Assembly (NCBI GenBank): GCA_964450715.1 | Contig: CAYVFC010000001.1 | Span: forward strand, 18,336-82,335 | Direction of reading: 5' to 3' | Origin: an uncultured Sandaracinaceae bacterium | GTDB lineage: Bacteria; Myxococcota_A; Polyangia; Polyangiales; JAFGIB01 | Length of the DNA: 64,000 nucleotides | Shown: positions 1 through 64,000 of the stretch, in pieces | Numbering within the stretch: position 1 is the stretch's first letter | Layout of the letters: the number at the start of each line of letters is the position of its first letter | Notes under the pieces: generated by a model | Database searches by the model: none | Seen by the model: only the letters and a program-made list of their open reading frames with translations | Told to the model about the DNA's origin: nothing | Program-made: the position numbers and the translations under genes

Positions 1-723
1 CTCGATTGGCTGCCGGCAGCAGTGCGGGAGAAGACCCGGCAGCGTTGTCGAGTCTTTCCCATGGGCATCGATCCGGTCCCGCCGCCGGACGGGTCGCGGA
101 AACACTGCCGTGAGCGGCTCGGCCTCGATCGCTTCACCCTGGTATCCCTGGGGCGGCTGGTGCCGGTCAAGGGGACGCGCGATGCGATCCGAGCGCTGGC
201 CGGCCGGGAGGATTTGCAGCTGGTGGTGGTCGGCGACGGCCCGGAGCGGCCGGAGCTGCAGCGGCTCGCCGCTCGGCTGCGCTCCCCGGTTCGCTTCGCC
301 GGCGTGCTCACCGCCGGGCGCAAGAGCGAGCTGCTGCGAGCGGCTGACGCTTTCCTCTCGTCCTCCCGGATCCTGCCCTCGGGGCGGACCGAGGCGATGC
401 CCACCGCGCTGCTGGAAGCGCTGGCCTATGGGCTGCCCGTGGTGGCCACGGACGTGGGCGCCATCGGCAGCTACCTCGAGCAAGAGCAGACCGCCCTGCT
501 GGTCCCGGCCGGCAACCCGGCCTCGCTGCGCGCCGCCATCGACCGTCTGCTGGCCGAGACGGCTCTGCTTCGGCGACTGGGCGCGCGGGGCATCGAGCTG
601 GCGGAGCAGTTCACCTGGCCCAGCCTCGCTCCCCGGCTGGAAGAGCTGCTGCTCGAGTGCACACGCAGGAAGGTCGCCACGCGACCGGACCGGCGAGGGA
701 CGCCGGAGCGGGCGGTCGCGTAG
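1..723 (+). CDS. Glycosyltransferase family 4 (GT-B), C-terminal part; gene probably starts before the window
   Basis: LVSLGRLVPVKG and EAMPTALLEALAYGLPVVATDVG (ExE-type GT4 motif); frame is open from the window edge. Confidence 0.85.
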   Translation, partial: LDWLPAAVREKTRQRCRVFPMGIDPVPPPDGSRKHCRERLGLDRFTLVSLGRLVPVKGTRDAIRALAGREDLQLVVVGDGPERPELQRLAARLRSPVRFAGVLTAGRKSELLRAADAFLSSSRILPSGRTEAMPTALLEALAYGLPVVATDVGAIGSYLEQEQTALLVPAGNPASLRAAIDRLLAETALLRRLGARGIELAEQFTWPSLAPRLEELLLECTRRKVATRPDRRGTPERAVA

Positions 724-730
724 AGCGAGG

Positions 731-1504
731 TTACGGCGAAAGGACCCGGGTACCGGGCGGAGGCAGGTAGCTGAAAAGCGAGGCCGGGACCTCGCGGTTG
801 AAGCGGAGATCTCCGAAGTCGAAGCGATTGCGGTTTCCGAGCGGATCGACGATCAGCACGCGTCGCACCAGGCCGCGCAGCCGCGGGTCGCTCTCCACGT
901 AGAAGAGGATCCGGTCGAAGTGCGGGCTGGGCTCGATCGGGAGTAGCTCCAGTACCTGGCCGGGGCTGAATCCCTCGCGCTTGGAATCGAGCAGGCGGAA
1001 GCGGAAGCTCTCTTGCAGACGTCCCGTCCCGGTGAGAAAGGAGAGCGCCTGCGGCAACTGGGCCTCGTTCATCTTCTGTATCACCATCTGGCCGGGCTCA
1101 CCCGGTTCGCCCGGTTCGTAGACCAGCAAGCGCTCGCCGTCGCTCACGATGACCTTTCCGTTGGGCCGCGCATAGTCCCAGCGCATCTTGCCGGGTTTCA
1201 CGAACACCACCGTTCCCTTGGACCTGTCGGTTCGCTTGTAGAGCTTGTGCACGTAGGTCTGGTAGAAGCTGGCGGACAGGTTTCGGGTCTGGTCGTAAAA
1301 GGATTGCACTGCGCCGGCCACCTCTCGGGCTCGGACGGGTGAGGGAGGGTGAGCAGCGGAGTCCGGGGGAGAGCCGGGCGATTGCGCCGGCAAGGGAGAG
1401 GCGAAAAGCAGAGCGAGCAACAGGGATAGGATGACGGCTTGGCGGCTAACCGTTAGCGGTCGGAGTTGCTCATCGAAAATCTGGATCATGGCTCGCCTGC
1501 CCAT
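731..1504 (-). CDS. lolA: Outer-membrane lipoprotein carrier protein LolA (start may be 1489 or later)
   Basis: Signal peptide, then ASFYQT...SKGTVVFVKPGKMRWDY...VIVSDGERLLVYEP, the typical LolA pattern. Confidence 0.88.
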   Translation of the reverse strand: MGRRAMIQIFDEQLRPLTVSRQAVILSLLLALLFASPLPAQSPGSPPDSAAHPPSPVRAREVAGAVQSFYDQTRNLSASFYQTYVHKLYKRTDRSKGTVVFVKPGKMRWDYARPNGKVIVSDGERLLVYEPGEPGEPGQMVIQKMNEAQLPQALSFLTGTGRLQESFRFRLLDSKREGFSPGQVLELLPIEPSPHFDRILFYVESDPRLRGLVRRVLIVDPLGNRNRFDFGDLRFNREVPASLFSYLPPPGTRVLSP

Positions 1505-1653
1505 TATGAGTTGGACGTCTGGCGGCTCGTATCATTCGATGGAGGGGAAGACAAGCAGGGGGCAAGGGACCGCCGGGGAGAGTGCGGTGAGGGGTACGTC
1601 GACGCGGCGCCCCCGCGTTGTTCGGACCCCGGTGTTTGAGCTACGCGCTACGG

Positions 1654-1760
1654 GACTTTCGGATAAGTCTCGGCGCCCTCGCGGCTGGTATCGGCGTGGT
1701 CGAGTGTCGCCAGCGCCTGCACGAAAAACTCGCCCGTTCGCCGCGACTTATCCGAGAGTC
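1654..1760. repeat. 22-bp imperfect inverted repeat (20/22 match) enclosing about 63 bp
   Basis: gactttcggataagtctcggcg (1654-1675) vs cgccgcgacttatccgagagtc (1739-1760). Confidence 0.75.
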
Positions 1761-1888
1761 GGGTGCGAACAAGGGGAAAGTAAGGTAAAGAAAGCTAAGC
1801 GGCCACGATTCGCTATTATAAGGCCCCGCTTACGGCGCGAAATGCATTCCCGCTGGCGGGCGAAAGCTTGTACTTCTAAGCAAGGAAG

Positions 1889-1909
1889 AACGTGACCTGT
1901 GTTCACGTT
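1889..1909. promoter_or_regulatory. Palindromic candidate regulator site AACGTGA-N7-TCACGTT
   Basis: Perfect 7-bp inverted repeat in the divergent intergenic region. Confidence 0.3.
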
Positions 1910-2058
1910 GGCCGATACTGATGCAACGCTGGTGCCAAAGCGGGGGTATTTGCGGACGCCGTCTACGATGTGCGCGCAAGATATCGAAAAAGCACAGGAA
2001 TTAGGGAGAGCAACGGTTGCGTACACCTTTGCCGGGTACCGCGTTCGAGGCTGTCGTA

Positions 2059-2076
2059 CATGACATTTCTGTCATG
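2059..2076. promoter_or_regulatory. Palindromic candidate regulator site CATGACA-N4-TGTCATG
   Basis: Perfect 7-bp inverted repeat about 150 bp upstream of the 2225 ATG. Confidence 0.3.
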
Positions 2077-2224
2077 CTCCGGGCAGGCCCGATCCTGGAG
2101 CGTCATACCGCACGGTTCGAAACCGACTCGACGACGATCCGGACAAGACATGATCGGGCATTCGCTGAGGTTTTCTAAGCCACCGGCAGTGCAGTATTAT
2201 TTCTCTTTCGATCAGGTAACGGAA

Positions 2225-3709
2225 ATGCAGGTCTGCCCCATCTGCGGATCCCGGTGGGATACCGACGATCCGTTTTGTCCCTCCTGTAGCGTCCCACCGG
2301 AAGAGCAGGAACCGCCGCCGGACGACGACGCTTCGTTGGAGAACGGCAAGCGTGACTCTGCGGAACGCGAGAGCGGACCGGAACGAAGAAACAACGGGCG
2401 CGACTCTACGGAACGCGAGAGCGGGCCGGAGCGTCGGAACGGTAAGCGCGACTCTGCGGAACTCGATAACGGACCGGAGCGTGAAGAAGGAGCCGGGTAT
2501 GGTCGAAAAGCGGAGAACGGGAACTCGGCGGTGAACGATAGCGGCGTACATCCCGTCGTGAACCGGAACTCGGTACCGCCGCCTCGATCCGAGTCGCGGC
2601 CGAGCCAACCGCCTCCCCCGAACGAGCTGGAGGAGGAAGGCGCGACCGCCTACGGTTCCGCGGTCCTGGCGCAAGGGGAGATCGAGGAGGAGGTCGTTAT
2701 TCCGGACGAGGCGCCGGTCGAGCCAGAGGAGCGGACGCCGTCGGATCCCGCACCCGATCCAAGCGAAGGCGAGTCGGTCACTGCGACATCTGCGTCGCAG
2801 TCCGCGCGTCCTCCCGCGGGTTCGGAGTCGGAAGAGGCGGCGCGCGAGAGAAGCCGCGATAGCCAGCCGCCCAAGAAGCCCGCGAAGGAGGGGCCTCCGC
2901 CACGGCCTCCCGTACTCGCGTCCGAGGCGCTGCGCAAGGAGGTCGCGCCGCAGGAGCCCGGTCGAATGACCATGAGGGCGCTGCTGCTATTCGCCGGGCT
3001 GACCGGTTCGGTGAGCTCTCTGCTGCTCATGCGTTTCACGGGTATGGGGGTGCCGCTGGCCGGGGCCTTCATCGGTCTGACCCTGCTCGGCCTGCCGCCC
3101 ATACCGTATGCGGCCCGAGCGGTGGCGGCGGTGACCATCGCCGGGTGCGCGCTCGGGGTGGTTACCTGGATGAACCTGGCGCAGACAGGTTCCAGCGCGG
3201 TCGTGGCGGAGAGCATCGGTTTGACCCTGCTGGCCGCGGCGCTTTTCTTTCGGGCTTGGCATCGCGGCTCGACGCTAGCGCGCTTCCTGGTTCTGGTGGG
3301 CCTGGTGGTGAGCGCTAGCTGGCTGGGCACCTCGGGCGCGCTAGCCGAGATGACCACGCTCGATCCCTGGTGGCAATCCTGGTTGCCCATAGTGCTGCGG
3401 GCGCCGCTCGGATTGTTAATGATGCTCTCGCTGTTGGCGTTCATGGACGAGAGGAGCACGGGCGGCTGTGAGATATGGGCGACCGGCGTGGTGTTGTGGG
3501 CGGGAACCAATAGCGGCGTGCAGCTGCTGGTTCGCTTCTGGCCGCCCGCCTTGGACGCTCCCGATTGGTCGCTGGTCGGCGGCGGTGAGTCGGTGCCCAT
3601 TATCGCCGGCCCCCTGCTGATGACCCTGGTGGCGTTCGGCACGGCGCAGCTTTTGGCCGTGACCGCCGCTGCCGAGCAGACGCCCCGTAAGGAAGACGAC
3701 GAGCCGTAG
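2225..3709 (+). CDS. Hypothetical membrane protein: N-terminal zinc ribbon, long acidic/Pro-rich disordered region, multi-TM C-terminus
   Basis: ATG 2225 gives MQVCPICG...FCPSC (2x CxxC); hydrophobic helices in the C-terminal part; the ORF-track start at 1970 is likely over-extended. Confidence 0.75.
   Translation: MQVCPICGSRWDTDDPFCPSCSVPPEEQEPPPDDDASLENGKRDSAERESGPERRNNGRDSTERESGPERRNGKRDSAELDNGPEREEGAGYGRKAENGNSAVNDSGVHPVVNRNSVPPPRSESRPSQPPPPNELEEEGATAYGSAVLAQGEIEEEVVIPDEAPVEPEERTPSDPAPDPSEGESVTATSASQSARPPAGSESEEAARERSRDSQPPKKPAKEGPPPRPPVLASEALRKEVAPQEPGRMTMRALLLFAGLTGSVSSLLLMRFTGMGVPLAGAFIGLTLLGLPPIPYAARAVAAVTIAGCALGVVTWMNLAQTGSSAVVAESIGLTLLAAALFFRAWHRGSTLARFLVLVGLVVSASWLGTSGALAEMTTLDPWWQSWLPIVLRAPLGLLMMLSLLAFMDERSTGGCEIWATGVVLWAGTNSGVQLLVRFWPPALDAPDWSLVGGGESVPIIAGPLLMTLVAFGTAQLLAVTAAAEQTPRKEDDEP
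2351..2482 (+). repeat. Intragenic 48-nt tandem repeat (about 2.75 copies)
   Basis: Units start at 2351, 2399, 2447, encoding RDSAERESGPERRNNG / RDSTERESGPERRNGK / RDSAELDNGPER. Confidence 0.85.
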
Positions 3710-3718
3710 AACGGATAC

Positions 3719-3784
3719 TGTCATTTCGACCGAAGGGAGAAATCTCTTTGTTTATTGAGCTCTCTCACTTCGTTCGAGATGGCA
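3719..3784. repeat. REP-like palindrome (GTCATTTCGA...GAGAAATCTC family)
   Basis: tgtcatttcgaccgaagggagaaatctc...cttcgttcgagatggca between convergent genes; related copy at 35107-35195. Confidence 0.65.
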
Positions 3785-3790
3785 TCTCAC

Positions 3791-4867
3791 TCACTTGCCC
3801 ACGTATCGCGGCCAGGCCGCCAGCAGCACCACGGCGCAGCGATAGCCTTTTGGATCGCTGGCCAGGCCGATTCCGGCGTCGGTGAAGCGGGCGTCGAGCA
3901 TGGTCATGCGGTGAGAGGGGCTATCGCGCATGGCATCGAAGGCCGAGACCGCGCTTTTGGACCTGGCAACGGTCTCTCCGACCGTGCGCGCGCGAACGCC
4001 GGCTTGCGCCAGCCTGCTCTCTGGATCGAGGCCGGGCTCGATCTCGTGTACGGCCCGGCCCGATTCGCATACCGCCTCCGCATGCCGTGCCGCCAACCGA
4101 GCCAGCAGGCTGTTCTCCCGCACGGCCAGGGCGCCGCTCTGTTTACGCAGGCGATTGAGCCGGAAGGTGAGGGCGGTCGTATTGGGGTCGTCTCCGGCAG
4201 CCTCCGGCTCGGGCTCCCCGGCGCCGTTTGCGCCCACGTCATCGCCGACGATACGTTCGGCGACCGGCCTCGGGCCGGAGCGGCCGCTGGCCACTAGCTG
4301 GATGCGCAGAGGAGGTCGCAGGTCGCTTTGCAGAGCGATGCCGCGGCGGAGCTGAGCCTTGTCCGTGCGATAGCGAATGATCCGACCGTCGCCGTCCGAT
4401 AAGACCAGCAGTGGATCGTCGAAGCCACGCTCGAGCCGGCCGCGTATCTCCAGCGGATCCTCGTTCGCGAGCGCCAGCGAGCCGCCGCGCGCGGCAGCGA
4501 TGAGCAGGCGGCCAGCCGGCGAACGGGCCTCGCCGCATACGAGCGGAGCGTCCGCGCGCTTGCGAAACGCCTCGAGCCACTCGCGCAGCTTCTCGTCGCT
4601 CTTGTCCCCGGAAAGCCAGAGCGCCCGTACCGATACCGCGTCCGAGCCCGAGGCGCGAACGGCGCGCGTCAGCAGTTCGGAAGCGGGTGGCTCGCCTCTA
4701 TCCACCAGGCTCGAAGCCGCGTTGGCGAGCGCATCATCCCTCTCGCACGCGCGCTCGCTGTCAGGGGAAGGGGCGGATCGAAGCGTATTGCCCGGGTCGG
4801 CTTGCGCGGAGCTGACCGCGATCGAGAGCGCGGCCAGCAGCGATAGATGAGAACGGGTGGGTTTCAC
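3791..4867 (-). CDS. Secreted protein with C-terminal CAP (SCP/PR-1) domain
   Basis: GTG 4867 with GGAGG upstream and a signal peptide; C-terminal GETVA...MRDSPSHRMTMLDARFTDAGIG. Confidence 0.8.
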   Translation of the reverse strand: MKPTRSHLSLLAALSIAVSSAQADPGNTLRSAPSPDSERACERDDALANAASSLVDRGEPPASELLTRAVRASGSDAVSVRALWLSGDKSDEKLREWLEAFRKRADAPLVCGEARSPAGRLLIAAARGGSLALANEDPLEIRGRLERGFDDPLLVLSDGDGRIIRYRTDKAQLRRGIALQSDLRPPLRIQLVASGRSGPRPVAERIVGDDVGANGAGEPEPEAAGDDPNTTALTFRLNRLRKQSGALAVRENSLLARLAARHAEAVCESGRAVHEIEPGLDPESRLAQAGVRARTVGETVARSKSAVSAFDAMRDSPSHRMTMLDARFTDAGIGLASDPKGYRCAVVLLAAWPRYVGK

Positions 4868-5049
4868 CCCTCCAGCGTATCCGCGACACGGATCGGTGGG
4901 CCAGTTTTCGTCCCGGTGGAGCGGAGCGGGTAAGTGCGGCTGGAAATGCTTGAAAACAGGGCGGTTTCGGACATTCGTCCGCAAGCAGTTGGCGTGGAAA
5001 AATACAGCAAATTGTGGATATTTTAGCGACGATGGTGTTGGTTTGCCCC

Positions 5050-5103
5050 TTGACATACGTGAGCGTATGTGAAATATTTATTCACATACGGATGGGTATG
5101 CAG
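5050..5103 (+). promoter_or_regulatory. Sigma70-type promoter (TTGACA 5050-5055) overlapped by two tandem TetR-type operators
   Basis: ACATACG-tgag-CGTATGT (5053-5070) and CATAC-ggatgg-GTATG (5085-5100); AT-rich tract 5071-5082. Confidence 0.7.
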
Positions 5104-5138
5104 GGTTGCGGGCCCAGCTAGAAGGAGCGGAGGAGAAC

Positions 5139-7064
5139 ATGGGAATACAGACCATCGGCGTGAGTGAACCGGAACAGTGGGGTAAGCACACGAACGGCAA
5201 TGGCTGCGACGCCACGGGCAAGGCGGGTGCTCCCACGCCGACCCGTACCGTGCGCAAGGCGGACGGCACGGCACGGGTCCTGATCAGCAACGCTTATGGC
5301 CCTTATCCCCTCAAGTGGGGCAAGTCGGTCCACGATTTGCTCGGCGCCAGGCTGGCGCGCGAGAACAACATGGACGGCCGCACCCGCATGTTCTCCTATC
5401 CGCTCTACATCATCGCCGAGAATATCCGGAATCCCACCACGGTGATGGAGTGTCCCACCTGGGACGACTTCATCGCCGAGGTTCGTAAGGGCTATGATGT
5501 GATCGCCATCCAGCTTCTCAGCATGCACATGAAGCGGGTCTCCCGGATGATGAAAGCCATCCGCGAGCTGAGCCCGCAGACCGAGATCGTGATCGGCGGC
5601 TATGGCGTGGGCATGATCCATCAGCCGCTGCCCGGCGATAAAGAGGGGCACGCGGACTACATCCGGGAAAATGCGGACCACATCTGCCGCGGCGAGGGCG
5701 TCAGCTACATGCGGGCGCTGCTGGGCGACGATCTGAACCGGCCCATCACCCAGTACACGCTGCCGCCCACCGAGGTGCAGCTCAGCCGTTTCGAGGGGAT
5801 CAAGCTGCACCTTCCGGTCATCCTGGTCTCGCTGGGATGCCCGGCCGCCTGCGAGTTCTGCAACACCTCCGCCTTCTTCAACCACAAGAAGGTCAAGGTC
5901 TTCACCCCGCAGCAGGTCTACGACACCATGAAGGCGCACCAGCGCCGGATGAACCGGGACTGGGTCACCTTCATCCTCTTCGATGAGGACATCTTCATGG
6001 ACCAGGAGTTCGTGCGCGAGCTGGGACGGCTCATCCGCTCGGACAAGAAGACCTGGGGCTTCCGCTGGATCAGCTTCGGTTCCATGAGCACCATCAGCAA
6101 GTTCACGCCACGCGAGCTTAGGGAGTGCGGGGTGGAGGCCATCTGGGTCGGCGTGGAGTCGGGCATCACCGGCGAGGACAACAAATCGAGCACCGGCTAT
6201 CTGAAGCGCGAGGGGAATGCCACCCCGCAGGACTTCTTTCCCCAGCTCACCAGCTACGGCATCCAGATCATCGGCTCCATGATCCTGGGCTTCGACTTCC
6301 ACACCACGGAGAACATCGAGAGGGACATCGATTATTTCGTAAGCCTCAAGCCCACCCTCTACCAGATTGGACCCATCCGCCCCTGTCCGGGCACCAAGCT
6401 CTACAACCAGATGCTGCGGGATGAGCGCATCAACGACGTGTTCGACTGGGAGGACATCCACCTGTGGGAGATCGGCTCCTACAAGCTCAAGAACCTGACC
6501 GACGAGCAGATCGTCCACTACTTCAACCTGGCCCACGAGAAGCTGCGCACCACCAACGGAACGCCGCTGCTGCAGATCTTCGAGTGCAACCTGGAGGCCT
6601 ACTTGACCATGAAGGACTCGGACAGCGAGTTCCTACGCTTCCAGGCCGAGCAGGCCATGCTCAGGACACGGCGGCTGCGCGTCGTGGTGCGGGCGCTGGA
6701 GATGGAGGCGCCCTCGCCCGCGGTCAAGGAGCGGATCCGGTATCTGCTGGACAGGTCCAAGGCGGCGCTGCCGCGCGATCTGCTCACCCCGGTGCGCGCG
6801 ACCATCGGCCAGGTGGCGTCGCACTTCATCAACCCGCTCCAGATCATCTGCACCAATCAGCCCGAGCTGGAGCTACGGCAGCAGACCGAGTTCTCGCCCA
6901 CCAGGCGCTGGAGCTACTACAACGAATCGAAGCTTCCGGCGCCGCTGGTGGTGGACGGGGAGAACGACGCGTTGCACCGGCTCAAGGGGCAGGCCAACCG
7001 CCTGCGCGACCTGGCGGTGGGCTCGGCCGCCACCCTTTCGGTCACCGGTCTGTTCTTGCGCTAG
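5139..7064 (+). CDS. B12-binding-domain radical SAM protein (class B-like)
   Basis: N-terminal cobalamin-binding-like region (YDVIAIQ...EIVIGGYG), CPAACEFC, FDEDIF, VGVES, GSMILGFD, RPCPGT; ATG 5139 after AGGAG. Confidence 0.88.
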   Translation: MGIQTIGVSEPEQWGKHTNGNGCDATGKAGAPTPTRTVRKADGTARVLISNAYGPYPLKWGKSVHDLLGARLARENNMDGRTRMFSYPLYIIAENIRNPTTVMECPTWDDFIAEVRKGYDVIAIQLLSMHMKRVSRMMKAIRELSPQTEIVIGGYGVGMIHQPLPGDKEGHADYIRENADHICRGEGVSYMRALLGDDLNRPITQYTLPPTEVQLSRFEGIKLHLPVILVSLGCPAACEFCNTSAFFNHKKVKVFTPQQVYDTMKAHQRRMNRDWVTFILFDEDIFMDQEFVRELGRLIRSDKKTWGFRWISFGSMSTISKFTPRELRECGVEAIWVGVESGITGEDNKSSTGYLKREGNATPQDFFPQLTSYGIQIIGSMILGFDFHTTENIERDIDYFVSLKPTLYQIGPIRPCPGTKLYNQMLRDERINDVFDWEDIHLWEIGSYKLKNLTDEQIVHYFNLAHEKLRTTNGTPLLQIFECNLEAYLTMKDSDSEFLRFQAEQAMLRTRRLRVVVRALEMEAPSPAVKERIRYLLDRSKAALPRDLLTPVRATIGQVASHFINPLQIICTNQPELELRQQTEFSPTRRWSYYNESKLPAPLVVDGENDALHRLKGQANRLRDLAVGSAATLSVTGLFLR

Positions 7065-7099
7065 CGTAACGGGTATATTCGGCGCGGAGACCGATTCCC

Positions 7100-7708
7100 A
7101 TGACCGAGGCCAGGAGCAAGACGCGGGAGGAAGCCAAGCGGGAGACGCGCGAGGCGCTGATCAAGGCGGGAATCGAGGCCTTTGCCGCGGAAGGCGTCGA
7201 CCTGCCCAGCCTGGACGCGATCTGCGCCCGCGCGGGGTTCACCCGCGGCGCGTTCTACGTCCACTTCAAGGACCGGGACGACTTCCTGCTCTCGGTGATG
7301 GACAGGGTGCTTTCCGAGTTCATCAACAGCGTCATCGCCACCGGAGAGTACGGCGAGGATCTTCGTAAGACCGTGGACCTCTTCATCAGCGCGGCCGAGA
7401 GCGGCCTTCTGCCCATGGTCTTCGGGGAGATAAATTTCCGCGTACTGCTGGAGGCCGGAAGCCGCAATCCCGCCATCCGCGAACGCTTCGCCGCGTTGTT
7501 GCAGGACGCCATGAAGCGGATGACCGCCTCGACCCGGGATGCGCAGGCGGCGGGAACGGTGCGCGACGATCTGAAGGCCGGAGATATCGGCATGCTGCTG
7601 GTGGCCGCGGCGGTGGGACTGGTGGTGTTGACCGAGGCCGAGGTGAAGCTCGATATCCACGACATGCGCGATACGGTGTATCGGCTCTTTCTCAAGAATC
7701 CCAAGTAA
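7100..7708 (+). CDS. TetR/AcrR family transcriptional regulator
   Basis: REALIKAGIEAFAAEG...SLDAICARAGFTRGAFYVHFKDRDD HTH. Confidence 0.92.
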   Translation: MTEARSKTREEAKRETREALIKAGIEAFAAEGVDLPSLDAICARAGFTRGAFYVHFKDRDDFLLSVMDRVLSEFINSVIATGEYGEDLRKTVDLFISAAESGLLPMVFGEINFRVLLEAGSRNPAIRERFAALLQDAMKRMTASTRDAQAAGTVRDDLKAGDIGMLLVAAAVGLVVLTEAEVKLDIHDMRDTVYRLFLKNPK

Positions 7709-7804
7709 CCCAGCGATTTCGCGAACCTAACGGGCGGAGACGCTCCCGGATTGCCGGCACCGGACGATGGATGGCTGGCGACGGGCTTCAGGAGGCAACC
7801 CATC

Positions 7805-8710
7805 ATGTACGATGCGTACGACTTCACATCCCACCTCGCGATGGTCGATGGCCACCGCATGCACTACGTGGACGAGGGCAAGGGCGAGACGGTGTTGTTC
7901 CTGCACGGAAACCCGACCTGGTCCTATCTCTACCGGCACCAGATCCGGGGGCTTCGCGACAGCTATCGCTGCGTGGCGCCCGACCACCTGGGTTTCGGTT
8001 TCTCCGAGAAGCCGCGTCACGCTGACTTGAGCATGCGGGCGCACATCATGCGGCTGGACCTGTTCGTGACCAAGCTGGGCCTGAAGGACATTACACTGGT
8101 GGTTCAGGACTGGGGCGGTATCATCGGGCTGTCATGGGCGGCACGCCACAAGGAACTGATCAAGCGCTTGGTGATCCTCAACACCACGGGATTTCTCCCC
8201 GACTCGGCCAGAGAGATATGGAAGAACGCGCGGCCCCTGCCCTGGGGAATGGCGCTGCTCTGGCCGCTGAAGATCCCGGTGCTGGGAGAGGTCTTCGTGC
8301 AGGGTCTCAACGGCTTCGCCGGCTTTCTGCTGCCCTTTGCCACCCATCACAAGGAGCGGCTCGACAAGGAGCGGATGGCCGGGTACCTGGAGCCGTACCC
8401 GACCTGGCACTCGCGCCGCGCCCATCTGGCCAGCGTGCGGCAGATTCCGATGTTTCCGAGCCACCCCACCTGGCAGTTGCTGCGGGAGACGGGCGAGGAG
8501 CTGACCGGATGGAAAGTTCCCACCCAGCTCATCTGGGGCATGAAGGACCCCGTGTTCGTTCCCTGGTTCCTGGAGGAGTTCGAGCGGCGGCTTCCCAACC
8601 ACGCGCCGTCGTTGCGCATCCCGGACGCCAGCCATTTCCTGCAGGACGACACCCCCGACGTCATCACCGACAAGATCCGGGAGTTTCTGCAGAACACACC
8701 CGTCTGCTGA
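7805..8710 (+). CDS. Haloalkane dehalogenase/OleB-like alpha/beta hydrolase
   Basis: LHGNPTWSYLYR, Asp nucleophile in VQDWGG, WGMKDP, catalytic His in ASHFLQDD. Confidence 0.85.
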   Translation: MYDAYDFTSHLAMVDGHRMHYVDEGKGETVLFLHGNPTWSYLYRHQIRGLRDSYRCVAPDHLGFGFSEKPRHADLSMRAHIMRLDLFVTKLGLKDITLVVQDWGGIIGLSWAARHKELIKRLVILNTTGFLPDSAREIWKNARPLPWGMALLWPLKIPVLGEVFVQGLNGFAGFLLPFATHHKERLDKERMAGYLEPYPTWHSRRAHLASVRQIPMFPSHPTWQLLRETGEELTGWKVPTQLIWGMKDPVFVPWFLEEFERRLPNHAPSLRIPDASHFLQDDTPDVITDKIREFLQNTPVC

Positions 8711-10092
8711 CGCTACTCGGCTCTGGTCGGGGCCGTTCGTCCGCCACGAGGCTGCGGGCCGTCCTGCGGGCCGTCCTGCCGGCCGCCGTCGCTCCGCTGG
8801 CCTCGATCGCCGCCTGGGCGACAGCGGCGCCGGCCCGGGCTGACGCGCTTTCCAGCCTGGAGGCGCCCTTCCGGGAGGCGCTGCAGGGCGGCAGCTGGGG
8901 CCCGGCGTTACTGTTGGGCTACCTGGCCGGGCTGCTCACCGCGCTTACCCCGTGCGTCTACCCCATGATCGCCATCACCGTCAGCGTGTTTGGCGCGCGG
9001 CAGCAGAGCAGCCGCGGCCGCGCTGCGTTGCTCTCGGGGTGCTTCGTCCTCGGTATCGCCGTGCTGCTGACTCCGCTCGGTCTGTTCGCCTCGTTGACCG
9101 GCAAAGCCTTCGGCAGCGCGCTATCCAGTCCGCTGCTGCTCTGGGCCATGGCCGCGCTGTTGCTATTGCTGGCCGCGTCTCTGTTCGGCGCCTTCGAGCT
9201 CGATCTTCCGGTCGCGCTCAAGACCCGGCTGGCCGAGGTGGGCGGTATCGGTCCGCGGGGCGCTTTTTTGCTAGGGTTGGCCAGCGCGCCCATCGCCGCG
9301 CCCTGCACCGGCCCGGTGCTCGGCGTGCTGCTGACCTGGATCGCAGCCACCGGCCGCGTCTGGCTGGGCGGTGCGGTGCTCTTCGCCTACTCGCTGGGGC
9401 TGGGGACGCTGTTCTGGGCCGTGGGCACCTTCTCCCTGAGCCTGCCCAAGTCGGGCCGCTGGCTGGAGTGGGTCAAGAGCTTCTTCGGCATCGTGCTGGC
9501 GGCCACGGCCCTGTACTTCGTGCGCGATCTGCTGCCGGGGCTACACGACCTGGCCGAGCGTTCGACCGGCTTCCTGCTTCTCATGCTGGTGCTCGGGGCG
9601 CTCTCCGCTGCCCTGGGAGCCGTTCATCTGAGCTTCTCCGATCCGTCGCCGCTGCGCCGCCTGCGCAAGGGCGCGGGTATCCTGCTGGCGGTCCTCTCCC
9701 TGGGCGGGCTCATAGGCTACTGCGAGGCGCTTCCTCCCGGCGCCGAGATCGAGTGGCGCGAGCAGTGGAAATCGGCCCGGCAGGAGGCTGAGCAAAGAGG
9801 CGCACCCTTGCTGGTGGACTTCACCGCTTCCTGGTGCGGCGCCTGCGGCGAGCTGGACCGGAAGACCTTCAGCCATCCCCGAGTGGTGCAGGAGTCGAGG
9901 CGTTTTGTCTGCGTGCGCATCGATCTCAGCCCGGGCCAGGACACCCCCGCCAAGCAGGCTCTACTCGCCGGCTACGGCCAGCCGGGCCTGCCGCTGGTGG
10001 TACTTCACGATAGCTCTGGTAAACCGGCGGAGCGCGTCACCAGTTTCATGGAGGCCGAGCAGATGCTGGCCATTATGCGAACGGTTCGCTGA
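8704..10092 (+). CDS. dsbD: DsbD/CcdA-type thiol:disulfide interchange protein with C-terminal thioredoxin domain (start uncertain)
   Basis: LTPCVYPM and APCTGP transmembrane Cys motifs; DFTASWCGAC thioredoxin CxxC. Confidence 0.8.
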   Translation: MLTLLGSGRGRSSATRLRAVLRAVLPAAVAPLASIAAWATAAPARADALSSLEAPFREALQGGSWGPALLLGYLAGLLTALTPCVYPMIAITVSVFGARQQSSRGRAALLSGCFVLGIAVLLTPLGLFASLTGKAFGSALSSPLLLWAMAALLLLLAASLFGAFELDLPVALKTRLAEVGGIGPRGAFLLGLASAPIAAPCTGPVLGVLLTWIAATGRVWLGGAVLFAYSLGLGTLFWAVGTFSLSLPKSGRWLEWVKSFFGIVLAATALYFVRDLLPGLHDLAERSTGFLLLMLVLGALSAALGAVHLSFSDPSPLRRLRKGAGILLAVLSLGGLIGYCEALPPGAEIEWREQWKSARQEAEQRGAPLLVDFTASWCGACGELDRKTFSHPRVVQESRRFVCVRIDLSPGQDTPAKQALLAGYGQPGLPLVVLHDSSGKPAERVTSFMEAEQMLAIMRTVR

Positions 10093-10097
10093 TGACC

Positions 10098-10152
10098 CGT
10101 AGGGGCGGGCCTTGCGCCTGCCCGGGATGGGGCGAGCCCCTCCCCTACCTAC
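10098..10152. repeat. GTAG-type REP-like palindrome
   Basis: cgtaggggcgggccttgcgcctgccc...gagcccctcccctac between convergent genes; related copy at 13070-13096. Confidence 0.65.
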
Positions 10153-10174
10153 GGGAGATGGCGTCGTCTGTCGC

Positions 10175-11029
10175 CTACGACGTGCAGTAGCTGGCCGGCG
10201 CCTTGTTGATCTCGCGGAGCTTGCGCTCGATGGAGCGCTTGACGCTCCGGGGCGGTTTGCGCTGCAGCAGGGCGTCGAGCGCCTTCTTGGCGTCGGTGCA
10301 GGCGCCCAGCTTGAAGAAGGCGTCGGCCATTCCCAGCAGGGCCTTGTCCAGCGAATCTCCCTGGCCGTACTGCGCGAGCACCTTGCGCAGCTCGCCGAGC
10401 GCGGTGGCTGGCTTGCCCTGCTGAAGATAGCCGGCGCCGATCAGGTACTGCGCGTCATCGGCCAGCTCGTCTTGCGGGTAGCGGGCCAGGAATTCGCGCA
10501 GCAGAGCCCGCGAGCGGGGGTGGTCGCCGGCTTCGAAGGCCTCGCGCGCGGCCCCGAAGTGCGCGGTCCTGTCTCGCGGGATGTCCTCCGCGTCGATAGG
10601 CGGGGCCACACCCGTCTTGCGCGCCAGCTGGTCCAGGCGTTTCTCGATGTCGGCCTGGCGGACGGCCGAGTCGCTGGACAGCTTCTCTAGGCTATGGCGC
10701 AGCTCGGCCAGCTGGCCCTCCAGCAGCGAGATGCGCTCCTGCATCTGTTCTAGCATCACGCCCCGGTCCGCGTTGTCGCGCGTGACCACGCTTGCAGCGC
10801 TCTTGGTCAGCCGTTCCAGCTGCGCCATCTTGCCCGCCAGTTGCTCCCGGTCGGCGGTTATCTCGTCGCGAAGCGTCTCGATAGCCCGGTCCTGCGAATC
10901 GTTGGCCTGCTGAATCCGCGCGCCCTGTTCTGTGGTGACCCAGCACCCGCTGGTGAAGACCAATACGAGAACGGCTGCCGCGGACAGCCGCCTACGGCGC
11001 GGCGCCGCGTTCTTCGCCCGCAGGTTCAC
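10175..11029 (-). CDS. cpoB: Tol-Pal-associated TPR/coiled-coil lipoprotein CpoB (YbgF)
   Basis: Lipobox-like FTSGC, coiled coil, TPRs (FLARYPQDELADDAQY; ALLGMADAFFKLG); directly downstream of a Pal-like gene. Confidence 0.8.
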   Translation of the reverse strand: MNLRAKNAAPRRRRLSAAAVLVLVFTSGCWVTTEQGARIQQANDSQDRAIETLRDEITADREQLAGKMAQLERLTKSAASVVTRDNADRGVMLEQMQERISLLEGQLAELRHSLEKLSSDSAVRQADIEKRLDQLARKTGVAPPIDAEDIPRDRTAHFGAAREAFEAGDHPRSRALLREFLARYPQDELADDAQYLIGAGYLQQGKPATALGELRKVLAQYGQGDSLDKALLGMADAFFKLGACTDAKKALDALLQRKPPRSVKRSIERKLREINKAPASYCTS

Positions 11030-11049
11030 GATGCGATTTCTCCCGAGCT

Positions 11050-11730
11050 TCAGCGCTTCTCGAACTCCACGCGCCTGTCGCGCGCCCAGCCCGACTCGTC
11101 GCTGCCCTGGGCCATCTCCTCACCCACCGAGGAGTGATCGATCTCGCCCTGCACGCCCATGGACTTCAGGTACTTTTTGGCAGAGGTGGCGCGGCGATCG
11201 CCCAGCGCTAGGTTGTACTCCTCGGTGCCGCGGGGATCGGTGAAACCGGTCAGGTGCACGCCCTGGATGTCCCGCTCGCGGATGCAGCTCGCGTTGGCGG
11301 CCAGCTTTTCCCGCGCCGAGGGATCCAGGTCGCTCGAATCGAAGGCGAAGTAGACGGGCTCGATGTTGCAGGGGCCGGGCGGAAACGGCTGCCCTTCCAT
11401 GTCAGACATCCCGGCGCCGTCGTCCTGCTTCGGCACGCAACGGTTGGCGCGGCACTCCTCATCCACACCGCACTCTCCCGTATCGTTGCAGTAATTCTCG
11501 ATGACCTCGCACCTTCCGTCGGCGCACTGCTGCCCGGTCGGGCAGTCGGAGTCGCCTCGGCACTGCTGGCACATGTTGTTGACGCAGAACTCCCCCTCCT
11601 TGCAGTCCCCGTCGTCATCGCACTTTGGGTAGGAAGGACCGCACCCGAGCGCTACTGTCGCCAGTATCGCGGCGGTCATCCATATCGGGCCCATCCCCTT
11701 CGAACTTCGTATGCCCTTTTGCCGACTCAT
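11050..11730 (-). CDS. pal: Pal/OmpA-family peptidoglycan-associated lipoprotein with Cys-rich N-terminal repeats
   Basis: Lipobox ALGC; VYFAFDSSDL, GFTDPRGTEEYNLALGDRRA, SVGEE, DRRVEF. Confidence 0.85.
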   Translation of the reverse strand: MSRQKGIRSSKGMGPIWMTAAILATVALGCGPSYPKCDDDGDCKEGEFCVNNMCQQCRGDSDCPTGQQCADGRCEVIENYCNDTGECGVDEECRANRCVPKQDDGAGMSDMEGQPFPPGPCNIEPVYFAFDSSDLDPSAREKLAANASCIRERDIQGVHLTGFTDPRGTEEYNLALGDRRATSAKKYLKSMGVQGEIDHSSVGEEMAQGSDESGWARDRRVEFEKR

Positions 11731-11772
11731 AGGTATACCCTCCACATGTTCATGTGTGCGGCTGTACGTTAA

Positions 11773-11794
11773 TTGACACCGCCTTGCTTGTCAA
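11773..11794. promoter_or_regulatory. Back-to-back TTGACA hexamers (TTGACA-N10-TGTCAA): divergent -35 boxes or an operator
   Basis: Perfect inverted hexamers between divergent pal and the aminotransferase; TAACGT lies 17 bp from the minus-strand copy. Confidence 0.45.
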
Positions 11795-11846
11795 CGAATG
11801 GCGGGACCCGTAGATTCCCCCTTTTTTGAGAAACGGAGGATGGGCG

Positions 11847-13055
11847 ATGAGCGGTAACGGGGAGCTGGCCGGCAGGATGCGGGCGCTCAAGCGCCCGGCG
11901 ACCGGCGTGGTGTTCGAGCGCGCGGCCGAGCTGGTACGGGCCGGCATCGACGTGATCTCCTTTGCGGTGGGCGAGCCCGACTTCGAGACGCCCGAGAGCA
12001 TCCGCGAGGCGGCCAAGCGGGCTATCGACGGGGGGGCGTCGCGCTACACCGAGGCGCGGGGTGTGCTTCCCCTGCGCGAGGCCATCTGCGCCGACTCGCG
12101 GCGGCGGCGCGGCGGGATCGAGCACGGTCCCGACCAAGTAGTGGTGAGCGTGGGCGCCAAGCATACGCTCTTCAATATCTCCCAGGCGCTCTATGATCCG
12201 GGCGACGAGGTGATCATTCCGATCCCGAGCTGGGTCAGCTACCCCGAGCAGGCGCGGCTGGCCGGTGCGCGGCCGGTGCTGGTCTCCTGCAGCGAGCAGG
12301 ACGACTTCCTGCTCACCGCCGAGGCGCTGCGACGGGCGGTGAGCGAGCGCACCCGGGCGCTGGTGCTCTGCTCGCCGGGCAATCCCACCGGTGCGGTCTA
12401 CACCGAAGGGCAGCTGGCCGCTCTGGCCGAGGTCGCCCGGGAGCACAGCTTCTGGATCGTTTCGGACGAGGTCTACTGCCAGCTGACCTACGATGGCTTC
12501 CGACAGCGCTCCATTCTCGAGGTGGCGCCCGACCTGCGCGATCGCATCGCGGTTGTGGACGGCGTGAGCAAGAGCCACGCCATGACCGGCTGGCGTATCG
12601 GCTGGCTGCTCGGGTCCGAGCGGCTGGCCGCGGCCTGCGCCATCATCCAGAGCCAGGTAGTCAGCAATCCGACTGCCGTGGCTCAGCACGCGGCCCTGGC
12701 CGCGTTGAGCGGAGAGCAGGCAAGCGTCGAGCAGATGCGCGCGGTCTTCGAGCAGCGCCGCGAGCGGATGGTCAGCGGACTGAACGCCATCGCGCCGTTG
12801 AGCTGCCGGATGCCCAGGGGGGCCTTCTACGCCTTCGTCGATGCGCGCGGCTTGCTGGGTAAGCGGACGCAGGGCGGTACGCTGCATGACGACGCGCAGA
12901 TCGCCGGCTGGTTGCTGGAAGAGGCCAGGGTAGCCGTGGTGCCCGGCAGCGCTTTCGGCGCACCGGGTTATCTTCGCTTCAGCTTCGCGGTATCGGTGGA
13001 CCGGATCGAGGCGGGGCTCGGGCGCGTCGCTGACGCGATCGCGCGCCTGGGTTGA
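11847..13055 (+). CDS. aspC: PLP-dependent class I/II aminotransferase (AspC-like)
   Basis: FAVGEPDF, GAKH, WVSY, SPGNPTG, SDEVY, VSKSHAMTGWRIG, GAFY, YLRFSFA. Confidence 0.88.
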   Translation: MSGNGELAGRMRALKRPATGVVFERAAELVRAGIDVISFAVGEPDFETPESIREAAKRAIDGGASRYTEARGVLPLREAICADSRRRRGGIEHGPDQVVVSVGAKHTLFNISQALYDPGDEVIIPIPSWVSYPEQARLAGARPVLVSCSEQDDFLLTAEALRRAVSERTRALVLCSPGNPTGAVYTEGQLAALAEVAREHSFWIVSDEVYCQLTYDGFRQRSILEVAPDLRDRIAVVDGVSKSHAMTGWRIGWLLGSERLAAACAIIQSQVVSNPTAVAQHAALAALSGEQASVEQMRAVFEQRRERMVSGLNAIAPLSCRMPRGAFYAFVDARGLLGKRTQGGTLHDDAQIAGWLLEEARVAVVPGSAFGAPGYLRFSFAVSVDRIEAGLGRVADAIARLG

Positions 13056-13069
13056 CGCCCGGTTTCGGC

Positions 13070-13096
13070 CGGCCGGGCGCCAGGCCCGCCCCTACG
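13070..13096 (-). repeat. GTAG-type REP-like element (second copy)
   Basis: Reverse complement cgtaggggcgggcctggcgcccggcc matches the 10098 copy. Confidence 0.6.
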
Positions 13097-13114
13097 CTCC
13101 GGTACCCCCGCGTT

Positions 13115-14131
13115 CTATTCGTCGAGCTCGGGGCTGCGCGGCTCCCCGTTATCATTCGCGCCGGTCGCGGCCACGGCGCGGGCGACCAGCACCATGGCCA
13201 GCGTGAAGGTGACCAGGCGTTCCGGCGAGCAGGGCGCGTAGCCGGCAGCCATCCAGGCGAGCAGGCCCGCGCCCACCTGCCTGCGGTTGGCCTCGCTTCC
13301 CACCAGCGCACCGAACGCGGCCGAGAAAGCCAGGGTGAGCGGAAGGACATAGAGCACCGGTAGCTTGTCCGAGAAGAAGTCGACTCCCTGGGAGAGGCGC
13401 AGAAGCTCGGTGAAGTACCGGGGAGAGATGGCGAGCGCCTGGAACAGGCTCCAGACGGCCGGCAGCAACACGGCGAAGCTGAGCAGGCGAGCGAACACGC
13501 CACGCCGCCCGCGCTCGACCGGAAAGGCCGTTAGCGTCAAACCCAGCAGCCCGAGCAGGTAGCTTATCTCACCCAGGTCCCGCATGACCTCGAGCGTTAC
13601 GATCTGCCAGGCATCCAGCTGCCGGTGCGCCATTACCGGTACCACCTGGGCGGGGAAAGCCAGCAGCGCGGCGGCCGCGCAGAGAAGCCCGGCGGCGCGC
13701 GCCGGCAAGAGCGAGGTGTTGCGCACCGCATTCATGCATACGGCCACCGCCAGCACGTTGGCGGCGCCCACCCCGAAGAGGACCATCTCCGCGCTGGTAT
13801 GCTCCTTGGGAAAGAAAGCGGCCAGGGCCATGGTTGGCAGGAAGATCCCGGAGAAGGTGGCGACCAGCAAGCGGCGGCCTAGGCCGGCGTGGTTTGCGTC
13901 GCGTACGAAGAGGAAGAGCGCGACGAACAGGGAGCAGAGCCCGGCGATGCCCGCCAGGTTGGCGAAGAAGCGGCCGTGGGTGGCGAGCCGGAAGATCAGA
14001 TCGTCGCTGGCCTGGCCGCTCAGTGCGGGTATGGCCACCCGCTTGACACCGGTGGCGACGACCGCCGCCAGGGCGGTAACCAGGGCGAGCGGCGGCATGC
14101 TCTCCTGGGCCGCGAGATCCGGGCGTCTCAC
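13115..14131 (-). CDS. Hypothetical polytopic membrane protein, translationally coupled to ACP
   Basis: Many hydrophobic helices; GTG start overlaps the ACP TGA (GTGA). Confidence 0.75.
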   Translation of the reverse strand: MRRPDLAAQESMPPLALVTALAAVVATGVKRVAIPALSGQASDDLIFRLATHGRFFANLAGIAGLCSLFVALFLFVRDANHAGLGRRLLVATFSGIFLPTMALAAFFPKEHTSAEMVLFGVGAANVLAVAVCMNAVRNTSLLPARAAGLLCAAAALLAFPAQVVPVMAHRQLDAWQIVTLEVMRDLGEISYLLGLLGLTLTAFPVERGRRGVFARLLSFAVLLPAVWSLFQALAISPRYFTELLRLSQGVDFFSDKLPVLYVLPLTLAFSAAFGALVGSEANRRQVGAGLLAWMAAGYAPCSPERLVTFTLAMVLVARAVAATGANDNGEPRSPELDE

Positions 14132-14370
14132 CCCGCCTGTTGCCCCAGCTTGCTCTCGATCAGGGCGACCACCGAGTTCAGATCGACGATCTCCTCCAGC
14201 TCCTCTTCGGGAACCTTGATCTTGTAGAGCCGCTCGACCTCGTTGATGACCTCGATGGCCATCATCGAATCGATTCCTAGATCCTTGAAGGGAATATCGT
14301 CCGGCACTTCGTCGATCTCGGCTACTTCGATGATAATCTCCCGAAGCTTCTCCCTGAGGTCTTCGCTCAT
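14128..14370 (-). CDS. Acyl carrier protein
   Basis: 80 aa, acidic, DLGIDSMM phosphopantetheinylation motif. Confidence 0.92.
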   Translation of the reverse strand: MSEDLREKLREIIIEVAEIDEVPDDIPFKDLGIDSMMAIEVINEVERLYKIKVPEEELEEIVDLNSVVALIESKLGQQAG

Positions 14371-14713
14371 CTCACCCGACTCCTGTTCGCCTGTGAGCCC
14401 CGGGTTTCGGTCCGGTCGCCGGTTCGCGGCCGTCGCGTTCGGTCACTCGACAGTTACGGTCCCGAATTCGCTGTTCGTGGTCGTCAATTCGAATTCGTTT
14501 TCTCGTGGGATATTTAGGCCGGGCGACCGGAATGAATCGCTTTGCGTGTGATCGATCATTGCACGAGGGATCGGCGAATTACGCGGTTCGGGGGCTGCCC
14601 TGCCGGTCTCGGAACGGTTTGGTTTACAGAGGTAAAACGCACCGGCGGACCTTATGTAAAGTCTCTACCCCGGGGATGTCAAGCGGCATCATTTGCGGCA
14701 AAATTAGGCCGAT

Positions 14714-14729
14714 CGGCCGACGTGTTGCA
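14714..14729 (+). promoter_or_regulatory. Possible sigma54 (-24/-12) promoter
   Basis: cGGccgacgtgTTGCa with GG-N10-GC spacing, about 60 bp upstream of the KS ATG. Confidence 0.3.
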
Positions 14730-14790
14730 TTGATCGCGGCTCGGAAAACCTTGCGGGTGCTGGATCGATTCGGTATAGGATGGACCCAAA

Positions 14791-16029
14791 ATGAGCCGGG
14801 TCTACGTCACAGGGGTGGGGGTCATAAGCTCCCTGGGATTCGGGCGCGAGCGGTTTTCGCGAGCCATGACCGCGGGCGAGTGCGGTTTCGCACCCATCGA
14901 ATCCTTCGATACCGCTCTGTTCGGCCGTTCCATCGGCGGAGAGGTCAAGGGGTTCCGCGCGCGCGACTTTCTCACCGCGGCCGAGGCGCGGCGCTGCGGC
15001 CGCTGCTCGGCCTTCGCCATCGCTGCCGCTCGCATGGCGGTCGGGGACGCGGGGCTCGAGCCCGAGCAGCTGGGCGGCGAGCGCACCGCTGTGATCTTGG
15101 GAACCACCATGGGCGAGGGCGACGTGATGTCGGACCTGGAGCACGTCTGGATCCACGAGGGCTTGCAGGCGGTCGAGACCGCTAAGTTACCGCGCTACGG
15201 CACCACGCTGCTGCCCATCAACGTGGCGCGCGCACTGGGGGCGCGCGGCATGGTGCAGACCTTTCCCGCGGCCTGCGCCGCCGGCAACTACGCCCTGGCC
15301 TTCGGCGCCGACCAGATACGCGCCGGAAGGGTGGACGTGGTCATTACCGGGGCCAGCGAGATAATGCACCGGCTGCAGTTCGCCGGCTTCGTGCGGCTCG
15401 GCGCCATGGCCCCGGAGAAGTGCCAGCCCTTTGACAAGAACCGCAAGGGCATCATCGTGGGCGAGGGAGCCGGTGTGCTGATCCTGGAGTCCGAGCGCCA
15501 TCTGGTTCGGCGCAACGGCCGGCCGTTGGCCGAGATAGGAGGCTCGGGCGTGGCCTGCGACGCGCACCACATCACGCGTCCGCACCCGGATGGAGTCGGC
15601 AACGCCCAGGCTATGGTCGACGCGGTACGCGAGAGCGGCATCTCGCTCGACGAGGTCGATTTCGTCAACGCCCACGGGACCGGCACCCATCAGAACGACA
15701 AGATCGAGTCCCAGGTCATCCGCAAGGTGTTCGGCGATCGGTCTATTCCGGTGAGCAGCCTGAAGAGCCAGATCGGCCACTGCATGGGCGCGGCGAGCGC
15801 CATGGAGGCGATCGCCTGTGTGGCGACCATCGAGAGCGGTATCTATCCTCCCACGATCGGTTACGAGACTCCAGATCCGGAGTGCGACGTGAACCTGGTG
15901 GCCAACCGGGCCGTGCAGGGCAAGGCGGATATCGTCATCAACAATTCGCTGGGATTCGGCGGCCACGACGCCATCGTGACCTTCGCGCGACCGGGACGGT
16001 TGCCCGAACGCGCACCCGCTCCGGTGTAG
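14791..16029 (+). CDS. Beta-ketoacyl-ACP synthase (FabF/type II KS-like), catalytic triad intact
   Basis: PAACAAG (Cys), NAHGTGT (His), KSQIGH (His), NNSLGFGG. Confidence 0.92.
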   Translation: MSRVYVTGVGVISSLGFGRERFSRAMTAGECGFAPIESFDTALFGRSIGGEVKGFRARDFLTAAEARRCGRCSAFAIAAARMAVGDAGLEPEQLGGERTAVILGTTMGEGDVMSDLEHVWIHEGLQAVETAKLPRYGTTLLPINVARALGARGMVQTFPAACAAGNYALAFGADQIRAGRVDVVITGASEIMHRLQFAGFVRLGAMAPEKCQPFDKNRKGIIVGEGAGVLILESERHLVRRNGRPLAEIGGSGVACDAHHITRPHPDGVGNAQAMVDAVRESGISLDEVDFVNAHGTGTHQNDKIESQVIRKVFGDRSIPVSSLKSQIGHCMGAASAMEAIACVATIESGIYPPTIGYETPDPECDVNLVANRAVQGKADIVINNSLGFGGHDAIVTFARPGRLPERAPAPV

Positions 16030-16054
16030 TAGAACCGCACCGTATTATACTACC

Positions 16055-17275
16055 GTGATCCCTCTCGCCATAACCGGTTACGCGGTTGTCAGCCCCTTGG
16101 GCGTCGGGCGGTCTCAGTGGTTGGAGGCGCTGCGCGATCCAGCGGCGTCGAGCGCCCGGGCCTTCGCCGTTCCCACCGTGCTCCGACCGGATACGGTGCC
16201 CGGAGCGCTGGCCGCCGAGGTCTGGGGATTCGACGCCACGCAGTATCTGGGCCCCAAGGGGCTGCGCAACTTCGACCGGCTGACGCGCTTCCTGATCGTG
16301 GCCGGCAAGCTGGCGCTAGAGGACGCAGGAGTCAAGAAGCAGGGGGCGTTCGTCGCGCTCTCTCCGGAGCGGGTGGGGGTCTGTTCGGCCACCGCCTACG
16401 GGTCGCTCGATTCGATCACCGAGATGATGCTGGTCTCGGAGCTGGAGGATCCGCGCTACGTCAACCCGGCCCGCTTTCCCAACACGGTGATCAACTCGGC
16501 CGCCGCCTACGTGAGCATCTGGGAGGACCTGCGCGCGCCCAATACCACCATTGTGGACGGCAACTGCGGCGCGCTGGATGCCGTGCTCACCTGCGAGACG
16601 CACCTCGCCAACAACCGCGCCGACGCCTTTCTGGTGGGCGGCGGCGAGGTGCTGAGCGAGCCGCTCTACATCGCTTTCCGCAAGCTCGAGCTGCTGGCGG
16701 AGGGCGCGGAGGGCTACCGGCCCGGCGAGCCCGGCAGCCGAGGAATGCGCCTGAGCGAGGGTGCGGCATTCCTTTGTATGGAGCCGGTAGAGGGCGCGCG
16801 GCGGCGCGGCGCCGAGATCCGCGCCACCGTGGTGGGCTACGGCAACACCTTCGAGCCGCCCGCCTCCGAGGCCGTGCTGGCCCACGCCTCCCCGCGGTCG
16901 ATCGACCGGGCGGTGCGCCTGGCATTGCGCGAGGCGGGTATGCAGCCCGGGGAGATCGACCTGGTGTGCCTCTCCGCCAACGGCATCGAGCAGTTCGACG
17001 GCGCGGAGCTACAGGCGGTCCGGGAGATCGTCAATCCGCAGGTGGCCATCGCCGCGCCCAAGTCCCTATACGGCGAGAGCCTGGGGGCGAGCGGCGCCAT
17101 GGGCATGGCGGCGGTGCTGGGCTGGTTCGAGGGGGTGCAGCCGGCGCCGCTGCTGCAGGGAGAGGCAGCGGTGCCAGCGACAAACGCGCTGGTGCTTTCG
17201 GTGGGATTTTACGGCAACGCGTCCGCCGTGGTGCTAAGGAAAGCGGCGGGTAGCGGAAAGGCGGGTGAGGCGTGA
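16055..17275 (+). CDS. Ketosynthase-fold protein lacking catalytic residues (chain-length-factor-like)
   Basis: KS fold motifs (FPNTVINS, GGGE, LSEGA) but DGNCGALDA / CLSANG / KSLYGES at the Cys/His/His positions. Confidence 0.8.
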   Translation: MIPLAITGYAVVSPLGVGRSQWLEALRDPAASSARAFAVPTVLRPDTVPGALAAEVWGFDATQYLGPKGLRNFDRLTRFLIVAGKLALEDAGVKKQGAFVALSPERVGVCSATAYGSLDSITEMMLVSELEDPRYVNPARFPNTVINSAAAYVSIWEDLRAPNTTIVDGNCGALDAVLTCETHLANNRADAFLVGGGEVLSEPLYIAFRKLELLAEGAEGYRPGEPGSRGMRLSEGAAFLCMEPVEGARRRGAEIRATVVGYGNTFEPPASEAVLAHASPRSIDRAVRLALREAGMQPGEIDLVCLSANGIEQFDGAELQAVREIVNPQVAIAAPKSLYGESLGASGAMGMAAVLGWFEGVQPAPLLQGEAAVPATNALVLSVGFYGNASAVVLRKAAGSGKAGEA

Positions 17276-18504
17276 GCTGGGTAGACGAGAAGACGTACGC
17301 GGAGCTGGCACGGATCCGGGAGGTTCGCGACAAGCAGGCCTACCCCTTTTGCAGACCCTTCGAGACCGGCGGGCTGCACACCAGCGTCGAGGGGCACCAG
17401 ATCGTCAACTTCAGCTCCAACGACTATTTGGGGCTGACCAACCACCCCAAGGTCAAGGAGGCGGCCAAGGCGGCGGTGGATCGCTTTGCCTGCGGGATGA
17501 GCTCCTCGCGTATCCAGGCCACGGCGACCGTGCACGTGGAGATCGAAGAGCGGCTGGCCGCCTGGTACGGCTTCGAGAGCGCGCTGGTCTTCACCACCGG
17601 CTACCAGGCCATGGTGGGCACCATCATGTCGCTGGCCGACCAGGATACCACGTTGGTGCTGGACAATCTGAGCCACGCCTGCATTCTGGACGGCACCTTC
17701 CTGGCAGCGGGTACGCCGCGGCGCTCTCCCGAGGTCAGGTTCTTCAACCACAACTCGGCGCGTTCGTTAGAGCGCATCCTCAAGAATCGGGACCGCAAGA
17801 ACGCGCTGGTCATCTTCGAGGGCGTCTACTCGCTGGACGGCGACAAGGCCAACATGGTCGAGCTGGTCGAGGTCTGCGAGAAGTACGACGCGGTGGTACT
17901 CTGCGACGACGCGCACGGTACCGGCACGCTGGGCAAGCGGGGGACCGGCGTCATCGAGCACTTCGGACTGCAGGGCAGGGTGCCCATCGTGGTCAGCACC
18001 TTCAGCAAGACCTTCGGCGGCATCGGCGGGATCCTGCTGGGCTCGGCCGATCTGACCGATCACGTCAAGCACACCGCCCGCTCCTTCGTCTTCAGCGCTA
18101 CCTTGCCCGCGCCCATCGTAGCGGCGGCCAGCACCATCCTGACCATGCTGGAGACCGAGGGGCCGGCCCTGGTCGAGGAGCTGCAGGAGAAGGCCGGTTA
18201 CATGCGCTCGCGCCTGACTGAGCTCGGGTTTGATCTGGGTATCAGCAACACCCATATCATGCCGGTCATGTGCCGCGACGAGCGCAAGGTGATGTTCATG
18301 CACCTGGCGCTCTACGAGAGCGGCGTCTTTATGGTTCCCGTCATCTATCCGGGCGTCAAGCACGGCGAGGAGCGGTTGAGGCTGAACATCACCCGCGGCC
18401 ACAGCCGCCAGGACATGGACAAAGCGCTCGAGCTGCTCGATACCTACGGCCAGGCTTTCTTCGTACAGTCCGGCGACGAGATCGGCCCCATGGAGGAGGA
18501 GTGA
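17272..18504 (+). CDS. Alpha-oxoamine synthase family PLP enzyme (serine palmitoyltransferase-like)
   Basis: NFSSNDYLGL, TTGYQA, LDNLSHAC, EGVYSLDGD, DDAHG, STFSKTFG (PLP Lys); GTGA overlap with the upstream gene. Confidence 0.85.
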   Translation: MSWVDEKTYAELARIREVRDKQAYPFCRPFETGGLHTSVEGHQIVNFSSNDYLGLTNHPKVKEAAKAAVDRFACGMSSSRIQATATVHVEIEERLAAWYGFESALVFTTGYQAMVGTIMSLADQDTTLVLDNLSHACILDGTFLAAGTPRRSPEVRFFNHNSARSLERILKNRDRKNALVIFEGVYSLDGDKANMVELVEVCEKYDAVVLCDDAHGTGTLGKRGTGVIEHFGLQGRVPIVVSTFSKTFGGIGGILLGSADLTDHVKHTARSFVFSATLPAPIVAAASTILTMLETEGPALVEELQEKAGYMRSRLTELGFDLGISNTHIMPVMCRDERKVMFMHLALYESGVFMVPVIYPGVKHGEERLRLNITRGHSRQDMDKALELLDTYGQAFFVQSGDEIGPMEEE

Positions 18505-18541
18505 GTCGCGCTGGTTCGTAACGCTGCCGGGTCGGCCCTCC

Positions 18542-20437
<1,896 letters not shown>

Positions 20438-20453
20438 AAAGTAAGCGGTAAGC

Positions 20454-20750
20454 GGGACGTACCCAACTAAATCAACTTCCGGAAGTAAAGTAGAAAGCGG
20501 AAACGTACCCAACTAAATCAACTTCCGGAAGTAAAGTAAAGGAAAGAGAAGAGGGGGCAAATCGCCCGATGGCGGTAAGTTGTTTAAATTGGGTACGTCC
20601 CCCGACTCCCCCCCGACTCCGTCCCCCGACTCCCCGATGGCGGTAAGTTGTTTAAATTGGGTACGTCCCCCGACTCCCGACTCCCCGACGGCGGTAAGTT
20701 GTTTAAGTTTGGTACGGCCCCTGACTTCTCGTCCCCTGACTCCTGACTCC
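20454..20750. repeat. Cluster of short related repeats: two 36-bp direct repeats plus three oppositely oriented copies separated by CCCGACT/CCTGACT heptamers
   Basis: acgtacccaactaaatcaacttccggaagtaaagta at 20457 and 20503; cccga(t/c)ggcggtaagttgtttaaattgggtacgtcccc-like units at 20565, 20633, 20684. Confidence 0.85.
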
Positions 20751-21066
20751 GAACGACGAGGCCCCGCGTCACGTATCTAGCTATCGTATCGCTCGCCAAC
20801 TCTACAACACCGACAGGATGCAACTTCTAGAAACTTCCAGGAGAAAATATTCGTAAAAATAGTCAGGGTAACAGTGGCGAATTCTCAAAAAGTACTTGCG
20901 AAGACGAAGGGAGCGGTGTGCCGCTCGACGCAAGCTAATCGAAAGGGTATTATCCGTGTACGGATTACTTGTAGTCGGGGCGGGGCGTAGGTCTGTCTGC
21001 TAACAAAAATCGGTATAAACGCTCGACGTAAGGCGACCGAGCGGGTATCATCAGCTCAAGGATTAC

Positions 21067-21101
21067 TCGTAGACAGGGTGGAAGCGTAAATCTGTCTACG
21101 A
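21067..21101. promoter_or_regulatory. 10-bp perfect inverted repeat in the leader of the first island gene
   Basis: tcgtagacag (21067-21076) / ctgtctacga (21092-21101). Confidence 0.4.
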
Positions 21102-21141
21102 ACCGAAGCTGGCGGAAACGATCTGAGTGCTAATCAAAAGA

Positions 21142-22899
21142 ATGTCGAAGACCAAGATACGTTTTGACCTAATTGCTTTCGGCATCTCGATCGGAATACT
21201 TTTCTTGTTCGCCTTGACCTTCCGAGCGGCGATACAAGCCCGATATGTTATGGACGAATTTCTTTGGGCTTCTTTCGCCGGGGATATCTATCGCGGGCTC
21301 CGACCCTATGTCGATTTTCAGTTCGGGAAGACCGTGCTAGGGCTATATCCCTTCGTCACTCCGTTCTTGTTTTATGATGACACCGCTTCCATCATGCGAG
21401 GTAGTCGATTCATCGGACTAGCTATTGCGGTCGGCGCTCTTATAACGACTTTCGCTGTTTGTCGTCAAGCCTTCCGGCAGCCGGATTCAGAAACCCCGTC
21501 GGCGGGGTTAGAAGATCAAGCGGTAATAGAACGATTCCGTCCTTTAAAGTATATAGGCCTATGGTCTATCTTCTGGATGCTGGCATGCAGTACCTTCCGA
21601 GAGAACTGCTATCAACTCCGAGTAGATATGGCGGCTACGCTGTTCGCGTTAGCCGGAATCTTTCTATATCTAAAGTACAGCGGGCGAACCGGAGCGGTGC
21701 TTTCTGGGGTGTTTGTCGGCCTGGCGTTTTGTATTACGCAAAAAGCAGCATATTTCGTGTTCGCCTTCATGGTCGCAATTATTGCGACTTCCGGCGACGG
21801 TTATCGTCGCTCGTTGCAGCGCCTCGGGCTGTTTGCCGCGGGCGTTGCCGCTTCCTTGGAGGTTTACGTTCTAGCATTCGGTCACGGCGGTTTTTACCAA
21901 GACGTGATCGGTACTACTTTCTTCGACCCCGCCATTGTCGACGTCGCATTAAAGAAGGAATATCCGAACTTAAAGGTTTTTTATTGGCAGATGATATCGC
22001 GAAACTACATTTTTTGCGCGATATCACTCTTCGGCCTTGGCTACGAAGTTAGGCGGTGGACGCGAAACGATCCTCGGCGAAGGTTTTTCTTCGTCTTTAC
22101 TATTACGATGTTGGTCCTGGCAGCGTTACATCGAGCGCCCTGGCCGTATACGTTCGTCATGGTAGTTCCCTTCCTTGCCGTATACGCGGCATTGGCGGGT
22201 CATGTAGCTGTCGAAGCGATTAGCAAGTACCGATATCTGGTTTATCCGGCGCTACTGTTAGTTCTACTGGTCATTTTCGGGCAATCGTTTCTACGATCTG
22301 AAGAGCATTTGCGAATTCCATTGGCGATTCAACTACGCACGGTAGCTGCTGCGGAGGCTATACTAGGCCCTGAGGATACCTATTACGATGCAATTCGTAT
22401 CATAGCCGCGAGACGACCGGCGAGCCGTGTGATTCTTCAGAAGGTGGCATTGAATCAATTGAGAAACGCCTGGGGCCGGCTAGGTTGGTCGTTTATAGAA
22501 GGGATACGGGCTAGTAAATGTAAACTTATGATCTATAATTACCGTTTAGAGTCGTTGCCGGCAAGCTTTAAGGTCTTTATGGTCGATCACTATGTGCTAA
22601 TCGGCGCCAATATATTCGTATCCGGTGCTGAGGTGACCGGTCCAAAGGAAGTAATCGACCTCGTTTGGCCGGGAAGATACCTGGCCTTGAAGAGCGGGGA
22701 TTGCAAGAATATATATATAGATGGTAAAAGGCTCTTGGAAAGAACTTCTTCGGTGAAGCTGGACGCCGGAAGGCATAAAATAGGTTTTACTGGTAAAGGG
22801 ACTCTGCTGCTGGTTCCGGAGGATGCGGGGCGCTGGGTACTGCGCCACGGATTGAGGAAGAAGTTGGTGGCGCTTTTTCACAGAATATATGAGCAGTAG
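21142..22899 (+). CDS. Polytopic membrane protein, GT-C (ArnT/PMT-like) glycosyltransferase candidate
   Basis: MDEF acidic pair after TM1, LRVD, many TM helices, soluble C-terminal domain. Confidence 0.6.
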   Translation: MSKTKIRFDLIAFGISIGILFLFALTFRAAIQARYVMDEFLWASFAGDIYRGLRPYVDFQFGKTVLGLYPFVTPFLFYDDTASIMRGSRFIGLAIAVGALITTFAVCRQAFRQPDSETPSAGLEDQAVIERFRPLKYIGLWSIFWMLACSTFRENCYQLRVDMAATLFALAGIFLYLKYSGRTGAVLSGVFVGLAFCITQKAAYFVFAFMVAIIATSGDGYRRSLQRLGLFAAGVAASLEVYVLAFGHGGFYQDVIGTTFFDPAIVDVALKKEYPNLKVFYWQMISRNYIFCAISLFGLGYEVRRWTRNDPRRRFFFVFTITMLVLAALHRAPWPYTFVMVVPFLAVYAALAGHVAVEAISKYRYLVYPALLLVLLVIFGQSFLRSEEHLRIPLAIQLRTVAAAEAILGPEDTYYDAIRIIAARRPASRVILQKVALNQLRNAWGRLGWSFIEGIRASKCKLMIYNYRLESLPASFKVFMVDHYVLIGANIFVSGAEVTGPKEVIDLVWPGRYLALKSGDCKNIYIDGKRLLERTSSVKLDAGRHKIGFTGKGTLLLVPEDAGRWVLRHGLRKKLVALFHRIYEQ

Positions 22900-23020
22900 C
22901 CAGGCTGTTGTTTGATGCCGAGAAATACCGCGTCGAGATGCGGCGGCGGATAATGCCTCGACGAAGTAAAGCTGGATATATGGGGTTTTCTAAAGTTCTT
23001 CAGTCGATGAGAATGAACGG

Positions 23021-24385
23021 ATGAATAGACGGGTTGCGCTTGTTCAGCCCCGGCTTCCCGACCGGAACTTTATACCCAGCCTAGGGTTGTTATACCTAGC
23101 CGCCGTACTCGAGGCGGAAGGGTTCGAAGTTCGCATATTTGACGAGAATCTAGATGAGGCGTATTGCGAAGAGCTAGTTCGCTTTCGCCCGCTCGTCGTA
23201 GGCTTTACCGTCGTGACGGCGGCGGTAAACCGAGTACGACGTTGTATTTCGGAACTGAGGTCGCGACTACCCGACGCAAGGACAGTTGTCGGGGGACCGC
23301 ACGCGAGTTGTAGGCCGGAGGACCTGGTCGGGCCTTTAGCAGCGGATTTTGCATTCGTAGGAGAGGCGGAGTATCCGTTTCTTGATCTATGCCAAGCTCT
23401 GGTTAGAGGATCGAACGATTACGAATCCATCTCCAATCTGGTACAAAGCCGCAACGGTTCGCTGGTCCGAAATCCGAGCAGGCGGCTGCTCACGACCGAA
23501 GAATTGGATAGGCTTCCGCTACCGGCTTTTCACTTGCTGGACCTGGAGCGGGTGTATCCGTTGTTGACGCACGGCCTTTTTTCGCGTGGTAACAGGACGC
23601 TTCCGATAATGACCTCTAGAGGCTGCCCGTATTCGTGTAGCTTCTGCTGCCGTACAATGGGAAGGGAAATGCGGGGGCGTTCAGTGGAAAACGTCTTGGC
23701 GGAGATCGAGCACCTTATAGAGCGGTTCGAACTGGACGGTATCTACTTCGAAGACGATAATTTCACCTTTGACCGAGAGAGGGCGATGAGGATACTCTCG
23801 GGTATTGCCGCCAGGTTTCCAATGCTGAGCATCAAGTTTGCCAACGGTCTTCGAGCGGATAGAGTAGACGAAGGTCTACTGAAGGCGATCAAGGCCGCCG
23901 GTGGTTATTGGATAGGGTTCGGCATCGAATCGGGATCGCGGCGCATACTCAAATCGATGCGGAAAAGTCTTGATTTGAACCAGGCGCGGCGGAACATAGA
24001 GGTAGCGAAGCGTCTCGGATTCAAAGTCGGATCGAACATCATACTCGGATATCCGGGCGAGACTTGGAGGGATATCGCCGAAAGCATCGGGTTCTTCTTC
24101 CGCCTGAACCTAGACAGTCTGGCGATCGTGAATCTGGTTCCGTTTCCCGGAACCGCTGTTCACGAATTGTGCTATAAAGCCGGATACCTAACGGCCGAGG
24201 CTTCGAATTTAGACAACTATTATTTCGGCCTATTAAAAGTGAAGCACCTGATCCGAACTCCGTCGCTATCGCCCGTCGAGGTACAAGCATCTATTTGGCT
24301 AGCGTACGCGGTCTTGTATGGAACCTCGTGGAAACGGTTGAAGCGTATCTCGGAGACGGTTGCGAGGAAGATTCTGAGGCGTTGA
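23021..24385 (+). CDS. B12-binding radical SAM protein
   Basis: PSLGLLYLAAVL, VVGGPHAS, TSRGCPYSCSFC, FEDDNF, GIESGS, ILGYPGET, VPFPGT. Confidence 0.92.
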   Translation: MNRRVALVQPRLPDRNFIPSLGLLYLAAVLEAEGFEVRIFDENLDEAYCEELVRFRPLVVGFTVVTAAVNRVRRCISELRSRLPDARTVVGGPHASCRPEDLVGPLAADFAFVGEAEYPFLDLCQALVRGSNDYESISNLVQSRNGSLVRNPSRRLLTTEELDRLPLPAFHLLDLERVYPLLTHGLFSRGNRTLPIMTSRGCPYSCSFCCRTMGREMRGRSVENVLAEIEHLIERFELDGIYFEDDNFTFDRERAMRILSGIAARFPMLSIKFANGLRADRVDEGLLKAIKAAGGYWIGFGIESGSRRILKSMRKSLDLNQARRNIEVAKRLGFKVGSNIILGYPGETWRDIAESIGFFFRLNLDSLAIVNLVPFPGTAVHELCYKAGYLTAEASNLDNYYFGLLKVKHLIRTPSLSPVEVQASIWLAYAVLYGTSWKRLKRISETVARKILRR

Positions 24386-24386
24386 C

Positions 24387-25322
24387 ATGGAAAGAGAGAA
24401 TAGAAAGATAGCCGTCGTCATTCCCTGCTATAACGAGGCCCAAACGATAGGGAAGGTAGTTGAGGACTTCAAGAGAGAGCTTCCGGACGCGGAAATATAC
24501 GTGTATGATAACAATTCTAAGGATAGAACCGCGGAGGTGGCGAAGAGGAGCGGAGCTAAAGTTCGTTTCTGCACGAGACAGGGTAAGGGGATGGTGGTGC
24601 GCCAGATGTTTGCGGAGGTGTCCGCAGATGTCTACGTGATGGTCGACGGCGACGACACTTATACCGCGAGCGATGTACACGCGCTGCTTGCGCCGGTGCT
24701 TGACGGTACTTGTGACCTTTGCGTGGGGAATCGTCTCCAAAGATACGCCCGCGGCTCATTTGCGTTATTCCATCTGTTCGGAAATAGGCTCATCAAAACA
24801 ATGATGGAGCGTTTTTACTTGGCGAGAATTGACGATATGTTGTCAGGTTATAGGGTGCTTACTCGTGAAGTGGTAGAGGACCTAACGTTAATCTCTACGG
24901 GATTTGAGATAGAAACGGAAATTAATATCAGAGCGGTTTGGAGAGGTTATCGGATCGTTTGCGTCCCCACCATATATAAGAAGAGGCCAGAGGGAAGCGT
25001 TTCAAAGATCCGTTTGTTTTCGGACGGGTATCGCATATTGGCGACGATGCTGGTTTTGTTACGCGAGCATCAGCCGGTGACTATGGCGGGGTACGTTTTA
25101 TTGATGTGTACTTTGCTTGCGGCTGCGGGTATGGCCTCCGGGCTTCATTACGGCAACGTATATTTATTCACAGGGGCGCTAGCCCTTTTAGTATGCGGGG
25201 TAACGGTCATATGTACTGGAATTGTCCTGAATGCGACAAACTGGGCGCATAGAGAATCGGAAGTTCGAGAGCAAAAGTTGATACGCTTATTGAAAGAATA
25301 TAGAAGCGAAACCGATCGATGA
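24387..25322 (+). CDS. GT2 glycosyltransferase, polyprenol-phosphate glycosyltransferase (DPM1/ArnC-like) with 2 C-terminal TMs
   Basis: VIPCYNE, DNNSKD, GKG, VDGDDTY, SGYRV, GFEIETE. Confidence 0.88.
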   Translation: MERENRKIAVVIPCYNEAQTIGKVVEDFKRELPDAEIYVYDNNSKDRTAEVAKRSGAKVRFCTRQGKGMVVRQMFAEVSADVYVMVDGDDTYTASDVHALLAPVLDGTCDLCVGNRLQRYARGSFALFHLFGNRLIKTMMERFYLARIDDMLSGYRVLTREVVEDLTLISTGFEIETEINIRAVWRGYRIVCVPTIYKKRPEGSVSKIRLFSDGYRILATMLVLLREHQPVTMAGYVLLMCTLLAAAGMASGLHYGNVYLFTGALALLVCGVTVICTGIVLNATNWAHRESEVREQKLIRLLKEYRSETDR

Positions 25323-26710
25323 AGGTATTGTTACTAAGCCCGCCGTTTAAGAAGGACTATATGCGCAACGCTCGTTGCGACTTCGTGTCTCAATCGCACA
25401 CCCAGTGGTATCCGATTTTGCTAGGATCGGCGGGAGCGTTGTTGGAAAAACACGGGCACGAAACGCGTCTGGTAGATGCCCCGGCGGAGAATCTTTCCGA
25501 GCGAGCTGTAGAAGCGATAGGGCGCGATTTTCAGCCGGACGTGTTAGCCGTGTACGGAGGGAGAATGAGCGAGCGATCCGATCAGGAGTTGGCGGATCGC
25601 TTTTCGGCGAATCTAGGATGCCGAACCGTATTTTGCGGTCCATATGTTTCGATCGCACCCCGTCGGTGGCTCGAAAATACCGAAAGGGTAGAGGCGGTTA
25701 TCGACGGAGAGATGGAATTCACGCTGTTAGAATTCGTCGAGAAGAGAAACAACGATAGTATTTCCGGCCTGATTTATAAGAGGGGAGATGATGTCGTGGC
25801 GAATTCGAGCCGCGCTTATATGAATACGGAACAGCTAGACAGTATCCCGTTCGTTTCAAGCTATTTAAAAAGGCAGGTAAATATTAGAAATTACCGGGCG
25901 ATTTCGGAGCCGTTTCCTTTTATGGACATCATGTCGGGACACGGCTGCCATTGGGGAGTGTGTTCGTTTTGCTTGTGGGTACATAGCTACGTAAAGGGAC
26001 GTGTCTACAACGGACGTTCGGTAGAACGATTAATCGGCGAATTCGAGTACGTAAGGACTTGGATGCCGGAAGTTCGTTCGATAATGATACAAGATGATAC
26101 GATCCCCGAAGCGCGCATGATCGAGATGTGCGAAGCCCTTATTCGCGCGCGGATAAAACTGGTCTGGTCTTGCTATGCTAGGGCGGAGCTTGAGGCGGAG
26201 ACGTTGCGGTTAATGAAAAAGGCAGGGTGCCTCAACTTGCACGTAGGTTTCGAGTCGGCTGACGAGGTAGTGCTGAAAAAAGCTAGGAAGGGAATAAGCA
26301 GAGGTCGTATGACGCGCTTCGCCGCCGATGCTCGTAAAGCGGGCCTGCATATTCACGGAGATTTCTTGATAGGGCTGGACGGTGAAAGACGAGAGAGTGT
26401 TTTGAAAACGGTAGAGTGGGCGAAGTTTTTGAAGGTGGACTCGGCTCAATTTCAAATGATGATACCATTTGAGGGTACGCCGCTTCACAGATCTCTTACC
26501 GAAAAGGGGCAACTACGGGATGGATATCCCGACTACCCACATTTATCGATAGAGGAAATGAAGGGGTTGCAGCGAAAGGCTTACCGGTCTTTTTATCTAC
26601 GTCCGAGCCAGTTGCTCAAGATAGCTGCGCATCCGAAGAGCCGGCTTTGGCACTATTTGAAGGTTGCGCACAAGATTGTACCTAACATTATCGGTAAGGC
26701 GGAGTGCTGA
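25319..26710 (+). CDS. B12-binding radical SAM protein, HpnJ-like
   Basis: QWYPILL, VDAP, GCHWGVCSFCLW (CX4CX2C), QDDT, WSCYARA, GFESA, IHGDFLIG, IPFEGT. Confidence 0.85.
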   Translation: MKVLLLSPPFKKDYMRNARCDFVSQSHTQWYPILLGSAGALLEKHGHETRLVDAPAENLSERAVEAIGRDFQPDVLAVYGGRMSERSDQELADRFSANLGCRTVFCGPYVSIAPRRWLENTERVEAVIDGEMEFTLLEFVEKRNNDSISGLIYKRGDDVVANSSRAYMNTEQLDSIPFVSSYLKRQVNIRNYRAISEPFPFMDIMSGHGCHWGVCSFCLWVHSYVKGRVYNGRSVERLIGEFEYVRTWMPEVRSIMIQDDTIPEARMIEMCEALIRARIKLVWSCYARAELEAETLRLMKKAGCLNLHVGFESADEVVLKKARKGISRGRMTRFAADARKAGLHIHGDFLIGLDGERRESVLKTVEWAKFLKVDSAQFQMMIPFEGTPLHRSLTEKGQLRDGYPDYPHLSIEEMKGLQRKAYRSFYLRPSQLLKIAAHPKSRLWHYLKVAHKIVPNIIGKAEC

Positions 26711-27889
26711 GTGACCATTTCGCTGTTAGGCTATCTGATAGGCGGTGTATTGATAACCGTACTAGCATGGTGCTACAGCGTCTATTATCTCGTTTTAGAT
26801 AGGGGGAGGGAGACGACAGGAGTCGTAGAATCTACTGTCGACGAAGAACCATTACGCTTTAGTATTATCATTCCGTGTTACCAGGAAGAAGGGTGGATCC
26901 TAGAGAAACTAGAAAACACCGCGATGTTGAAATATCCAGAGGAATGCGTAGATATATTCGTTGTAGACGGAGGGTCGACGGACGAGACGCCTAAGATAGC
27001 CGAGGAGTACTGCGTATCGAGGAAGAACTATCACTTCGTTTCGTCGCCGAAAAAGGGAAAGATACCGCAGTTAAATCATATATTAAAAGACGTTGATGGC
27101 GGAATTGTCGTCGTTACGGACGTTGACGGCAAGGTCGCGCCGGATGCATTGCAAAAACTGGCTCAATTATACCGGGACCCGAGAGTAGGTTGCGTCAGTG
27201 CATTCGCGGAACCTACGAATCCTTCTCCGGAAGAAAAACTTTTTTGGCGATATCAGAACGCGATGCGTTCGATAGAGAGCGAACGCGGGCATGTCTCGGT
27301 AATGATAGCGGTGTTCTATTCGTTTCGGCGAGAGCTGTTTCATCTTTATCCGGAAGATGTGGTCGCCGACGATGTTTATGTAGCGTTTTGCGGAAATACA
27401 CGAGGATACAGGTGTCATTATAGCGCCGGCATACGGGCAGCAGAATCTAGAAGCGCGAGCTCGTTTTCTCAAATGCTAGAGCATAAGCTAAGAAAAGTTA
27501 ACGCGAATATGAAAGAGTTGGTTCGCTTTTGGCCGAGGCTGGCGGAGATGCGTGGCGTATGGTTGGTAATATATATCACGAAGTACGCGCAACATTGGTT
27601 TGTGGCTCCATCTATCCTGGCTCTCGTGGCGTTGTTTACGGCGACGTTAGCGCTCGACGGCGTTGGGGCTCTGAAGTTTTGGGGCCTAGCGGTCGTGACT
27701 TTGGTTTTTTTACAAGGAATGGCGAATAAGGCAATGAAGAAATATATGGGGGCTGCCGAGGGAAAGAGGGATAAGGCGCGGATAGGCCGAAAGCTTCTGT
27801 ATATGGTCTTCTTTCATATGATACTATTACTGGGGCTTATTCGCTACTTTGTCGTTCGTCAGTCGAGCGTATACAAAAAGGTAAACTAG
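26711..27889 (+). CDS. Membrane-anchored GT2 glycosyltransferase
   Basis: N-terminal TM, IIPCYQE, VDGGSTD, GK, TDVD, ADD, C-terminal TMs; GTG start. Confidence 0.85.
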   Translation: MTISLLGYLIGGVLITVLAWCYSVYYLVLDRGRETTGVVESTVDEEPLRFSIIIPCYQEEGWILEKLENTAMLKYPEECVDIFVVDGGSTDETPKIAEEYCVSRKNYHFVSSPKKGKIPQLNHILKDVDGGIVVVTDVDGKVAPDALQKLAQLYRDPRVGCVSAFAEPTNPSPEEKLFWRYQNAMRSIESERGHVSVMIAVFYSFRRELFHLYPEDVVADDVYVAFCGNTRGYRCHYSAGIRAAESRSASSFSQMLEHKLRKVNANMKELVRFWPRLAEMRGVWLVIYITKYAQHWFVAPSILALVALFTATLALDGVGALKFWGLAVVTLVFLQGMANKAMKKYMGAAEGKRDKARIGRKLLYMVFFHMILLLGLIRYFVVRQSSVYKKVN

Positions 27890-27902
27890 CTGAAGGGGAA
27901 GA

Positions 27903-28907
27903 GTGTATATAGTAGCGGGAGCGAACGGTTTCGTTGGAGCATCGGTATGCCGATCGCTGGCGGACGAAGGCCGGGAAGTAACCTTGCTTGTACATCGGCG
28001 AGCCGACCATCCGTTTCTGGAAGAAAGGGCGGGAAGGCTGGTGTACGGCGATGTATGTTTTCCGGAGACCTATCGGAATTTGCTCGACGAGAAATCGATA
28101 GTCATCAATTGCGCGGGATACGTATCGTTTAGCCGGGAAGACCGCGAGGAAACGTGGAGGGTAAACGTAGAAGGGACGAGAAGGTTGCTTGATGCGTGCG
28201 AGAAAGCGAAGGTAAAGACAGTATTACACGTTTCCGCAGGAGCATCCTACAAAACGGTTTCGACAAAACAGGGACTAATCAGCGAGGAATCGGAATTTGT
28301 AGACGAAAAGGGCAACGATTACGCGCGCAGCAAGAAGGAAGCGGAAACGCTATGCGCGGATGCGGCCGCTCGGGGGTTACGAGTACTGATCGTAAACCCG
28401 GCTACGACCTACGGAGCGGGAGACTACCGGTTAAAAGCTGGCGGCCGCGTGGTAGATGAGGTCGTACGAAGGCGGGCGCGCGTCGCGCCGCCGGGCGGCA
28501 CTTCGTGGATAGATATCGACGACCTAGTAGAAGGAATTAAGAGGGTGATAGAAAAAGGTAGATCGGGAGAGAGTTATATCTTGAGCGGAGGGAACCTGAC
28601 GTATCGAGAGTTGTTTTCGGTGATTGCTGAAGAGACGGGGCTGATAGCCCCGAAGATCGAAATACCGGGGCAATTGGAGGGCGCAATTGTAGCGATCGCA
28701 ACCTTAGCCGATAGCGTTGCCAAGAAGATGAAAGTAGGGCGTTCGATATCACCGGAACAGATAGGCGAAACCTTTCGCTATAAATGGTACTCTAGCGATA
28801 GGGCTAAAAGAGATGTGGGATTTAGCGCCAGAACGGATTTCAGCGAGAGCGTAAGAAGGACGATAGAGTTCAGTAAAAAATACGGTCTGGGAATCTTTTC
28901 GTTTTAG
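27903..28907 (+). CDS. NAD-dependent epimerase/dehydratase (HpnA/DFR-like extended SDR)
   Basis: GANGFVG, NVEGT, YARSK, VNPATTYG, GESYIL. Confidence 0.88.
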   Translation: MYIVAGANGFVGASVCRSLADEGREVTLLVHRRADHPFLEERAGRLVYGDVCFPETYRNLLDEKSIVINCAGYVSFSREDREETWRVNVEGTRRLLDACEKAKVKTVLHVSAGASYKTVSTKQGLISEESEFVDEKGNDYARSKKEAETLCADAAARGLRVLIVNPATTYGAGDYRLKAGGRVVDEVVRRRARVAPPGGTSWIDIDDLVEGIKRVIEKGRSGESYILSGGNLTYRELFSVIAEETGLIAPKIEIPGQLEGAIVAIATLADSVAKKMKVGRSISPEQIGETFRYKWYSSDRAKRDVGFSARTDFSESVRRTIEFSKKYGLGIFSF

Positions 28908-28933
28908 CGGAAGTAACGAAACGGTGGGATCGG

Positions 28934-29722
28934 ATGGTCAAAAAGACAGTAGGCGGAAGAAACCTATCGAATGAGAGGGTAAAACAGGCCAACCGCAAGT
29001 TTTTCGATATGGTTGCGGAAGATTACGAAGTCGCTGATGGGAGAAGAGGGCCGCGGCTAGCATCTTATCTGCGGAAACAGATCGGCCGGCTAATTTCGTT
29101 GACGGGACGCGAGAGCCTTCTCGATTTAGGAACGGGGTCCGGATTCGCGGCTTCAGTAGCGAGGGAGCAATATGAGTTTGTGGTCGGTGTCGACATTTCC
29201 TCGAAAATGGTGCGCGAAGCAGCCAGGCTTCATCCGGATTGCCGGTTTCTTTGCGCGGATTCGGACGCGTTGCCGTTCGGTAGCGAGACCTTCGATTGCG
29301 TAGTATCGATCGCGGTGTTGCATCATTTACCGCGCTACGATTCGATGTTGAGGGAAGTTTATCGAGTATTAAAACCGGGAGGGGTATTTTATTCGGACCA
29401 CGATATAGAGAGTCGTTTTTGTCAACTATTCAAGATGCCGTTGGGTATGTTTCGCTTAGTACGAGACGAAGAACGTGCATACCGAAAAGTATGCCCTGAG
29501 CTGACTAGCGAGCTCTATGAGCTTACGGAAGTACACCGAAACGGCGTGGAAATAGAGCTTATTAGAAGAGATCTCGAGAGTGCCGGGTTCAGCGATAGTA
29601 GGTTCTATTACCACTGGTACGGATTGAACGGAATATTCGACTATGTAGGAGCGTTATTGTCGCCGGGAGGAAAAGGGAGACGGGGGTTTGCACCGTCGGT
29701 ATCGATCTGGGCGCGTAAGTAG
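28934..29722 (+). CDS. Class I SAM-dependent methyltransferase
   Basis: LDLGTGSG, GVDIS, ADSDALPF, FDCV, VLHH, VLKPGG. Confidence 0.9.
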   Translation: MVKKTVGGRNLSNERVKQANRKFFDMVAEDYEVADGRRGPRLASYLRKQIGRLISLTGRESLLDLGTGSGFAASVAREQYEFVVGVDISSKMVREAARLHPDCRFLCADSDALPFGSETFDCVVSIAVLHHLPRYDSMLREVYRVLKPGGVFYSDHDIESRFCQLFKMPLGMFRLVRDEERAYRKVCPELTSELYELTEVHRNGVEIELIRRDLESAGFSDSRFYYHWYGLNGIFDYVGALLSPGGKGRRGFAPSVSIWARK

Positions 29723-29732
29723 GAGAAAAAGG

Positions 29733-30827
29733 ATGATCGAAGATGTCTTCAGGTACTGGTTGGCGGCGAAATACGGCGTCCATTGGAGAAAACCGAGGTT
29801 ACTAAAAAGTCTAGCTATTACGTCGGCAGAAGTATACGCGCTAAAGAGGCCGCTGCTGCGTTATGTAGATTTTGCCGTAGATTTTCCCTGCAATTTGCAG
29901 TGCGTTCATTGCTTTAACACGACGCTCAAAGATAAGAACGGGCAGCGTAAGCTGCTGGAAGTCGAAGAATATCGAGCGATTGCTCGAGAATGCAGGAAGA
30001 TGGGGGCGGTGGCGTTTTCTTTTCAGGGCGGGGAACCATTGCTCTTTCTAGATCGACTTCTAGAGGTAATACAGGTATTCGATCCGTCTGGCGCTCTGAT
30101 ATCGGTCACCACGAACGGGACTCTGGGGACCCCGGTGATTCTCCGGAGGCTGTACGATGCGGGAGTGGATATTCTTACGGTTAGCCTGGACAGCGGAATA
30201 GCCGAGGAACACGATGGTTTTCGCGGGCTGGAGGGAGCTTTTAAAAGGACGGTAGAAACGATAGACGCGGCTTTGAAAACCGGCTTGAGAGTAACTATAG
30301 GGACGACGGTTTCACATCAAAGTGTGAGGGGAGAGGGATTGAAGGGGCTGATGGAGTTCGCCAGGAGCAGGCGCTGTCAGCTCATGTTGGGGTTCGCGGT
30401 GTCAGCCGGAAGGTGGAAAGGAAAGGAAGAGGTGCTGTTGACGGATGAGGATCTTACTCTAATAGAGGAGTACATGAGGAAAAATCGATTCGTAAGAACA
30501 GATATGAAAGGCAATTACCTGCACCCGGGTTGTGGTGCGATGAAAGAGATTATGTACGTTACGCCATACGGAGAGGTTTTATGCTGCCCGTTCGTGCATA
30601 TTTCCTTCGGAGATGCGAAAAGAGAATCGATGTCGCTAATTCGAGAAAGGGCGCTTAAGAATCCTTATCTGAAGCGGTATTGGCCGAAGTGCTTGGCCGC
30701 GACTGACGAAGGTTTTAGGAACGCGATACTGTCGCAATTGGAGGAGGCGAAAACGTTGCCGATCGACTATAGAGATATAGATTGGGGAGGGAAAGATAAA
30801 GAGGGAGCTAGTTTTGTGGGGGGGTGA
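29733..30827 (+). CDS. Radical SAM protein with C-terminal Twitch/SPASM-like domain
   Basis: CNLQCVHC, GGEP, TTNG, SLDS, CGAMKE...YVTPYGEVLCCPF. Confidence 0.88.
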   Translation: MIEDVFRYWLAAKYGVHWRKPRLLKSLAITSAEVYALKRPLLRYVDFAVDFPCNLQCVHCFNTTLKDKNGQRKLLEVEEYRAIARECRKMGAVAFSFQGGEPLLFLDRLLEVIQVFDPSGALISVTTNGTLGTPVILRRLYDAGVDILTVSLDSGIAEEHDGFRGLEGAFKRTVETIDAALKTGLRVTIGTTVSHQSVRGEGLKGLMEFARSRRCQLMLGFAVSAGRWKGKEEVLLTDEDLTLIEEYMRKNRFVRTDMKGNYLHPGCGAMKEIMYVTPYGEVLCCPFVHISFGDAKRESMSLIRERALKNPYLKRYWPKCLAATDEGFRNAILSQLEEAKTLPIDYRDIDWGGKDKEGASFVGG

Positions 30828-30845
30828 AGCTAGTTTTGTAGGGGG
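30806..30845. repeat. Short tandem duplication at the island right end
   Basis: agctagttttgt at 30806 and 30828, each followed by a G run. Confidence 0.7.
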
Positions 30846-30962
30846 TAAGGGAGGGCGTACGGCTTCGGTGACGGGTGCGGACGACGCCTTGAGTAAAAGC
30901 CCGGCCAGCTAGGAATCGACGTTATAGCCGTCCTCGAGCAGGGCGAAAGCGATTTATTATAC

Positions 30963-31847
30963 TTATACCGCTAGGGCGAGATTGGAAAAGAACTCGCGCA
31001 GGATGGCGGCGGTGCCAGCCGGATTCTCCTGCGGGATCAAGTGGCCGGCCCCGGCGAACTCGCGGTAGCTGCCGCGGGGGAAGAGGCTCGTGGCTTTTTT
31101 CAGATCGATGAAGAGGCGGTTTTCGCTCTTCTCGCCCTCCAGGACGAGCACCGGATCGGGCACGCGCGATAACAGCGGCCAGGGATTCAGGTGGCTGCTT
31201 CCCATGAACTGAGAGGCCTCGCGTTCGGGAGAGCAGGCCAGGACCAGACCCCCGTCGGGACCGGGTTTCATGCCGTGGCTCAGGTAAAGGTCGAGCACCT
31301 CGCGGTTCCAGCTCTTGAACATGTCGCGGCTCAGCAGGTACTGCTCGGCCTCGGCGTGGTCCTGCCAGAAATTGCGCCGCTTGATGGACTTGCTGGCCAG
31401 CGGGTGGTCGTCGACCTTGCGGATGGCGCTATAGGCGAAATCGGGCAGGTAGATGGGCTCGATCAAGACCAGGGCGGCGGCGAGGGAGGGATGCTCGGCG
31501 TTGGCCAGCGTGATTACGGTCCCGCCCATGGAGTGGCCGACCATGAAGGGGCGTTCGAGGCCGAGCTTTTGGCAGAGGTCATACAGGTCCGCCGCCAGCA
31601 CCGGCCAGGCGAGCCCGCCCCGGTGAGGATCGCTCGGCCGGTGGTCGCAGAAATAGGGCGCGTAAACCCGGAAGCCGCCGGCATTGAGCTCCCGGGAGAT
31701 GGGGTGCCAGAGCCAGGGGTTGAAGCCGGTGGCGTGCAGCAGGACTACGGCCGGCCCGTCGCCCGGGTAGTGAAGGTACTGCAAATCGAGCTCGCCGATC
31801 GACGCGCTTTTGACCTCGGGCTGGATTTCCTGGGGGCGCTGTTGCAC
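30963..31847 (-). CDS. Alpha/beta hydrolase
   Basis: LHATGF, GHSMGG nucleophile elbow, AGHLIPQE. Confidence 0.88.
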   Translation of the reverse strand: MQQRPQEIQPEVKSASIGELDLQYLHYPGDGPAVVLLHATGFNPWLWHPISRELNAGGFRVYAPYFCDHRPSDPHRGGLAWPVLAADLYDLCQKLGLERPFMVGHSMGGTVITLANAEHPSLAAALVLIEPIYLPDFAYSAIRKVDDHPLASKSIKRRNFWQDHAEAEQYLLSRDMFKSWNREVLDLYLSHGMKPGPDGGLVLACSPEREASQFMGSSHLNPWPLLSRVPDPVLVLEGEKSENRLFIDLKKATSLFPRGSYREFAGAGHLIPQENPAGTAAILREFFSNLALAV

Positions 31848-31856
31848 CGCGTGCCG

Positions 31857-32822
31857 TCAGAGCCCCAGGGCCTTGCGAATGCGCTCGACCGGGGGGGTCA
31901 TGTCCAGCTCGATGGACCCGCCGCGCACGGTCTCGCATGCTTCGATGTAGCGGCGGGCCGACTCCACCCTGATTTCGTCCGGGATCTGGGGGATGGGGCC
32001 GTCGCCCTTGAAGCCCTGCTCGACCAGCCAGCGGCGAAGGTACTCCTTGTCGAAGCTGTTGGGCGACTCGCCGCGGGCCATCTGGCTCTGGTAGGTATTG
32101 GCGAACCAGAAACGCGAGGAGTCGGGGGTGTGGATCTCGTCCATGACCACGATGCGACCGTCCGGGGTTTCGCCGAATTCGTACTTGGTATCCACCAGGA
32201 TCAAGCCGTTCTCGGCGCAGACCTTCTGGCCGAAGGCGAAGAGCTTGAGCGCGTAGTCGGCTACCTGATCGAACTGCTCGGCGCTGATCTTGCCCATCTG
32301 CAGGATCTGCTCGCGCGAAACGCTGATGTCGTGCTCGCCCTTGGGCGCCTTGGTGCTGGGGGTGAGAATGGGCTCGGGCAGCTTCTGGTGCGGCTTCATG
32401 CCGTCCGGCAGTTTATGGCCGCAGAATTCGCGCTCGCCCTTGTTGTAGGCGGTGAGGATGCTGGTGGAGGATACCCCGGTGAGATAGGCGCGCACCACCG
32501 CTTCCACCTCCAACGGCTTGCACTCGGTGCAGATCATCACATTGGGGTCGGGGGCGGAGAGCAGGTGGTTGGGTACCAACGAGGCGGTGCGCTCGAACCA
32601 CCAGACCGCCGCCTGATTCAGCACCTGTCCCTTGAAGGGAAGGGTGCCTAGCACCCGGTCGAAGGCGCTGATGCGGTCGGTGGTGATGATGATGCGCTTG
32701 CCGTCCGGCGCGCTGTAGTTGTCCCGCACCTTACCCTGGTACTTGACGCCCAGAACGTCGAAGTCGGTCTTCTCCAGGGTGAGAGAAAGTCCTTTGTACA
32801 AAGTATCCTTGTCGGTGGCCAT
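31857..32822 (-). CDS. purC: Phosphoribosylaminoimidazole-succinocarboxamide (SAICAR) synthase
   Basis: GKVRDNY, TDRISAFD, EAVVRAYL, TPSTKA, LVDTKYEFG, DEIHTPDSSRFW, FDKEYLR. Confidence 0.95.
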   Translation of the reverse strand: MATDKDTLYKGLSLTLEKTDFDVLGVKYQGKVRDNYSAPDGKRIIITTDRISAFDRVLGTLPFKGQVLNQAAVWWFERTASLVPNHLLSAPDPNVMICTECKPLEVEAVVRAYLTGVSSTSILTAYNKGEREFCGHKLPDGMKPHQKLPEPILTPSTKAPKGEHDISVSREQILQMGKISAEQFDQVADYALKLFAFGQKVCAENGLILVDTKYEFGETPDGRIVVMDEIHTPDSSRFWFANTYQSQMARGESPNSFDKEYLRRWLVEQGFKGDGPIPQIPDEIRVESARRYIEACETVRGGSIELDMTPPVERIRKALGL

Positions 32823-32824
32823 GT

Positions 32825-34132
32825 TCACTCCTGTTTTGCCTCCAGCGCCCGTTCGATGATGGTATCGACGTGAGCGAGCGCGTGGTCGAGATCGAACTGC
32901 GCGTCGATTTCCTTTTCCTCGAGCAGCTCGCGGATCTCCTGGTCCGCCAGCAGTAACCGTTTGAACTCTCCCTCGCCGGCAAAGGCCCGCATGGCGTTGC
33001 GCTGTACCATCACGTAGGCCTCTTGGCGCGCAATCCCCTTGTCGACCAGGGCCAGCAGCACCCCCTCGCTGGCCCAGAGCCGTCCGGTCATTTCCAGGTT
33101 GGCCTGCAACTTTTCCGGGTAGACGACCATGTTCTTCACCAGGCGGGCGAGCCGGTCGAGCATGAAGGCCAGGGTGGTGGTGGCGTCAGGAAAGGCCATA
33201 CGTTCCACCGAAGAGTGGCTGATGTCGCGTTCGTGCCAGAGCGCCACGTTCTCCATGGCCGGGGTGACCATGGCGCGCACTATCCGGGCCAGGCCGCAGA
33301 GGTTCTCGCTCAGGATGGGGTTGCGCTTGTGGGGCATGGCGCTGGAGCCCTTCTGCCCCTTCTTGAAGGCTTCCTCGGCCTCGCCCACCTCGGTGCGCTG
33401 CCAGTGGCGGATGTTGGTGGCGAACCGTTCGATGCCGGCGGCGATCACCCCGAGCGCGGCCGCATAAAAAGCGTGCCGGTCTCGGCTGACCACCTGGGTG
33501 GAGACGGTCTCGGGCAGCAGGCCCAAACGTTCCAGCGCCTCTCGCTCGATGGTCGGGGTCAGGTGGGCGTAGGTGCCGACCGCGCCAGCGAGCTTGCCCA
33601 CCGCGATCTCGGCGCGCGCGGCCCGCAGGCGTTCGCGGCCCCGGCAAAGCTCGGCGTAGTGGCCGGCCAGGGCCAGGCCAAAGGTGACCGGCTCGGCGTG
33701 GATGCCGTGGGAGCGGCCCATCATGGGCGTGCGGCGGTGCTCCCGTACCCGGCCGGCCAGCGCCTCCAGCAGGGCGTCGAGGCGCTGTAGCAGCAGATCC
33801 GACGCCTCGCGTAGGATGAGCGCCAGCGAGGTGTCGAGCACATCCGAGGAGGTCATGCCGCGATGCAGGTAGCGGGCGGGAGGGCCGGCCAGCTCCTCGA
33901 CATGGGTGAGAAAGGCGATCACGTCGTGCCGGGTGGTGCGCTCGATCTCGTCGATGCGCTCGGAACGTAGCTGGGCGCGGAACCCCTTGACGCTGGCCGC
34001 GGTGCCCGCGGGCACGCTGCCGGCCGTTTCCATGGCTTCGCAGGCCGCGATTTCGACGTCGAACCAGGTCTGGTACTTGTGCAGGTCGGACCAGAGAATG
34101 ACGAACTGTTCGGGGGAATAACGGGGAATCAT
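32825..34132 (-). CDS. purB: Adenylosuccinate lyase
   Basis: [45 protein letters not shown]. Confidence 0.96.
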
Positions 34133-34180
34133 AGGGGGCGTACCCTACCAGAGCATCGCGCGGCAGGCCACCTCCCCTCA

Positions 34181-34324
34181 CGCCCCCTCCGGGTCACCGA
34201 AACCGCGCCTCCCCCGCCCCTCGCCCCCTCCGGGTCACCGAAACCGCGCTTTGCGATGGCTCCCGAGGTTTACTCGGACCAGCTTCTTTTTCGCAGAACA
34301 CCTCGGCGCGGTTTCGGTGATCCC
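34181..34324. repeat. Two 28-bp direct repeats plus one inverted partner copy
   Basis: cgccccctccgggtcaccgaaaccgcgc at 34181 and 34222; gcgcggtttcggtga at 34306-34320 is the reverse complement of their last 15 bp. Confidence 0.8.
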
Positions 34325-34472
34325 GCGTACGACCACCGTTGGTTGCGACAGGAAAACAGAGCGGCGGCCGTCATTGCGTGAACGCCAACAGTCTGGGAAT
34401 CTTGTTCGATCCCTTTCGCTTGCGAGCCCTGACTTGAGCCGAACCAAAGGTATACCTCCCGTACAACTCGAG

Positions 34473-35063
34473 ATGCCGCAACTCCGCCGCGGTATCAAAC
34501 GGGGCGAGACCGAGCGGACCCGGCTGCAGGGGCTGGATCGCTGGGCCGCGGTCGCCATCGTTCTGGAGCCACGAGAGGGCGAGATCGATGTGCTGCTCAT
34601 CCGCCGTGCCGAGCGAGAAGGGGATCGCTGGTCCGGGCAGATGGCTTTCCCCGGCGGACAGGCCGAGCCGGAAGACGCGGATCTGCAGGCCACGGTCCGG
34701 CGCGAGACAAGGGAGGAGGTGGGGCTGGACCCGGCCGAGAGCTGCCGGCTCATCGGGCGGCTCGACGACGTGCAGGCCACTGCCCGCGGCAGGCTGACCA
34801 GCCTGGGCATTACGCCATTCGTGTTCGAGCTCTCCGTTCCCCGGCCGCACCTGCACCTGGGCGCGGAAGCGGCCGAGGCGCTCTGGGCTCCGCTGGGCAA
34901 GATGGCGAGCGGCGCTATCGATACGATCAAGCACTACTGGGTCGAGGGGACGCTTTTCGAGCTGCCCGCCTACGACGTGGAGGGCCGGGTGGTGTGGGGC
35001 ATCACCCATCGCATCCTGCAGGACCTGTTCGGCAGGGCGGCGACGGGCGGGGAAGGGGAGTAG
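34473..35063 (+). CDS. Nudix hydrolase, CoA pyrophosphatase subfamily
   Basis: QMAFPGG preceding the Nudix box GGQAE...RRETREEVGL; VWGIT. Confidence 0.88.
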   Translation: MPQLRRGIKRGETERTRLQGLDRWAAVAIVLEPREGEIDVLLIRRAEREGDRWSGQMAFPGGQAEPEDADLQATVRRETREEVGLDPAESCRLIGRLDDVQATARGRLTSLGITPFVFELSVPRPHLHLGAEAAEALWAPLGKMASGAIDTIKHYWVEGTLFELPAYDVEGRVVWGITHRILQDLFGRAATGGEGE

Positions 35064-35106
35064 TACCCGTTCCCGGGTAATGCCTCGAATCGCCGACGAA
35101 GACACT

Positions 35107-35195
35107 TTCATTTCGAGCGAAGCGAGAAATCTCGACGGTACGAAAATCCGCGTATCGCCAGAGATTTCTCGTCGCCTTCGGCTCCTCGAAATGAC
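35107..35195. repeat. REP-like nested palindrome (GTCATTTCGAG family)
   Basis: tcatttcgag/ctcgaaatga and gagaaatctc/gagatttctc perfect arms; same family as 3719-3784. Confidence 0.75.
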
Positions 35196-35377
35196 ACAGC
35201 GTGAAAAGCCGCCAAGGCGGTTTGATAGGTTGCGTTCCGGGATTGCCGAATTTGCCGGAAATTTGGAGCTTTCGCGCGCCGCGCTTAGGTTCTGGGGTGG
35301 TCGGGCGCCGGTCGGGTGGACCACGCACGCGGGCGGCGATCGGGAATCGACCGGCCGGCAAGAAAGAGGAGAGAGAT

Positions 35378-36094
35378 ATGAGCGATACCGGAGCACACGC
35401 CGCACCGTCGCCGGCAGAGGCCAAAGCGCACATAACCATCGCAGCCCTTGAAGACGTGCTGTACGAGATGCTCGCCGTCGGGCTGGACCCCTGCGAAAGC
35501 CGGGTGACGCAGAATCAGATCCAGCAGTTCCTTTTCGAGCACGCTCGCTCTCCCAAGAGCCGGGAGGAGTTCTTGAAGTTTTTTCAGGCACACGGTCTAC
35601 CGACCGATCCGGAGAGCGAGGCACAGCCGGTGGCTCTGGACCCGGTGCCGGGCGGAGCAGGCCAGCTGCCTAGGCAACCGTCGCCCGTGCCGCGCCGCCC
35701 GCGTCTCGACCTGGACGGCGAGCCGGTCGCTCCGGTGGCGAGCGCTCCCTTGCCCGCCTTGCTACCCGAATCGCTAGCGTCCTTCGAGCCGGAGCTTGCC
35801 TTTCCGGAGAATCGATCCAGGACCGCGCTTTTCTCGATGGGTGCAGCCGTGGCCGCGCTGCTGCTTCTGCTCGGCGCGGTCGCAGCCGTTGGCTACTCCC
35901 ATCTCTTATCCCTGCAACAAGAGCTGGCGCAGACCCGGGCCGAGCAGGCGCGCGACCGGCAGGCGTTCGAGCGCGTCGATCAGCAGATTTCCGCGCTCGG
36001 AACCAGGACCGCGAATACGGGCAACGTACTGGCGGATATGGAGTACAAACTGGACCGCGTGGCAGAGGCGGTGTCGCCAGAGCCCGAGCCGTAG
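35378..36094 (+). CDS. Hypothetical single-TM protein with C-terminal coiled coil
   Basis: ATG 35378 after GAGGAG; hydrophobic AVAALLLLLGAVAAVGY; heptad-rich C-terminus. Confidence 0.65.
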   Translation: MSDTGAHAAPSPAEAKAHITIAALEDVLYEMLAVGLDPCESRVTQNQIQQFLFEHARSPKSREEFLKFFQAHGLPTDPESEAQPVALDPVPGGAGQLPRQPSPVPRRPRLDLDGEPVAPVASAPLPALLPESLASFEPELAFPENRSRTALFSMGAAVAALLLLLGAVAAVGYSHLLSLQQELAQTRAEQARDRQAFERVDQQISALGTRTANTGNVLADMEYKLDRVAEAVSPEPEP

Positions 36095-36119
36095 CCGCGA
36101 TCCTCGCTACGGACACTCG

Positions 36120-38300
36120 TCAGATGTCGTCGGGGATGTAGGATCTGCGCCGCTTCGGCCTGCGCGCTTTCCTGCGCTTCCTATCGGAGCGCGTCGTTTT
36201 CTGGGCGCGGCTACTGGGCTTTGTTTGGTTGGCCGCCGGGTCCGGCTCTTTGGTCTCTACTAGTTCGGCCTTTGCGGACGGCCGCGCGGCCGCGGTCGCC
36301 TCGGTCCCGGCAGCGACAGCTTCGCCGGGTTGGTCTCCGGCAGGCGGTTCCGGTTCCGGAGCTGCGGCCGCGTCTACCGGCGGTTCCGCTTCGTCTGTCG
36401 GCGCCGGCTCTGTTGCCGGTGCGGCTTCGGCCGAGGAGGGCTCGGGCGGCGCTTCGGCCGCAGCTGGCACGGCAGAAGGGGCCTGTTCTGCCCTCACCGT
36501 CTCTGCCTCAGGATCGGACGACCAGGAGAGGACCAGCGCGATGAGCGCGACGATCAGTAACAGGGTGGTCAGCGCGATGCCGATGGTCTTGTAGTTGCGG
36601 TCGGTCGCCGCGGACCCGTTCCCCGCTTCGGGCACTGCAGTCGTATCGAGCCCGACCGGAAACTTGGCAATATCCTCGTCCGTTGTTCCGTCGGCGTTCG
36701 GGTGATAGATCTGCTCTATCTCCTGTTCCAACTCCGAACCCGGTTTCAGCCAGTCGGGAACATCGAGCGAGCCGACCGGGGGCAGCGGAACCTCCGAGAC
36801 GCTCGTCGCCGGCACGCTCTCGCGCTCCGTCGCCTCCTCCGGAGGAGCGCTGAGCCGCTGCTCGCTCCAGGCGCGGATCTTGTCCGTGCTGATGCGCGTC
36901 GGTATCGATATCGGTTTACGCTTAGCCGGGGGTGGAGCTGGCGGTAGGACTACCGCTGCTGGCGGCGGTGCGGGAAGCTCCACGGCACCGGACGCTGCCG
37001 GCTCGTGGGCCGGGCCGGTCGCCGACGGCTCGCCCTCATCCGGCGCCTGTTCGGCGTTCGCGGGAGCATCCGCCTCTTGCAGCGGTTGGTACGCGTCCGC
37101 GGTCGCTTCCGCCTCTTGCAGCGGTTGGTATGCGTCTGTCGTCGCTTCCTCCTTGTCCGCTTCGCTTTTCTCTCGGGCCTCCGTCCGCTCGCCGGTCTCG
37201 TCAGGCTGGGAATCCGGGGACGGCGGGACCATCGGCGTGGGCCGTGAATGGACCGTTAGCTCCGATTCCTGTCCCGCGTAAAGTGCGGAACCCGGATAGC
37301 CGAGCGGCGCTATCAAGGTCGTGTCGTCGAGAACTTTATTCGGTTTCGAGCCCCGCACGATCGCCGGCTCGGCCGCCTCTTCCGTACACGCCTCCACGTA
37401 ACGGCCGACGGTTTCCGGTTCCGCGGTCTCCTCGCCGAGTTGGTCGATGGCCGCGGCCATGTCGGCCGCTCGCTGAAAACGCGCATCCGGGTCGGGATCG
37501 AGGGCGCGGCGCACCAGGGCGTCGAGCAGCGCGTCGAGCTCGAGTCGCGAGAGCCGCTCGTCGAGCGAGGCCGTCCCCTCATCAGGGTTCCGGCCCTCGG
37601 CGAAGGGCTCGCCCGCGAGCAGCTCGGCTAGCAGGATACCAACTGCAAATGTGTCGCTTCGCGCGTCTGCCGCCTGTTGACCGTCCTTTTGCTCGGGAGC
37701 GCGATAGGCGAGGCAACGGGGGTGGCTCGACCAGGTCGGCTCCCGGCAGGCCGCCGCCCCTACCGCCGCGTCCAGCAACCGCGTCTTGCCATCGACTCCC
37801 ACCCCGATGCAGTCCGGGATCAGGCCGCCGTGGGCGTAGCCCCCGGAGCGCGCTTCCTCGTCGCTCTCGGCTGCGCGCTCCACCGTGTCCAGGGCACGAA
37901 GCAGGTCGGAAGCTATCCGCAGCGCGACGTACGGCGGTGCGGCAATACCGCTGCGTCGCGCGCGCCGTAGCAGCTCGGTCAGCGTTACGCCTTCGACGAA
38001 TCGCGATACGACCCCCAGATGCTCTACCGTGACCACCACGTCGGTCACCGCCGGCTGCCCGTCGAAGTCGACCTCCAGCGCCCAGAAGGCGGCCTCGGCC
38101 AGCCGGTTGAACGCTTCGGTGTCGTCGAACGTGGAGGCCTCGATGCAGCGGACGGCTACCAGAGATAGATCCTCTTCTCCCTCGTCCTCGACCCGTGCCA
38201 GCCAGAGCGTCCCGAAGAAGCACTCCGACAGCTTTTTACGGAGCGCGTAGCGACCGATCAGCACACCCTGATCTAGGCCATCTGGGAGAGACGAACCCAT
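36120..38300 (-). CDS. Membrane-anchored Ser/Thr pseudokinase
   Basis: Kinase-fold N-terminus with degenerate motifs (LSECFFG, VAVRC, HGGLIP, LLDAA, YRAPE, DTFAVG); disordered linker; TM; basic C-tail. Confidence 0.75.
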   Translation of the reverse strand: MGSSLPDGLDQGVLIGRYALRKKLSECFFGTLWLARVEDEGEEDLSLVAVRCIEASTFDDTEAFNRLAEAAFWALEVDFDGQPAVTDVVVTVEHLGVVSRFVEGVTLTELLRRARRSGIAAPPYVALRIASDLLRALDTVERAAESDEEARSGGYAHGGLIPDCIGVGVDGKTRLLDAAVGAAACREPTWSSHPRCLAYRAPEQKDGQQAADARSDTFAVGILLAELLAGEPFAEGRNPDEGTASLDERLSRLELDALLDALVRRALDPDPDARFQRAADMAAAIDQLGEETAEPETVGRYVEACTEEAAEPAIVRGSKPNKVLDDTTLIAPLGYPGSALYAGQESELTVHSRPTPMVPPSPDSQPDETGERTEAREKSEADKEEATTDAYQPLQEAEATADAYQPLQEADAPANAEQAPDEGEPSATGPAHEPAASGAVELPAPPPAAVVLPPAPPPAKRKPISIPTRISTDKIRAWSEQRLSAPPEEATERESVPATSVSEVPLPPVGSLDVPDWLKPGSELEQEIEQIYHPNADGTTDEDIAKFPVGLDTTAVPEAGNGSAATDRNYKTIGIALTTLLLIVALIALVLSWSSDPEAETVRAEQAPSAVPAAAEAPPEPSSAEAAPATEPAPTDEAEPPVDAAAAPEPEPPAGDQPGEAVAAGTEATAAARPSAKAELVETKEPDPAANQTKPSSRAQKTTRSDRKRRKARRPKRRRSYIPDDI
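37069..37149 (-). repeat. Intragenic 39-nt tandem duplication
   Basis: Encodes ATTDAYQPLQEAE / ATADAYQPLQEAD. Confidence 0.8.
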
Positions 38301-38497
38301 CGCAATTGTATTCGATGATACTGCAACCTTAGCACGGCTTGAAGGGTCTTGGGGGGGGGATGCACAGGGTTTTTCTCTGTTGACCGTTCTCCCCTTCCGG
38401 GGTCGCGCGCTGGCCGGGGAATGGGTTACCATACCAACCGATGATATTTTCATCCACCAGCGAGACGGTCGCCACAGTGCTGTCAAAGGAGCGAAGA

Positions 38498-39700
38498 ATG
38501 AGGAGCAGCCGCTACCGGCGCATGCTGTCGCCGTACGCTTTTTTTCTGGGCATCTGTTCGGGTGTGCTCGTAGGAGGGCCGGCGGTGGCACAACCGGCAG
38601 AAGCGCAGCCGGAACCGCACAAAGACACCGAGTCGGGGCAAGGAGCGGGGGCGGCCGCGCCCAAGGAAGAAGCGCAAGAGAAAGAAGCGCAGGCGGACCA
38701 GGCCGAAGCCGCCGCGGTGGACAGGAAAGAGAAGGCGAAAAAGGCCTATCTCGAGGGCAAGGAGGCGTTTCTGGTGCTCGACTACGAGACCGCGCTGGAA
38801 CGGTTCCAGGTTTCGCACGAAAACTCACCCAGCCCCAACTCCAGGCTGATGAAAGCGCGCGCGCTGAACTTGCTGGGGCGCAGGCCCGAGGCGCTATACG
38901 AATTCAGGCAGACGGCGCGCGAAGCCGAGCAGTCGGGCGAGAATCGTTACCGGGCCTCGGGCAGAACGGCGATACGGGAGGCGCACAAGCTGGAGAAAGA
39001 GCTCGGCGCAATCACCGTGAACGTGCAATTCGAGCGGGTTGCGGCAGGCGAGCAGGCCGAGGCAGAGGAACAGGCAGGGGCCGAGGCGCAAAAGGCCGGA
39101 ACGGGCGAGCAGGCCGAGGCGCGGCTGCAGGGAGCGGTATTGACCGTGGGCGGGTTGCGGATCGAGCGCGATCGCTGGTCCGAGCCCATTCCGGTGGAAC
39201 CGGGGCTGGTTTCGGTACAGGTGCAAGCGGTAGATGGTCAGGGCGACGCCCAGGAGGTTGAGGTGAAGGTTGGAGAGGTCGCCGAGGTCGCGTTGAAGAT
39301 ACCGGCCCCGCTTTCCGAGCCCACGCCCGAACCCGAACCCGAGCCGGTGGCTCCGGTGCGCGTCGAGATCGACAGCGACGATGCGGGTCTGCGCCTGGCG
39401 GGGCTTCTGGCGGGCGGCGTGGGCCTGGTGGGGATGGCGGTGTTCGTCGGCTGCGGCGTGGCCAGCAACGCCAAGCTCGATGACCTGGAGCGGGCCTGTC
39501 CTGGGCGCACGGATTGCGATCCAGCTCTGCGCGACGACGCGGATACGGGCGATACATTGCAGACGGCCGCCAACGTGGGCCTGGTAGTGGGCGCGCTGGG
39601 AATCGCCGCGGGCGTTACGCTCTACGTGCTGGGCTCCATGGACGAGCAATCCTCGGTGGCGCTCGGTCCCGGCTCGATCTGGATCAGGGGGGAGCTGTGA
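38498..39700 (+). CDS. Exported TPR + PEGA-like protein with hydrophobic C-terminus (myxobacterial type)
   Basis: Signal peptide, TPR (YETALERFQVSHE...PNSRLMKARAL), IPVEPGLVSVQV, C-terminal GLAGLLAGGVG... and IWIRGEL. Confidence 0.7.
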   Translation: MRSSRYRRMLSPYAFFLGICSGVLVGGPAVAQPAEAQPEPHKDTESGQGAGAAAPKEEAQEKEAQADQAEAAAVDRKEKAKKAYLEGKEAFLVLDYETALERFQVSHENSPSPNSRLMKARALNLLGRRPEALYEFRQTAREAEQSGENRYRASGRTAIREAHKLEKELGAITVNVQFERVAAGEQAEAEEQAGAEAQKAGTGEQAEARLQGAVLTVGGLRIERDRWSEPIPVEPGLVSVQVQAVDGQGDAQEVEVKVGEVAEVALKIPAPLSEPTPEPEPEPVAPVRVEIDSDDAGLRLAGLLAGGVGLVGMAVFVGCGVASNAKLDDLERACPGRTDCDPALRDDADTGDTLQTAANVGLVVGALGIAAGVTLYVLGSMDEQSSVALGPGSIWIRGEL

Positions 39701-40533
39701 TGCGCGAGCAACAGGTAGCGCTCTATCTCGTACTCGCCTCGCTCGCCTTGGCCTGTACGAACGACTTCGGCGCCTTTTCTTTCCGAGCCCCGGACGGGTC
39801 GTCGCCGGCCGACGCGAGCTCGGCGTACGAAGACGGGGCAACGGCGCAGTACGACGCGGGCGGCAATGCGGGCGCGGACGCCGGGGAGACGGCCAACGAC
39901 GCGGCCGTGGATTCGGGCGGGACGGACGCGGGGGAAGGCGGTTCGGGCGGCTCGGGCGGCGAGGCCGATAGCGGCCCGGTAACCGACGGGGCAACGGCCG
40001 GCAGCGACGCGGCTGCCGATGCCGGACAGGCCGGGGACGGCGCGGCGGCCGACACCGGCACCGGTGGCTCGGGAGGGCAACAGGACGCGGCGCCGTTCGA
40101 CGAGCAGGCCTGCCGGGACGATCTGGGACCGCTGGTCCCGGCCGGCAGGGAGGCGTGCGACGACTGTGCGTGCTCGATCTCGAGCTGCGGCGCTGAGGTC
40201 GTCTCCTGCCTCGACAGCGGCGACGCGGCCGAGGATGCCCTTTGCAGCGCGGTGCTCCAGTGCGCGCTGGAGAATCTTTGCCAGGTCTGGGACTGCTACT
40301 GCCTCGACCCCAACTGCGGCGGGAGCAGCCCGGACGGACAGGGCCCCTGCGTGTCGGAGATGAACGCCGCGGTCGGCGGACAAAAAACCGAGGTACTGCT
40401 GGTATGGCAAAGCAGCGATGAGAGCGAGCCCCTGGTGCGCGCGCTGGATGCGGTGAGCTGTATGATAGGCCGCCATCGCCGCTCGCCGGGCGGCGCCAGC
40501 AGCGGAACGTGCGAGACCGAGTGCTTGCCATGA
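39700..40533 (+). CDS. Lipoprotein with Gly/Asp/Ala-rich linker and Cys-rich C-terminal domain
   Basis: Lipobox LALAC; DAG-rich linker; many Cys; ATG overlaps the upstream TGA. Confidence 0.7.
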   Translation: MREQQVALYLVLASLALACTNDFGAFSFRAPDGSSPADASSAYEDGATAQYDAGGNAGADAGETANDAAVDSGGTDAGEGGSGGSGGEADSGPVTDGATAGSDAAADAGQAGDGAAADTGTGGSGGQQDAAPFDEQACRDDLGPLVPAGREACDDCACSISSCGAEVVSCLDSGDAAEDALCSAVLQCALENLCQVWDCYCLDPNCGGSSPDGQGPCVSEMNAAVGGQKTEVLLVWQSSDESEPLVRALDAVSCMIGRHRRSPGGASSGTCETECLP

Positions 40534-40538
40534 ACCGC

Positions 40539-41243
40539 TTATCGGGAGTTGCCCGCGTCGAGCGCTCGTTCGGCGGCGCGTAGGGCCTCGCGAGCCCTGC
40601 GGAGCGAGGCCGAGGGCTTTGCCTTCGCCTTGACGGCTTGCTGAATGGCGCGCTCGGCTTCTCTTACCGGGCCGCCCTGCGCTCCCATGGCTACGGCGGC
40701 CGCAAGAAGTAAGCGGGCTCGCCCCAGTAGAAATTCGCGGGCCTCGTCCGGCGAGCGGGTGGTTGGCCCCGGTTGGCGTCGGGGTGGGCGCCTTTGTTCG
40801 GCCGCCTGTCCGAGAACGCGCTTCGCCTCCTCCCGAGCCTGACGCGCCGCTACCAGAAGCCGGGTCTCTTGCTCGACCGGGAGCGTTTCGCGGCGGTGGC
40901 GCGCGGCGCGGGTCAAGGCGCGTTCGGCTCTCTGCTCGGCGCGCGCGCCCTCGCGCTCCAGCTCGATGCGCGCGGCCTCGACGCGCGCGGCCTCTTCTAA
41001 CAGCTCCGCCCGGGCATCTTGGTCAAGCGCTGCTCGAAGCTCCCCGCGCTGCCGCGATGCTCGCGCCTGGTCGCGGGCTCGATCGGCCAGCAGGTAGAGG
41101 TCCGGGGCCAGCTCTCGCACCCGCTTCTGCTGCCGCGCCTCGCTGTCCTCGCGGTCGCCATCCGCGACAGGTGGTCGAGAGGCACCGCACGCGCAGAGCA
41201 ATACGACCGCCAGGAGCGGCGCGCTCGATCCGGTACCGCTCAT
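40539..41243 (-). CDS. Hypothetical helical lipoprotein
   Basis: LLAVVLLCAC lipobox-like signal; Ala/Arg/Glu helical body; overlaps the upstream stop. Confidence 0.65.
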   Translation of the reverse strand: MSGTGSSAPLLAVVLLCACGASRPPVADGDREDSEARQQKRVRELAPDLYLLADRARDQARASRQRGELRAALDQDARAELLEEAARVEAARIELEREGARAEQRAERALTRAARHRRETLPVEQETRLLVAARQAREEAKRVLGQAAEQRRPPRRQPGPTTRSPDEAREFLLGRARLLLAAAVAMGAQGGPVREAERAIQQAVKAKAKPSASLRRAREALRAAERALDAGNSR

Positions 41244-41877
41244 GGCCCCCCCGACTCTGTTGCCGGCTCGTCGCCCCGGAGCGCCCGCCTGGCCGCCTCC
41301 CTTTGCTCGATGGCCTTCTGCAGTGCCTCCCGGGCGGTCGCCGCCTCGTCCTCGGCCCTCTTGGCCCTGCGCTCGGCCGCGCGCAGGACCTGGCGCGCCT
41401 GCTCCCTGGTCACGAGACGAGCGGCCAGCACAAGCGCTGCCCTCGCGATCCCTTCGGCGCGCTCGGCCGCCGCCGCGCGGCCGCTCTCCCTGTACCGCGT
41501 CGCGCGCCCTAGCGCGGCCCGGGCACGGCTCAGCGCTTCGGACGCGGCACCGCTCGCGTCCGGCCGGCCAGCGATGTCGCGCAGCAGCCGTTCCATACGT
41601 ACGATCTCCGCGGGCAGCGACTCCGCCTCGGGCCCGTTCAGGATGCGACCCAGATCGCGGATGATCGCCTCGTGGTCCGGTCGGTCGGCAGGCGGCTCGG
41701 CCGGCGTGGTGCCCGGCACGCTGGCCGGCGCGCCCGCCGGCTTGCCCGCAGGCTCCTCGGCGGTTGCCGGCCGCGCCGGGGCAGCGGTCAAGGCGACGGC
41801 GGCCGCGATGGTTGCCGAGGCTGCAAGCCGTTCCGCCGACCCGGACCGACGCGTTCGTTCCGAACGCACGGCGCCCT

Positions 41878-41881
<4 letters not shown>
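41240..41881 (-). CDS. Hypothetical exported coiled-coil protein
   Basis: Signal-like N-terminus; GTGA overlap with the kinase stop. Confidence 0.6.
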
Positions 41882-42942
<1,061 letters not shown>

Positions 42943-43038
42943 GGGCGGATAATAGCACCAAAGCGCCGGCGGAATGAACGGATCGCCGAAACGGGCCGCA
43001 TACCGCTCGCGGGGACGGAGGCCCCCGGCTCGAGGCGA

Positions 43039-44322
43039 TCAGGGTTCCGGTGCGCGCCGCTCCGGCACCGGTAGCAGTAGCAGGGCGGCCGCCGCCGCCA
43101 GCCCGGCGCCGGTGAGGAAGGCCGCCGGCGCTCCGTAGGCCTTCCAGAGCAGCCCGAAGACGATGCTGGCCGGAAGCGCGCTCAGCCCCACGGCCGCGTG
43201 GTAGACGCCAAAGGCGGTCCCGCGCAGCCGCGCGGGCGCCAGCTCCGATACCCAGGCCTTTTCCACCGGTTCGGTCAGGCCGAAGTAGATGCCGTAAGCG
43301 ATGAAGAAGAGGTAGAGCGCTTCCGCGCTCTCGGTAAGGGCGAAACCGGCGTACACGGCCGCGTAGAGCACCCATCCGGTCAGCATCATGGGACGGCGAC
43401 CGGCGCGATCGGAGACCAGCCCCCCCGCGTAGGTGCCGAGCGACTTGACCACGTGCAGCGCTGACCAGAGAGCGGCCACCGTGGCCGCGCTCGCGCCCGC
43501 CTCGCTCAGGCGCAGCAGCAAGAAGGCGTCGGTGGAGTTGCCCAGGGTGAAGATCACCAGCGCGCCTATCAGCGAGTAGAAAGGGCGGCCGAGCGAACCG
43601 CCTTGAGCGGGTAAAAAAGAGGGCGAGACCTCGGCAGCGTCGGCGATCGAGGTCGGGGCAGGGGCCGAGGCGCCGCCCGCCGATTCGGGATCGCCCTTCG
43701 CGGGCTCCCGGACCGCCAACAGCACGATGGCCATCGCCGCGGCGGCGGGAATCGCGGCCAGCAGGAACACCTGCGGAAGCGGGAGACCCGCCAGTTCCAG
43801 CAGAGAAGCGGCCACCAGCGGGCCGGCCACCGCGCCGGCGTGGTCCATGGCTCTTTGTATTCCGTATGCCCTGCCTCGTTGGTCGGGCCGGGTCAGATCC
43901 GCGATCAGCGCGTCGCGGGGGGAGCTGCGCAGCCCCTTGCCCACCCGGTCCGCAAAGCGGAGCGCCAGCACGGTCGCCCACCCGCCGGCCAGCCCGATCA
44001 GGGGGCGCGCAGCGGAGGCCAGGCCGTATCCGGCTACCACCAGCGGCTTGCGTCGTCGCACCCGGTCCGACCAGAGGCCCGAAACGAGCTTGAGCAGCGA
44101 GGCGGTCGATTCGGCTATCCCCTCGATGATGCCCAGCGCCTGCGGTCCCGCGGCCAGCACCGCGGTCAAAAAGACGGGCAACAGCGGATAGATCATCTCG
44201 CTGGATAGATCGTTGAAAAAGCTCACCGTCCCCAGCGCCACCACCGCGGTGGGCAGCGCCCGGCGAGCCGCCGGTCCCCCGGGATCGGCGGCGGCGTTTC
44301 GCGTCCCGTCAGCCGGAGCCAT
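43039..44322 (-). CDS. MFS transporter
   Basis: NDLSSEMIYPLLP, SDRVRRRK, DRVGKGLRSSPRDALIAD, SDRAGRR. Confidence 0.9.
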   Translation of the reverse strand: MAPADGTRNAAADPGGPAARRALPTAVVALGTVSFFNDLSSEMIYPLLPVFLTAVLAAGPQALGIIEGIAESTASLLKLVSGLWSDRVRRRKPLVVAGYGLASAARPLIGLAGGWATVLALRFADRVGKGLRSSPRDALIADLTRPDQRGRAYGIQRAMDHAGAVAGPLVAASLLELAGLPLPQVFLLAAIPAAAAMAIVLLAVREPAKGDPESAGGASAPAPTSIADAAEVSPSFLPAQGGSLGRPFYSLIGALVIFTLGNSTDAFLLLRLSEAGASAATVAALWSALHVVKSLGTYAGGLVSDRAGRRPMMLTGWVLYAAVYAGFALTESAEALYLFFIAYGIYFGLTEPVEKAWVSELAPARLRGTAFGVYHAAVGLSALPASIVFGLLWKAYGAPAAFLTGAGLAAAAALLLLPVPERRAPEP

Positions 44323-45214
44323 CTGCGAAGAACCCCAGGACGTAGAAGAGCCCGAGCCCGTTGACCGTCACCGCCAGCAGACCCTCGATCAGGCGCGCCG
44401 GCAGAAAGCGCTGCATGCGCGCCCCGGCGTAGACCCCGATCAGCCCCCCGGTGCCGAAGCTGAGCCCCAGCGGCAGGTCGGGCGCCACCCCGGGCAGGCC
44501 GAGCAGCGCGCCCATCGACCAGAAGAAACCGGCGCCCACCACCGAGGTGAGAAAGGTGCTGAGCAGGGTGGCGCCCGCGATGGTATGTACGGGAAGCTTC
44601 CAGAAGGAGACCAGGAAGGGGGCCATGATGGCTCCGCCGCCGATGCCGTAGGCGCCGCCGATCACCCCGATCACCGCGGAGAGCAGGCCGAGCGCGCCGA
44701 CCGGGACCGAGTAGCGCTCGCCGCGGTACCCGTACTGCAGGATACTCCGGTCAAATCGCTCGACCGATACCGCCAGCCTGCCCGCCTCGGTCTCGCCCGC
44801 GGCCTTGCGGCCGGCGGCCGCTTCGGCGGACGAGCGGCTTCTCAGGATCTTGCTGATCAGCCTGGAGCCGATCAGCAGCAGCACTGATCCCACGAAGAGC
44901 TTGAAGTTGCGCGGATCGGGCAGGAAGTAGATGCGGACCAGGGAGCCGGCCACCACTCCGGGGACGGTGCCGGCCGCGATGATGGCGGCCAGCGGCCAGA
45001 GCATTCGCCCCTCCCGGAAGTAGCGGTAGATCCCCGAGGGTATGGCGACCACGTTGAACAGGTGGTTGGTGGGAGTGACCGCCGGCCCGGTAAAACCCAG
45101 CACGCTGACCTGGAAGGGCAGCAGCAGGAAGGCGCCCGAAAGCCCCCCTACCGACATCAAGGACGAGACGAAGAGCGCGACGAAGAAGGCCAGCAGCGGC
45201 GTGAAGTCGGTCAT
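44309..45214 (-). CDS. TauE/SafE (TSUP) family transporter
   Basis: SVGGLSGAFLLLP and GAYGIGGGAIMAP repeated glycine motifs; multiple TMs. Confidence 0.85.
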   Translation of the reverse strand: MTDFTPLLAFFVALFVSSLMSVGGLSGAFLLLPFQVSVLGFTGPAVTPTNHLFNVVAIPSGIYRYFREGRMLWPLAAIIAAGTVPGVVAGSLVRIYFLPDPRNFKLFVGSVLLLIGSRLISKILRSRSSAEAAAGRKAAGETEAGRLAVSVERFDRSILQYGYRGERYSVPVGALGLLSAVIGVIGGAYGIGGGAIMAPFLVSFWKLPVHTIAGATLLSTFLTSVVGAGFFWSMGALLGLPGVAPDLPLGLSFGTGGLIGVYAGARMQRFLPARLIEGLLAVTVNGLGLFYVLGFFADGSG

Positions 45215-45453
45215 GCGGAAACAAGAGTACGGCCGCGGGCGAAAGCGGGGCAAGCCGCCGTCCCCCCAAATAACGAGCGGGGAGGCTCTGTCGGTCTCCG
45301 TCGGCCGGTTCCCTCGAAGACGGTGGCGGTATTTCCGGCCGAAAAGCGGCCAGCGGCCACTGGGTAGACACGGCCGGAATCGATCCGGACCGTGTTCCCC
45401 GCTTCGATCCCGGGGTATGCTCGCCCGTACCCGTTCAAAGGAGATCCCGAAAA

Positions 45454-45972
45454 ATGAAGTTCACCATCGAGATGGCAGCCCGGCGCGCCGATTTCGAGCG
45501 CGTGATCCAGGTCTACTTTTCCGAGGCCTTCAACCAGGCCGTGATCCCGGAGGCCAACCTGCGAGACCGGAACCTGCTGGAGGAGCGTATCCTCGACGAC
45601 GGCAAGGAGTACCGCAAGGTCCGCTACGCCCCCCAGGTCGACCTGCCGGGGCCGCTCCGCAAGCTTCTCGAGGGCGACGGGGTCGGGCAGCTCATCGAGT
45701 ACAACGAGATCACGGTCTTCGACCGGGACAGGCGGACCGCCACCCTGGAGGTCGAGAGCATCGCCGGGGATACCATCCAGGTCTCGGGCTTGGTGCGTTT
45801 CCTCGAGGAGGGGGACGGCGTGCGGATGAAGTTCGAGGGCGAGGCCAAGGTCAAGGTCTTCGGCATCGGCGGCGTGGCCGAGCGCTTCATCGTCAACGAG
45901 GTGAAGAAACGCTACGCGCTGGTGGAGCGCTTCCTGCAGCGCTATCTCGACCAGGGTCGGGACAAGAACTGA
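45454..45972 (+). CDS. SRPBCC/DUF2505-like protein
   Basis: Helix-grip-like pattern, VKVFGIGGVAERFI C-terminal motif; typical codon usage. Confidence 0.65.
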   Translation: MKFTIEMAARRADFERVIQVYFSEAFNQAVIPEANLRDRNLLEERILDDGKEYRKVRYAPQVDLPGPLRKLLEGDGVGQLIEYNEITVFDRDRRTATLEVESIAGDTIQVSGLVRFLEEGDGVRMKFEGEAKVKVFGIGGVAERFIVNEVKKRYALVERFLQRYLDQGRDKN

Positions 45973-46029
45973 TTCCGCGGGTCGGTCGACGGCGAGCGCG
46001 GATCGGTCCGGCTGCGATCCGGCAGGGGT

Positions 46030-46560
46030 CTACCCCTTGCAGGCCTTTTCCGCCTGGATGCGCTTTACTTTTTCTATGATCTTTTCCGCCACGTAAGGGT
46101 GGACGTACTGGTGGATCTCCTCGCCCAGGAAGGCCACCTCCCGCACGATGGAGGAGCTGAGCGTGGCGTAGTGGGGCTTGGAGAACATGCAGACGGTCTC
46201 GATGCTCTTGCTGATTCCCCGGTTGGCGGTGGCCATTTCCAGCTCGAACTGCAGGTCCGAGGTATTGCGCAGGCCGCGCAGGATGAAGTTCGCGCCCACC
46301 TTCTCGGCGAAGCGGATGGCGGGTCCCTCGAAGGCGACTACCTTGACGTTCTTGATTCCCGAATCGCGCGACTCCTCGGTGACGTGCCGCAGCATGTCGA
46401 GCCGCTCCTCGACGGTCAGGAAGCAGTCCTTGGCCGGGTTGACGCCGATGGCCCAGAGCACGACGTCGAAGCGGCGTGCCGCCCGGACGACCAGGTCGCC
46501 GTGACCGATGGTCGGGGGACAGAAGGTTCCGGGGTAGAGGATGGTCTTCTTGTTCGCCAC
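46030..46560 (-). CDS. coaD: Phosphopantetheine adenylyltransferase
   Basis: YPGTFCPPTIGH, VNPAK, RGLRNTSDLQFE, LSSSIVRE. Confidence 0.92.
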   Translation of the reverse strand: MANKKTILYPGTFCPPTIGHGDLVVRAARRFDVVLWAIGVNPAKDCFLTVEERLDMLRHVTEESRDSGIKNVKVVAFEGPAIRFAEKVGANFILRGLRNTSDLQFELEMATANRGISKSIETVCMFSKPHYATLSSSIVREVAFLGEEIHQYVHPYVAEKIIEKVKRIQAEKACKG

Positions 46561-46825
46561 TGGTGCTCTCCGGGTTGGACCGGCGTGTCCCTGCGTCGCT
46601 ACGCGTTCTCGATCCTTGGGTTTCCTGGCGTTCTAGCCGCGCGGCAATCGGGGGCAAGCAGACGCGCGCTGGCTACGATTCGCGTTGAGATAGTCGCCGT
46701 ACCGGCGACCGGGTGGCGGTTGGCGGCCGCCGGCCGGCGGGTACCGACCCGTCGGCATGTACGCGGAATATTACCGCAATTTGCCGGGCAGGCAAGCGCT
46801 TCCACGGCCGCTTGCCGCGTGCGTC

Positions 46826-47623
46826 TCAGACCATCTTGCCCAGCGTCTGCCCGCCGTCGATAACGATGGTCTGCCCGGTGACGAAGCAGGAAGCGTCGCT
46901 GGCCAGGTACAGGGCCAGGCCGGCGATGTCGTCCGGCTGGCCGATGCGCCGCACGGGCGAGCCCTGGCTGATGGATTGGACCAGATCCGCGTTGGCCACC
47001 AGCGCGCCGGCGAACTTGGTCTGCACCAGGCCGGGCGCGATGGCGTTGACCCGGATGCCGGTGCCGCCCAGCTCCGAGGCCAGCGTCTTGGTCATGGAGA
47101 TGACCGCGGCCTTGGTCATGCCGTACACCCCCTGGGCGATGGCGGCCTCCCTGCCGGCGATGCTGGCCAGGTTGATGATGGAGCCGCCCTGGTTGCGCTC
47201 CCTCATGGCGCGCACCACCTCGCGGGTAAACATGAAGTAGCCCTTGAGGTTGACCTCGAAGGTCTTGTCCCAGGCCGGCCAGGGGGTATCGAGCAGCGCG
47301 CCGAAGTAGGGATTGGTAGCGGCGTTGTTGACCAGTATATCGACGCCGTCGTGTTCCTTCGCCACCGACTGCACCAGCTCGGCGATGGCCTCCTCCTTGC
47401 CGGTGTGGCAGGCGCGCGAGGTGACGTCCTCGCCGCATGCCTGCTTGATCCGTTCGGCCGCGGCCTGCAGCCCCTCCAGCTTGCGGGAGGCGATCACCAC
47501 CTGAGCGCCGTGCATGGCCAGGCACAGGGCGATGGCCTCGCCGATGCCGCGGCTGCCGCCGGTGACGATGGCCACCTTGTCCGTGAGATCCATCTTCAGT
47601 GAGGATATCGGTGTCGCAGTCAT
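46826..47623 (-). CDS. Classical SDR oxidoreductase
   Basis: TGGSRGIG, NNAATNP, YGMTK, VNAIAPG, IDGG. Confidence 0.92.
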   Translation of the reverse strand: MTATPISSLKMDLTDKVAIVTGGSRGIGEAIALCLAMHGAQVVIASRKLEGLQAAAERIKQACGEDVTSRACHTGKEEAIAELVQSVAKEHDGVDILVNNAATNPYFGALLDTPWPAWDKTFEVNLKGYFMFTREVVRAMRERNQGGSIINLASIAGREAAIAQGVYGMTKAAVISMTKTLASELGGTGIRVNAIAPGLVQTKFAGALVANADLVQSISQGSPVRRIGQPDDIAGLALYLASDASCFVTGQTIVIDGGQTLGKMV

Positions 47624-47665
47624 GAAAGCCTCTCCTTTTCCGAGGCGCCCGGGGGGGCGCTTCCG

Positions 47666-48079
47666 TTATTCGCCGATGATGGTGAGCTGCACGCGGCGGT
47701 TGGATCGAGGACCGTCGAGGTCGCAGAGGAAGACGTTCTGCCAGGTGCTGAGCCCGAGGCAACCCTCGCGGATCGGCACGGTCTCGCTGGGGCCCACGAT
47801 GCCGGCCTGGATATGGGCGTCGGCATTGCTGTCGATGCGGTCGTGCCGCCAGCGGCCCGCCGGTACCAGGTTCTGCAGGCAATCGACCACGTCCAGGGCG
47901 ATGGCCGGGTCGGCGTTCTCCTGGATCATCAGGGCCGAGGTGGCGCCGTGGGCGTATAGCGAGCAGATCCCCTCCTTCACCCCGGAGCGGCGCACGTGGT
48001 CGCGCGCTTGCTCGGTGATGTCGATCAGCTGCTTGCGCTGGCTGCTGGAGACTACGATTTCGGCTCTGTAGAGCTTCAA
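47666..48079 (-). CDS. yjbQ: YjbQ (UPF0047) family protein
   Basis: HGATSALMIQEN, HDRIDSNADAHI, STWQNVFLCDLDGPR. Confidence 0.85.
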   Translation of the reverse strand: MKLYRAEIVVSSSQRKQLIDITEQARDHVRRSGVKEGICSLYAHGATSALMIQENADPAIALDVVDCLQNLVPAGRWRHDRIDSNADAHIQAGIVGPSETVPIREGCLGLSTWQNVFLCDLDGPRSNRRVQLTIIGE

Positions 48080-48195
48080 GGCGTCTTCTGCCGGACGGTG
48101 CGGGGTTTCTGGTCGTTTCCGGCTTTTTCCTGTACTACAGACGGGGCGTGCGATCCATCGGTAGCCGTCCGATCAGGCGAGGGAAGCGCGGTAAA

Positions 48196-50250
48196 GTGGC
48201 GAGCAAGAAACTGGAAACGATCCGCAAGCGGCTGGACCAGGTCGACCGCCGCATCCTGGAAGCGCTGGGCGACCGGCAGCAGCTGGCCGAGCGGGCGGCC
48301 GAGGTCAAGGCCCGCAGCAGCGAGCTAGAGCTGCGCGACCTCGACCGCGAGCAGACGCGGCTCTCGGAGCTGATCGAGCAGGGCGCCTTGTTGGGGTTGG
48401 ACGGTTACTACGTCACCCGCCTCTTTCGCGAGATCATGGAGCGCTCGCTTCGTCTGCAGCAGGAGCGGATCGCCGAGCGGCGCACCCGCGGCAGCGGCGG
48501 GCCCGAGAGCCTGACCGTGGCCTACCAGGGCGTGGAGGGGGCGTACAGCCACATCGCTGCGTTCAAGCACTTCGGTCCCCGCGGGATCCGACTCTCGTTC
48601 TTACCCAGCGAGAGCTTCGCCTCCATGTTGCAGGCGGTGAAGGCAGGCGAGGCCGATTACGGCGTGCTGCCCATCGAGAACACCACGGCCGGCTCCATCA
48701 ACGAGGCCTACGACCTGCTGGCCAACACCGATTTGACGGTGGTGGGCGAGGAGGTGCTGCTGGTCGAGCACTGCCTGGTGGCGCTCGAGCCCATCGGGGT
48801 CGAGCACATCCGCCGCATCTACTCGCATCCCCAGGCGCTGGCGCAGTGCTCGAGCTACCTCTCGCGGCTGCATCGCTGCACGGTGGAGTCCTTTCCGGAC
48901 ACGGCGCTGGCGGTGAAAAAGATCCAGGCGGAGAAGGACATCAGCCAGGCCGCCATCGCCAGCCAGGAGGCGGCCGAGCTGTACGGCCTGCAGGTGATCG
49001 AGCGCGGGATCGCCAACCAGAAGGACAACTACACGCGCTTCGTGATCGTGGCCGAGAAGGCCGCGCGGTACGACACGCGCATCCCCTGCAAGACCTCGCT
49101 CATCTTCGCCACCCGCCACGAGAAGGGCGCGCTGCTGCAGTGTTTAAATGTTCTATCCGGACACGGGCTCAATCTGACCAAGCTGGAGTCGCGGCCCCGG
49201 CCCAACGTTCCCTGGGAGTACCTCTTCTACCTGGACTTCGAGGGCAACCTGCAGGACGAACGGGTCAAAAATGCCCTGGAGGAGCTGACCGGTCACACCG
49301 GCTACCTGAAGGTGCTGGGCTGTTACCCGGCACGCACCACCGCCGAGGCCGGGCCGGCCAGCCCGCGCGCGAGGACCGTACGCGGCAAGGGCCGGCGCGC
49401 TGCCCGCGGGTCGCTGCCTGCGCCCGCCGGCGGGACGGCCGGCGGGGAGAAGAAGCCCTACCGCCTGGCGCTGCGCTCGCGGCGCACGCGGGATACCTGC
49501 ATCAAGGTAGACGGCGCGCTGATCGGCGGCCCGCGGCCGGCGGTCATCGCCGGCCCGGCCCTGGTGGAGTCGCGCGAGCAGATCACCGCCTGCGCACGCG
49601 CGGCCGCCCAGGCGGGTGTGGACCTGCTCTGGGGCGGCTGCTTCCGCGGGCAGGTGGCGGAGGGCGAGTTCGAGGCTCTGGGCTTCGAGGGTCTGCGCCT
49701 GCTGGCGAGCGCCGGCCGCGCGGCGGGCCTGCCGGTGGCCACCGAGGTGCTGGACCCGGGCGACATGGCCCGCGCGGCCAAACACGCCGACCTCATCGCC
49801 ATCGGCGGCCGCAATATGCAGAACTTCGCCCTGCTCAGGGCCGCGGGCCAGGTAGACCGGCCCATCCTGCTCAGGCGCTCGCTGGCCGCCTCCATCGACG
49901 ACTGGCTCGCCGCTGCCGAGCAGATCCTCTCCACCGGCAACCAGCAGGTGGTGCTCTGCGAACGAGGCGTCCGCACCCTGGGCGCGGCGCGGCGCAACAC
50001 GCTGGATCTCTCGGCACTGCCCCTGCTGCGCGAGAGGACGCACCTGCCGGTGCTGACCGCTCCCTCGCAGGTGGCGTCGAGCGCGCGCTGGGTTCCGTCC
50101 CTGGTCGAGGCCAGCCTGGCGGCCGGCGCGCAGGGAGTGCTGATCGAGTTCCATCCGCGGCCGGAAAAGGCCTTGGCCGGAAGCGAGCGGGCGCTCACCG
50201 CCGAAGCGTTGCAGGAGGTGATGGAACGGATCGCGCTGCGGGAGCCATGA
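48196..50250 (+). CDS. pheA: Chorismate mutase-prephenate dehydratase-ACT (P-protein) fused to a degenerate DAHP synthase I-beta-like domain
   Basis: CM (IRKRLDQVD...RDLDRE), PDT (YQGVEGAYS, PIEN, SHPQALAQC, NYTRF), ACT (LTKLESRP), then a TIM-barrel DAH7PS-like region. Confidence 0.88.
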   Translation: MASKKLETIRKRLDQVDRRILEALGDRQQLAERAAEVKARSSELELRDLDREQTRLSELIEQGALLGLDGYYVTRLFREIMERSLRLQQERIAERRTRGSGGPESLTVAYQGVEGAYSHIAAFKHFGPRGIRLSFLPSESFASMLQAVKAGEADYGVLPIENTTAGSINEAYDLLANTDLTVVGEEVLLVEHCLVALEPIGVEHIRRIYSHPQALAQCSSYLSRLHRCTVESFPDTALAVKKIQAEKDISQAAIASQEAAELYGLQVIERGIANQKDNYTRFVIVAEKAARYDTRIPCKTSLIFATRHEKGALLQCLNVLSGHGLNLTKLESRPRPNVPWEYLFYLDFEGNLQDERVKNALEELTGHTGYLKVLGCYPARTTAEAGPASPRARTVRGKGRRAARGSLPAPAGGTAGGEKKPYRLALRSRRTRDTCIKVDGALIGGPRPAVIAGPALVESREQITACARAAAQAGVDLLWGGCFRGQVAEGEFEALGFEGLRLLASAGRAAGLPVATEVLDPGDMARAAKHADLIAIGGRNMQNFALLRAAGQVDRPILLRRSLAASIDDWLAAAEQILSTGNQQVVLCERGVRTLGAARRNTLDLSALPLLRERTHLPVLTAPSQVASSARWVPSLVEASLAAGAQGVLIEFHPRPEKALAGSERALTAEALQEVMERIALREP

Positions 50251-50284
50251 GCACGCGAAGAACGCAAGCCGGACGGAGGATCGG

Positions 50285-51217
50285 ATGAAAAGCAACGCGA
50301 ACGCGCTCAGACCCCTTTTGACGAGCGCACTGGAATGGACGGGCCTGCGAACCATCCCGCTCGAGGAGCTGCGCGCCAAATACGAGACGGCCGCGTCGCA
50401 GTACCTGGAGATCGACGGCACGCGCATCCACTACCGGATGGAGGGCGAGGGACCGCCGGTGGTGCTGCTGCACGGGGTGCTGGCGCAGCTACAGACCTGG
50501 GACGGCTGGGTGGAATGCCTGAAGGACCGCTACCGCATCTTCCGCATGGATCTTCCCGGCTTCGGGCTCACCGGACCGGTGATCAACGGCACCTACACCC
50601 CGGAATACGCCGTTGAACTCTTCGAGAAGGTGCGCCGGGCCCTGAACGAGGAGCACTTCCACCTGGTGGGCAACTCTTTGGGCGGGTTCCTCAGCTGGTA
50701 CTACGCCGCGCTGTACCCGCAGCACGTCGACCGGCTCATTCTCATCGATCCGCTCAGCTACCCGCAGCGCATGCCCCCGGTGATGCACCTGGCGCTGCTG
50801 CCCGGCATCCGCCGGCTGGCCTCCTTCTGGGTGCCTCGCCCCTTCGTGGCCGAGGGGGTACGGCAGGTTTACGGCGACCCGCGCCGCTACGACAGCGCCG
50901 TGATCGACCGCTACCACCAGCTTCTGCTGCGCGAGGGCAATCGCGCCGCCATGCTCGACTACTTCGAGCTGGGCGGCAAGCACTTCGACCCGGGCGCGAC
51001 AAGCAGGCTCTGGGATATCATTCCGCGTATCCGCGCCCGCACCCTGCTCATGTGGGGCGAGAAGGACCGCTGGCTACCCATCCATCACGTGCAGCGCTGG
51101 AAGAAGGACCTGCCGGCGATCCAGGTCAAGACCTACCCGGGCGTGGGTCATATCCCCATGGAGGAGATCCCGGAGCAGAGCGCCGCGGACGCCGACGCGT
51201 TTCTGTCGGCTCCCTGA
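50285..51217 (+). CDS. Alpha/beta hydrolase
   Basis: LLHG, DLPGFG, GNSLGG, WGEKD, GVGHIPMEE. Confidence 0.9.
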   Translation: MKSNANALRPLLTSALEWTGLRTIPLEELRAKYETAASQYLEIDGTRIHYRMEGEGPPVVLLHGVLAQLQTWDGWVECLKDRYRIFRMDLPGFGLTGPVINGTYTPEYAVELFEKVRRALNEEHFHLVGNSLGGFLSWYYAALYPQHVDRLILIDPLSYPQRMPPVMHLALLPGIRRLASFWVPRPFVAEGVRQVYGDPRRYDSAVIDRYHQLLLREGNRAAMLDYFELGGKHFDPGATSRLWDIIPRIRARTLLMWGEKDRWLPIHHVQRWKKDLPAIQVKTYPGVGHIPMEEIPEQSAADADAFLSAP

Positions 51218-51224
51218 AGGGGGG

Positions 51225-51866
51225 CTACTCGTTCACCAGCCGCCAGAGCGTATCCGGGCCGCAGAAGGTCGCCTGCACCGTCCCGAACTCGATCAGGTCC
51301 CCCTCTTCGACTTGGACCGGGGCGCGAGCGACCAACAGCTCCCCTCTCACCCGGGTTCCGTTCTTGCTGCCCGCGTCGGCCACCATCAGCACCCCGTTCT
51401 CTCCGGCCTCGAACCAGGCGTGCGATTTGGAGACGCTGCTTTGGCGCAGCACTACGTCCTGGTTGCGGGCGCGCCCCACCGAGACCCGTTTGGCAAAGGT
51501 GCTGGTCTTCTCCCGCTTCTGAAGCTCGACGATGAAGTGAGGAGAAGCGAGGATCCGCCGCTTCAGCAACCCGATGTTAAGCGGCGGTCGTAGCGGGGGA
51601 GGGGGTCCGCCCATCTTGCTGCTCTGGCTCTGCTGCACCGTGTAGAAACCGAGCCCGTCGCTTCTGGCGGCCCGGCTGCCGGGGCTCGCCGCGCTCATCA
51701 TGGCGAGCCCGGCCTGCAGCTCGCCCGTCGGATCGTCCAGGCGGACGAGCAGGAAGGGCGTCTCCGCGAAGACGGCCACGAAGAGCCGTAGTCTCTGCTG
51801 AAGGATCTGGTTGACCAGCAGTTTCGGGCTCAGATTCTTGTGCTCGCTGGACTCGTTTTCCGCCAT
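51225..51866 (-). CDS. FHA-domain protein
   Basis: VGRARNQD...SVSKSHA...DAGSKNGT. Confidence 0.88.
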   Translation of the reverse strand: MAENESSEHKNLSPKLLVNQILQQRLRLFVAVFAETPFLLVRLDDPTGELQAGLAMMSAASPGSRAARSDGLGFYTVQQSQSSKMGGPPPPLRPPLNIGLLKRRILASPHFIVELQKREKTSTFAKRVSVGRARNQDVVLRQSSVSKSHAWFEAGENGVLMVADAGSKNGTRVRGELLVARAPVQVEEGDLIEFGTVQATFCGPDTLWRLVNE

Positions 51867-52226
51867 GGTCTTTCCGGGAACTCTCGGTGCCGCTGTCGCC
51901 TCGTCGGTCCGGACCGAGGAGGGGGCGGTGCGTCTTCCGAGCAGCGCCCGATTACTCTCTTTTTAGTACCGAACGATCGATTTTGCCACCTAGGAAGCGC
52001 GGTAACAAGCGTCTCATGCTTCGACCACGCAGCCGAGGACGGCCAGGCAGCCGATCGCTTCGTTCACGCAAAGGGCGGCTCACCACCCTCTGACAACCCG
52101 TTCGGTGCTCTAGTACCCGCTCCGCGAACAGGCCGACGCAGACCGGCGCGTAGGCGCGGCGGGCGACCTCCGCGGTCGGAGCTGCCACTGTTCTCGGCTT
52201 CGATTCCGCGTTACGGTGCCGGCGAG

Positions 52227-53636
52227 ATGGGCGACCCGGGCAAGAGAGATGAACGCACGCTGGTCGAACGCCTGCTGCGAGCGGTTACCGAGGTCAAGGC
52301 GGGCGAGGGCACGACCGCGCTCGTCATGATGTTTTCCGTTTTCTTACTGTTGACCTCTTATTACATCATCAAGCCGGTACGCGAGGGGCTGATCCTGGAG
52401 ATGGCCTCGGGTGCCGAGTACAAGAGCTACATGGGCGGCGCCATCGCTATCGCGCTGCTAGCAGCCGTGCCGGCTTACAGCCGCGTGGCCAAGAGGTGTG
52501 ACGGCAACCGTCTGGTGATCGGGGTCACGCTCTTCTTCGCCTCTCACCTGCTGCTCTTCTATTTCGCCAGTCTATCCGACCCGGTTCGCGAATATCTGGG
52601 GCTCATTTTCTATCTCTGGGTGGGCATCTTCAACATGATGGTGGTGGCCCAGTTCTGGGCCTTTGCCAACGACATCTACACCGAGGAGCAGGGCAAGCGG
52701 CTCTTCGCTCTGGTAGGGGCGGGCGCCTCGACCGGTGCGGTGGCCGGAAGCGCGGTGGCGACGGTGCTGCCGCGCTTGCTGGGTGTCTACCAGATGTTGC
52801 TGGTCAGCGCGGGCGTACTCGCGCTATTCGCCGTCCTCATCCAGGTGGTGCACAACCGCGAGCGAGGCCGCCAGGAGGCGACGGGGAAAGCAAGCGCAAC
52901 GGATTCCGCCGCGGAGGAGGCCGACCGCAAGCGGGGCGCTTTTACCATGGTCTTCAAGCACCGGTACCTGGTGCTGCTCGCCGCCTTTCACCTGGTCTTC
53001 ACCCTGGTCAACACCAACGGCGAGTACATGTTGAGCAAGCTCTTCAAGGCCGCAGCCAGTGAAGCGGTCGCTCTCGGTGCCCTGGAAGAGAACGAGGTAG
53101 GCAAGTTCATCACCGCGCAGTACGGCGTGTTTTTTGGCTGGGTAAGTTCCCTGAGCATGTTCCTGCAGTTCTTTATCGTTTCCCGGCTGGTGAAGTACGG
53201 AGGCCTCCGCCTGGCCTTCCTGGTGCTGCCCTGCATCGCGCTGCTGGACGCGGCAGCGGTGGCCGTGTTGCCGGTGCTCTTTGTTCTGCGTATCGGCAAG
53301 ATGGCCGAGAACGCCGTGGACTACTCGGTCAACAACACGGTACGGCAGATGCTCTGGCTTCCCACCACCCGGGAGATGAAGTACCGCGCCAAGCAGGGCG
53401 TGGACACCTTTTTCGTGCGCATGGGAGATCTGGGCTCGGCCCTGCTGGTCTACGTCGGCGTGACCTTCCTGGCCTGGAACGTGCGGGCCTTTGCCCTGGC
53501 CAACCTGGTGCTGGTGGCGGTCTGGCTCTTGTTGGCCGTCGCCATCCTGCGCGAGAACCGCGAGCTGTCCGGTCGACGCGTTCGCGCAGCAACCACCAGA
53601 GCGCGGCCAGCGTGCCGGCGAAGAGCAGCAAGTTGA
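52227..53636 (+). CDS. Npt1/Npt2 (TLC/NTT, ATP/ADP translocase-like) family transporter
   Basis: SYYIIKPVRE, LWVGIFN, QFWAFANDIYTEEQGKRLF, ENAVDYSVNNT, KYRAKQGVDTFFVRMGD. Confidence 0.8.
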   Translation: MGDPGKRDERTLVERLLRAVTEVKAGEGTTALVMMFSVFLLLTSYYIIKPVREGLILEMASGAEYKSYMGGAIAIALLAAVPAYSRVAKRCDGNRLVIGVTLFFASHLLLFYFASLSDPVREYLGLIFYLWVGIFNMMVVAQFWAFANDIYTEEQGKRLFALVGAGASTGAVAGSAVATVLPRLLGVYQMLLVSAGVLALFAVLIQVVHNRERGRQEATGKASATDSAAEEADRKRGAFTMVFKHRYLVLLAAFHLVFTLVNTNGEYMLSKLFKAAASEAVALGALEENEVGKFITAQYGVFFGWVSSLSMFLQFFIVSRLVKYGGLRLAFLVLPCIALLDAAAVAVLPVLFVLRIGKMAENAVDYSVNNTVRQMLWLPTTREMKYRAKQGVDTFFVRMGDLGSALLVYVGVTFLAWNVRAFALANLVLVAVWLLLAVAILRENRELSGRRVRAATTRARPACRRRAAS

Positions 53637-53775
53637 AGTACCCGCACCACCAGGGGTGGTCTCGCGCCAGGTGGCCCAGCAGCCAGAGCGGGGTGGCGAA
53701 CAGCGGTCCCAGCAGCGAATACTTGCCGTCGGGCAGTAGAGCACCTCCGATCGGGTTGAAAAGCTCATGATTTCG
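53572..53775 (-). pseudogene. Fragment of a membrane-protein gene with no in-frame start and no recognisable end
   Basis: Frame reads HELFNPIGGALLPDGKYSLLGPLFATPLWLLGHLARDHPWWCGYFNLLLFAGTLAALWWLLRERVD; upstream in-frame TGA at 53836-53838. Confidence 0.45.
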
Positions 53776-54071
53776 CGGCTTATAGGGGCCATGTTCGGCG
53801 TTGTCCCTCCTCGAAGTGGCTCTACCACTGCTTCGTCAGGCCAAGCACCGAATCTGACACCCTCTTAGACAAGCGGCGCGTCCAAGTCGCACCGGGTCCG
53901 GAGAGAGGGCCGATAACCGTTCGGGGGGCGCTCGCGGGTAGCGAGCTCGCGGGGCGCATCTGACCTACTCTGTTGCGGTTCTTGTCCGGTCTTGTGGCGG
54001 TCTCGACGGGTCTTTCCGGGCGCTCCCGAAGCATAAGGAGGTGCCGGAAATGAGACGCAGCAACTCGAGTT

Positions 54072-55019
54072 CTAGTCTCTCGGAGCTCGGCGCATTTCCC
54101 GCCTCGCCGCCTCCAGCGCCAGCACCATACGGGTCACCGCCTGGTTGCGCGGGCATTCGAGGCCTAGCGAGGCGCCCTCCCGCACCACCGCTCCGTTGAT
54201 CGAATCGATCTCGGTCCGGCGCCCCTTGCTCATGTCCATGTACATGGAGGAGTAGTTCTCGGCCGTGAGCCGGCACACCTCTTCCGTGCGCGCCACCGGG
54301 TCGTCGTAGGGGAGCGCGACGCGTTTTTGCCACGCCACCTCGCGAGCTTCCCGCACCAGCTCGGCCATCAGCTGGCGGGCGGGCTCGATCTGCAGCAGCC
54401 GTCCGTTCTGCACGCCTAGGACCGCGGTCAGCGGGTTGATGCCGGCATTGACCAGCACCTTGCCCCAGATGAGCGAGCGGGGGTCGCTGGAGAGCTCGGC
54501 GTCCAGCCCGGCTCGGCGAAATAGATCGAGTAGCTCCTCGAGAAACGCGGGGGGTAGGGCACCCGCGGTCAGCGGGCCGAAGGCGGTCTTGCCGCGGCCC
54601 GCGTGCCTCACGTGGTCGTGCGCGGCCAGGTTGGCGCCCTCCGAGGTGATCCCGGCCAGCAGCGGGGCGTCGGGCAGCTCGCGGGCTATGGCATCTGGGT
54701 TGTCCAGGCCGTTCTGCAACGTCAGTATCGGGCCCCGGTAGCCGGCCTCGTGCAGCATCCGCGCCGCGGCTGCGGTGGCGTAGGACTTGACGCAGAGGAT
54801 CACCAGGTCCTTGCTCGCCGGATCCTCCAGCCCCACCGTGACAGGCACGGTGAAGGTGAAGTCCCGTTCCTTTCCCTGCCAGCGGACGCCCTTGGTCAGC
54901 AGCCCGGCCCGTTTCGGGGCGCGATCGACCAGCTCGATGCGGGCGCTGGTTTCATGCAGGTATCCGGCCAGCATGAGCCCAACCGCGCCAGGCCCCACGA
55001 TGGCGATGCGCATCGTCAT
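54072..55019 (-). CDS. panE: 2-dehydropantoate 2-reductase
   Basis: GPGAVG, LCVKSY, LQNG, WGKVLVNAGINPLTA, SSMYMD, RTEIDSING. Confidence 0.93.
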   Translation of the reverse strand: MTMRIAIVGPGAVGLMLAGYLHETSARIELVDRAPKRAGLLTKGVRWQGKERDFTFTVPVTVGLEDPASKDLVILCVKSYATAAAARMLHEAGYRGPILTLQNGLDNPDAIARELPDAPLLAGITSEGANLAAHDHVRHAGRGKTAFGPLTAGALPPAFLEELLDLFRRAGLDAELSSDPRSLIWGKVLVNAGINPLTAVLGVQNGRLLQIEPARQLMAELVREAREVAWQKRVALPYDDPVARTEEVCRLTAENYSSMYMDMSKGRRTEIDSINGAVVREGASLGLECPRNQAVTRMVLALEAARREMRRAPRD

Positions 55020-55123
55020 GACAGCATCATAGCCCCAAACACGGTTGCTCGCGACCGAGGGCGCCGCCCGCGAACCGTACCCCGGCGTGGTCTCAGCCCG
55101 GCCCTCTGTGGTACAAGGGCCCG

Positions 55124-55711
55124 ATGCCGCGCTTTCTCGCTGGTTTTTTTACGGCCTCGCTGCTTTGGGCAACGCTCGGTTTCGCCTGCCTGCAGGGTTA
55201 CATCGATACCGATCTGTCGGCGCTGATGATCGACGACGACCCAGAAGCCGAGGCCTCAGCCGCGGACGACCGGGGCCAGAAGCGGCGAGGGCGTCCCCGG
55301 ACCAGGCGCGGCCGCCGCTCGCGTCCGCGCGCTCGCGCGGCATCGCAGAACGGGGAGGTGTTCACCGGCGACGACCTGGGCGAGCCGGAGCTCAGGACCA
55401 TCGATATGGACAGCCAGGGCGGCGAGGGACAGCTGACCAGCCACGAGGTCGAGGTGGGCATCGACGGCGCCATGCCCAGGATCCGGCGCTGTCTGATCCT
55501 GGTAGCCGATGAGGATCCCATCACCGGGACCATGACCTTCGGCCTGCGCATCAGCGGCAGCGGGCGGGTGACCCGCATCAACCTGAAAGGGCCGGCGCCG
55601 CTGGTGAGCGGCGAGGCCGGAAGCTGCTTGCGCAAGGCGCTGGGCAGTATCGCTTACCGCGAGTTCGACGGGCCCGACATGCTGGTGCACTACCCCTTCA
55701 CCATTCGCTAG
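55124..55711 (+). CDS. Single-TM protein with AgmX/PglI-like (TonB C-terminal-like) domain
   Basis: N-terminal TM; IRRCL...FGLRISGSGRV...SCL...YPF pattern. Confidence 0.6.
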   Translation: MPRFLAGFFTASLLWATLGFACLQGYIDTDLSALMIDDDPEAEASAADDRGQKRRGRPRTRRGRRSRPRARAASQNGEVFTGDDLGEPELRTIDMDSQGGEGQLTSHEVEVGIDGAMPRIRRCLILVADEDPITGTMTFGLRISGSGRVTRINLKGPAPLVSGEAGSCLRKALGSIAYREFDGPDMLVHYPFTIR

Positions 55712-55762
55712 CGAGCCCCCGCTTCTTTTGCGGATGGCAAACGACGACGAGGAGAGAGACCT

Positions 55763-56158
55763 ATGGTGAGATTGACCGAGCAACCTTTGGATCCGGGCAG
55801 CGTCTACCGGCAACTACCCTTTCCGGACGGATCGGGCTCGGTGCTGGTCCACTTCGCCGTGGTCAAGGCCTCGGCCGACGACCGGCGCACAGCGGGCATC
55901 CGCTTCCAGCGGGCGGGAGACGCGGAAGCCGAGATGCAGGCCATCGAAGACGATCTGCGCTCCAGGTACACGCTGCTCGACGTGCTCCTGATCCGCCGAC
56001 TGGGCTCGCTCCGAGTGGGAGAGGTCATCTCGCTGGTGGCGGTAGCTGCAGCAGGCCGTGACGACGCCTTTGGCGCCTGCAACGACGCCATCACCGGTTT
56101 CAAGAAGATGAAGACCCTGGACAAGCAGGAGCTCTTTGTAGACGGTAGCCCAACCTGA
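55763..56158 (+). CDS. moaE: MoaE-like molybdopterin synthase catalytic subunit
   Basis: RRLGSLRVGEVISLVAVAAAGRDDAFGAC...KK...KQE; somewhat divergent from canonical MoaE. Confidence 0.65.
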   Translation: MVRLTEQPLDPGSVYRQLPFPDGSGSVLVHFAVVKASADDRRTAGIRFQRAGDAEAEMQAIEDDLRSRYTLLDVLLIRRLGSLRVGEVISLVAVAAAGRDDAFGACNDAITGFKKMKTLDKQELFVDGSPT

Positions 56159-56201
56159 TCCCGCACCGGCTCTCTACGGCGTCGCTTACGTCTTGTTTTT
56201 T

Positions 56202-59200
56202 CTATCCGTTTGTGGGAGGCACTTCGGGCGGCGGAGACTGCGGTATTGCCGGCGTCCCGCCCCGGAGCGGCTTTGCGCGCCACACACCTCCGGCGCTGAA
56301 ACAGCGCCAGCACCAGGGAAGCCACTTGATGAGGCTGGCGGCCAGCCAGAGCGACCAGAGCAGCATGGCGATGCGCCAGAACCAGATGGAGACGCTCAGC
56401 ACGTAGGCCCGAGGCATCTCTCCGGCCACGCGGTCGACGTACCAGCTGAGCGAGGTGTCGCTGCTCATGGCGCCCGCCACCTGCATGTCCGGCTGCACCA
56501 GCAGCCCCTCGTGTACGGCGACGAAGAACAGCCCGAGCGCTCCCACGGTCCAGCCCACCAGCGTCAGCTGAAAGAGATTGAAGGCCCAGCGCTTGTCCAG
56601 CTGCTTCTGCTCCCGGTATGCCAGTACGAAGAACCAGGCGACCAGGAATAGGGCCACCGGTGCGGGCACCTGCGTCAGGCCCAGCCCCAGCAGAATCCAC
56701 TGCCCTCGCCGCAAGGGGTTGTGGGGCGCCCGCGGCAGGACCAGCGCCACCATCACGATCATCAGCAGGTATCCCCAGAAGAGGATGGCCGGGCCCCAGG
56801 CCGGCCCGCCGGCCCAGAGCAGTAGGCGGTTGGAGGGAAGCTCGATGGTTACCCGCGCGTTGACGGCCGGGCGGCCCAGATCTACGGCCGGCACGCCCTG
56901 CACGGTCCCGATCCCGCCCGGCTGCTGCCACTGTACCTGCAGGTTGGATGCGCCCGGCTGCAGGGTGAAGCTCAGCTTGCGGCCCTTGCGCCGGATGGGC
57001 GACGCCTCTCCGTCGATCAGCAGCTGCTGGATGTCGGCCTTCTCCGGCAGGGATATGGAGTGTACACCGCCCACGCTGCTGCGCAGCGAAAGGCTCAATC
57101 CCGCTTTCAAGATCCGAATGCCCGGAGAGACCTCGAGCTCGGCCGAGTCGATGGTGGTGGACTGTCCGGCGACCGACTCGGGCCGGGCAAAGGCGATCCG
57201 CAGCTTCTCGCCGGGCCAGGGGTGGTAGACCGGCTCCCAGCGGCCGCCGCTCTGGTGCTGTACCGGGGCCAGCCCCTTCGTGCGGCACTGCCAGACCGGA
57301 CCGCACTGCAGCACCCAGACCTCGCCCACTCTCCCCTCGCGGGAGGCGACCAGCCGGAGCTGCTCGCGCCGCTCCAGCTTGGAGCTCCAACTCAATTCGG
57401 TGTCATCCCGGCCCAAGGAGATGACCACCTCGCCCTTTTTGACCAGCGTATCCTTTTCCGTGACCGACTCGCCCGGCAGCAGCGGGTAGCGCGCCACCAC
57501 CGGTGAGCCGGGGGGGCTCACCCGGCGGACGCTGGTCAGCACCTGCCACTCCCAGCTGGTGCCGATGACGAAGACGCGGGTGATCTCCAGCCAGGCCGGT
57601 AGCGTCTCCGACTGCAGCCGCTTTTCCGCGTCCACGTCGAGCAAACGGCTGATCTGGATGGACTGCTCGGCCCGCCCGTCCTCGCGCACGCCGTCCACCT
57701 TCCAGCCCTCGGCGTCGACCGCGACCCGGTGCGGCGCGTCCCCCAGGGTCAGCGTCAGCGAGTCGGCCGGGGGCAAGGGCCCCGCCATAGAGACGCGGTG
57801 CACGCCCGCGAGCACCCGCGCGTGCACGAAACCGTCCTCCTGCAGGCGAAGCGCCGCGCTCTCCCGTCCGTCGATCTGCACCGTTTCCGGCACCCAGGCG
57901 TCGGCCGGTCCGGGCAGGCGGAAGCTTCCCGCCGCGCCCGCGTGCACCTCGGCCGTCAAACGCAGGATATCGCGATCAACCGAGAGCGAGAGCGAATCGA
58001 CCGAGACGCATTCCGGGTAGCAGGCGGCCGGCAGGGTGAGCTTTCGTTGCAGCTCGCCCCGCAGATCCTTGTCCGGGACATCCGCCCGCACCGGAGCGGG
58101 TGCAGCCAGCATTGCCGCGAACAGGGCCGCGCCTGCGGCAACAGCCGCTGCCGGCCCGCTCGCCGCGGAACCCGCCGGAGGCGGCGCGCTGCGCCGGGCC
58201 GCCCGCACCAGCCCCACGGCCAGCAACCCGAGCAGGATGACCCGCAGGAAGGACAGCAGCCGGTTGACCGCGGGCGAGAGCAGCCGGAGCTCGATACGGT
58301 GATCCCGCGCCACCGGCCCGGACCAGCTCATTTCCACCGCCTTCCAGTACCAGCTCGGAACGCCAGGGCCGGTCTGTACCACCGCCTTGGGATCCTGCTG
58401 TAGCGCGGCCAGGTTGCGCAGATACCCGTCGTAGGCTTGCTTGTCTGTCTTCGCCGCCCAATCGCGCGACGAGGCCCCGCTGCCGCGCCCTGCCGTCGCT
58501 CGCAGCCTCCGTACCTTGCGCTTCTCGGCGACCTGCGCGGGCAGGGCCTGCTGTTGCGCCGGCATGGGACCGCCCGCCTCGGGCTGGTCCACCGGCTCGG
58601 GCTCCCCGGGCTGCGGCTTCTCCTCGGCTACCTCGAGATTGAGGGAGGCGCTTGGCGGGGGAAGGATGTGCCGCCCGTACCAGCCCACGTCGTACCGCTC
58701 CTCGATCTGCGGGTAGAGCCCGATGCGGATCTGTTCGACCGCGAAAGGTACGGCGATCAAAAGCAGTGCGACCGCGCTCGCGCCGAACAGAATCCGCACC
58801 ACCGTGCGCAGGCGGCCCTCGGGCACGATGCGCAACAGCGCTACCGCCGCCAGCAGGGAGAACCAGACCCCGAGCGGCGCCTCGGGCTCGTGGTAGCAGA
58901 TAGCCAGTGTAAATAGACCGAGCGCGCCCCAGCCCCTCCCCACCAGCCGGGCCAGGGCCAGCGACATCAGCAGCACGAAGAAGAAGCCGAACAGATCCCA
59001 GCGCGAGATCCAGGTCTGCACCTCATCCACGCCGCTGGCCGAGAGCAGCGACCAGCCGGGCGGTAAATGCAGGGTGGCCTCGAGCTTCTGCACGTCCTCT
59101 GACCAGCCCACCGCCGGAAGCTCGTCCAGCGCTTTCTCGTTCCGCCACTCGGCCACCACGCGCAGATTCGCCTCGCGCAGCTCGACCCCCGGCTTACCGC

Positions 59201-60425
59201 TGGCGGGTGATCGCGTGATCAGTTGGTCCGTCTCGCCGCTGGCCACGTGCCCCAGATCGCCCTGCAGCAGATCGAGCCGGTACCCTTTGTGCAGGGTTCC
59301 GGTAAGGGTGTCGCGCGCGGTGTAGCCGCGCCCGTCCAGGTCGAGCCAGAGCTGCCGCTCGATCTGCAGGTGGTTGGGCGGCGGGTCGGGTTGGCCGCGG
59401 CGCACGGTCGCGATGCGCATCGCCTCTCCCGGTTTCAGCAGGTAGGCGGGCAGCGAGTGCCACTGCGCGTCCAGGTCGGTCCGCTTGGGGTCGATATTGG
59501 TCGGTCCGCTGATGGTCGCCTGCCGCACGCTCTCGTCCGCCGACCAGACCCAGATCTCGTTCCGCGGCCAGGGAGCCGGCCGTTTCGGCGCGACCAGCTG
59601 GTCGGGCGAGGCCTCGCTACGCGCCAGGATCTCCACCGTGTAGGTTCCGGCCTGCACCTGCACGAACAGGTTGCCGTCCCGCTCCAGCCGCGCCGGAAGC
59701 TCGGTTTTAAGCGCCATAGGCACCGTGCCCTGCAGCACCACCCGTCCCAGCTCTACCTCGCGCGCGCGCCCCCCCGCGCGCAGCCGCAGGCGCGTGGTCA
59801 CCATCACCGGAACCCCGTCGTCGATGCGCCGGTGCACCGACAGCGAGATCTGCTCGCCCTGGCTCTGTCCTCGCTCGCTCCGCTTCAGCCAGAGCTTGCC
59901 CTCCTCGTCCCTGCGGGGAAACGGCACGGCCCGACCCTCGACCCGCAGCCTGACCAGCGCGGTGCTCTGCGGGATCTGCACCACCTCGGGCAGCGCCGGC
60001 CAGGTGAAGCGCCCCTGCACGCGGTGCTCGCCCGCCGCTAGCCTTAAATAGGGGCGACCGCCGCTTTGCAGCACCACCGCCGGCCGCCCGTCCACCTGCA
60101 CCTCGGCCGGCCAGTGCGCGGTCGACCCGGGCAGCGGCGCATCGATCTCGCGGTGGCTTACCACGCGTTGCTCGAAGCTCCCGCCCGTGGCGCCGACCTC
60201 GATCCGCAGGCTGCCCGGCCAGAGGCAGACCGCCTTACCTTCTGCTACCGGGCAGAGGTGGTCGAGCCGGTCGTCCAGCACCCACTCGATCCAGGGCCGC
60301 AGGTCGGGCGGCACCTTCTCGCGGTCCAGCGGCTGCGCGGCCGCGCCCCGGGGCCACGCCCCCCACGTCCACGCCGCCACCACCGCCGCTACCACCGCCA
60401 CTCGTAGCTCGCATCGGCTCGCCAT
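56202..60425 (-). CDS. Very large (1407 aa) exported/membrane protein of unknown function, internally duplicated
   Basis: Signal peptide, beta-rich segments and two TM bundles; long uninterrupted ORF with typical codon usage. Confidence 0.85.
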   Translation of the reverse strand: MASRCELRVAVVAAVVAAWTWGAWPRGAAAQPLDREKVPPDLRPWIEWVLDDRLDHLCPVAEGKAVCLWPGSLRIEVGATGGSFEQRVVSHREIDAPLPGSTAHWPAEVQVDGRPAVVLQSGGRPYLRLAAGEHRVQGRFTWPALPEVVQIPQSTALVRLRVEGRAVPFPRRDEEGKLWLKRSERGQSQGEQISLSVHRRIDDGVPVMVTTRLRLRAGGRAREVELGRVVLQGTVPMALKTELPARLERDGNLFVQVQAGTYTVEILARSEASPDQLVAPKRPAPWPRNEIWVWSADESVRQATISGPTNIDPKRTDLDAQWHSLPAYLLKPGEAMRIATVRRGQPDPPPNHLQIERQLWLDLDGRGYTARDTLTGTLHKGYRLDLLQGDLGHVASGETDQLITRSPASGKPGVELREANLRVVAEWRNEKALDELPAVGWSEDVQKLEATLHLPPGWSLLSASGVDEVQTWISRWDLFGFFFVLLMSLALARLVGRGWGALGLFTLAICYHEPEAPLGVWFSLLAAVALLRIVPEGRLRTVVRILFGASAVALLLIAVPFAVEQIRIGLYPQIEERYDVGWYGRHILPPPSASLNLEVAEEKPQPGEPEPVDQPEAGGPMPAQQQALPAQVAEKRKVRRLRATAGRGSGASSRDWAAKTDKQAYDGYLRNLAALQQDPKAVVQTGPGVPSWYWKAVEMSWSGPVARDHRIELRLLSPAVNRLLSFLRVILLGLLAVGLVRAARRSAPPPAGSAASGPAAAVAAGAALFAAMLAAPAPVRADVPDKDLRGELQRKLTLPAACYPECVSVDSLSLSVDRDILRLTAEVHAGAAGSFRLPGPADAWVPETVQIDGRESAALRLQEDGFVHARVLAGVHRVSMAGPLPPADSLTLTLGDAPHRVAVDAEGWKVDGVREDGRAEQSIQISRLLDVDAEKRLQSETLPAWLEITRVFVIGTSWEWQVLTSVRRVSPPGSPVVARYPLLPGESVTEKDTLVKKGEVVISLGRDDTELSWSSKLERREQLRLVASREGRVGEVWVLQCGPVWQCRTKGLAPVQHQSGGRWEPVYHPWPGEKLRIAFARPESVAGQSTTIDSAELEVSPGIRILKAGLSLSLRSSVGGVHSISLPEKADIQQLLIDGEASPIRRKGRKLSFTLQPGASNLQVQWQQPGGIGTVQGVPAVDLGRPAVNARVTIELPSNRLLLWAGGPAWGPAILFWGYLLMIVMVALVLPRAPHNPLRRGQWILLGLGLTQVPAPVALFLVAWFFVLAYREQKQLDKRWAFNLFQLTLVGWTVGALGLFFVAVHEGLLVQPDMQVAGAMSSDTSLSWYVDRVAGEMPRAYVLSVSIWFWRIAMLLWSLWLAASLIKWLPWCWRCFSAGGVWRAKPLRGGTPAIPQSPPPEVPPTNG

Positions 60426-60514
60426 GCTCTTCTCCCCTGGCCTGCTCTCGGATTCCAGCGCGGCCCTGCCGCGCGCAGACCCGCACGACCGCCACCCTCA
60501 ACGCCCTGCTTTCT

Positions 60515-60529
60515 GTTATCATTAATAAC
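60515..60529. promoter_or_regulatory. AT-rich palindrome GTTAT-N5-ATAAC in a divergent promoter region
   Basis: gttatcattaataac stands out in GC-rich DNA between divergent genes. Confidence 0.3.
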
Positions 60530-60605
60530 TCATTTACCGCGACGAGGTTAGACGCCCCGAGCCCGCGGAGGACCGTTTCCGCACCCGCACCCCAGGAGCT
60601 GCTGA

Positions 60606-63962
<3,357 letters not shown>

Positions 63963-64000
63963 ACCCCCCATACGTCCCCTTGCCAATTCGGGAGCTATCC

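Follow-up and report, generated by a model that had tools for sequence, protein, structure and literature searches.

What is made by a dedicated acyl carrier protein (ACP), two unequal ketosynthases and a PLP α-oxoamine synthase (AOS) whose genes lie side by side, and do these genes belong together at all? One locus raises this question, in a 64-kb stretch of DNA from an uncultured Sandaracinaceae bacterium that we analyzed as a whole and refer to as the window. The identities of its genes, their catalytic residues, their nearest homologs and their co-conservation are established here. The cassette that they define is real, conserved in uncultured Polyangia myxobacteria, and so far uncharacterized.

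Gene content of the locus

Each gene listed in a first-pass annotation of this DNA was found at its assigned position, and GC3 values of 0.80-0.90 identify all five as true coding frames. The plus strand encodes an intact ketosynthase (KS, 14791-16029, 412 aa), a degenerate ketosynthase (KS', 16055-17275, 406 aa) and a stand-alone AOS (17272-18504, 410 aa). The GTG start of the AOS overlaps the KS' stop, and the GTGA coupling described for these two genes is seen in the sequence. Across a divergent intergenic region of 420 bp (14371-14790), the minus strand encodes an ACP (14128-14370, 80 aa) and a membrane protein (13115-14131). With no KR, DH, ER or acyltransferase among its genes, the cassette gives no guide to how far its acyl chain is reduced. 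Housekeeping envelope genes surround it.

The membrane protein has about nine hydrophobic segments, no Pfam or NCBIfam match and nine homologs among 5.8 billion proteins; a Foldseek search with its AF2 model (pLDDT 58.7) gave no match. Coupling of its gene to the ACP gene had also been described, and this depends on the start codon chosen: a GTG start at 14131 yields 338 aa and a 4-bp overlap with the ACP stop, whereas a start about 11 codons downstream, as called by a gene caller on an identical contig, yields 327 aa and a 29-nt gap. The two genes are probably co-transcribed in the window. The membrane protein nevertheless lies outside the conserved cassette, in which it had initially been included. 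In relatives its gene goes with a neighboring aminotransferase gene instead, and BioB, a hydrolase, a sulfatase-family gene and a thioesterase lie between it and the ACPs.

Conservation of the cassette and its form in the window

Synteny was counted in the 56 related loci from Polyangia MAGs whose flanks were long enough. KS was present in 47 of these loci, AOS in 45, a FAAL in 40 and a thioesterase in 21; the full set of KS, AOS and FAAL was found in 32. AOS adjoins KS' in 45/56 loci, mostly with a gap of 0-60 nt. Physical linkage of the cassette genes is strong but not absolute: AOS was absent within the available flank from nine loci, eight of which keep FAAL and KS, and another count of nine had KS' without KS within the available flank, seven of them with AOS. 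The expectation that these genes would prove co-conserved is thus borne out, as the KS-KS'-AOS order is kept across Polyangia MAGs. Members of the KS' family turned up in Myxococcota/Polyangia MAGs only, except for one MAG labeled Gemmatimonadales.

Most relatives carry a divergent FAAL-ACP-ACP operon, in some cases followed by the thioesterase gene, which is of the hotdog type. FAAL and ACP_a (the carrier that goes with FAAL) are missing from the locus both in the window and in its closest relative, and neither of these genes nor the thioesterase occurs anywhere in the 64-kb window. The window therefore holds a reduced version of the cassette, which the first-pass annotation could not see from the window alone. 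In most relatives, the FAAL and ACP_a genes fill about 2.2 kb at the position of the 420-bp intergenic region, and a tblastn search of the window found no FAAL remnant. That intergenic region contained no Rfam family and no convincing promoter or terminator candidate, and its repeats were weak ones only.

Two ACP types recur across the loci, and the second, ACP_b, stays where FAAL is absent. The window ACP is of this second type, with 69% identity to the FAAL-distal ACP of one relative (L084) and 32% to the FAAL-proximal ACP of the same locus. It has a PP-binding domain (E=2.4e-14) with the phosphopantetheine serine, Ser35, in a GIDSM motif, and scores under every housekeeping-ACP cut-off among the NCBIfam profiles. 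We propose that ACP_b carries the malonyl unit for extension and, at the end, the acyl chain that is passed to the AOS.

The ketosynthase pair

KS has both Pfam ketoacyl-synt domains (N-terminal, E=2e-34; C-terminal, E=8e-33), an intact C162/H295/H330 triad, K325 and the GFGG gate. Its score of 368 against the FabF equivalog is under the cut-off of 494, and its match to the PigJ model is weak (74 bits). Among PDB entries it ranks amxFabF2 (9s5h_B, 368 bits) above Iga11 (307) and B. subtilis FabF (279). KS' is 25% identical to KS and matches the same Pfam domains at lower scores (E=8e-20 and 3e-12). Alignment to T. thermophilus FabF places N170/S307/E341 at its triad positions, with K336 retained; all of 23 homologs keep N170, E341 and K336, as well as F141 and V145. 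We propose that KS' is a non-catalytic, chain-length-setting partner of KS, the role in chain length being suggested by crosslinking data on a distant homolog.

The pair had been likened to the KS-CLF of type II PKS systems (actinorhodin, 1tqy; Iga11/Iga12, 6kxd; AmcF/AmcG), which likewise have adjoining active and inactive KS genes and a dedicated ACP. On the KS side, the match to Iga11 of the ishigamide system is accompanied by 210 bits against the AmcF model of the cispentacin system, in which a ligase-loaded ACP undergoes a single C2 extension. The likeness breaks down at KS', however, which reaches only 76 bits with Iga12 and 73 bits with the actinorhodin CLF, below its scores against ordinary FabFs, and in which Asn, not Gln, occupies the Cys position. 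The cassette also lacks the cyclases, aromatases and KR of these systems. The best solved match of KS' is instead amxFabFmut (9s5h_C, 140 bits), one half of the FAS-type anammox pair amxFabF2/amxFabFmut.

By sequence comparison, the chain-building part of the cassette is most like this anammox module, which is linked to ladderane lipids ('Cluster I'; structures compared, PDB 9s5h/9s5i, 7qv0 and 7auf). Cluster I provides the best solved match for the window ACP, KS and KS' alike, and the best three PDB matches of the ACP are all amxACPs (7qv0_D, 7auf_A and 9s5i_E; 39-43 bits). Both systems join one intact and one degenerate KS partner to a dedicated ACP. The second His of the triad is Glu in both amxFabFmut and KS', and the two proteins have in common an NPxxFPNTVxN motif and a tunnel Phe/Val pair (F135/V139 and F141/V145, respectively). 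In anammox bacteria, amxFabF2 and amxFabFmut have been shown to be active only together, as an obligate KS/CLF-like heterodimer (bioRxiv 10.64898/2026.05.19.726425). From homology and the common tunnel residues, we infer that KS and KS' form a heterodimer of this type. The relationship between KS' and amxFabFmut is nonetheless distant, and the host phyla differ. Gene order is reversed, with KS before KS' here and amxFabFmut upstream of amxFabF2 there, and the Cys position is Asn in KS' but Val or Thr in anammox. Nor are the partner enzymes the same: the cassette has an AOS, with or without FAAL, and the anammox module has FabZ, a phytoene-desaturase-like protein and a B12 radical SAM enzyme.

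The AOS and the product of the cassette

The AOS belongs to the Aminotran_1_2 family (E=1.4e-49), and its residues H135, D213, H215, K246 and R368/R370 are invariant in 121/121 orthologs. It falls below threshold for every curated BioF, SPT, KBL and ALAS equivalog in NCBIfam. The first-pass annotation had judged it closer to SPT than to BioF, which holds for phmmer searches of the PDB (S. multivorum SPT, 252.7 bits; ThAOS, 241; E. coli BioF, 195.6) but not for curated HMMs, where bioF (330.8 bits) outscores SPT-CFB (321.7), both far under their cut-offs. In alignments, Ser79 falls at the amino-acid selectivity site (ThAOS position 79), where SPT and AONS (that of E. coli included) have Ser, KBL has Val and ALAS has Thr (PMC11906848).

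One relative of the AOS, at 52% identity, is an AOS-SDR fusion. Another, at 47%, belongs to a full type II acyl-synthase cluster, where it is encoded between ACP plus PPTase and AT plus DH genes, next to a KS and three SDRs. More distant relatives are fused to FAAL-ACP or ACP-KS. These fusions and contexts support a role in chain release, and we propose that the AOS is the chain-releasing enzyme. Together with the KS-KS'-AOS synteny, they also favor the original suggestion of a dedicated ACP-dependent elongase whose chain an AOS takes over and off-loads onto an amino acid.

We consider it somewhat probable that the cassette makes an amino-ketone lipid by a dissociated 'load, extend, release' pathway, for which we infer the following order of steps. 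ACP_b would be malonylated in trans, because the cassette has no acyltransferase. KS would carry out a Claisen condensation, with KS' lining and limiting the acyl tunnel of the heterodimer. In most relatives the starter acyl group would be delivered by FAAL and ACP_a; with neither in the window, the possible sources here are general fatty-acid synthesis, loader genes at another place in the genome, and malonyl decarboxylation. A layout with two carriers suggests one condensation or a few, and not full de novo synthesis. The AOS would then condense acyl-ACP_b decarboxylatively with an amino acid of small side chain (L-serine or L-alanine), giving a 2-amino-3-oxo lipid. Reduction of this lipid might give a sphingoid-like amino alcohol; alternatively, with the beta-keto group kept, it might cyclize to an alkyl-pyrrolinone as in RedL.

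RedL of undecylprodigiosin synthesis, and PigJ plus PigH in the MBC branch of prodigiosin synthesis, follow an A-ACP-KS-AT-ACP-AOS logic. In RedL, an acyl-AMP ligase loads the first ACP, the KS adds one malonyl unit on the second, and the AOS frees the chain by joining it to an amino acid; PigJ, too, has a KS and, paired with it, a Cys-less KS domain. Judged by activities, RedL has the same set in the same order as the full version of the cassette in relatives. The cassette differs in consisting of separate proteins and in lacking an AT and pyrrole-pathway partners. RedL uses glycine, which the Ser at the selectivity site of the AOS does not alone indicate. A second analogy is AasR-AcpR-Spt, in which an acyl-ACP synthetase, a specialized ACP and an AOS are encoded together and the AOS acts on acyl-ACP, not acyl-CoA; this FAAL/ACS, ACP and AOS logic is established for sphingolipid synthesis in Rhodobacteria, and acpR-aasR operons are present in cultured myxobacteria (PMC9386255). 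Unlike the cassette, that system has no ketosynthase pair. By analogy, a lipid of amino-ketone or sphingoid-like kind, made by the logic of RedL or of AasR-AcpR-Spt, is our best reading of the product.

[quoted passage not shown] A C5 diacid starter might undergo a single BioZ-like extension with malonyl-ACP, followed by reduction in trans by FAS enzymes. BioZ itself, and Desulfovibrio bio clusters with ACP/FabF/FabG/FabZ, are precedents. The AOS has the fold, the catalytic residues and the selectivity Ser of AONS, and a single-extension layout would fit a C5-to-C7 step, as would the tunnel of the anammox homolog, which favors about C6-C8. Bio genes, reported absent nearby, are indeed absent from the 64-kb window, but 9/56 related loci have BioB within 10 kb of the cassette, and in one (L091) no more than about 400 bp separates it from the thioesterase-ACP-ACP-FAAL operon. 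This adjacency, with bioF as the top HMM, keeps some probability on a biotin role, which is weakened by a bioF score 96 bits under the curated cut-off. Solved BioFs score 93-196 bits, less than SPT, KBL or ThAOS, and neither bioA nor bioD was found in the window or in five annotated relatives. Moreover, the loader is a long FAAL-type ligase and not of the BioW type, and KAPA synthesis has no use for a ketoreductase, the fusion partner of the closest non-orthologous AOS. BioB, the aminotransferase and the membrane gene form one inherited block, so the adjacency may be historical. A BirA-operator scan found no site, not even upstream of BioB, and is neutral here.

Less likely again is a canonical entry into sphingolipids, with the AOS as the organism's serine palmitoyltransferase acting on acyl-ACP and the KS pair as an unrelated fatty-acid paralog adjacent by chance. 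Some myxobacteria make sphingolipids, S. multivorum SPT is the best solved match of the AOS, the selectivity Ser agrees, and the AcpR and AasR that accompany Spt in Rhodobacteria have counterparts in cultured myxobacteria, as noted above. The AOS is nevertheless well under all three SPT equivalogs (322 vs 640, 274 vs 500 and 224 vs 670), the SPTs of myxobacteria reportedly fall with those of the Bacteroidetes type, and no ceramide synthase or reductase genes (bCerS- or CerR-like) were found in the window. With the SPT models failed and these genes absent, the 'sphingoid' product first envisaged is a candidate only. Chance adjacency does not explain the translational coupling of KS' and AOS or their co-conservation in 45/56 loci.

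Least likely is a signal synthase, whose product would be a diffusible CqsA/LqsA-type (CAI-1) autoinducer, a medium-chain α-amino or α-hydroxy ketone, or else a TetR ligand resembling the one that Lgs makes in Bacteroides: Vibrio, Legionella and Bacteroides do use AOS enzymes to make signals, the residues of the tunnel give a hint of medium chains and the cassette has no tailoring or lipid-assembly genes, but it sits among housekeeping envelope genes with no sensor kinase or regulator consistently adjacent, and the AOS scores 188 bits against a CqsA-type model with a cut-off of 428.

Gene organization and conservation of the cassette

The first-pass annotation described a divergent cluster pairing an acyl carrier protein (ACP) with two ketosynthases and an α-oxoamine synthase, and this organization was borne out, with six features at 13.1-18.5 kb. 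The minus strand carries genes for a 338-aa membrane protein (13115-14131) and an 80-aa ACP (14128-14370). A 420-bp divergent intergenic region separates the latter from three plus-strand genes, encoding an intact ketosynthase (KS; 412 aa, 14791-16029), a degenerate ketosynthase (KS'; 406 aa, 16055-17275) and a PLP-dependent α-oxoamine synthase (AOS; 410 aa, 17272-18504). All five genes have a GC3 of 0.80-0.90 in the coding frame. The KS and KS' genes are separated by 25 nt, and the KS' stop codon overlaps the GTG start of the AOS gene in the sequence GTGA. The divergent intergenic region was scanned for promoters, terminators and repeats, with nothing exceeding chance, and no Rfam family was detected anywhere in the window. 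The cassette is flanked by housekeeping genes, with DsbD, CpoB/YbgF, Pal and an aspartate-aminotransferase-like gene upstream and RecQ downstream. We rejected a long minus-strand ORF at 11769-12887 as spurious; the true gene is the plus-strand aminotransferase at 11826-13055.

A search of the GTDB set with a KS' profile, each species being represented by one genome, gave 112 relatives, and we retained the best 80. These best 80 of 112 are Myxococcota MAGs (Sandaracinaceae, Polyangiales and related 'Deltaproteobacteria' bins), with one Gemmatimonadales-labelled exception (L003/L023, JANRIW010000031.1; KS' 59% and AOS 71% identity) that could reflect mis-binning or horizontal transfer. Overall, orthologues are present in 112 or more species-level genomes and number more than 1000 among metagenomic proteins. 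Gene content was counted in the 56 related loci with at least 4.5 kb upstream and at least 1.5 kb downstream. The expectation that the genes would be conserved together held: KS adjoins KS' in 47 of these loci and AOS (68-78% identical) is present in 45, mostly 0-60 nt downstream of KS'. A 560-aa fatty acyl-AMP ligase (FAAL; AMP-binding plus DIP2-like domain) was found in 40/56 loci, a hotdog thioesterase in 21/56, and BioB, no more than 10 kb from the cassette, in 9/56.

In the most frequent layout, FAAL-ACP-ACP(-thioesterase) form an operon on the minus strand, and a KS-KS'-AOS operon runs divergently from it on the plus strand; the acyl-AMP ligase, two carriers, KS and AOS occur together in 32 of the 56 loci. 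The window has one ACP; our searches there turned up no FAAL, hotdog thioesterase, BioB, second ACP or sulfatase-family gene. The carriers are of two types: ACP_a adjoins the FAAL gene and is lost with it, and ACP_b stays without it. The window ACP is of the second type (69% identity to ACP_b vs 32% to ACP_a). The closest relative with genomic context (L004, KS' 68%) likewise has no FAAL, thioesterase or BioB at this locus.

The membrane protein accompanies the aminotransferase in about ten loci, and in the related locus L084 the thioesterase and genes for BioB, a metal hydrolase and a sulfatase-family protein stand between it and the ACPs. Its juxtaposition with the ACP in the window therefore looks like the product of a deletion rather than a conserved partnership. 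The protein has no family match and only 9 homologues; its AF2 model (pLDDT 58.7) gave no Foldseek match (best E=0.095, TM ≤0.24).

Several variants of the locus were also observed. Within a sub-group sharing Pal, the aminotransferase and the membrane protein, nine loci (L006, L010, L013, L015, L019, L021, L026, L030 and L036) have FAAL and ACP_a, with no AOS in the flank examined (2.5-10 kb downstream of KS'). The reverse is seen in the window and L004, where AOS is present and FAAL absent, so that the pattern looks complementary; L067 has both. One sub-clade (L016 11190-11891, L017 11193-11942, L029, L054, L061, L071 and L009) carries a minus-strand gene between KS' and AOS; its product, about 235-250 aa long, has a signal peptide and a tail rich in Gly, and looks like a small beta-barrel protein of the outer membrane. 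In L039, L043, L045, L046, L059 and L003, KS'-AOS has no KS upstream, its place being taken by a DUF6159 membrane protein and, in L003, by an HXXSHH protein; KS in L003 is on the opposite strand, 1.4 kb off.

The ketosynthase pair and its carrier protein

KS retains the catalytic triad (C162/H295/H330) together with K325 and the GFGG gate. When KS' was aligned to T. thermophilus FabF, the nucleophile position was occupied by Asn170 and the two His positions by Ser307 and Glu341, with Lys336 retained; Cys171 is adjacent to the nucleophile position, one residue out of register. Across 23 KS' homologues (57-84% identity), N170, K336 and E341 are invariant and C171 is nearly so. KS and KS' are just 25% identical to each other, and the pair is therefore old.

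Among solved structures, the best match of KS was 9s5h_B (368 bits), ahead of Iga11 (307) and the FabFs (≤279), and that of KS' was 9s5h_C (140 bits), ahead of the FabFs (≤120). The top three matches of the window ACP were amxACPs (7qv0_D, 7auf_A and 9s5i_E, 39-43 bits; other ACPs ≤32), carriers of the ladderane-linked anammox 'Cluster I'. The PDB chain names of 9s5h and 9s5i are generic, and a literature text search for '9S5H' found no paper; from a matching 2026 preprint we infer that 9s5h is the amxFabF2/amxFabFmut heterodimer of Brocadia fulgida alone and 9s5i the heterodimer together with amxACP. The best solved matches of ACP, KS and KS' are thus all anammox proteins, and the trio therefore corresponds protein for protein to the Cluster I trio.

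The anammox proteins amxFabF2 and amxFabFmut are reported to form a KS/chain-length-factor-like complex that is active only as a pair and decarboxylates malonyl-amxACP; F135 and V139, both in the inactive subunit, influence which chain lengths are preferred, C8 being favored over C16 in crosslinking (bioRxiv 10.64898/2026.05.19.726425). KS' shares with amxFabFmut the motif NPxxFPNTVxN, where canonical FabF has SPFFIPMMIAN, as well as the change of the second His to Glu (E341). F135 and V139 fall within this motif and correspond to F141 and V145 of KS', which are, like E341, invariant in the 23 homologues. As for the amxFabF2/amxFabFmut genes, a triad-bearing KS adjoins a triad-less homologue, and we predict from the protein comparisons that KS and KS' form a heterodimer of this type. 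By analogy with a distant homologue, the conserved tunnel residues of KS' give a hint that the acyl-enzyme may be medium-chain rather than C16-C18. The original description of the two proteins as a type II PKS-like ketosynthase and chain-length factor does not apply in the strict sense. We rejected a KS-beta assignment for KS', which has Asn170, not Gln, at the Cys position and scores far lower against Iga12 (76.2 bits) and Act KS-beta (72.8) than against T. thermophilus FabF (120).

The α-oxoamine synthase and its relatives

AOS belongs to the α-oxoamine synthase superfamily (Aminotran_1_2, E=1.4e-49). K246, H135, D213, H215 and R368/R370 align to serine palmitoyltransferase (SPT), the promiscuous Thermus enzyme ThAOS and KBL, and are invariant in 121/121 orthologues. 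Its placement within the superfamily rests on curated HMM cut-offs and PDB rankings, in place of a tree with BioF/SPT/KBL/ALAS references. AOS exceeded no curated equivalog cut-off among the NCBIfam models: bioF (TIGR00858) gave the highest score (330.8, cut-off 426.45), followed by SPT-CFB (321.7, cut-off 640), the BioF/Kbl subfamily (311.5, cut-off 535), KBL (297, cut-off 460), SPT-beta (274, cut-off 500), ALAS (239, cut-off 339), SPT-alpha (224, cut-off 670) and the CqsA type (188, cut-off 428). Among solved structures, S. multivorum SPT was nearest (252.7 bits), then ThAOS (241), KBLs and the sulfonolipid cysteate acyltransferase (about 214-217), E. coli BioF (196) and other BioFs (93-196). 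The earlier proposal that AOS is closer to SPT than to BioF therefore stands by structure ranking and fails by HMM, where bioF tops SPT-CFB. Public annotation of the orthologues is generic or inconsistent.

In ThAOS, Val79 contacts the side chain of the amino acid; all KBLs have Val at this site, ALAS has Thr, and SPT and E. coli AONS have Ser (PMC11906848). The window AOS and its orthologues have an invariant Ser79 at this selectivity position, which argues against a glycine-specific enzyme. KBL and ALAS assignments were rejected on this residue and on their sub-threshold model scores. Judged by this alignment position, Ser79 fits either serine or alanine as the amino acid.

A search of 1.84 billion representatives of 50%-identity clusters placed just four clusters (55, 52, 47 and 43% identity) between the AOS orthologue group and a bulk at or below 40%. 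The 52% relative is an AOS fused to a short-chain dehydrogenase (SDR) (L088 2991-5225, P0122; 744 aa, 52% over the AOS part). Solved-structure matches of the SDR include, among the top, the 3-ketodihydrosphingosine reductase TSC10 (90.5 bits), tied with many generic SDRs, which we take as no more than a hint. The fusion gene adjoins an MFS transporter, and its 5.3-kb contig carries no KS. The 47% relative lies in a complete dedicated acyl-synthase cluster (L089 4709-12596): one strand encodes KS and three SDRs, the other ACP, PPTase, AOS, malonyl-CoA:ACP transacylase and a FabA/ApeI-like dehydratase. Many of the next matches are domains fused behind FAAL-ACP-monooxygenase, TE-ACP-monooxygenase or ACP-KS modules. 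None of ten AOS-relative representatives scanned scored above an equivalog cut-off. AOS thus falls in a sparsely explored region of the family, where enzymes typically off-load chains from carrier proteins. It probably represents an uncharted clade restricted to uncultured Polyangia.

Proposed pathway and alternatives

As a general reading of the cassette, we lean toward a dissociated load-extend-release scheme for an amino-ketone lipid, which we consider slightly more likely than not. ACP_b would receive malonyl in trans, and the KS/KS' heterodimer would join to malonyl-ACP_b a starter acyl group, supplied by FAAL and ACP_a in those loci that have them. AOS would then take the chain from ACP_b and condense it with serine or alanine to a free 2-amino-3-oxo lipid. 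Were the β-keto group kept, the product would cyclize spontaneously to a pyrrolinone, as with RedL; in at least some lineages it may be reduced to an amino alcohol, as suggested by the relative with a fused reductase.

All parts of the cassette come from known superfamilies, and the chemistry has precedents. In undecylprodigiosin biosynthesis, the RedL line comprises a ligase-loaded carrier, a KS, a second carrier and an AOS, in that order, and PigI/G-PigJ-PigH of the MBC branch has matching activities. The fuller cassette has the same activities in the same order, a likeness at the level of activities. It also shares its ligase, special ACP and AOS with the established sphingolipid entry module of Rhodobacteria (PMC9386255); our literature search found M. 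xanthus and Sorangium locus tags named in that paper alone. We found no description of the gene combination itself in the full-text literature (AOS with ketosynthase, CLF, type II PKS, FAAL or myxobacteria).

The principal alternative, that AOS is a BioF and the cassette a pimeloyl-ACP route to biotin, we consider improbable. The absence of bio genes nearby, noted at first reading, is true of the window and does not extend to its relatives, nine of which carry BioB (L006, L015, L019, L030, L036, L038, L067, L084 1917-2927 and L091 3249-4205); in L091 it lies about 400 bp from the thioesterase-ACP-ACP-FAAL operon. The top rank of the bioF model and a Ser79 that suits AONS also favor this route, and lengthening a C5 diacid by one C2 unit would mirror BioZ. 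However, the bioF score is sub-threshold, AOS is less similar to solved BioFs than to SPT, KBL and ThAOS, no bioA or bioD was seen in the window or the five annotated relatives, the loader is of FAAL type, and an AOS relative is fused to a reductase. A BirA-operator scan (1.46 Mb of related loci plus the window) found no site, not even upstream of BioB, and so says nothing on this question. If the biotin route nevertheless applied, it would be a further way to pimeloyl-ACP, also of interest. That AOS is a plain SPT with an incidental KS pair seems slightly less probable again: S. multivorum SPT is its nearest solved structure, but all three SPT models failed by wide margins (322 vs 640, 274 vs 500 and 224 vs 670), KS' and AOS are tightly coupled, and ceramide genes are missing, neither bCerS nor CerR being found by Pfam/NCBIfam annotation in the 64-kb window or five annotated related loci. 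A CqsA-like signal synthase is the least probable reading, as no conserved sensor or regulator was found.

We tentatively suggest, at well below even confidence, that ACP-KS-KS' and the trio of the anammox 'ladderane cluster' may be evolutionary siblings. In that case the module would be a general builder or extender of short- to medium-chain acyl groups and would not be confined to organisms that make ladderanes. In uncultured Polyangia it would be joined to a new AOS clade and yield a new amino lipid family, either alkyl-pyrrolinones or short sphingoid-like bases, that is common among myxobacteria of soil and sediment. The amxFabF2/amxFabFmut/amxACP module was described as part of a cluster unique to ladderane producers (bioRxiv 10.64898/2026.05.19.726425), and it has a clear counterpart in myxobacteria. 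It is not genetically tractable in anammox bacteria; the cassette is a non-anammox relative and, being small (3-7 genes), would be easy to reconstitute heterologously. For a large uncultured group of myxobacteria, the cassette would establish a lipid or small-molecule pathway that is both new and phylogenetically coherent.

Window GC is about 0.65-0.70 except in an island at 20500-31000, where it falls to 0.49-0.55 with strong positive GC skew and every gene on the plus strand. Its products include two B12-binding radical SAM enzymes, HpnJ-like at sub-threshold scores, and a radical SAM/SPASM-like enzyme. Alongside these it encodes two GT2 glycosyltransferases, one of them AglJ-like, an NAD epimerase resembling HpnA, a SAM methyltransferase and a 590-aa protein of unknown function, and it looks like a horizontally acquired lipid or glycan-modification unit. 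Anammox Cluster I suggested that the B12 radical SAM genes might be connected to the cassette, a reading that we rejected: these genes lie in the island, are absent from related loci, and score 61-104 bits on the 'ladderane-type' rSAM model (cut-off 360). An independent assembly of the window locus (L086) ends 49 bp past RecQ, at the island boundary. Elsewhere in the window, a single 700-aa ORF (48148-50250) combines chorismate mutase, prephenate dehydratase and DAHP synthase domains.

Follow-up and report, generated by a model that had tools for sequence, protein, structure and literature searches.

A horizontally acquired operon of radical SAM enzymes and membrane glycosyltransferases in a Polyangiales-like myxobacterium may tailor a lipid-anchored sugar

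A low-GC island of about 10.5 kb in a Polyangiales-like Myxococcota genome holds an eight-gene operon of foreign origin, and its composition, codon usage and phylogenetic incongruence show that it was acquired horizontally. It was analysed within the window, that is, the whole stretch of 64,000 nucleotides, and it represents a cassette family that is widespread and uncharacterised. Our reading, to which we give a probability of about 0.5, is that the operon was recently acquired by this myxobacterium from a lower-GC donor and that the family radically tailors a sugar anchored in a membrane lipid. The product would probably be a glycolipid or glycan decoration of the cell envelope that has not been described before. 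A literature search found no account of the cassette.

Composition and origin of the island

The island spans 20.44-30.96 kb, slightly more than the 20760-30850 of the first-pass annotation, and has a GC content of 0.50 against 0.67. Every 1-kb bin from 21001 to 31000 falls between 0.49 and 0.55, whereas the rest of the window ranges from 0.59 to 0.74; on a finer scale, the left edge lies just past the recQ stop (20437) and the right edge at about 30900-30960, before the hydrolase stop at 30963. GC3 is 0.53-0.60 in island genes and 0.86-0.90 in host genes, and in codon usage all eight island genes diverge from the host by a JS value of 0.13-0.19, whereas 19 host genes give 0.02-0.06; the island values are 3-5 times the host range. 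All three measures break sharply at both edges, and the island is as distinct from its flanks as had first been described.

The gap that the island occupies lies between a RecQ helicase gene of host composition (18542-20437, plus strand, GC3 0.87) and a block consisting of an alpha/beta-fold hydrolase gene (30963-31847, minus strand, GC3 0.86), purC (31857-32828) and purB (32825-34132). Since PurB is 73-76% identical to proteins of Polyangiales MAGs, the host flanks are assigned to Myxococcota. The HpnJ-like radical SAM protein of the island is sister to those of two Victivallales-type loci, L003 and L005 (59-65% identity), and distant from the two Myxococcota copies (44-50% identity). In other hosts, the GC content of the cassette matches that of the host. 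Composition, codon usage and this phylogenetic incongruence together establish the acquisition that the first-pass annotation had proposed; the event appears to be recent, from an unrelated lower-GC donor whose cassette resembled those of Victivallales (Lentisphaerota).

Enzymes encoded by the operon

All eight ORFs are intact and co-oriented on the plus strand, and the last seven are tightly packed or overlapping. ORF and Pfam evidence confirms the content listed earlier, which comprises three radical SAM enzymes, two of them with a B12-type domain at the N terminus, two GT2 and one GT-C glycosyltransferase, one short-chain dehydrogenase (SDR) and one class-I methyltransferase. The starts used for the first gene (21142) and the last (29733) are independent gene calls, better placed than the mechanical ORFs. 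Profile searches of the island ORFs found no wzx/wzy, flippase, ABC exporter, nucleotide-sugar synthesis or PKS/NRPS gene. None of the eight proteins reaches a curated NCBIfam cut-off, and function is therefore transferred from HpnJ, HpnA and AglJ by analogy only.

The anchor of the cassette family is the HpnJ-like radical SAM enzyme (25319-26710, plus strand; 727 homologues), which matches TIGR03471 (HpnJ) over its full length at 261 bits (cut-off 577.6), the next family scoring 98 bits. It has an invariant CX4CX2C motif (C210/C215/C218) and an N-terminal MRNARCDF motif. In Foldseek searches with the AF2 model (pLDDT 89.6) the best match is AprD4 (TM 0.76-0.80), followed by OxsB, TsrM and MgmA. 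AprD4 is also the best PDB sequence match, but identity is 20-21% and the NF033070 score is 75 bits against a cut-off of 500. In apramycin biosynthesis, AprD4 is the radical SAM 1,2-diol dehydratase and AprD3 the NADPH reductase in the C3'-deoxygenation of paromamine, so that a sugar-radical enzyme is paired with a nicotinamide-dependent reductase, as in the cassette. However, AprD4 belongs to an antibiotic cluster of an actinomycete and its substrate, a pseudodisaccharide, is soluble, whereas the partners in the cassette are membrane glycosyltransferases. By analogy, the HpnJ-like enzyme probably performs a sugar-radical rearrangement, either a ring contraction or a 1,2-diol dehydration. It could be cobalamin-independent, considering that its N-terminal B12-type domain scores below the Pfam B12 threshold and that its best fold match, AprD4, is a cobalamin-independent enzyme.

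The other two radical SAM enzymes differ in type. The cobalamin-type (class B), QCMT/MgmA-like enzyme (23021-24385, plus strand) matches Pfam Radical_SAM at 77.1 bits and B12-binding at 74.3 bits (cut-off 32.1) and has a CPYSCSFC motif at residues 202-209; among PDB sequences it is closest to 9CCB, the MCR glutamine C-methyltransferase (86.7 bits), with AprD4 and TokK next. It is a probable Csp3 C-methyltransferase and, with orthologues of at least 44% identity in about 13 loci, an accessory member of the family. The first-pass annotation had spoken of B12-radical SAM enzymes, which fits this protein and may not hold for the HpnJ-like one, with its sub-threshold B12 score and AprD4-like fold. 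The last gene (29733-30827, plus strand) encodes a radical SAM enzyme (72.2 bits) with a C-terminal SPASM/twitch-type Cys cluster (SPASM 20.9 bits, just under the cut-off of 21.5), a CNLQCVHC motif at residues 68-75 of the long ORF and C-terminal Cys residues conserved in 22 orthologues. It is most similar to sugar- and tetrapyrrole-modifying enzymes, the best PDB matches being the cytosylglucuronate decarboxylase BlsE (44 bits) and MoaA.

The HpnA-like/3-beta-HSD-like extended SDR (27903-28907, plus strand) scores 167 bits against TIGR03466 (HpnA; cut-off 367.65), 135 bits against SdmB and 120.6 bits against Pfam Epimerase; its GxxGxxG motif and S/YxxxK triad are conserved in 30 orthologues, and it is probably a sugar keto-reductase, oxidase or epimerase. 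The class-I SAM-dependent methyltransferase (28934-29722, plus strand; Methyltransf_11, 91.7 bits), in which motif I (LLDxGxGsG) is conserved across 40 orthologues, is probably O- or N-methylating.

The three remaining proteins, two GT2 enzymes and one GT-C, are all membrane proteins. The membrane-embedded GT2 (26711-27889, plus strand), with one N-terminal and about three C-terminal TM helices, matches Glycos_transf_2 (80.9 bits) and Glyco_transf_21 (22.2 bits; cut-off 21.7), and in the PDB it best matches the membrane GT2 6YV7 (79 bits). The motifs DGxSxD, TDxD, ADD and HKxRKxNA are conserved, and it probably glycosylates a lipid acceptor. The DPMS/AglJ-like GT2 (24387-25322, plus strand), which has two C-terminal TM helices (231-249 and 263-281), scores 221 bits against TIGR04182 (AglJ; cut-off 325) and 89 bits against a dolichyl-phosphate hexose transferase model, and its best PDB match is the dolichol-phosphate mannose synthase 5MLZ. 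This points to a polyprenyl-phosphate-hexose synthase and agrees with the GT2/GT-C logic put forward at first; with orthologues in about 6 loci only, it is predicted to be an accessory donor-maker for the GT-C.

The first ORF (21142-22899, plus strand) has no Pfam match itself, and its modelled fold (AF2; pLDDT 92.6, pTM 0.92) together with family evidence identifies it as a divergent GT-C, as originally called. A PMT/ArnT-like membrane domain of roughly 11 helices is predicted to be followed by a C-terminal periplasmic beta-sandwich (DUF7055/DUF7056 in relatives), and the top 25 Foldseek matches in the PDB are all GT-C enzymes (ArnT at TM 0.52-0.57, PglB, ALG9/12, Pmt4, Emb/Aft). Among 56 relatives, the M42-D43-E44 motif is nearly invariant, and PMT_2, DUF7056 and DUF7055 are matched by 20, 38 and 30, respectively. 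These relatives are mostly located outside such radical SAM cassettes.

The cassette in other genomes

The HpnJ-like gene travels with a membrane GT2, a methyltransferase, an SDR and further radical SAM genes in 80 loci. These come from many phyla, most of them uncultured, and the carriers include Elusimicrobia, Omnitrophota and two DPANN-type or Altiarchaeota archaeal MAGs. In 73 loci its most recurrent neighbours are the families of the island itself, namely the membrane-embedded GT2 (45/73), the methyltransferase (40/73), the SDR (30/73), the QCMT-like (25/73) and the SPASM (22/73) radical SAM enzymes; the GT2 is the commonest partner and is present in 20 of the 30 loci with full flanks. 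Neighbours are co-oriented with the HpnJ-like gene in 85-95% of cases, and the order membrane GT2, SPASM radical SAM, SDR, methyltransferase, HpnJ-like gene recurs in many phyla. Many Planctomycetota have a minimal pair of membrane GT2 and HpnJ-like gene that parallels HpnI/HpnJ. Up to 7 radical SAM genes occur per locus, and in 8 loci the gene immediately upstream of the HpnJ-like one encodes a membrane protein of the FA_desaturase family. The genes are therefore clustered in other genomes and not dispersed, and no characterised cluster matches them.

The conserved core (membrane GT2, HpnJ-like radical SAM, SDR, methyltransferase and SPASM radical SAM) occurs in most genomes without the DPMS-like GT2 or a GT-C of the island's type. 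Consequently, this pair looks like an accessory module and not like the heart of the pathway, and its link to the radical SAM core is tentative; that the GT-C transfers a single heavily radical-modified sugar, as proposed earlier, is a hypothesis.

Proposed pathway

Several observations suggest that the substrate is a lipid-linked sugar. The glycosyltransferases are membrane proteins, one of them DPMS-like; a desaturase-family gene adjoins the HpnJ-like gene in 8 loci; among curated families, HpnJ and HpnA match best; and the closest solved radical SAM relatives, AprD4 and BlsE, modify sugars. There are also precedents, since polyprenyl-P-linked sugars are tailored before GT-C transfer by DprE1/E2 and ORF13 (PMC11127046), and ring contraction on lipid-linked sugars by HpnJ and Cds has been reviewed (PMC13459092). 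The calditol synthase Cds of Sulfolobus, a radical SAM enzyme, contracts the ring of the glucose head group on GDGT lipids. By description, the cassette would be like Cds in concept, with a radical SAM enzyme making a carbocyclic polyol head group from a hexose linked to a lipid (PMC13459092), but Cds acts alone on archaeal tetraethers, whereas the cassette is mostly bacterial and multi-enzyme.

From these relationships we infer which lipid serves as acceptor, which sugar is used, what the exact radical reactions are, in what order the steps run and what the final product is. Most likely, the lipid-anchored sugar is tailored by ring contraction or deoxygenation and then methylation, and periplasmic GT-C transfer follows. 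On the cytoplasmic side of the membrane, the membrane GT2 (26711-27889) would use a nucleotide sugar to attach a hexose or hexosamine to the lipid acceptor. The HpnJ-like enzyme (25319-26710) would then take a hydrogen from the lipid-linked sugar and rearrange it, either by contracting the ring to give a carbocyclic cyclitol, the reaction suggested for HpnJ and calditol synthase, or by 1,2-diol dehydration in the AprD4 manner, coupled to keto reduction or oxidation by the HpnA-like SDR. Further C-H functionalisation, probably C-methylation, could be carried out by the SPASM/twitch and QCMT-like cobalamin radical SAM enzymes, and O- or N-methylation by the class-I methyltransferase. Finally, a polyprenyl-phosphate-hexose from the DPMS-like GT2 would be flipped by an enzyme encoded elsewhere and used by the periplasmic GT-C (21142-22899) on the tailored glycolipid or on a neighbouring envelope glycan.

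Alternative readings

ArnD is a precedent for the tailoring of a lipid-linked sugar, and a rather unlikely alternative places the whole operon in such a scheme: the DPMS-like GT2 would load a hexose on undecaprenyl phosphate, the radical SAM enzymes, SDR and methyltransferase would tailor the polyprenyl-P-sugar in the cytoplasm and, after flipping, the GT-C would transfer it to LPS or lipid A, exopolysaccharide or protein, making the product a decorated envelope polymer and not a glycolipid head group. One operon does hold both the DPMS-like GT2 and the GT-C, and the beta-sandwich of the latter has a weak CBM-like match, as in the glycan-acceptor-binding GT136 and Emb enzymes (PMC11127046). 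The same combination of polyprenyl-P-sugar synthase and GT-C with a periplasmic beta-sandwich, and the precedent of DprE1/E2 for an SDR/epimerase acting on the lipid-linked sugar before transfer, are found in three-component systems (GtrA/B/C; ArnC/E/F/T; PPPRS-MATE-GT136; DPPRS-DprE1/E2-Emb/Aft; PMC11127046). A Mesorhizobium relative of the GT-C adjoins GtrB-like GT2, GtrA and methyltransferase genes in a GtrB-GtrA-type locus, the closest cassettes (L003, L005) lie amid further GT2, DUF2079 and PMT_2 membrane proteins of the kind usual in glycan loci, and in one archaeal cassette the gene right after the HpnJ-like one encodes a DPMS-like GT2 and the membrane-embedded GT2 is absent. On the other hand, about 90% of loci lack orthologues of the DPMS-like GT2 and the GT-C, yet keep the membrane-embedded GT2 and the radical SAM enzymes. 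The island also lacks the flippase of the three-component systems, which in turn have no counterpart to its three radical SAM enzymes and second, membrane-embedded GT2; its GT-C belongs to a separate family (DUF7055/7056) without a characterised member, and the GT-C-like proteins that neighbour the closest cassettes are not its orthologues.

We consider improbable a divergent hopanoid side-chain pathway in which the membrane-embedded GT2, HpnJ-like enzyme and SDR would be functional HpnI, HpnJ and HpnA converting bacteriohopanetetrol to BHT cyclitol ether-type lipids. Some carriers belong to groups with known hopanoid producers (Planctomycetota, anammox bacteria), the HpnJ and HpnA matches are full-length, the minimal GT2-radical SAM pair mirrors hpnI-hpnJ, and in both systems a membrane GT2 adjoins a radical SAM enzyme with an N-terminal Rossmann domain and the chemistry takes place, for the cassette by our reading, on a lipid-anchored sugar. 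However, all scores are far under the equivalog cut-offs (HpnJ and HpnA as above, HpnI 18 against 310), and the cassette lacks the deacetylase HpnK, with neither shc nor hpnH close by. A motif test found no SHC-like ORF in the window or in 87 related loci. Genuine HpnI and HpnJ have been reported solely from genomes with SHC and HpnH (PMC12324291). Moreover, the cassette is present in phyla, even in the archaeal MAGs, where hopanoids are not expected, and hopanoid clusters lack its extra radical SAM enzymes, methyltransferase, DPMS-like GT2 and GT-C.

Equally doubtful is a soluble specialised metabolite (aminocyclitol, deoxysugar or nucleoside-type) unrelated to the envelope: AprD4, BlsE and OxsB, which are the closest relatives of known structure, all belong to antibiotic pathways, and multiple radical SAM enzymes and methyltransferases would suit such a cluster, but glycosyltransferases integral to the membrane make up three of the eight proteins, one of these being a GT-C of a type that uses lipid-linked donors, the partners elsewhere include a membrane desaturase-family protein, and the island encodes neither a core scaffold enzyme nor an aminotransferase and lacks exporter, resistance and NDP-sugar genes.

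Junctions and repeats

The extreme compositional mismatch and the fragmentation of independent assemblies at the left repeat array might suggest an assembly or binning artefact, or decaying passenger DNA functionless in its host, which is highly improbable because read depth is equal in island and flanks in two independent sediment samples, the right junction is contained in one 11.5-kb contig, the left junction is tiled by overlapping pieces across the array, and the eight tightly spaced or overlapping ORFs are intact. The island is physically present in the genome. Catalytic motifs are intact and conserved, and samples from 2021 and 2024, three years apart, carry an identical sequence, so the enzymes look functional.

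The array at the left junction (20454-20745; 3 matches in the window, 0 expected) consists of two direct 36-nt copies (20457-20492 and 20503-20538) and three inverted 46-nt copies (20565-20610, 20633-20678 and 20684-20729), with the core ACGTACCCAAnTnAAnCAACTT and C-rich CGTCCCCCGACTCC repeats; no other copy occurs in the window. The leader of the first gene contains two 62-nt direct repeats (20922-21081, plus strand). An Rfam search gave no family match for them, and promoter-like hexamers occur within them at chance frequency. The two copies are 73% identical, and each has hairpin potential.

Enzymes of the island

The low-GC island between recQ and the purC-purB block joins an HpnJ-like radical SAM enzyme, a membrane GT2, an SDR, a methyltransferase (MT) and further radical SAM enzymes to a DPMS-like GT2 and a GT-C protein of an unstudied family. 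Each part is a new member of a known superfamily, and the combination is uncharacterised. None of the eight island proteins reaches a curated NCBIfam cut-off, and no description of the cassette or of the HpnJ-like homologues was found in the literature outside subscription-only papers. A match to a characterised cluster, which by the first-pass annotation would have spoken against its reading, was not found.

The three radical SAM enzymes all carry the three-Cys [4Fe-4S] motif, and rSAM_A, rSAM_B and rSAM_C score 77.1, 51.5 and 72.2 bits, respectively, against PF04055 (gathering threshold 29.5 bits). rSAM_A (23021-24385, plus strand) is predicted to be of the cobalamin type and has a CX3CX2C motif; its B12-binding domain scores 74.3 bits against a Pfam gathering threshold of 32.1 and its closest solved relative is MgmA/QCMT (PDB 9CCB), and judged from its sequence it is a probable C-methyltransferase. 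rSAM_C (29733-30827, plus strand) has the same CX3CX2C motif together with C-terminal cysteines of the SPASM/twitch type; among solved proteins it comes closest to BlsE (cytosylglucuronate decarboxylase) and MoaA.

The HpnJ-like enzyme, rSAM_B (25319-26710, plus strand), aligns end to end with the HpnJ model TIGR03471 (261 bits, E 2.1e-77, next family 98), whose cut-off is 577.6, and on these scores it is classed as a sister family of HpnJ and not as an equivalog. Its structural model (pLDDT 89.6) is nearest in fold to AprD4 (TM 0.76-0.80), followed by OxsB, TsrM and MgmA; the AprD4 family model NF033070, with a cut-off of 500 bits, gives 75 for rSAM_B and 113 for rSAM_A. The B12-domain score of rSAM_B, 25.3 bits, lies under the Pfam gathering threshold of 32.1, and its best fold match, AprD4, is cobalamin-free. 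The cluster motif of the family is an invariant CX4CX2C (C210, C215 and C218) and not the canonical CX3CX2C. The family also has an invariant N-terminal MRNARCDF motif, in which the conserved Cys20 might bind a metal at a second site.

Two further enzymes are encoded between the membrane GT2 and rSAM_C. The HpnA-like extended SDR (27903-28907, plus strand) scores 167.4 bits over its full length against the HpnA model TIGR03466 (cut-off 367.65), with the GxxGxxG and S/YxxxK motifs intact, and the MT (28934-29722, plus strand) is a class-I methyltransferase. A reading of the locus as a defence island was rejected, because the PADLOC matches are at domain level only (pVip with the radical SAM core, mad2 with the MT domain, and PDC-M51A).

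The first gene, ORF1 (21142-22899, plus strand), is identified as a GT-C glycosyltransferase from its fold and family members alone, the protein itself giving no match in Pfam, NCBIfam or PDB sequence searches. An exhaustive search returned 383 representatives. Relatives keep M-D-E at residues 42-44, the acidic motif looked for in the first extracytoplasmic loop, with a conservation of 90% or more; among 56 relatives, PMT_2 is found in 20 and PMT in 4 (24/56 for PMT_2/PMT), DUF7056 in 38 and DUF7055 in 30. The AlphaFold model (pLDDT 92.6) has a multi-TM GT-C fold with a predicted beta-sandwich as its C-terminal third, and its best 25 PDB fold matches are all GT-C, including ArnT (TM 0.52-0.57), PglB, ALG9/12, Pmt4 and Emb/Aft.

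The DPMS-like GT2 (24387-25322, plus strand), which resembles polyprenyl-P-hexose synthases, scores 221 bits against the AglJ model TIGR04182 (cut-off 325). Its best PDB match is the dolichol-phosphate-mannose synthase of Pyrococcus (5MLZ) and it has two C-terminal TM helices, so that by sequence it is assigned a DPMS-like architecture and is not an AglJ equivalog. The other GT2, GT2_TM (26711-27889, plus strand), is an integral-membrane protein with one N-terminal and about three C-terminal helices; the membrane GT2 6YV7 is its best PDB match, and its match to GT21 is marginal. Its conserved motifs are D, DxD and ADD, plus a family-specific HKxRKxNA at the place where QxxRW stands in processive GT2s.

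Conservation of the cassette in other genomes

An alignment of the HpnJ-like family was scanned against one genome per species, in a collection outside which the window's own genome lies. The scan returned 80 loci, nearly all of them in MAGs or SAGs. The carriers belong to Planctomycetota, Omnitrophota, Elusimicrobiota, Nitrospirota/Nitrospinota, Brocadiaceae (including Ca. Kuenenia), Desulfobacterota and Myxococcota, and also to Acidobacteriota, Gemmatimonadota, Proteobacteria, Chloroflexota and two archaeal MAGs. The cassette family is thus broad, and it is unannotated.

When all neighbouring ORFs were clustered without bias, the commonest neighbours of the HpnJ-like gene were the island's own families: across 73 loci with an HpnJ-like gene, GT2_TM was present in 45, the MT in 40, the SDR in 30, an rSAM_A-like gene in 25 and rSAM_C in 22. 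Where the flanks reach 8 kb or more in each direction (30 loci), the corresponding shares are 67%, 50%, 43%, 43% and 37%. Partner genes are co-oriented with the HpnJ-like gene in 85-95% of cases, the order GT2_TM, rSAM_C, SDR, MT, HpnJ-like is found repeatedly in many phyla, and many Planctomycetota have the pair of GT2_TM and HpnJ-like gene alone. Other repeated partners are two more SPASM radical SAM families and more B12-type radical SAM enzymes, with up to seven radical SAM genes per locus, as well as DPM1-like GT2s, GT-C-like proteins and a membrane protein of the FA_desaturase family. The gene for the latter, with His boxes, is the immediate upstream neighbour of the HpnJ-like gene at L043, L062, L065, L066, L083, L085, L086 and L087, eight loci belonging to Acidobacteriota, Nitrospinota, Gemmatimonadota and Alphaproteobacteria, and this neighbour hints at a lipid substrate.

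The DPMS-like GT2 has orthologues in just about six loci, and ORF1 has an orthologue in none of the other cassette loci. The closest cassettes (L003, L005 and L007) have large membrane proteins next to them, but pairwise comparison shows no similarity of these to ORF1, which is therefore not their orthologue; the relatives of ORF1 sit mostly outside cassettes, and a Mesorhizobium one belongs to a locus of the GtrB/GtrA type. From the neighbour counts and this rarity, the conserved core consists of GT2_TM, the HpnJ-like enzyme, SDR, MT and rSAM_C, and rSAM_A, the DPMS-like GT2 and the GT-C protein are accessory. Dispersal of these genes in other genomes, which would have spoken against the first-pass reading, was not seen: the HpnJ-like gene recurs with these partners in many phyla.

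Several individual loci deserve mention. Two cassette contigs are binned as archaeal, one in a Woesearchaeota MAG (L039) and one in an Altiarchaeota MAG (L068). The latter holds the HpnJ-like gene, DPMS-like GT2, rSAM_A, rSAM_C, SDR and MT, without GT2_TM, and these archaeal copies reflect either inter-domain transfer or mis-binning. A MAG of the anammox bacterium Ca. Kuenenia sp. (L077, approximately 1-11400) has an extended cassette of at least five radical SAM genes, two GT2s, an SDR and an MT in the same direction. In view of this homologue the published candidate ladderane clusters of Kuenenia were considered as a match and rejected, as they are embedded in fatty-acid synthesis genes and the cassette is not; they lie at other loci. 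In the tree, the HpnJ-like proteins of 'cyanobacterium TDX16' (GCA_002213405.1, L007) and of a Planctomycetaceae MAG (L021) are near-identical, which speaks against a cyanobacterial origin of the contig, or against the label of the assembly.

Proposed chemistry and substrate

Enzyme class, fold, motif integrity and gene linkage can be read directly from the island, and the chemistry proposed here is drawn wholly from named precedents. In the HpnI/HpnJ system a GT2 adds GlcNAc to bacteriohopanetetrol and a radical SAM enzyme is proposed to contract the sugar ring to give a cyclitol ether; calditol synthase (Cds) acts on the glucose head group of archaeal tetraethers (PMC13459092). The pairing of GT2_TM with the HpnJ-like enzyme parallels HpnI/HpnJ and, in concept, Cds, and by analogy the cassette would be of a kind that tailors lipid-linked sugars with radical SAM enzymes. 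Two routes are conceivable for rSAM_B, either of which would begin with hydrogen abstraction at a sugar carbon. First, it could contract the ring of a lipid-linked sugar, as in these precedents; second, given its AprD4-like fold, it could carry out radical 1,2-diol dehydration of the sugar followed by nicotinamide-dependent reduction. The AprD4/AprD3 pair combines radical diol dehydration with a nicotinamide-dependent reductase, and the second route would explain the tightly linked SDR.

Three membrane glycosyltransferases, the DPMS-like GT2 among the island's genes, the desaturase partner in some lineages and the lack of any nucleotide-sugar or export genes in the island together point to a lipid-anchored sugar as the substrate. 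In three-component periplasmic glycosylation an SDR or epimerase can modify the polyprenyl-P-sugar ahead of transfer (PMC11127046). The DPMS-like GT2 and the GT-C protein resemble the synthase and the transferase of such systems, but the set of synthase, flippase and GT-C is incomplete here, no flippase (GtrA, SMR, MATE or Wzx type) being encoded within 20440-30960. We favour a reading in which the core would build a tailored glycolipid head group that the accessory pair would then glycosylate periplasmically. The interpretation in the first-pass annotation is partly supported: it had assigned the genes, GT2 and GT-C included, correctly, but the step it built on this pair loses its central place, as the pair is rare in other cassettes and probably accessory.

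In the main rival to this reading, the radical enzymes would act on the polyprenyl-P-sugar itself, and the GT-C protein would hand the product to a glycan or a protein. The precedent of modification ahead of transfer is in keeping with it; the infrequent occurrence of the synthase-like GT2 beside the core, and the missing flippase, sit less easily with it. If the tailored sugar does go to the GT-C protein, no three-component glycosylation system before this one would have used donors modified by radical SAM enzymes. A true hopanoid function, which the likeness to HpnI/HpnJ might suggest, is unlikely: the HpnJ, HpnA and HpnI scores are sub-threshold (18 bits against 310 for HpnI), neither the 64-kb window nor any of 87 loci contains an SHC-like ORF (DxDD plus at least three QW motifs), the cassette has no deacetylase (HpnK), and it is present in lineages without bona fide HpnI/J (PMC12324291).

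Returning to the favoured reading, there is a substantial chance that the product is a new lipid class. In its most specific form the proposal is tentative, with a probability of roughly 0.3: that the cassette family makes undescribed bacterial membrane lipids in which a non-hopanoid lipid bears a head group made by radical SAM enzymes, either carbocyclic (like calditol or a cyclitol ether) or a C-methylated deoxy-sugar. Such lipids would be common among uncultured anaerobes of many lineages (Planctomycetota, Omnitrophota, Elusimicrobia, Nitrospirota, Desulfobacterota, Myxococcota and some DPANN/Altiarchaeota) and could pass from phylum to phylum as a unit. If this is true, they could account for acid-resistant polar lipids or biomarkers of sediments that are still orphans. 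Few radical SAM enzymes are known to us to remodel lipid head groups (HpnJ and Cds), and to our knowledge none has been reconstituted. The cassette family provides a large and phylogenetically broad HpnJ-like set with defined partners, from a minimal pair of GT2 and radical SAM enzyme to loci with seven radical SAM genes, and with partners so defined, heterologous expression can put the chemistry to the test. Should the product be a new glycolipid or envelope decoration, many uncultured lineages of sediment and groundwater would gain a lipid class, possibly of value as a biomarker, and it would mean that envelope-remodelling modules move between phyla as compact operons.

Borders, composition and origin of the island

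The island measures about 10.5 kb and occupies a single intergenic space. Its GC content is 0.49-0.55 in every 1-kb bin of 21001-31000, against 0.59-0.74 elsewhere in the window; at 150-nt resolution, it drops right past the recQ stop codon at 20437 and is back up at about 30900-30960, just before the stop of the minus-strand hydrolase gene at 30963. GC3 is 0.53-0.60 in the eight island genes and 0.86-0.90 in host genes, and each island gene departs in codon usage from the host set by a Jensen-Shannon divergence of 0.13-0.19, as against 0.02-0.06 for 19 host genes. The coding strand of the island shows a strong skew of G over C. All eight ORFs are co-oriented, with gaps of -4 to +26 nt among the last seven; the starts at 21142 (first gene) and 29733 (last gene) were taken from independent gene calls on a public contig. 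The low-GC island claimed in the first-pass annotation is thus borne out by sliding GC, GC3 and codon divergence, and its eight co-oriented genes, seven of them tightly packed, by ORF and family analysis.

The island is not an assembly artefact. In two sediment-metagenome runs (2021 and 2024), 99-100% of the sampled island words are present, and read depth does not change between the flanks and the island, being about 88-100x in one of the runs and about 7-10x in the second. A single contig of 11,555 nt contains the right junction, and the left junction is covered by overlapping pieces that span a repeat array.

On the one hand, the host is recognised as a Polyangiales-like member of Myxococcota from sediment by its PurB, which is 73-76% identical to proteins of Polyangiales/Myxococcales MAGs. 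On the other hand, rSAM_B shares 64-65% identity with proteins from metagenome contigs without classification (L003/L004), 59% with a Victivallales MAG protein (L005/L008) and only 44-50% with the two Myxococcota copies (L015 and L061). In the neighbour-joining tree it is sister to L003 and L005, far from the two Myxococcota copies. In seven other hosts examined, with GC contents from 0.38 to 0.71, the cassette has the GC of its surroundings, whereas here the two are 17 points apart. Taken together, the identity of the relatives, the placement in the tree and the GC mismatch indicate a recent cross-phylum transfer of the island from a lower-GC donor. Its acquisition, proposed earlier from composition, is upheld by codon usage and by phylogenetic incongruence, with a cassette of a Victivallales-type clade in a Myxococcota host.

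No mechanism of transfer is visible: searches for mobility signatures of the island found no tRNA, no integrase or transposase and no repeat of at least 9 nt common to both junctions. Polyangiales contigs with PurB at 74-76% identity keep purB-purC-purS and not recQ or the hydrolase gene, and this gene order is too diverged to provide an empty site. Exactly at the left junction lies a repeat array (20454-20745) of two direct 36-nt and three inverted 46-nt copies, with the core ACGTACCCAAnTnAAnCAACTT and C-rich CGTCCCCCGACTCC repeats, at which short-read assemblies break. The element occurs nowhere else in the window; it may be REP/MITE-like, serve as an array for protein binding or have been left behind by integration. 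The leader of ORF1 contains two 62-nt direct repeats (20922-21081), 73% identical and with hairpin potential. Neither the leader nor the island gives an Rfam match at E <= 1, which would indicate a riboswitch or other known RNA, and promoter and terminator scans stay at chance level.

The left flank encodes an aspartate transaminase, two ketosynthases, a BioF/Spt-like PLP enzyme and RecQ, and the right flank an alpha/beta hydrolase, PurC, PurB and Ser/Thr kinases. Three of the genes upstream of recQ, all of host composition and below curated cut-offs, encode a FabF-like ketosynthase (14791-16029, plus strand), a second KS/CLF-like protein (16055-17275, plus strand) and a PLP enzyme resembling BioF, Kbl and serine palmitoyltransferase (17272-18504, plus strand). 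Judging by these similarities, 14791-18504 may specify a host pathway for an amino-lipid or sphingoid-base-type product, and it may be by coincidence that a glycolipid-type island with a GT21-like GT2 lies next to it. The right flank contains several genes for Ser/Thr protein kinases (36120-38828 and 41878-42942, both on the minus strand), as is typical of Myxococcota.

What the first reader, a model, noticed from the sequence alone, without database searches (positions are those of the whole stretch)
48196..50250. P-protein fused to an apparently dead DAHP synthase barrel
Seen: after intact CM-PDT-ACT domains, a type I-beta DAH7PS-like domain has GPCSVE to GPALVE (metal Cys lost), RGGAxKPRT to WGGCFRGQV (substrate-binding motif lost), LLKRG to LLRRS, DPSH to APSQ (metal His lost) and ALSDG to ALAGS (metal Asp lost); IGGRNMQN and CERG are retained. 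Established (from the T. maritima AroF sequence as I recall it): these residues bind metal, PEP and E4P. Inference: a pseudoenzyme kept as an oligomerisation, allosteric or metabolite-sensing module on the Phe pathway enzyme.
Basis: partly seen in the sequence, partly recalled or inferred. Interest (0 to 1): 0.65.

Follow-up and report, generated by a model that had tools for sequence, protein, structure and literature searches.

The report
Phenylalanine enzyme carrying a dead DAHP-synthase domain
A sediment bacterium's phenylalanine-pathway enzyme (chorismate mutase plus prephenate dehydratase) carries a well-folded but catalytically dead copy of the first shikimate-pathway enzyme at its end. 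Evolution has kept this copy, so it is a retained pseudoenzyme domain and not a decaying remnant.

Summary
ORF 48196-50250 (+), 684 aa, has the architecture CM_2 / PDT / ACT / DAHP_synth_1.

- **Working domains:** the CM, PDT and ACT catalytic and regulatory motifs are intact.
- **Dead barrel:** the C-terminal type I-beta DAH7PS barrel is predicted with high confidence (rmsd 1.6 A to A. pernix DAH7PS). It has lost 3 of 4 metal ligands (Cys, His, Asp), the KPRTS motif and Arg126; Lys131 and Lys207 are now Arg.
- **Family context:** the four-domain fusion is widespread and usually intact (Ignavibacteriota, Acidobacteriota, Planctomycetota and others). The window's protein sits in a clade of about 12 proteins, 55-81% identical, that are all degenerate and mostly share a YjbQ neighbour, so the loss is old.
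- **Selection:** about seven independent losses are inferred across the family. The dead barrel is under purifying selection (dN/dS 0.25 and 0.06 in two pairs), although it evolves about 2.5 times faster relative to the N-terminal part than intact barrels do.

Best reading: a working P-protein whose ex-DAH7PS barrel is kept for a non-catalytic role, either assembly/allosteric scaffolding or residual anion binding.

The only precedent found is a one-line 2005 remark on Shewanella. The role itself is untested, as is whether the genome holds another DAH7PS.

The parts
48196..50250 (+). Whole gene: CM-PDT-ACT-(dead DAH7PS I-beta) fusion, 684 aa, GTG start, stop at 50248-50250
   Evidence: ORF list. 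Pfam and NCBIfam domain hits. A 684-aa identical entry exists in the protein database. An RBS-like GAGGGA lies upstream of the GTG.
48220..48462 (+). AroQ-type chorismate mutase domain (res 9-89), catalytic residues intact
   Evidence: Pfam CM_2, E 7e-15. Alignment to E. coli EcCM 1ecm pairs R10/R27/K38/D48/R51/E52/S84/Q88 with EcCM R11/R28/K39/D48/R51/E52/S84/Q88. These positions are at least 90% conserved across the family.
48517..49059 (+). Prephenate dehydratase catalytic domain (res 108-288), including the TRF motif
   Evidence: Pfam PDT, E 1e-59. 2qmx, E 3e-55, with an aligned TRF motif. T280 and R281 are invariant in A1.
49087..49329 (+). ACT regulatory domain (res 298-378) with the GAL and ESRP Phe-site motifs
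   Evidence: Pfam ACT, E 2e-4, 21.6 bits, below the gathering score of 27. Alignment to Phe-bound PDT structures 2qmx and 6vh5. E331-S332-R333-P334 are invariant. A beta-alpha-beta-beta-alpha-beta pattern appears in the model.
49342..49470 (+). Arg/Pro/Ala-rich interdomain linker (res 383-425), predicted disordered
   Evidence: pLDDT is below 50 for residues 396-417. This segment has the highest dN/dS in the gene, 0.48-0.66.
49471..50235 (+). Type I-beta DAH7PS-like (beta/alpha)8 barrel with N-terminal beta-hairpin (res 426-680); catalytic residues lost
   Evidence: Pfam DAHP_synth_1, E 1e-48. PDB 1vs1, E 3e-71. AF2 pLDDT is mostly above 90. Foldseek gives TM 0.93-0.95 and rmsd 1.6 A to 1vs1. 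Motif and site analysis. dN/dS 0.25 and 0.06.
49558..49560 (+). A455 = lost metal-ligand Cys (T. maritima C102)
   Evidence: Alignments. Codon GCC.
49630..49659 (+). WGGCFRGQVA = degenerate RGGxxKPRTS loop (R126W, K131R, P132G, R133Q, T134V, S135A); PEP and E4P phosphate contacts lost
   Evidence: Residue roles from PMC6362186.
49873..49875 (+). R560 = K207 (the Lys of LLKRG, a PEP contact) replaced by Arg
50068..50070 (+). Q625 = lost metal-ligand His (H272). The preceding D269 is also lost (A622).
50146..50148 (+). E651 = retained metal-ligand Glu (E298), the only one of four kept
50179..50181 (+). G662 = lost metal and E4P ligand Asp (D309)
47666..48079 (-). Divergently oriented YjbQ/UPF0047 gene. 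Its conserved position next to the dead-barrel fusion marks orthology across the clade.
   Evidence: YjbQ lies upstream on the opposite strand in the window, L002, L001, L003/L083, L086 and the P0012 contig, but not in L087.

Best explanation
The gene encodes a functional Phe-branch enzyme (a P-protein): an AroQ chorismate mutase, a prephenate dehydratase and a Phe-binding ACT domain.

Its C-terminal domain descends from an active type I-beta DAH7P synthase that was part of an ancestral four-domain CM-PDT-ACT-DAH7PS enzyme. In the lineage leading to this organism the barrel lost its metal site and its E4P/PEP contacts, so it can no longer condense PEP with E4P. The folded barrel has nonetheless been kept under purifying selection.

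**Most likely role (inferred).** The barrel is a non-catalytic structural and allosteric module. I-beta barrels are homo-oligomeric. In this fusion the ACT domain sits just upstream of the barrel, as it does in the ACT-regulated T. maritima enzyme. The barrel therefore probably still holds the multimer together and/or transmits Phe-dependent conformational change to the CM and PDT domains. DAH7P synthesis would be supplied by a separate enzyme encoded elsewhere in the genome.

**Shown:** the architecture, the intact CM/PDT/ACT motifs, the loss of DAH7PS catalytic residues, clade-wide degeneracy and purifying selection.

**Inferred:** lack of activity, the scaffold/allosteric role, and the existence of another DAH7PS.
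For: **Architecture and motifs.**
- Domain architecture.
- CM catalytic residues are intact against EcCM. The PDT TRF and ACT ESRP motifs are intact.

**Loss of the catalytic site.**
- Three of four metal ligands are replaced, the KPRTS motif is gone, and R126 is replaced. Residue roles are from PMC6362186.
- Of 126 barrel positions that are at least 95% conserved in intact fusions, 88 are kept in the window's clade. The 38 relaxed positions cluster on catalytic loops.

**Fold retained.**
- AF2 mean pLDDT is 90, and the barrel is mostly above 90.
- Foldseek gives TM 0.93-0.95 and rmsd 1.6 A to A. pernix DAH7PS. The T. maritima ACT-DAH7PS aligns over 381 columns, that is ACT plus barrel.

**The loss is old.**
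- All 11 closest full-length relatives (55-81% identity) are degenerate. They form one clade in both the N-terminal and the C-terminal tree.
- Most of them share a YjbQ neighbour.

**Purifying selection on the barrel.**
- omega is 0.25 (CI 0.17-0.34) for the window versus L002, against 0.22 for the N-terminal part.
- omega is 0.06 (CI 0.03-0.10) for P0004 versus P0006, against 0.13 for the N-terminal part.

**Ancestral state and repeated loss.**
- Most of about 260 fusion proteins have all key residues. Fitch parsimony on the N-terminal tree roots as intact, with about 7 losses.

**Precedents for DAH7PS domains acting through interdomain contacts.**
- Prevotella DAH7PS-CM (PMC8408635).
- MtCM activated by DAH7PS (abstracts).
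- Shewanella aroQ-pheA fused to an 'aroA I-beta pseudogene', in an organism with I-alpha DAH7PS enzymes (PMC1173090).
Against: - No biochemical data exist. Loss of activity is inferred from residues only.
- Nothing here measures oligomeric state or interdomain contacts. The AF2 model is a monomer with pTM 0.62, so the domain arrangement is uncertain.
- The barrel evolves about 2.5 times faster relative to the N-terminal part than intact barrels do (ratio 1.45 against 0.56-0.60). Constraint is therefore reduced, and part of it could merely reflect selection against misfolding of a fused domain.
- Plain P-proteins such as E. coli PheA work and are Phe-regulated without any barrel, so a scaffold is not intrinsically required.
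- No second DAH7PS was found in the 64-kb window or within 10 kb of any degenerate locus. The rest of the genome could not be searched.
Confidence: 0.6

Rival explanations
1. **Metabolite sensor.** The ex-active site still binds an anionic metabolite (PEP, another phospho- or carboxy-metabolite, or a pathway intermediate). The barrel would act as an extra allosteric ligand-binding domain that tunes CM/PDT flux to carbon or precursor supply.
For: - In the window's protein, four of the five PEP-contacting basic positions are still basic: K131R, R186, K207R and R237.
- R186 is kept in 12 of 12 clade members. The K207 position is basic in 10 of 12, R237 is kept in 8 of 12, and the K131 position is basic in 7 of 12.
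- GGRNMQN, CERGxRT, NTLD and ExHP are retained.
- omega is as low as 0.06.
Against: - The retained residues may be structural.
- R126 is lost. The pocket-lining positions C102, H272 and D309 vary freely within the clade (A/T/S/P/F/L; Q/K/R/F/Y; G/D/H/Q), which is not what a conserved ligand site looks like.
- No clade-specific new conserved pocket residues were found.
Confidence: 0.17
2. **Prozyme-like partner.** The dead barrel hetero-oligomerises with a separately encoded active I-beta DAH7PS. This would bring that enzyme under Phe control through the ACT domain, or couple pathway entry to the Phe branch physically.
For: - I-beta barrels oligomerise through barrel-barrel interfaces (established knowledge).
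- Non-covalent CM-DAH7PS complexes exist in M. tuberculosis.
- Some genomes with intact fusions carry a second stand-alone I-beta DAH7PS nearby (L005, L028).
- Purifying selection acts on the dead barrel.
Against: - No partner gene lies in the window or within 10 kb of any degenerate locus.
- There is no evidence that this genome has an I-beta paralogue at all.
- The idea is entirely inferential.
Confidence: 0.08
3. **Neofunctionalised catalyst.** The barrel has evolved a different, metal-independent or otherwise altered enzymatic activity.
For: - The barrel is well folded and under purifying selection.
- The related KDO8PS family includes non-metallo enzymes (established knowledge; PDB titles).
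Against: - Substitutions at the former catalytic positions are not conserved within the clade.
- Only about 8 clade-specific conserved residues exist in the whole protein, and none forms a plausible catalytic set.
- Non-metallo KDO8PS keeps Asn at the Cys position and keeps the His and Asp, which is not the case here.
Confidence: 0.05
4. **Neutral remnant.** The domain has no function and is simply on its way to deletion. Apparent constraint would reflect only selection against aggregation or frameshifts in a fused gene.
For: - Barrel evolution is accelerated relative to the N-terminal part.
- The lost positions vary freely.
- Song et al. called the Shewanella counterpart a 'pseudogene'.
Against: - The full-length, in-frame barrel is retained across a clade whose members have diverged to about 55% identity, with no truncations among the 11 full-length members.
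- omega is 0.06-0.25, no higher than for the catalytic domains.
- 70% of the family-invariant positions are kept.
- At least several independent lineages kept the dead barrel.
Confidence: 0.07
5. **Still an active DAH7P synthase** despite the substitutions.
For: - The protein marginally passes NCBIfam NF009239 (280.1 bits against a cut-off of 279).
- The fold is intact.
Against: - Cys, His and Asp metal ligands, the KPRTS motif and R126 are all gone.
- These positions are invariant in about 230 intact fusions and in all solved I-beta enzymes aligned here.
- The protein fails TIGR01361 (260 against 267.75) and NF006421 (287.5 against 335).
Confidence: 0.03

Closest known systems
Shewanella oneidensis AroQ-PheA fused to an 'aroA I-beta pseudogene' (Song, Bonner, Jensen et al. 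2005, BMC Biol 3:13; PMC1173090)
   Same: As described in the paper, a P-protein (aroQ-pheA) carries a C-terminal type I-beta DAHP-synthase-derived region regarded as non-functional. The organism makes DAHP with other (I-alpha) enzymes. This is the same architecture and the same idea.
   Different: - It is only a one-line remark ('bizarre', 'of unknown origin') with no residue, selection or functional analysis.
- It comes from a different phylum (Gammaproteobacteria, against a high-GC sediment bacterium whose nearest relatives are Deltaproteobacteria/Myxococcota MAGs).
- I could not retrieve the Shewanella sequence, so common origin versus independent loss is untested.
Intact CM-PDT-ACT-DAH7PS four-domain fusions (e.g. 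Melioribacter, Stygiobacter, Rhodocaloribacter litoris, Phycisphaerae RAS1, Iodidimonas)
   Same: Full-length homologues at 42-57% identity with the same domain order and linker. The window's protein clearly descends from this family.
   Different: - They keep all metal, PEP and E4P residues.
- Their barrels evolve more slowly than their N-terminal parts (ratio 0.56, against 1.45 in the dead clade).
- I found no paper characterising this fusion.
T. maritima ACT-regulated I-beta DAH7PS (PDB 1RZM, 3PG9; Tyr 'latching')
   Same: An ACT domain, then a linker, then a beta-hairpin plus (beta/alpha)8 barrel. Foldseek aligns 381 columns spanning ACT and barrel, and sequence E is 4e-61.
   Different: The T. 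maritima enzyme is active and has no CM or PDT. Here the ACT is the PheA-type ACT (ESRP motif) and belongs to the PDT. The interdomain orientation differs in the model (rmsd about 11-12 A over both domains).
CM-fused I-beta DAH7PS enzymes (B. subtilis / L. monocytogenes / Geobacillus with N-terminal CM; P. gingivalis / Prevotella nigrescens with C-terminal CM)
   Same: An AroQ CM and an I-beta barrel sit on one chain, and function depends on interdomain contacts and conformational change (PMC8408635; PDB 5j6f and 3nvt hits).
   Different: In those enzymes the barrel is the active enzyme, and in the Bacillus type the CM is the (partly) regulatory appendage. Here the polarity is reversed: CM and PDT are the enzymes and the barrel is the non-catalytic appendage. 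None of those proteins has a PDT.
E. coli P-protein PheA (CM-PDT-ACT)
   Same: The N-terminal 380 residues are homologous, about 40% identity across the family. CM catalytic residues are conserved against 1ecm, and the PDT and ACT motifs are present.
   Different: E. coli PheA ends after the ACT domain (386 aa). The protein does not reach the NF007910 equivalog cut-off (332 against 577 bits).

Membership tests
Catalytically competent type I-beta DAH7P synthase (EC 2.5.1.54) | (beta/alpha)8 barrel with N-terminal beta-hairpin, homologous to solved I-beta enzymes | tested here: met
   Pfam E 1e-48. 1vs1 E 3e-71. Foldseek TM 0.93-0.95 and rmsd 1.6 A.
Catalytically competent type I-beta DAH7P synthase (EC 2.5.1.54) | Four metal ligands Cys/His/Glu/Asp (T. 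maritima C102, H272, E298, D309) | tested here: not met
   The positions read A455, Q625, E651 and G662, so only the Glu is kept.
Catalytically competent type I-beta DAH7P synthase (EC 2.5.1.54) | RGGxxKPRT(S) loop (PEP carboxylate and E4P phosphate contacts) | tested here: not met
   The loop reads WGGCFRGQVA. Residue roles from PMC6362186.
Catalytically competent type I-beta DAH7P synthase (EC 2.5.1.54) | PEP-phosphate contacts GxR (R186), K207 and R237 | tested here: inconclusive
   R186 and R237 are kept, K207 is replaced by Arg, and A185 by Gly.
Catalytically competent type I-beta DAH7P synthase (EC 2.5.1.54) | Curated HMM cut-offs | tested here: not met
   TIGR01361 scores 260 against 267.75, and NF006421 scores 287.5 against 335. 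Only NF009239 passes, marginally (280.1 against 279).
Catalytically competent type I-beta DAH7P synthase (EC 2.5.1.54) | DAH7P formation from PEP + E4P | not testable with these tools
   Needs an enzyme assay.
P-protein (CM-PDT-ACT, PheA type) | AroQ CM with catalytic Arg11'/Arg28/Lys39/Asp48/Arg51/Glu52/Ser84/Gln88 (EcCM numbering) | tested here: met
   All eight residues align with identity to 1ecm.
P-protein (CM-PDT-ACT, PheA type) | PDT domain with TRF motif, and ACT domain with GAL/ESRP Phe-site motifs | tested here: met
   Pfam PDT E 1e-59. Alignments to 2qmx and 6vh5. The motifs are invariant in A1.
P-protein (CM-PDT-ACT, PheA type) | Feedback inhibition by Phe; CM and PDT activity | not testable with these tools
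   Needs assays.
CM-PDT-ACT-DAH7PS four-domain fusion family | Same domain order, with full-length homology | tested here: met
   50-81% identity over at least 98% of the length to more than 100 proteins. 80 genomic loci.
CM-PDT-ACT-DAH7PS four-domain fusion family | Intact DAH7PS active site (the majority state) | tested here: not met
   The window's protein and its clade are degenerate, while about 230 of 268 fusions are intact.
Pseudoenzyme domain | Clear homology to an enzyme family, with loss of residues essential for its catalysis | tested here: met
Pseudoenzyme domain | Retained by selection (not a decaying pseudogene) | tested here: met
   omega is 0.25 and 0.06. The full-length barrel is retained across the clade down to 55% identity.
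Pseudoenzyme domain | Demonstrated absence of activity and a demonstrated non-catalytic role | not testable with these tools
   Needs biochemistry or genetics.
Shewanella-type aroQ-pheA-(psi)aroA I-beta fusion | Common origin with the Shewanella protein | not tested
   The Shewanella sequence was not retrieved. A search seeded with the fusion most like E. coli PheA returned alphaproteobacterial intact fusions instead.

The most novel reading that the evidence does not exclude
The dead barrel may be a regulatory device and not merely a scaffold. It could be a residual anion (PEP or phospho-metabolite) sensor, or a docking subunit that hetero-oligomerises with the cell's active DAH7PS. Either way, the Phe-binding ACT domain of the P-protein would control pathway entry in trans, like a 'prozyme' arrangement. 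Because the same inactivation occurred about seven times in the fusion family, this would be a recurrent evolutionary route from a multifunctional enzyme to an enzyme-plus-regulator.
Probability: 0.2. Interest if true: 0.75.

Novelty: new member of a known kind. Interest (0 to 1): 0.42.

Why it matters
1. **Annotation.** The protein marginally passes an NCBI equivalog model, and relatives are named 'bifunctional 3-deoxy-7-phosphoheptulonate synthase/chorismate mutase'. Automated metabolic reconstructions would therefore credit these genomes with a DAH7PS they probably do not have in this gene, and would miss the prephenate dehydratase.
2. **An uncharacterised family.** The four-domain CM-PDT-ACT-DAH7PS fusion links the first step of the shikimate pathway to the Phe branch on one chain. 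It is widespread, and I found no study of it.
3. **A natural experiment.** Repeated inactivation of the barrel, with retention under purifying selection, shows what a DAH7PS barrel contributes besides catalysis. That bears on work on modular allostery in DAH7PS/CM systems and on pseudoenzyme evolution in bacteria.

Tried and rejected
- **Tandem paralogue lead.** P0003 (dead) and P0043 (intact) both list a 7591-bp longest contig, as do P0012 and P0097 at 4552 bp, which suggested tandem paralogues. tblastn showed only one fusion gene on L001, and the P0012 contig has one fusion gene. The lead was dropped.
- **Second DAH7PS.** tblastn with an intact fusion and with the T. maritima barrel found nothing else in the 64-kb window or within 10 kb of any degenerate locus. 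The window's genome is not among the GTDB representatives (best hit 59%), and the window's protein is not on record in the contig index.
- **50%-identity representative library**. Clade A is folded under intact representatives, so it gave no count of the clade. It did reveal further degenerate representatives.
- **Attempt to retrieve the Shewanella fusion.** I seeded a search with the fusion most similar to E. coli PheA. It returned alphaproteobacterial (Iodidimonas-type) and Ignavibacteriota intact fusions, not Shewanella.
- **Cluster look-ups** for taxon names of the degenerate groups gave no names.
- **Expression.** No RNA runs hold the gene.
- **RNA genes.** Rfam and tRNA scans of the window found nothing.
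- **Deeper dN/dS pairs.** P0003 versus P0007 is saturated at synonymous sites (pS 0.76-0.81). P0001 versus P0003 has dS near 1 and is only indicative.
- **Artefact hypothesis** (sequencing error or chimera). Rejected, because two samples' assemblies are identical and the orthologues share the degeneracy.


Full report
**1. What is there**

The region holds one ORF on the + strand, 48148/48196-50250. The GTG at 48196 is the likely start for three reasons. It follows a GAGGGA Shine-Dalgarno-like motif. It gives the 684-aa product that is in the protein database. It also lines up with the N-terminus of the 81%-identical homologue.

Pfam finds four domains in order:
- CM_2, res 9-89
- PDT, res 108-288
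- ACT, res 308-364 (E 2e-4, 21.6 bits, below the gathering score of 27)
- DAHP_synth_1, res 441-674, E 1e-48

NCBIfam agrees. The C-terminal 286 residues hit the solved type I-beta DAH7PS enzymes: A. pernix 1vs1 at E 3e-71, and Geobacillus, Listeria, T. maritima and P. furiosus at E 1e-57 to 1e-62. KDO8PS enzymes follow only at E 1e-13 or weaker. Contigs assembled from two different sediment metagenome samples are identical to the window across the gene, so the sequence is not an assembly artefact.

**2.

The evidence is the pairwise alignments to 1vs1 and 1rzm and a 123-sequence alignment. In T. maritima numbering:

| T. maritima position | Role | Window residue |
|---|---|---|
| C102 | metal ligand | A455 |
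| R126 | PEP contact | W479 |
| K131-P-R-T-S135 | PEP / E4P contacts | R-G-Q-V-A |
| K207 | PEP contact | R560 |
| D269 | neighbours H272 | A622 |
| H272 | metal ligand | Q625 |
| D309 | metal and E4P ligand | G662 |

Three positions are retained: E298 (E651), R186 (in IGGRNMQN) and R237 (in CERGVRT).

The numbering that falls out of the alignment (C102, H272, E298, D309) is the metal-ligand set of the T. maritima enzyme. The role assignments (metal Cys/His/Glu/Asp; PEP-binding R, K, GxR, K, R; E4P-binding R/T of KPRT, and Asp) are those tabulated for I-beta enzymes in PMC6362186. So three of four metal ligands and the whole E4P-phosphate motif are gone.

The other three domains look functional:
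- All eight EcCM catalytic residues align with identity.
- The PDT TRF motif and the ACT GAL/ESRP motifs are present, and they are invariant across the family.

**3. The barrel is folded**

I ran AlphaFold2 with a 79-sequence alignment. Mean pLDDT is 90, and most of the barrel is above 90. The only low-confidence segments are a disordered Arg/Pro/Ala-rich linker (396-417) and one short loop (596-598).

Foldseek superposes the barrel on A. pernix DAH7PS with target-normalised TM 0.93-0.95 and rmsd 1.6 A. The T. maritima enzyme aligns over 381 columns, covering its N-terminal ACT domain as well as the barrel. The local topology here (ACT, linker, hairpin, barrel) therefore matches that of the ACT-regulated DAH7PS, although the relative orientation differs in the monomer model.

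**4. Family context**

The four-domain fusion is not rare. A database search returned thousands of hits, and the best 120 are all full-length fusions. A scan of one genome per species returned 80 loci from:
- Ignavibacteriota (Melioribacter, Stygiobacter, Rosettibacter)
- Acidobacteriota
- Planctomycetota
- Gemmatimonadota
- Myxococcota

A further search showed alphaproteobacterial members such as Iodidimonas.

Most of these proteins have every catalytic residue. The ancestral protein was therefore very probably a trifunctional enzyme.

I found no paper describing this fusion. The DAH7PS literature lists only ACT-like and CM additions to I-beta barrels.

**5. The loss is old and recurrent**

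The window's closest relatives are P0002-P0010, P0012 and the partial P0117, at 55-81% identity. All of them lack the metal Cys and most other catalytic residues. They form a single pure clade in NJ trees built separately from the N-terminal 382 residues and from the barrel. The same clade appears in a 259-protein N-terminal tree.

Six of seven loci examined share a divergently oriented YjbQ gene, which supports orthology.

Within the clade the dead positions vary freely, and no new clade-specific catalytic constellation appears:
- the Cys position is A/T/S/P/F/L
- the His position is Q/K/R/F/Y
- the Asp position is G/D/H/Q

Fitch parsimony on the N-terminal tree gives an intact root and about seven independent losses. 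The topology is NJ only, so the number is approximate. Degenerate stand-alone I-beta barrels also exist (P0199, P0240).

**6. Selection**

I used Nei-Gojobori dN/dS on two independent close pairs.

| Pair | Barrel | CM-PDT-ACT | Linker |
|---|---|---|---|
| window vs L002 (81% aa identity) | 0.25 (CI 0.17-0.34); 0.23 with slightly different bounds | 0.22 | 0.48 |
| P0004 vs P0006 (89% aa identity) | 0.06 (CI 0.03-0.10) | 0.13 | 0.66 |

The barrel is thus under purifying selection at least as strong as that on the catalytic part.

Constraint is nevertheless relaxed compared with active barrels. The ratio of barrel distance to N-terminal distance is 0.56-0.60 among intact fusions and 1.45 in the dead clades. 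Of 126 positions that are at least 95% conserved in intact fusions, 88 are kept. The 38 lost positions sit on the catalytic loops: C102, R126-G141, Q182/A185, K207, R237, T244/T246, D269-G275 and S308-Q312. This is the classic signature of a pseudoenzyme: the fold is kept and the chemistry is lost.

**7. Mechanism**

Shown:
- The CM, PDT and ACT motifs are intact.
- The barrel is folded but stripped of DAH7PS catalytic residues.
- The barrel is retained by selection.

Inferred:
- The protein works as a Phe-inhibited P-protein.
- The barrel no longer makes DAH7P, and another DAH7PS elsewhere supplies the pathway. This could not be checked. No second DAH7PS lies in the window or within 10 kb of any degenerate locus, and the genome is not in the searchable collections.
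- The barrel is kept because the multimeric assembly, or the ACT-coupled conformational switch that evolved in the trifunctional ancestor, still depends on it.

Precedents for DAH7PS domains acting through interdomain contacts:
- Prevotella nigrescens DAH7PS-CM (PMC8408635).
- Activation of M. tuberculosis CM by its DAH7PS partner.

A residual basic pocket (K131R, R186, K207R, R237) leaves room for anion binding, so a sensor role is the main rival. A prozyme-like heteromer with an active paralogue is a more speculative one.

My estimates:
- about 0.95 that the barrel is inactive as a DAH7PS
- about 0.85 that it is maintained for a function
- about 0.5 for scaffold or allosteric coupling being that function, against about 0.2 for ligand sensing

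**8. Comparison with what is known**

The closest precedent is a remark by Song et al. [quoted passage not shown] They list it as a fusion 'of unknown origin'. That is the same architecture and the same idea, but it was never analysed, and I could not retrieve the sequence to test relatedness.

The present case is therefore a new member, from a new lineage, of a kind that has been noticed before. Four points are added here:
- the intact parent family
- repeated loss
- a clade with a shared neighbouring gene
- quantified purifying selection

**9. Practical consequence**

The protein marginally passes NCBIfam NF009239 (280.1 bits against a cut-off of 279). Relatives in GenBank are named '3-deoxy-7-phosphoheptulonate synthase' or 'bifunctional DAH7PS/chorismate mutase'. 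For the dead clades this assigns an activity that the residues do not support, and it omits the prephenate dehydratase.

**10. Organism and surroundings**

The window has 64-73% GC outside a low-GC island and comes from a sediment metagenome. It encodes several Ser/Thr kinases and an FHA protein. The nearest named relatives of the fusion are 'Deltaproteobacteria' and Myxococcota MAGs. A Myxococcota-like affiliation is plausible but was not tested.

Noticed in passing
window 20500-31000: A low-GC island (0.49-0.55, against 0.64-0.73 elsewhere) with strong positive GC skew carries eight or more co-directional genes. These are an unknown 590-aa protein, three radical-SAM proteins (one with a B12-binding domain), two family-2 glycosyltransferases, an NAD-dependent epimerase/dehydratase and a SAM methyltransferase. 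It looks like a horizontally acquired glycan or lipid modification cluster.
   Followed up: partly
window 47666-48079 (-), and L001, L002, L003/L083, L086: A YjbQ/UPF0047 gene is conserved divergently upstream of the dead-barrel fusion in six of seven clade loci. It is not found next to the intact fusions, except as distant copies more than 8 kb away. No functional link is known.
   Followed up: partly
window 48196-50250; NCBIfam NF009239: The dead-barrel protein scores 280.1 bits against a cut-off of 279 for the equivalog 'bifunctional 3-deoxy-7-phosphoheptulonate synthase/chorismate mutase'. GenBank relatives carry that name or 'DAH7PS'. The name claims a DAH7PS activity the residues do not support and omits the PDT.
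   Followed up: yes
L004-L082 (genome-contig loci): The intact CM-PDT-ACT-DAH7PS fusion is widespread in Ignavibacteriota, Acidobacteriota, Planctomycetota, Gemmatimonadota, Rhodothermales and some Alphaproteobacteria. I found no paper describing it.
   Followed up: partly
L005 21166-21936; L028 13974-14747: Two genomes with intact fusions (a Gemmatimonadota MAG and an Acidobacteria MAG) carry a second, apparently intact I-beta DAH7PS within 10 kb of the fusion.
   Followed up: no
P0121 (423 aa), P0124 (465 aa): These proteins have a truncated I-beta barrel followed directly by a complete one. This may be tandem partial duplication or an assembly chimera.
   Followed up: no
P0199 (269 aa), P0240 (305 aa), P0221 (330 aa): These are stand-alone I-beta DAH7PS-like proteins that also have degenerate metal and KPRT residues. 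Barrel inactivation is therefore not confined to fusions.
   Followed up: no
window 56205-60425 (-), 36123-38828 (-), 38897-40531 (-), 21127-22896 (+): Four long ORFs (1407, 902, 545 and 590 aa) have no Pfam match at E<=1e-5. In DNA this GC-rich some could be spurious, and they were not examined further.
   Followed up: no
window 51840-53636 (+): A membrane protein with weak similarity to TLC ATP/ADP transporters and MFS_1 lies two genes downstream of the fusion, next to an FHA-domain protein (51225-51866, -).
   Followed up: no
window 49802-50022 in run X1: Short matches at 90-95% identity come from other contigs of the same sediment metagenome, at different depth (42.7x against 80x), over the conserved GGRNMQN/CERG region. 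Other organisms in the sample therefore carry related barrels.
   Followed up: no
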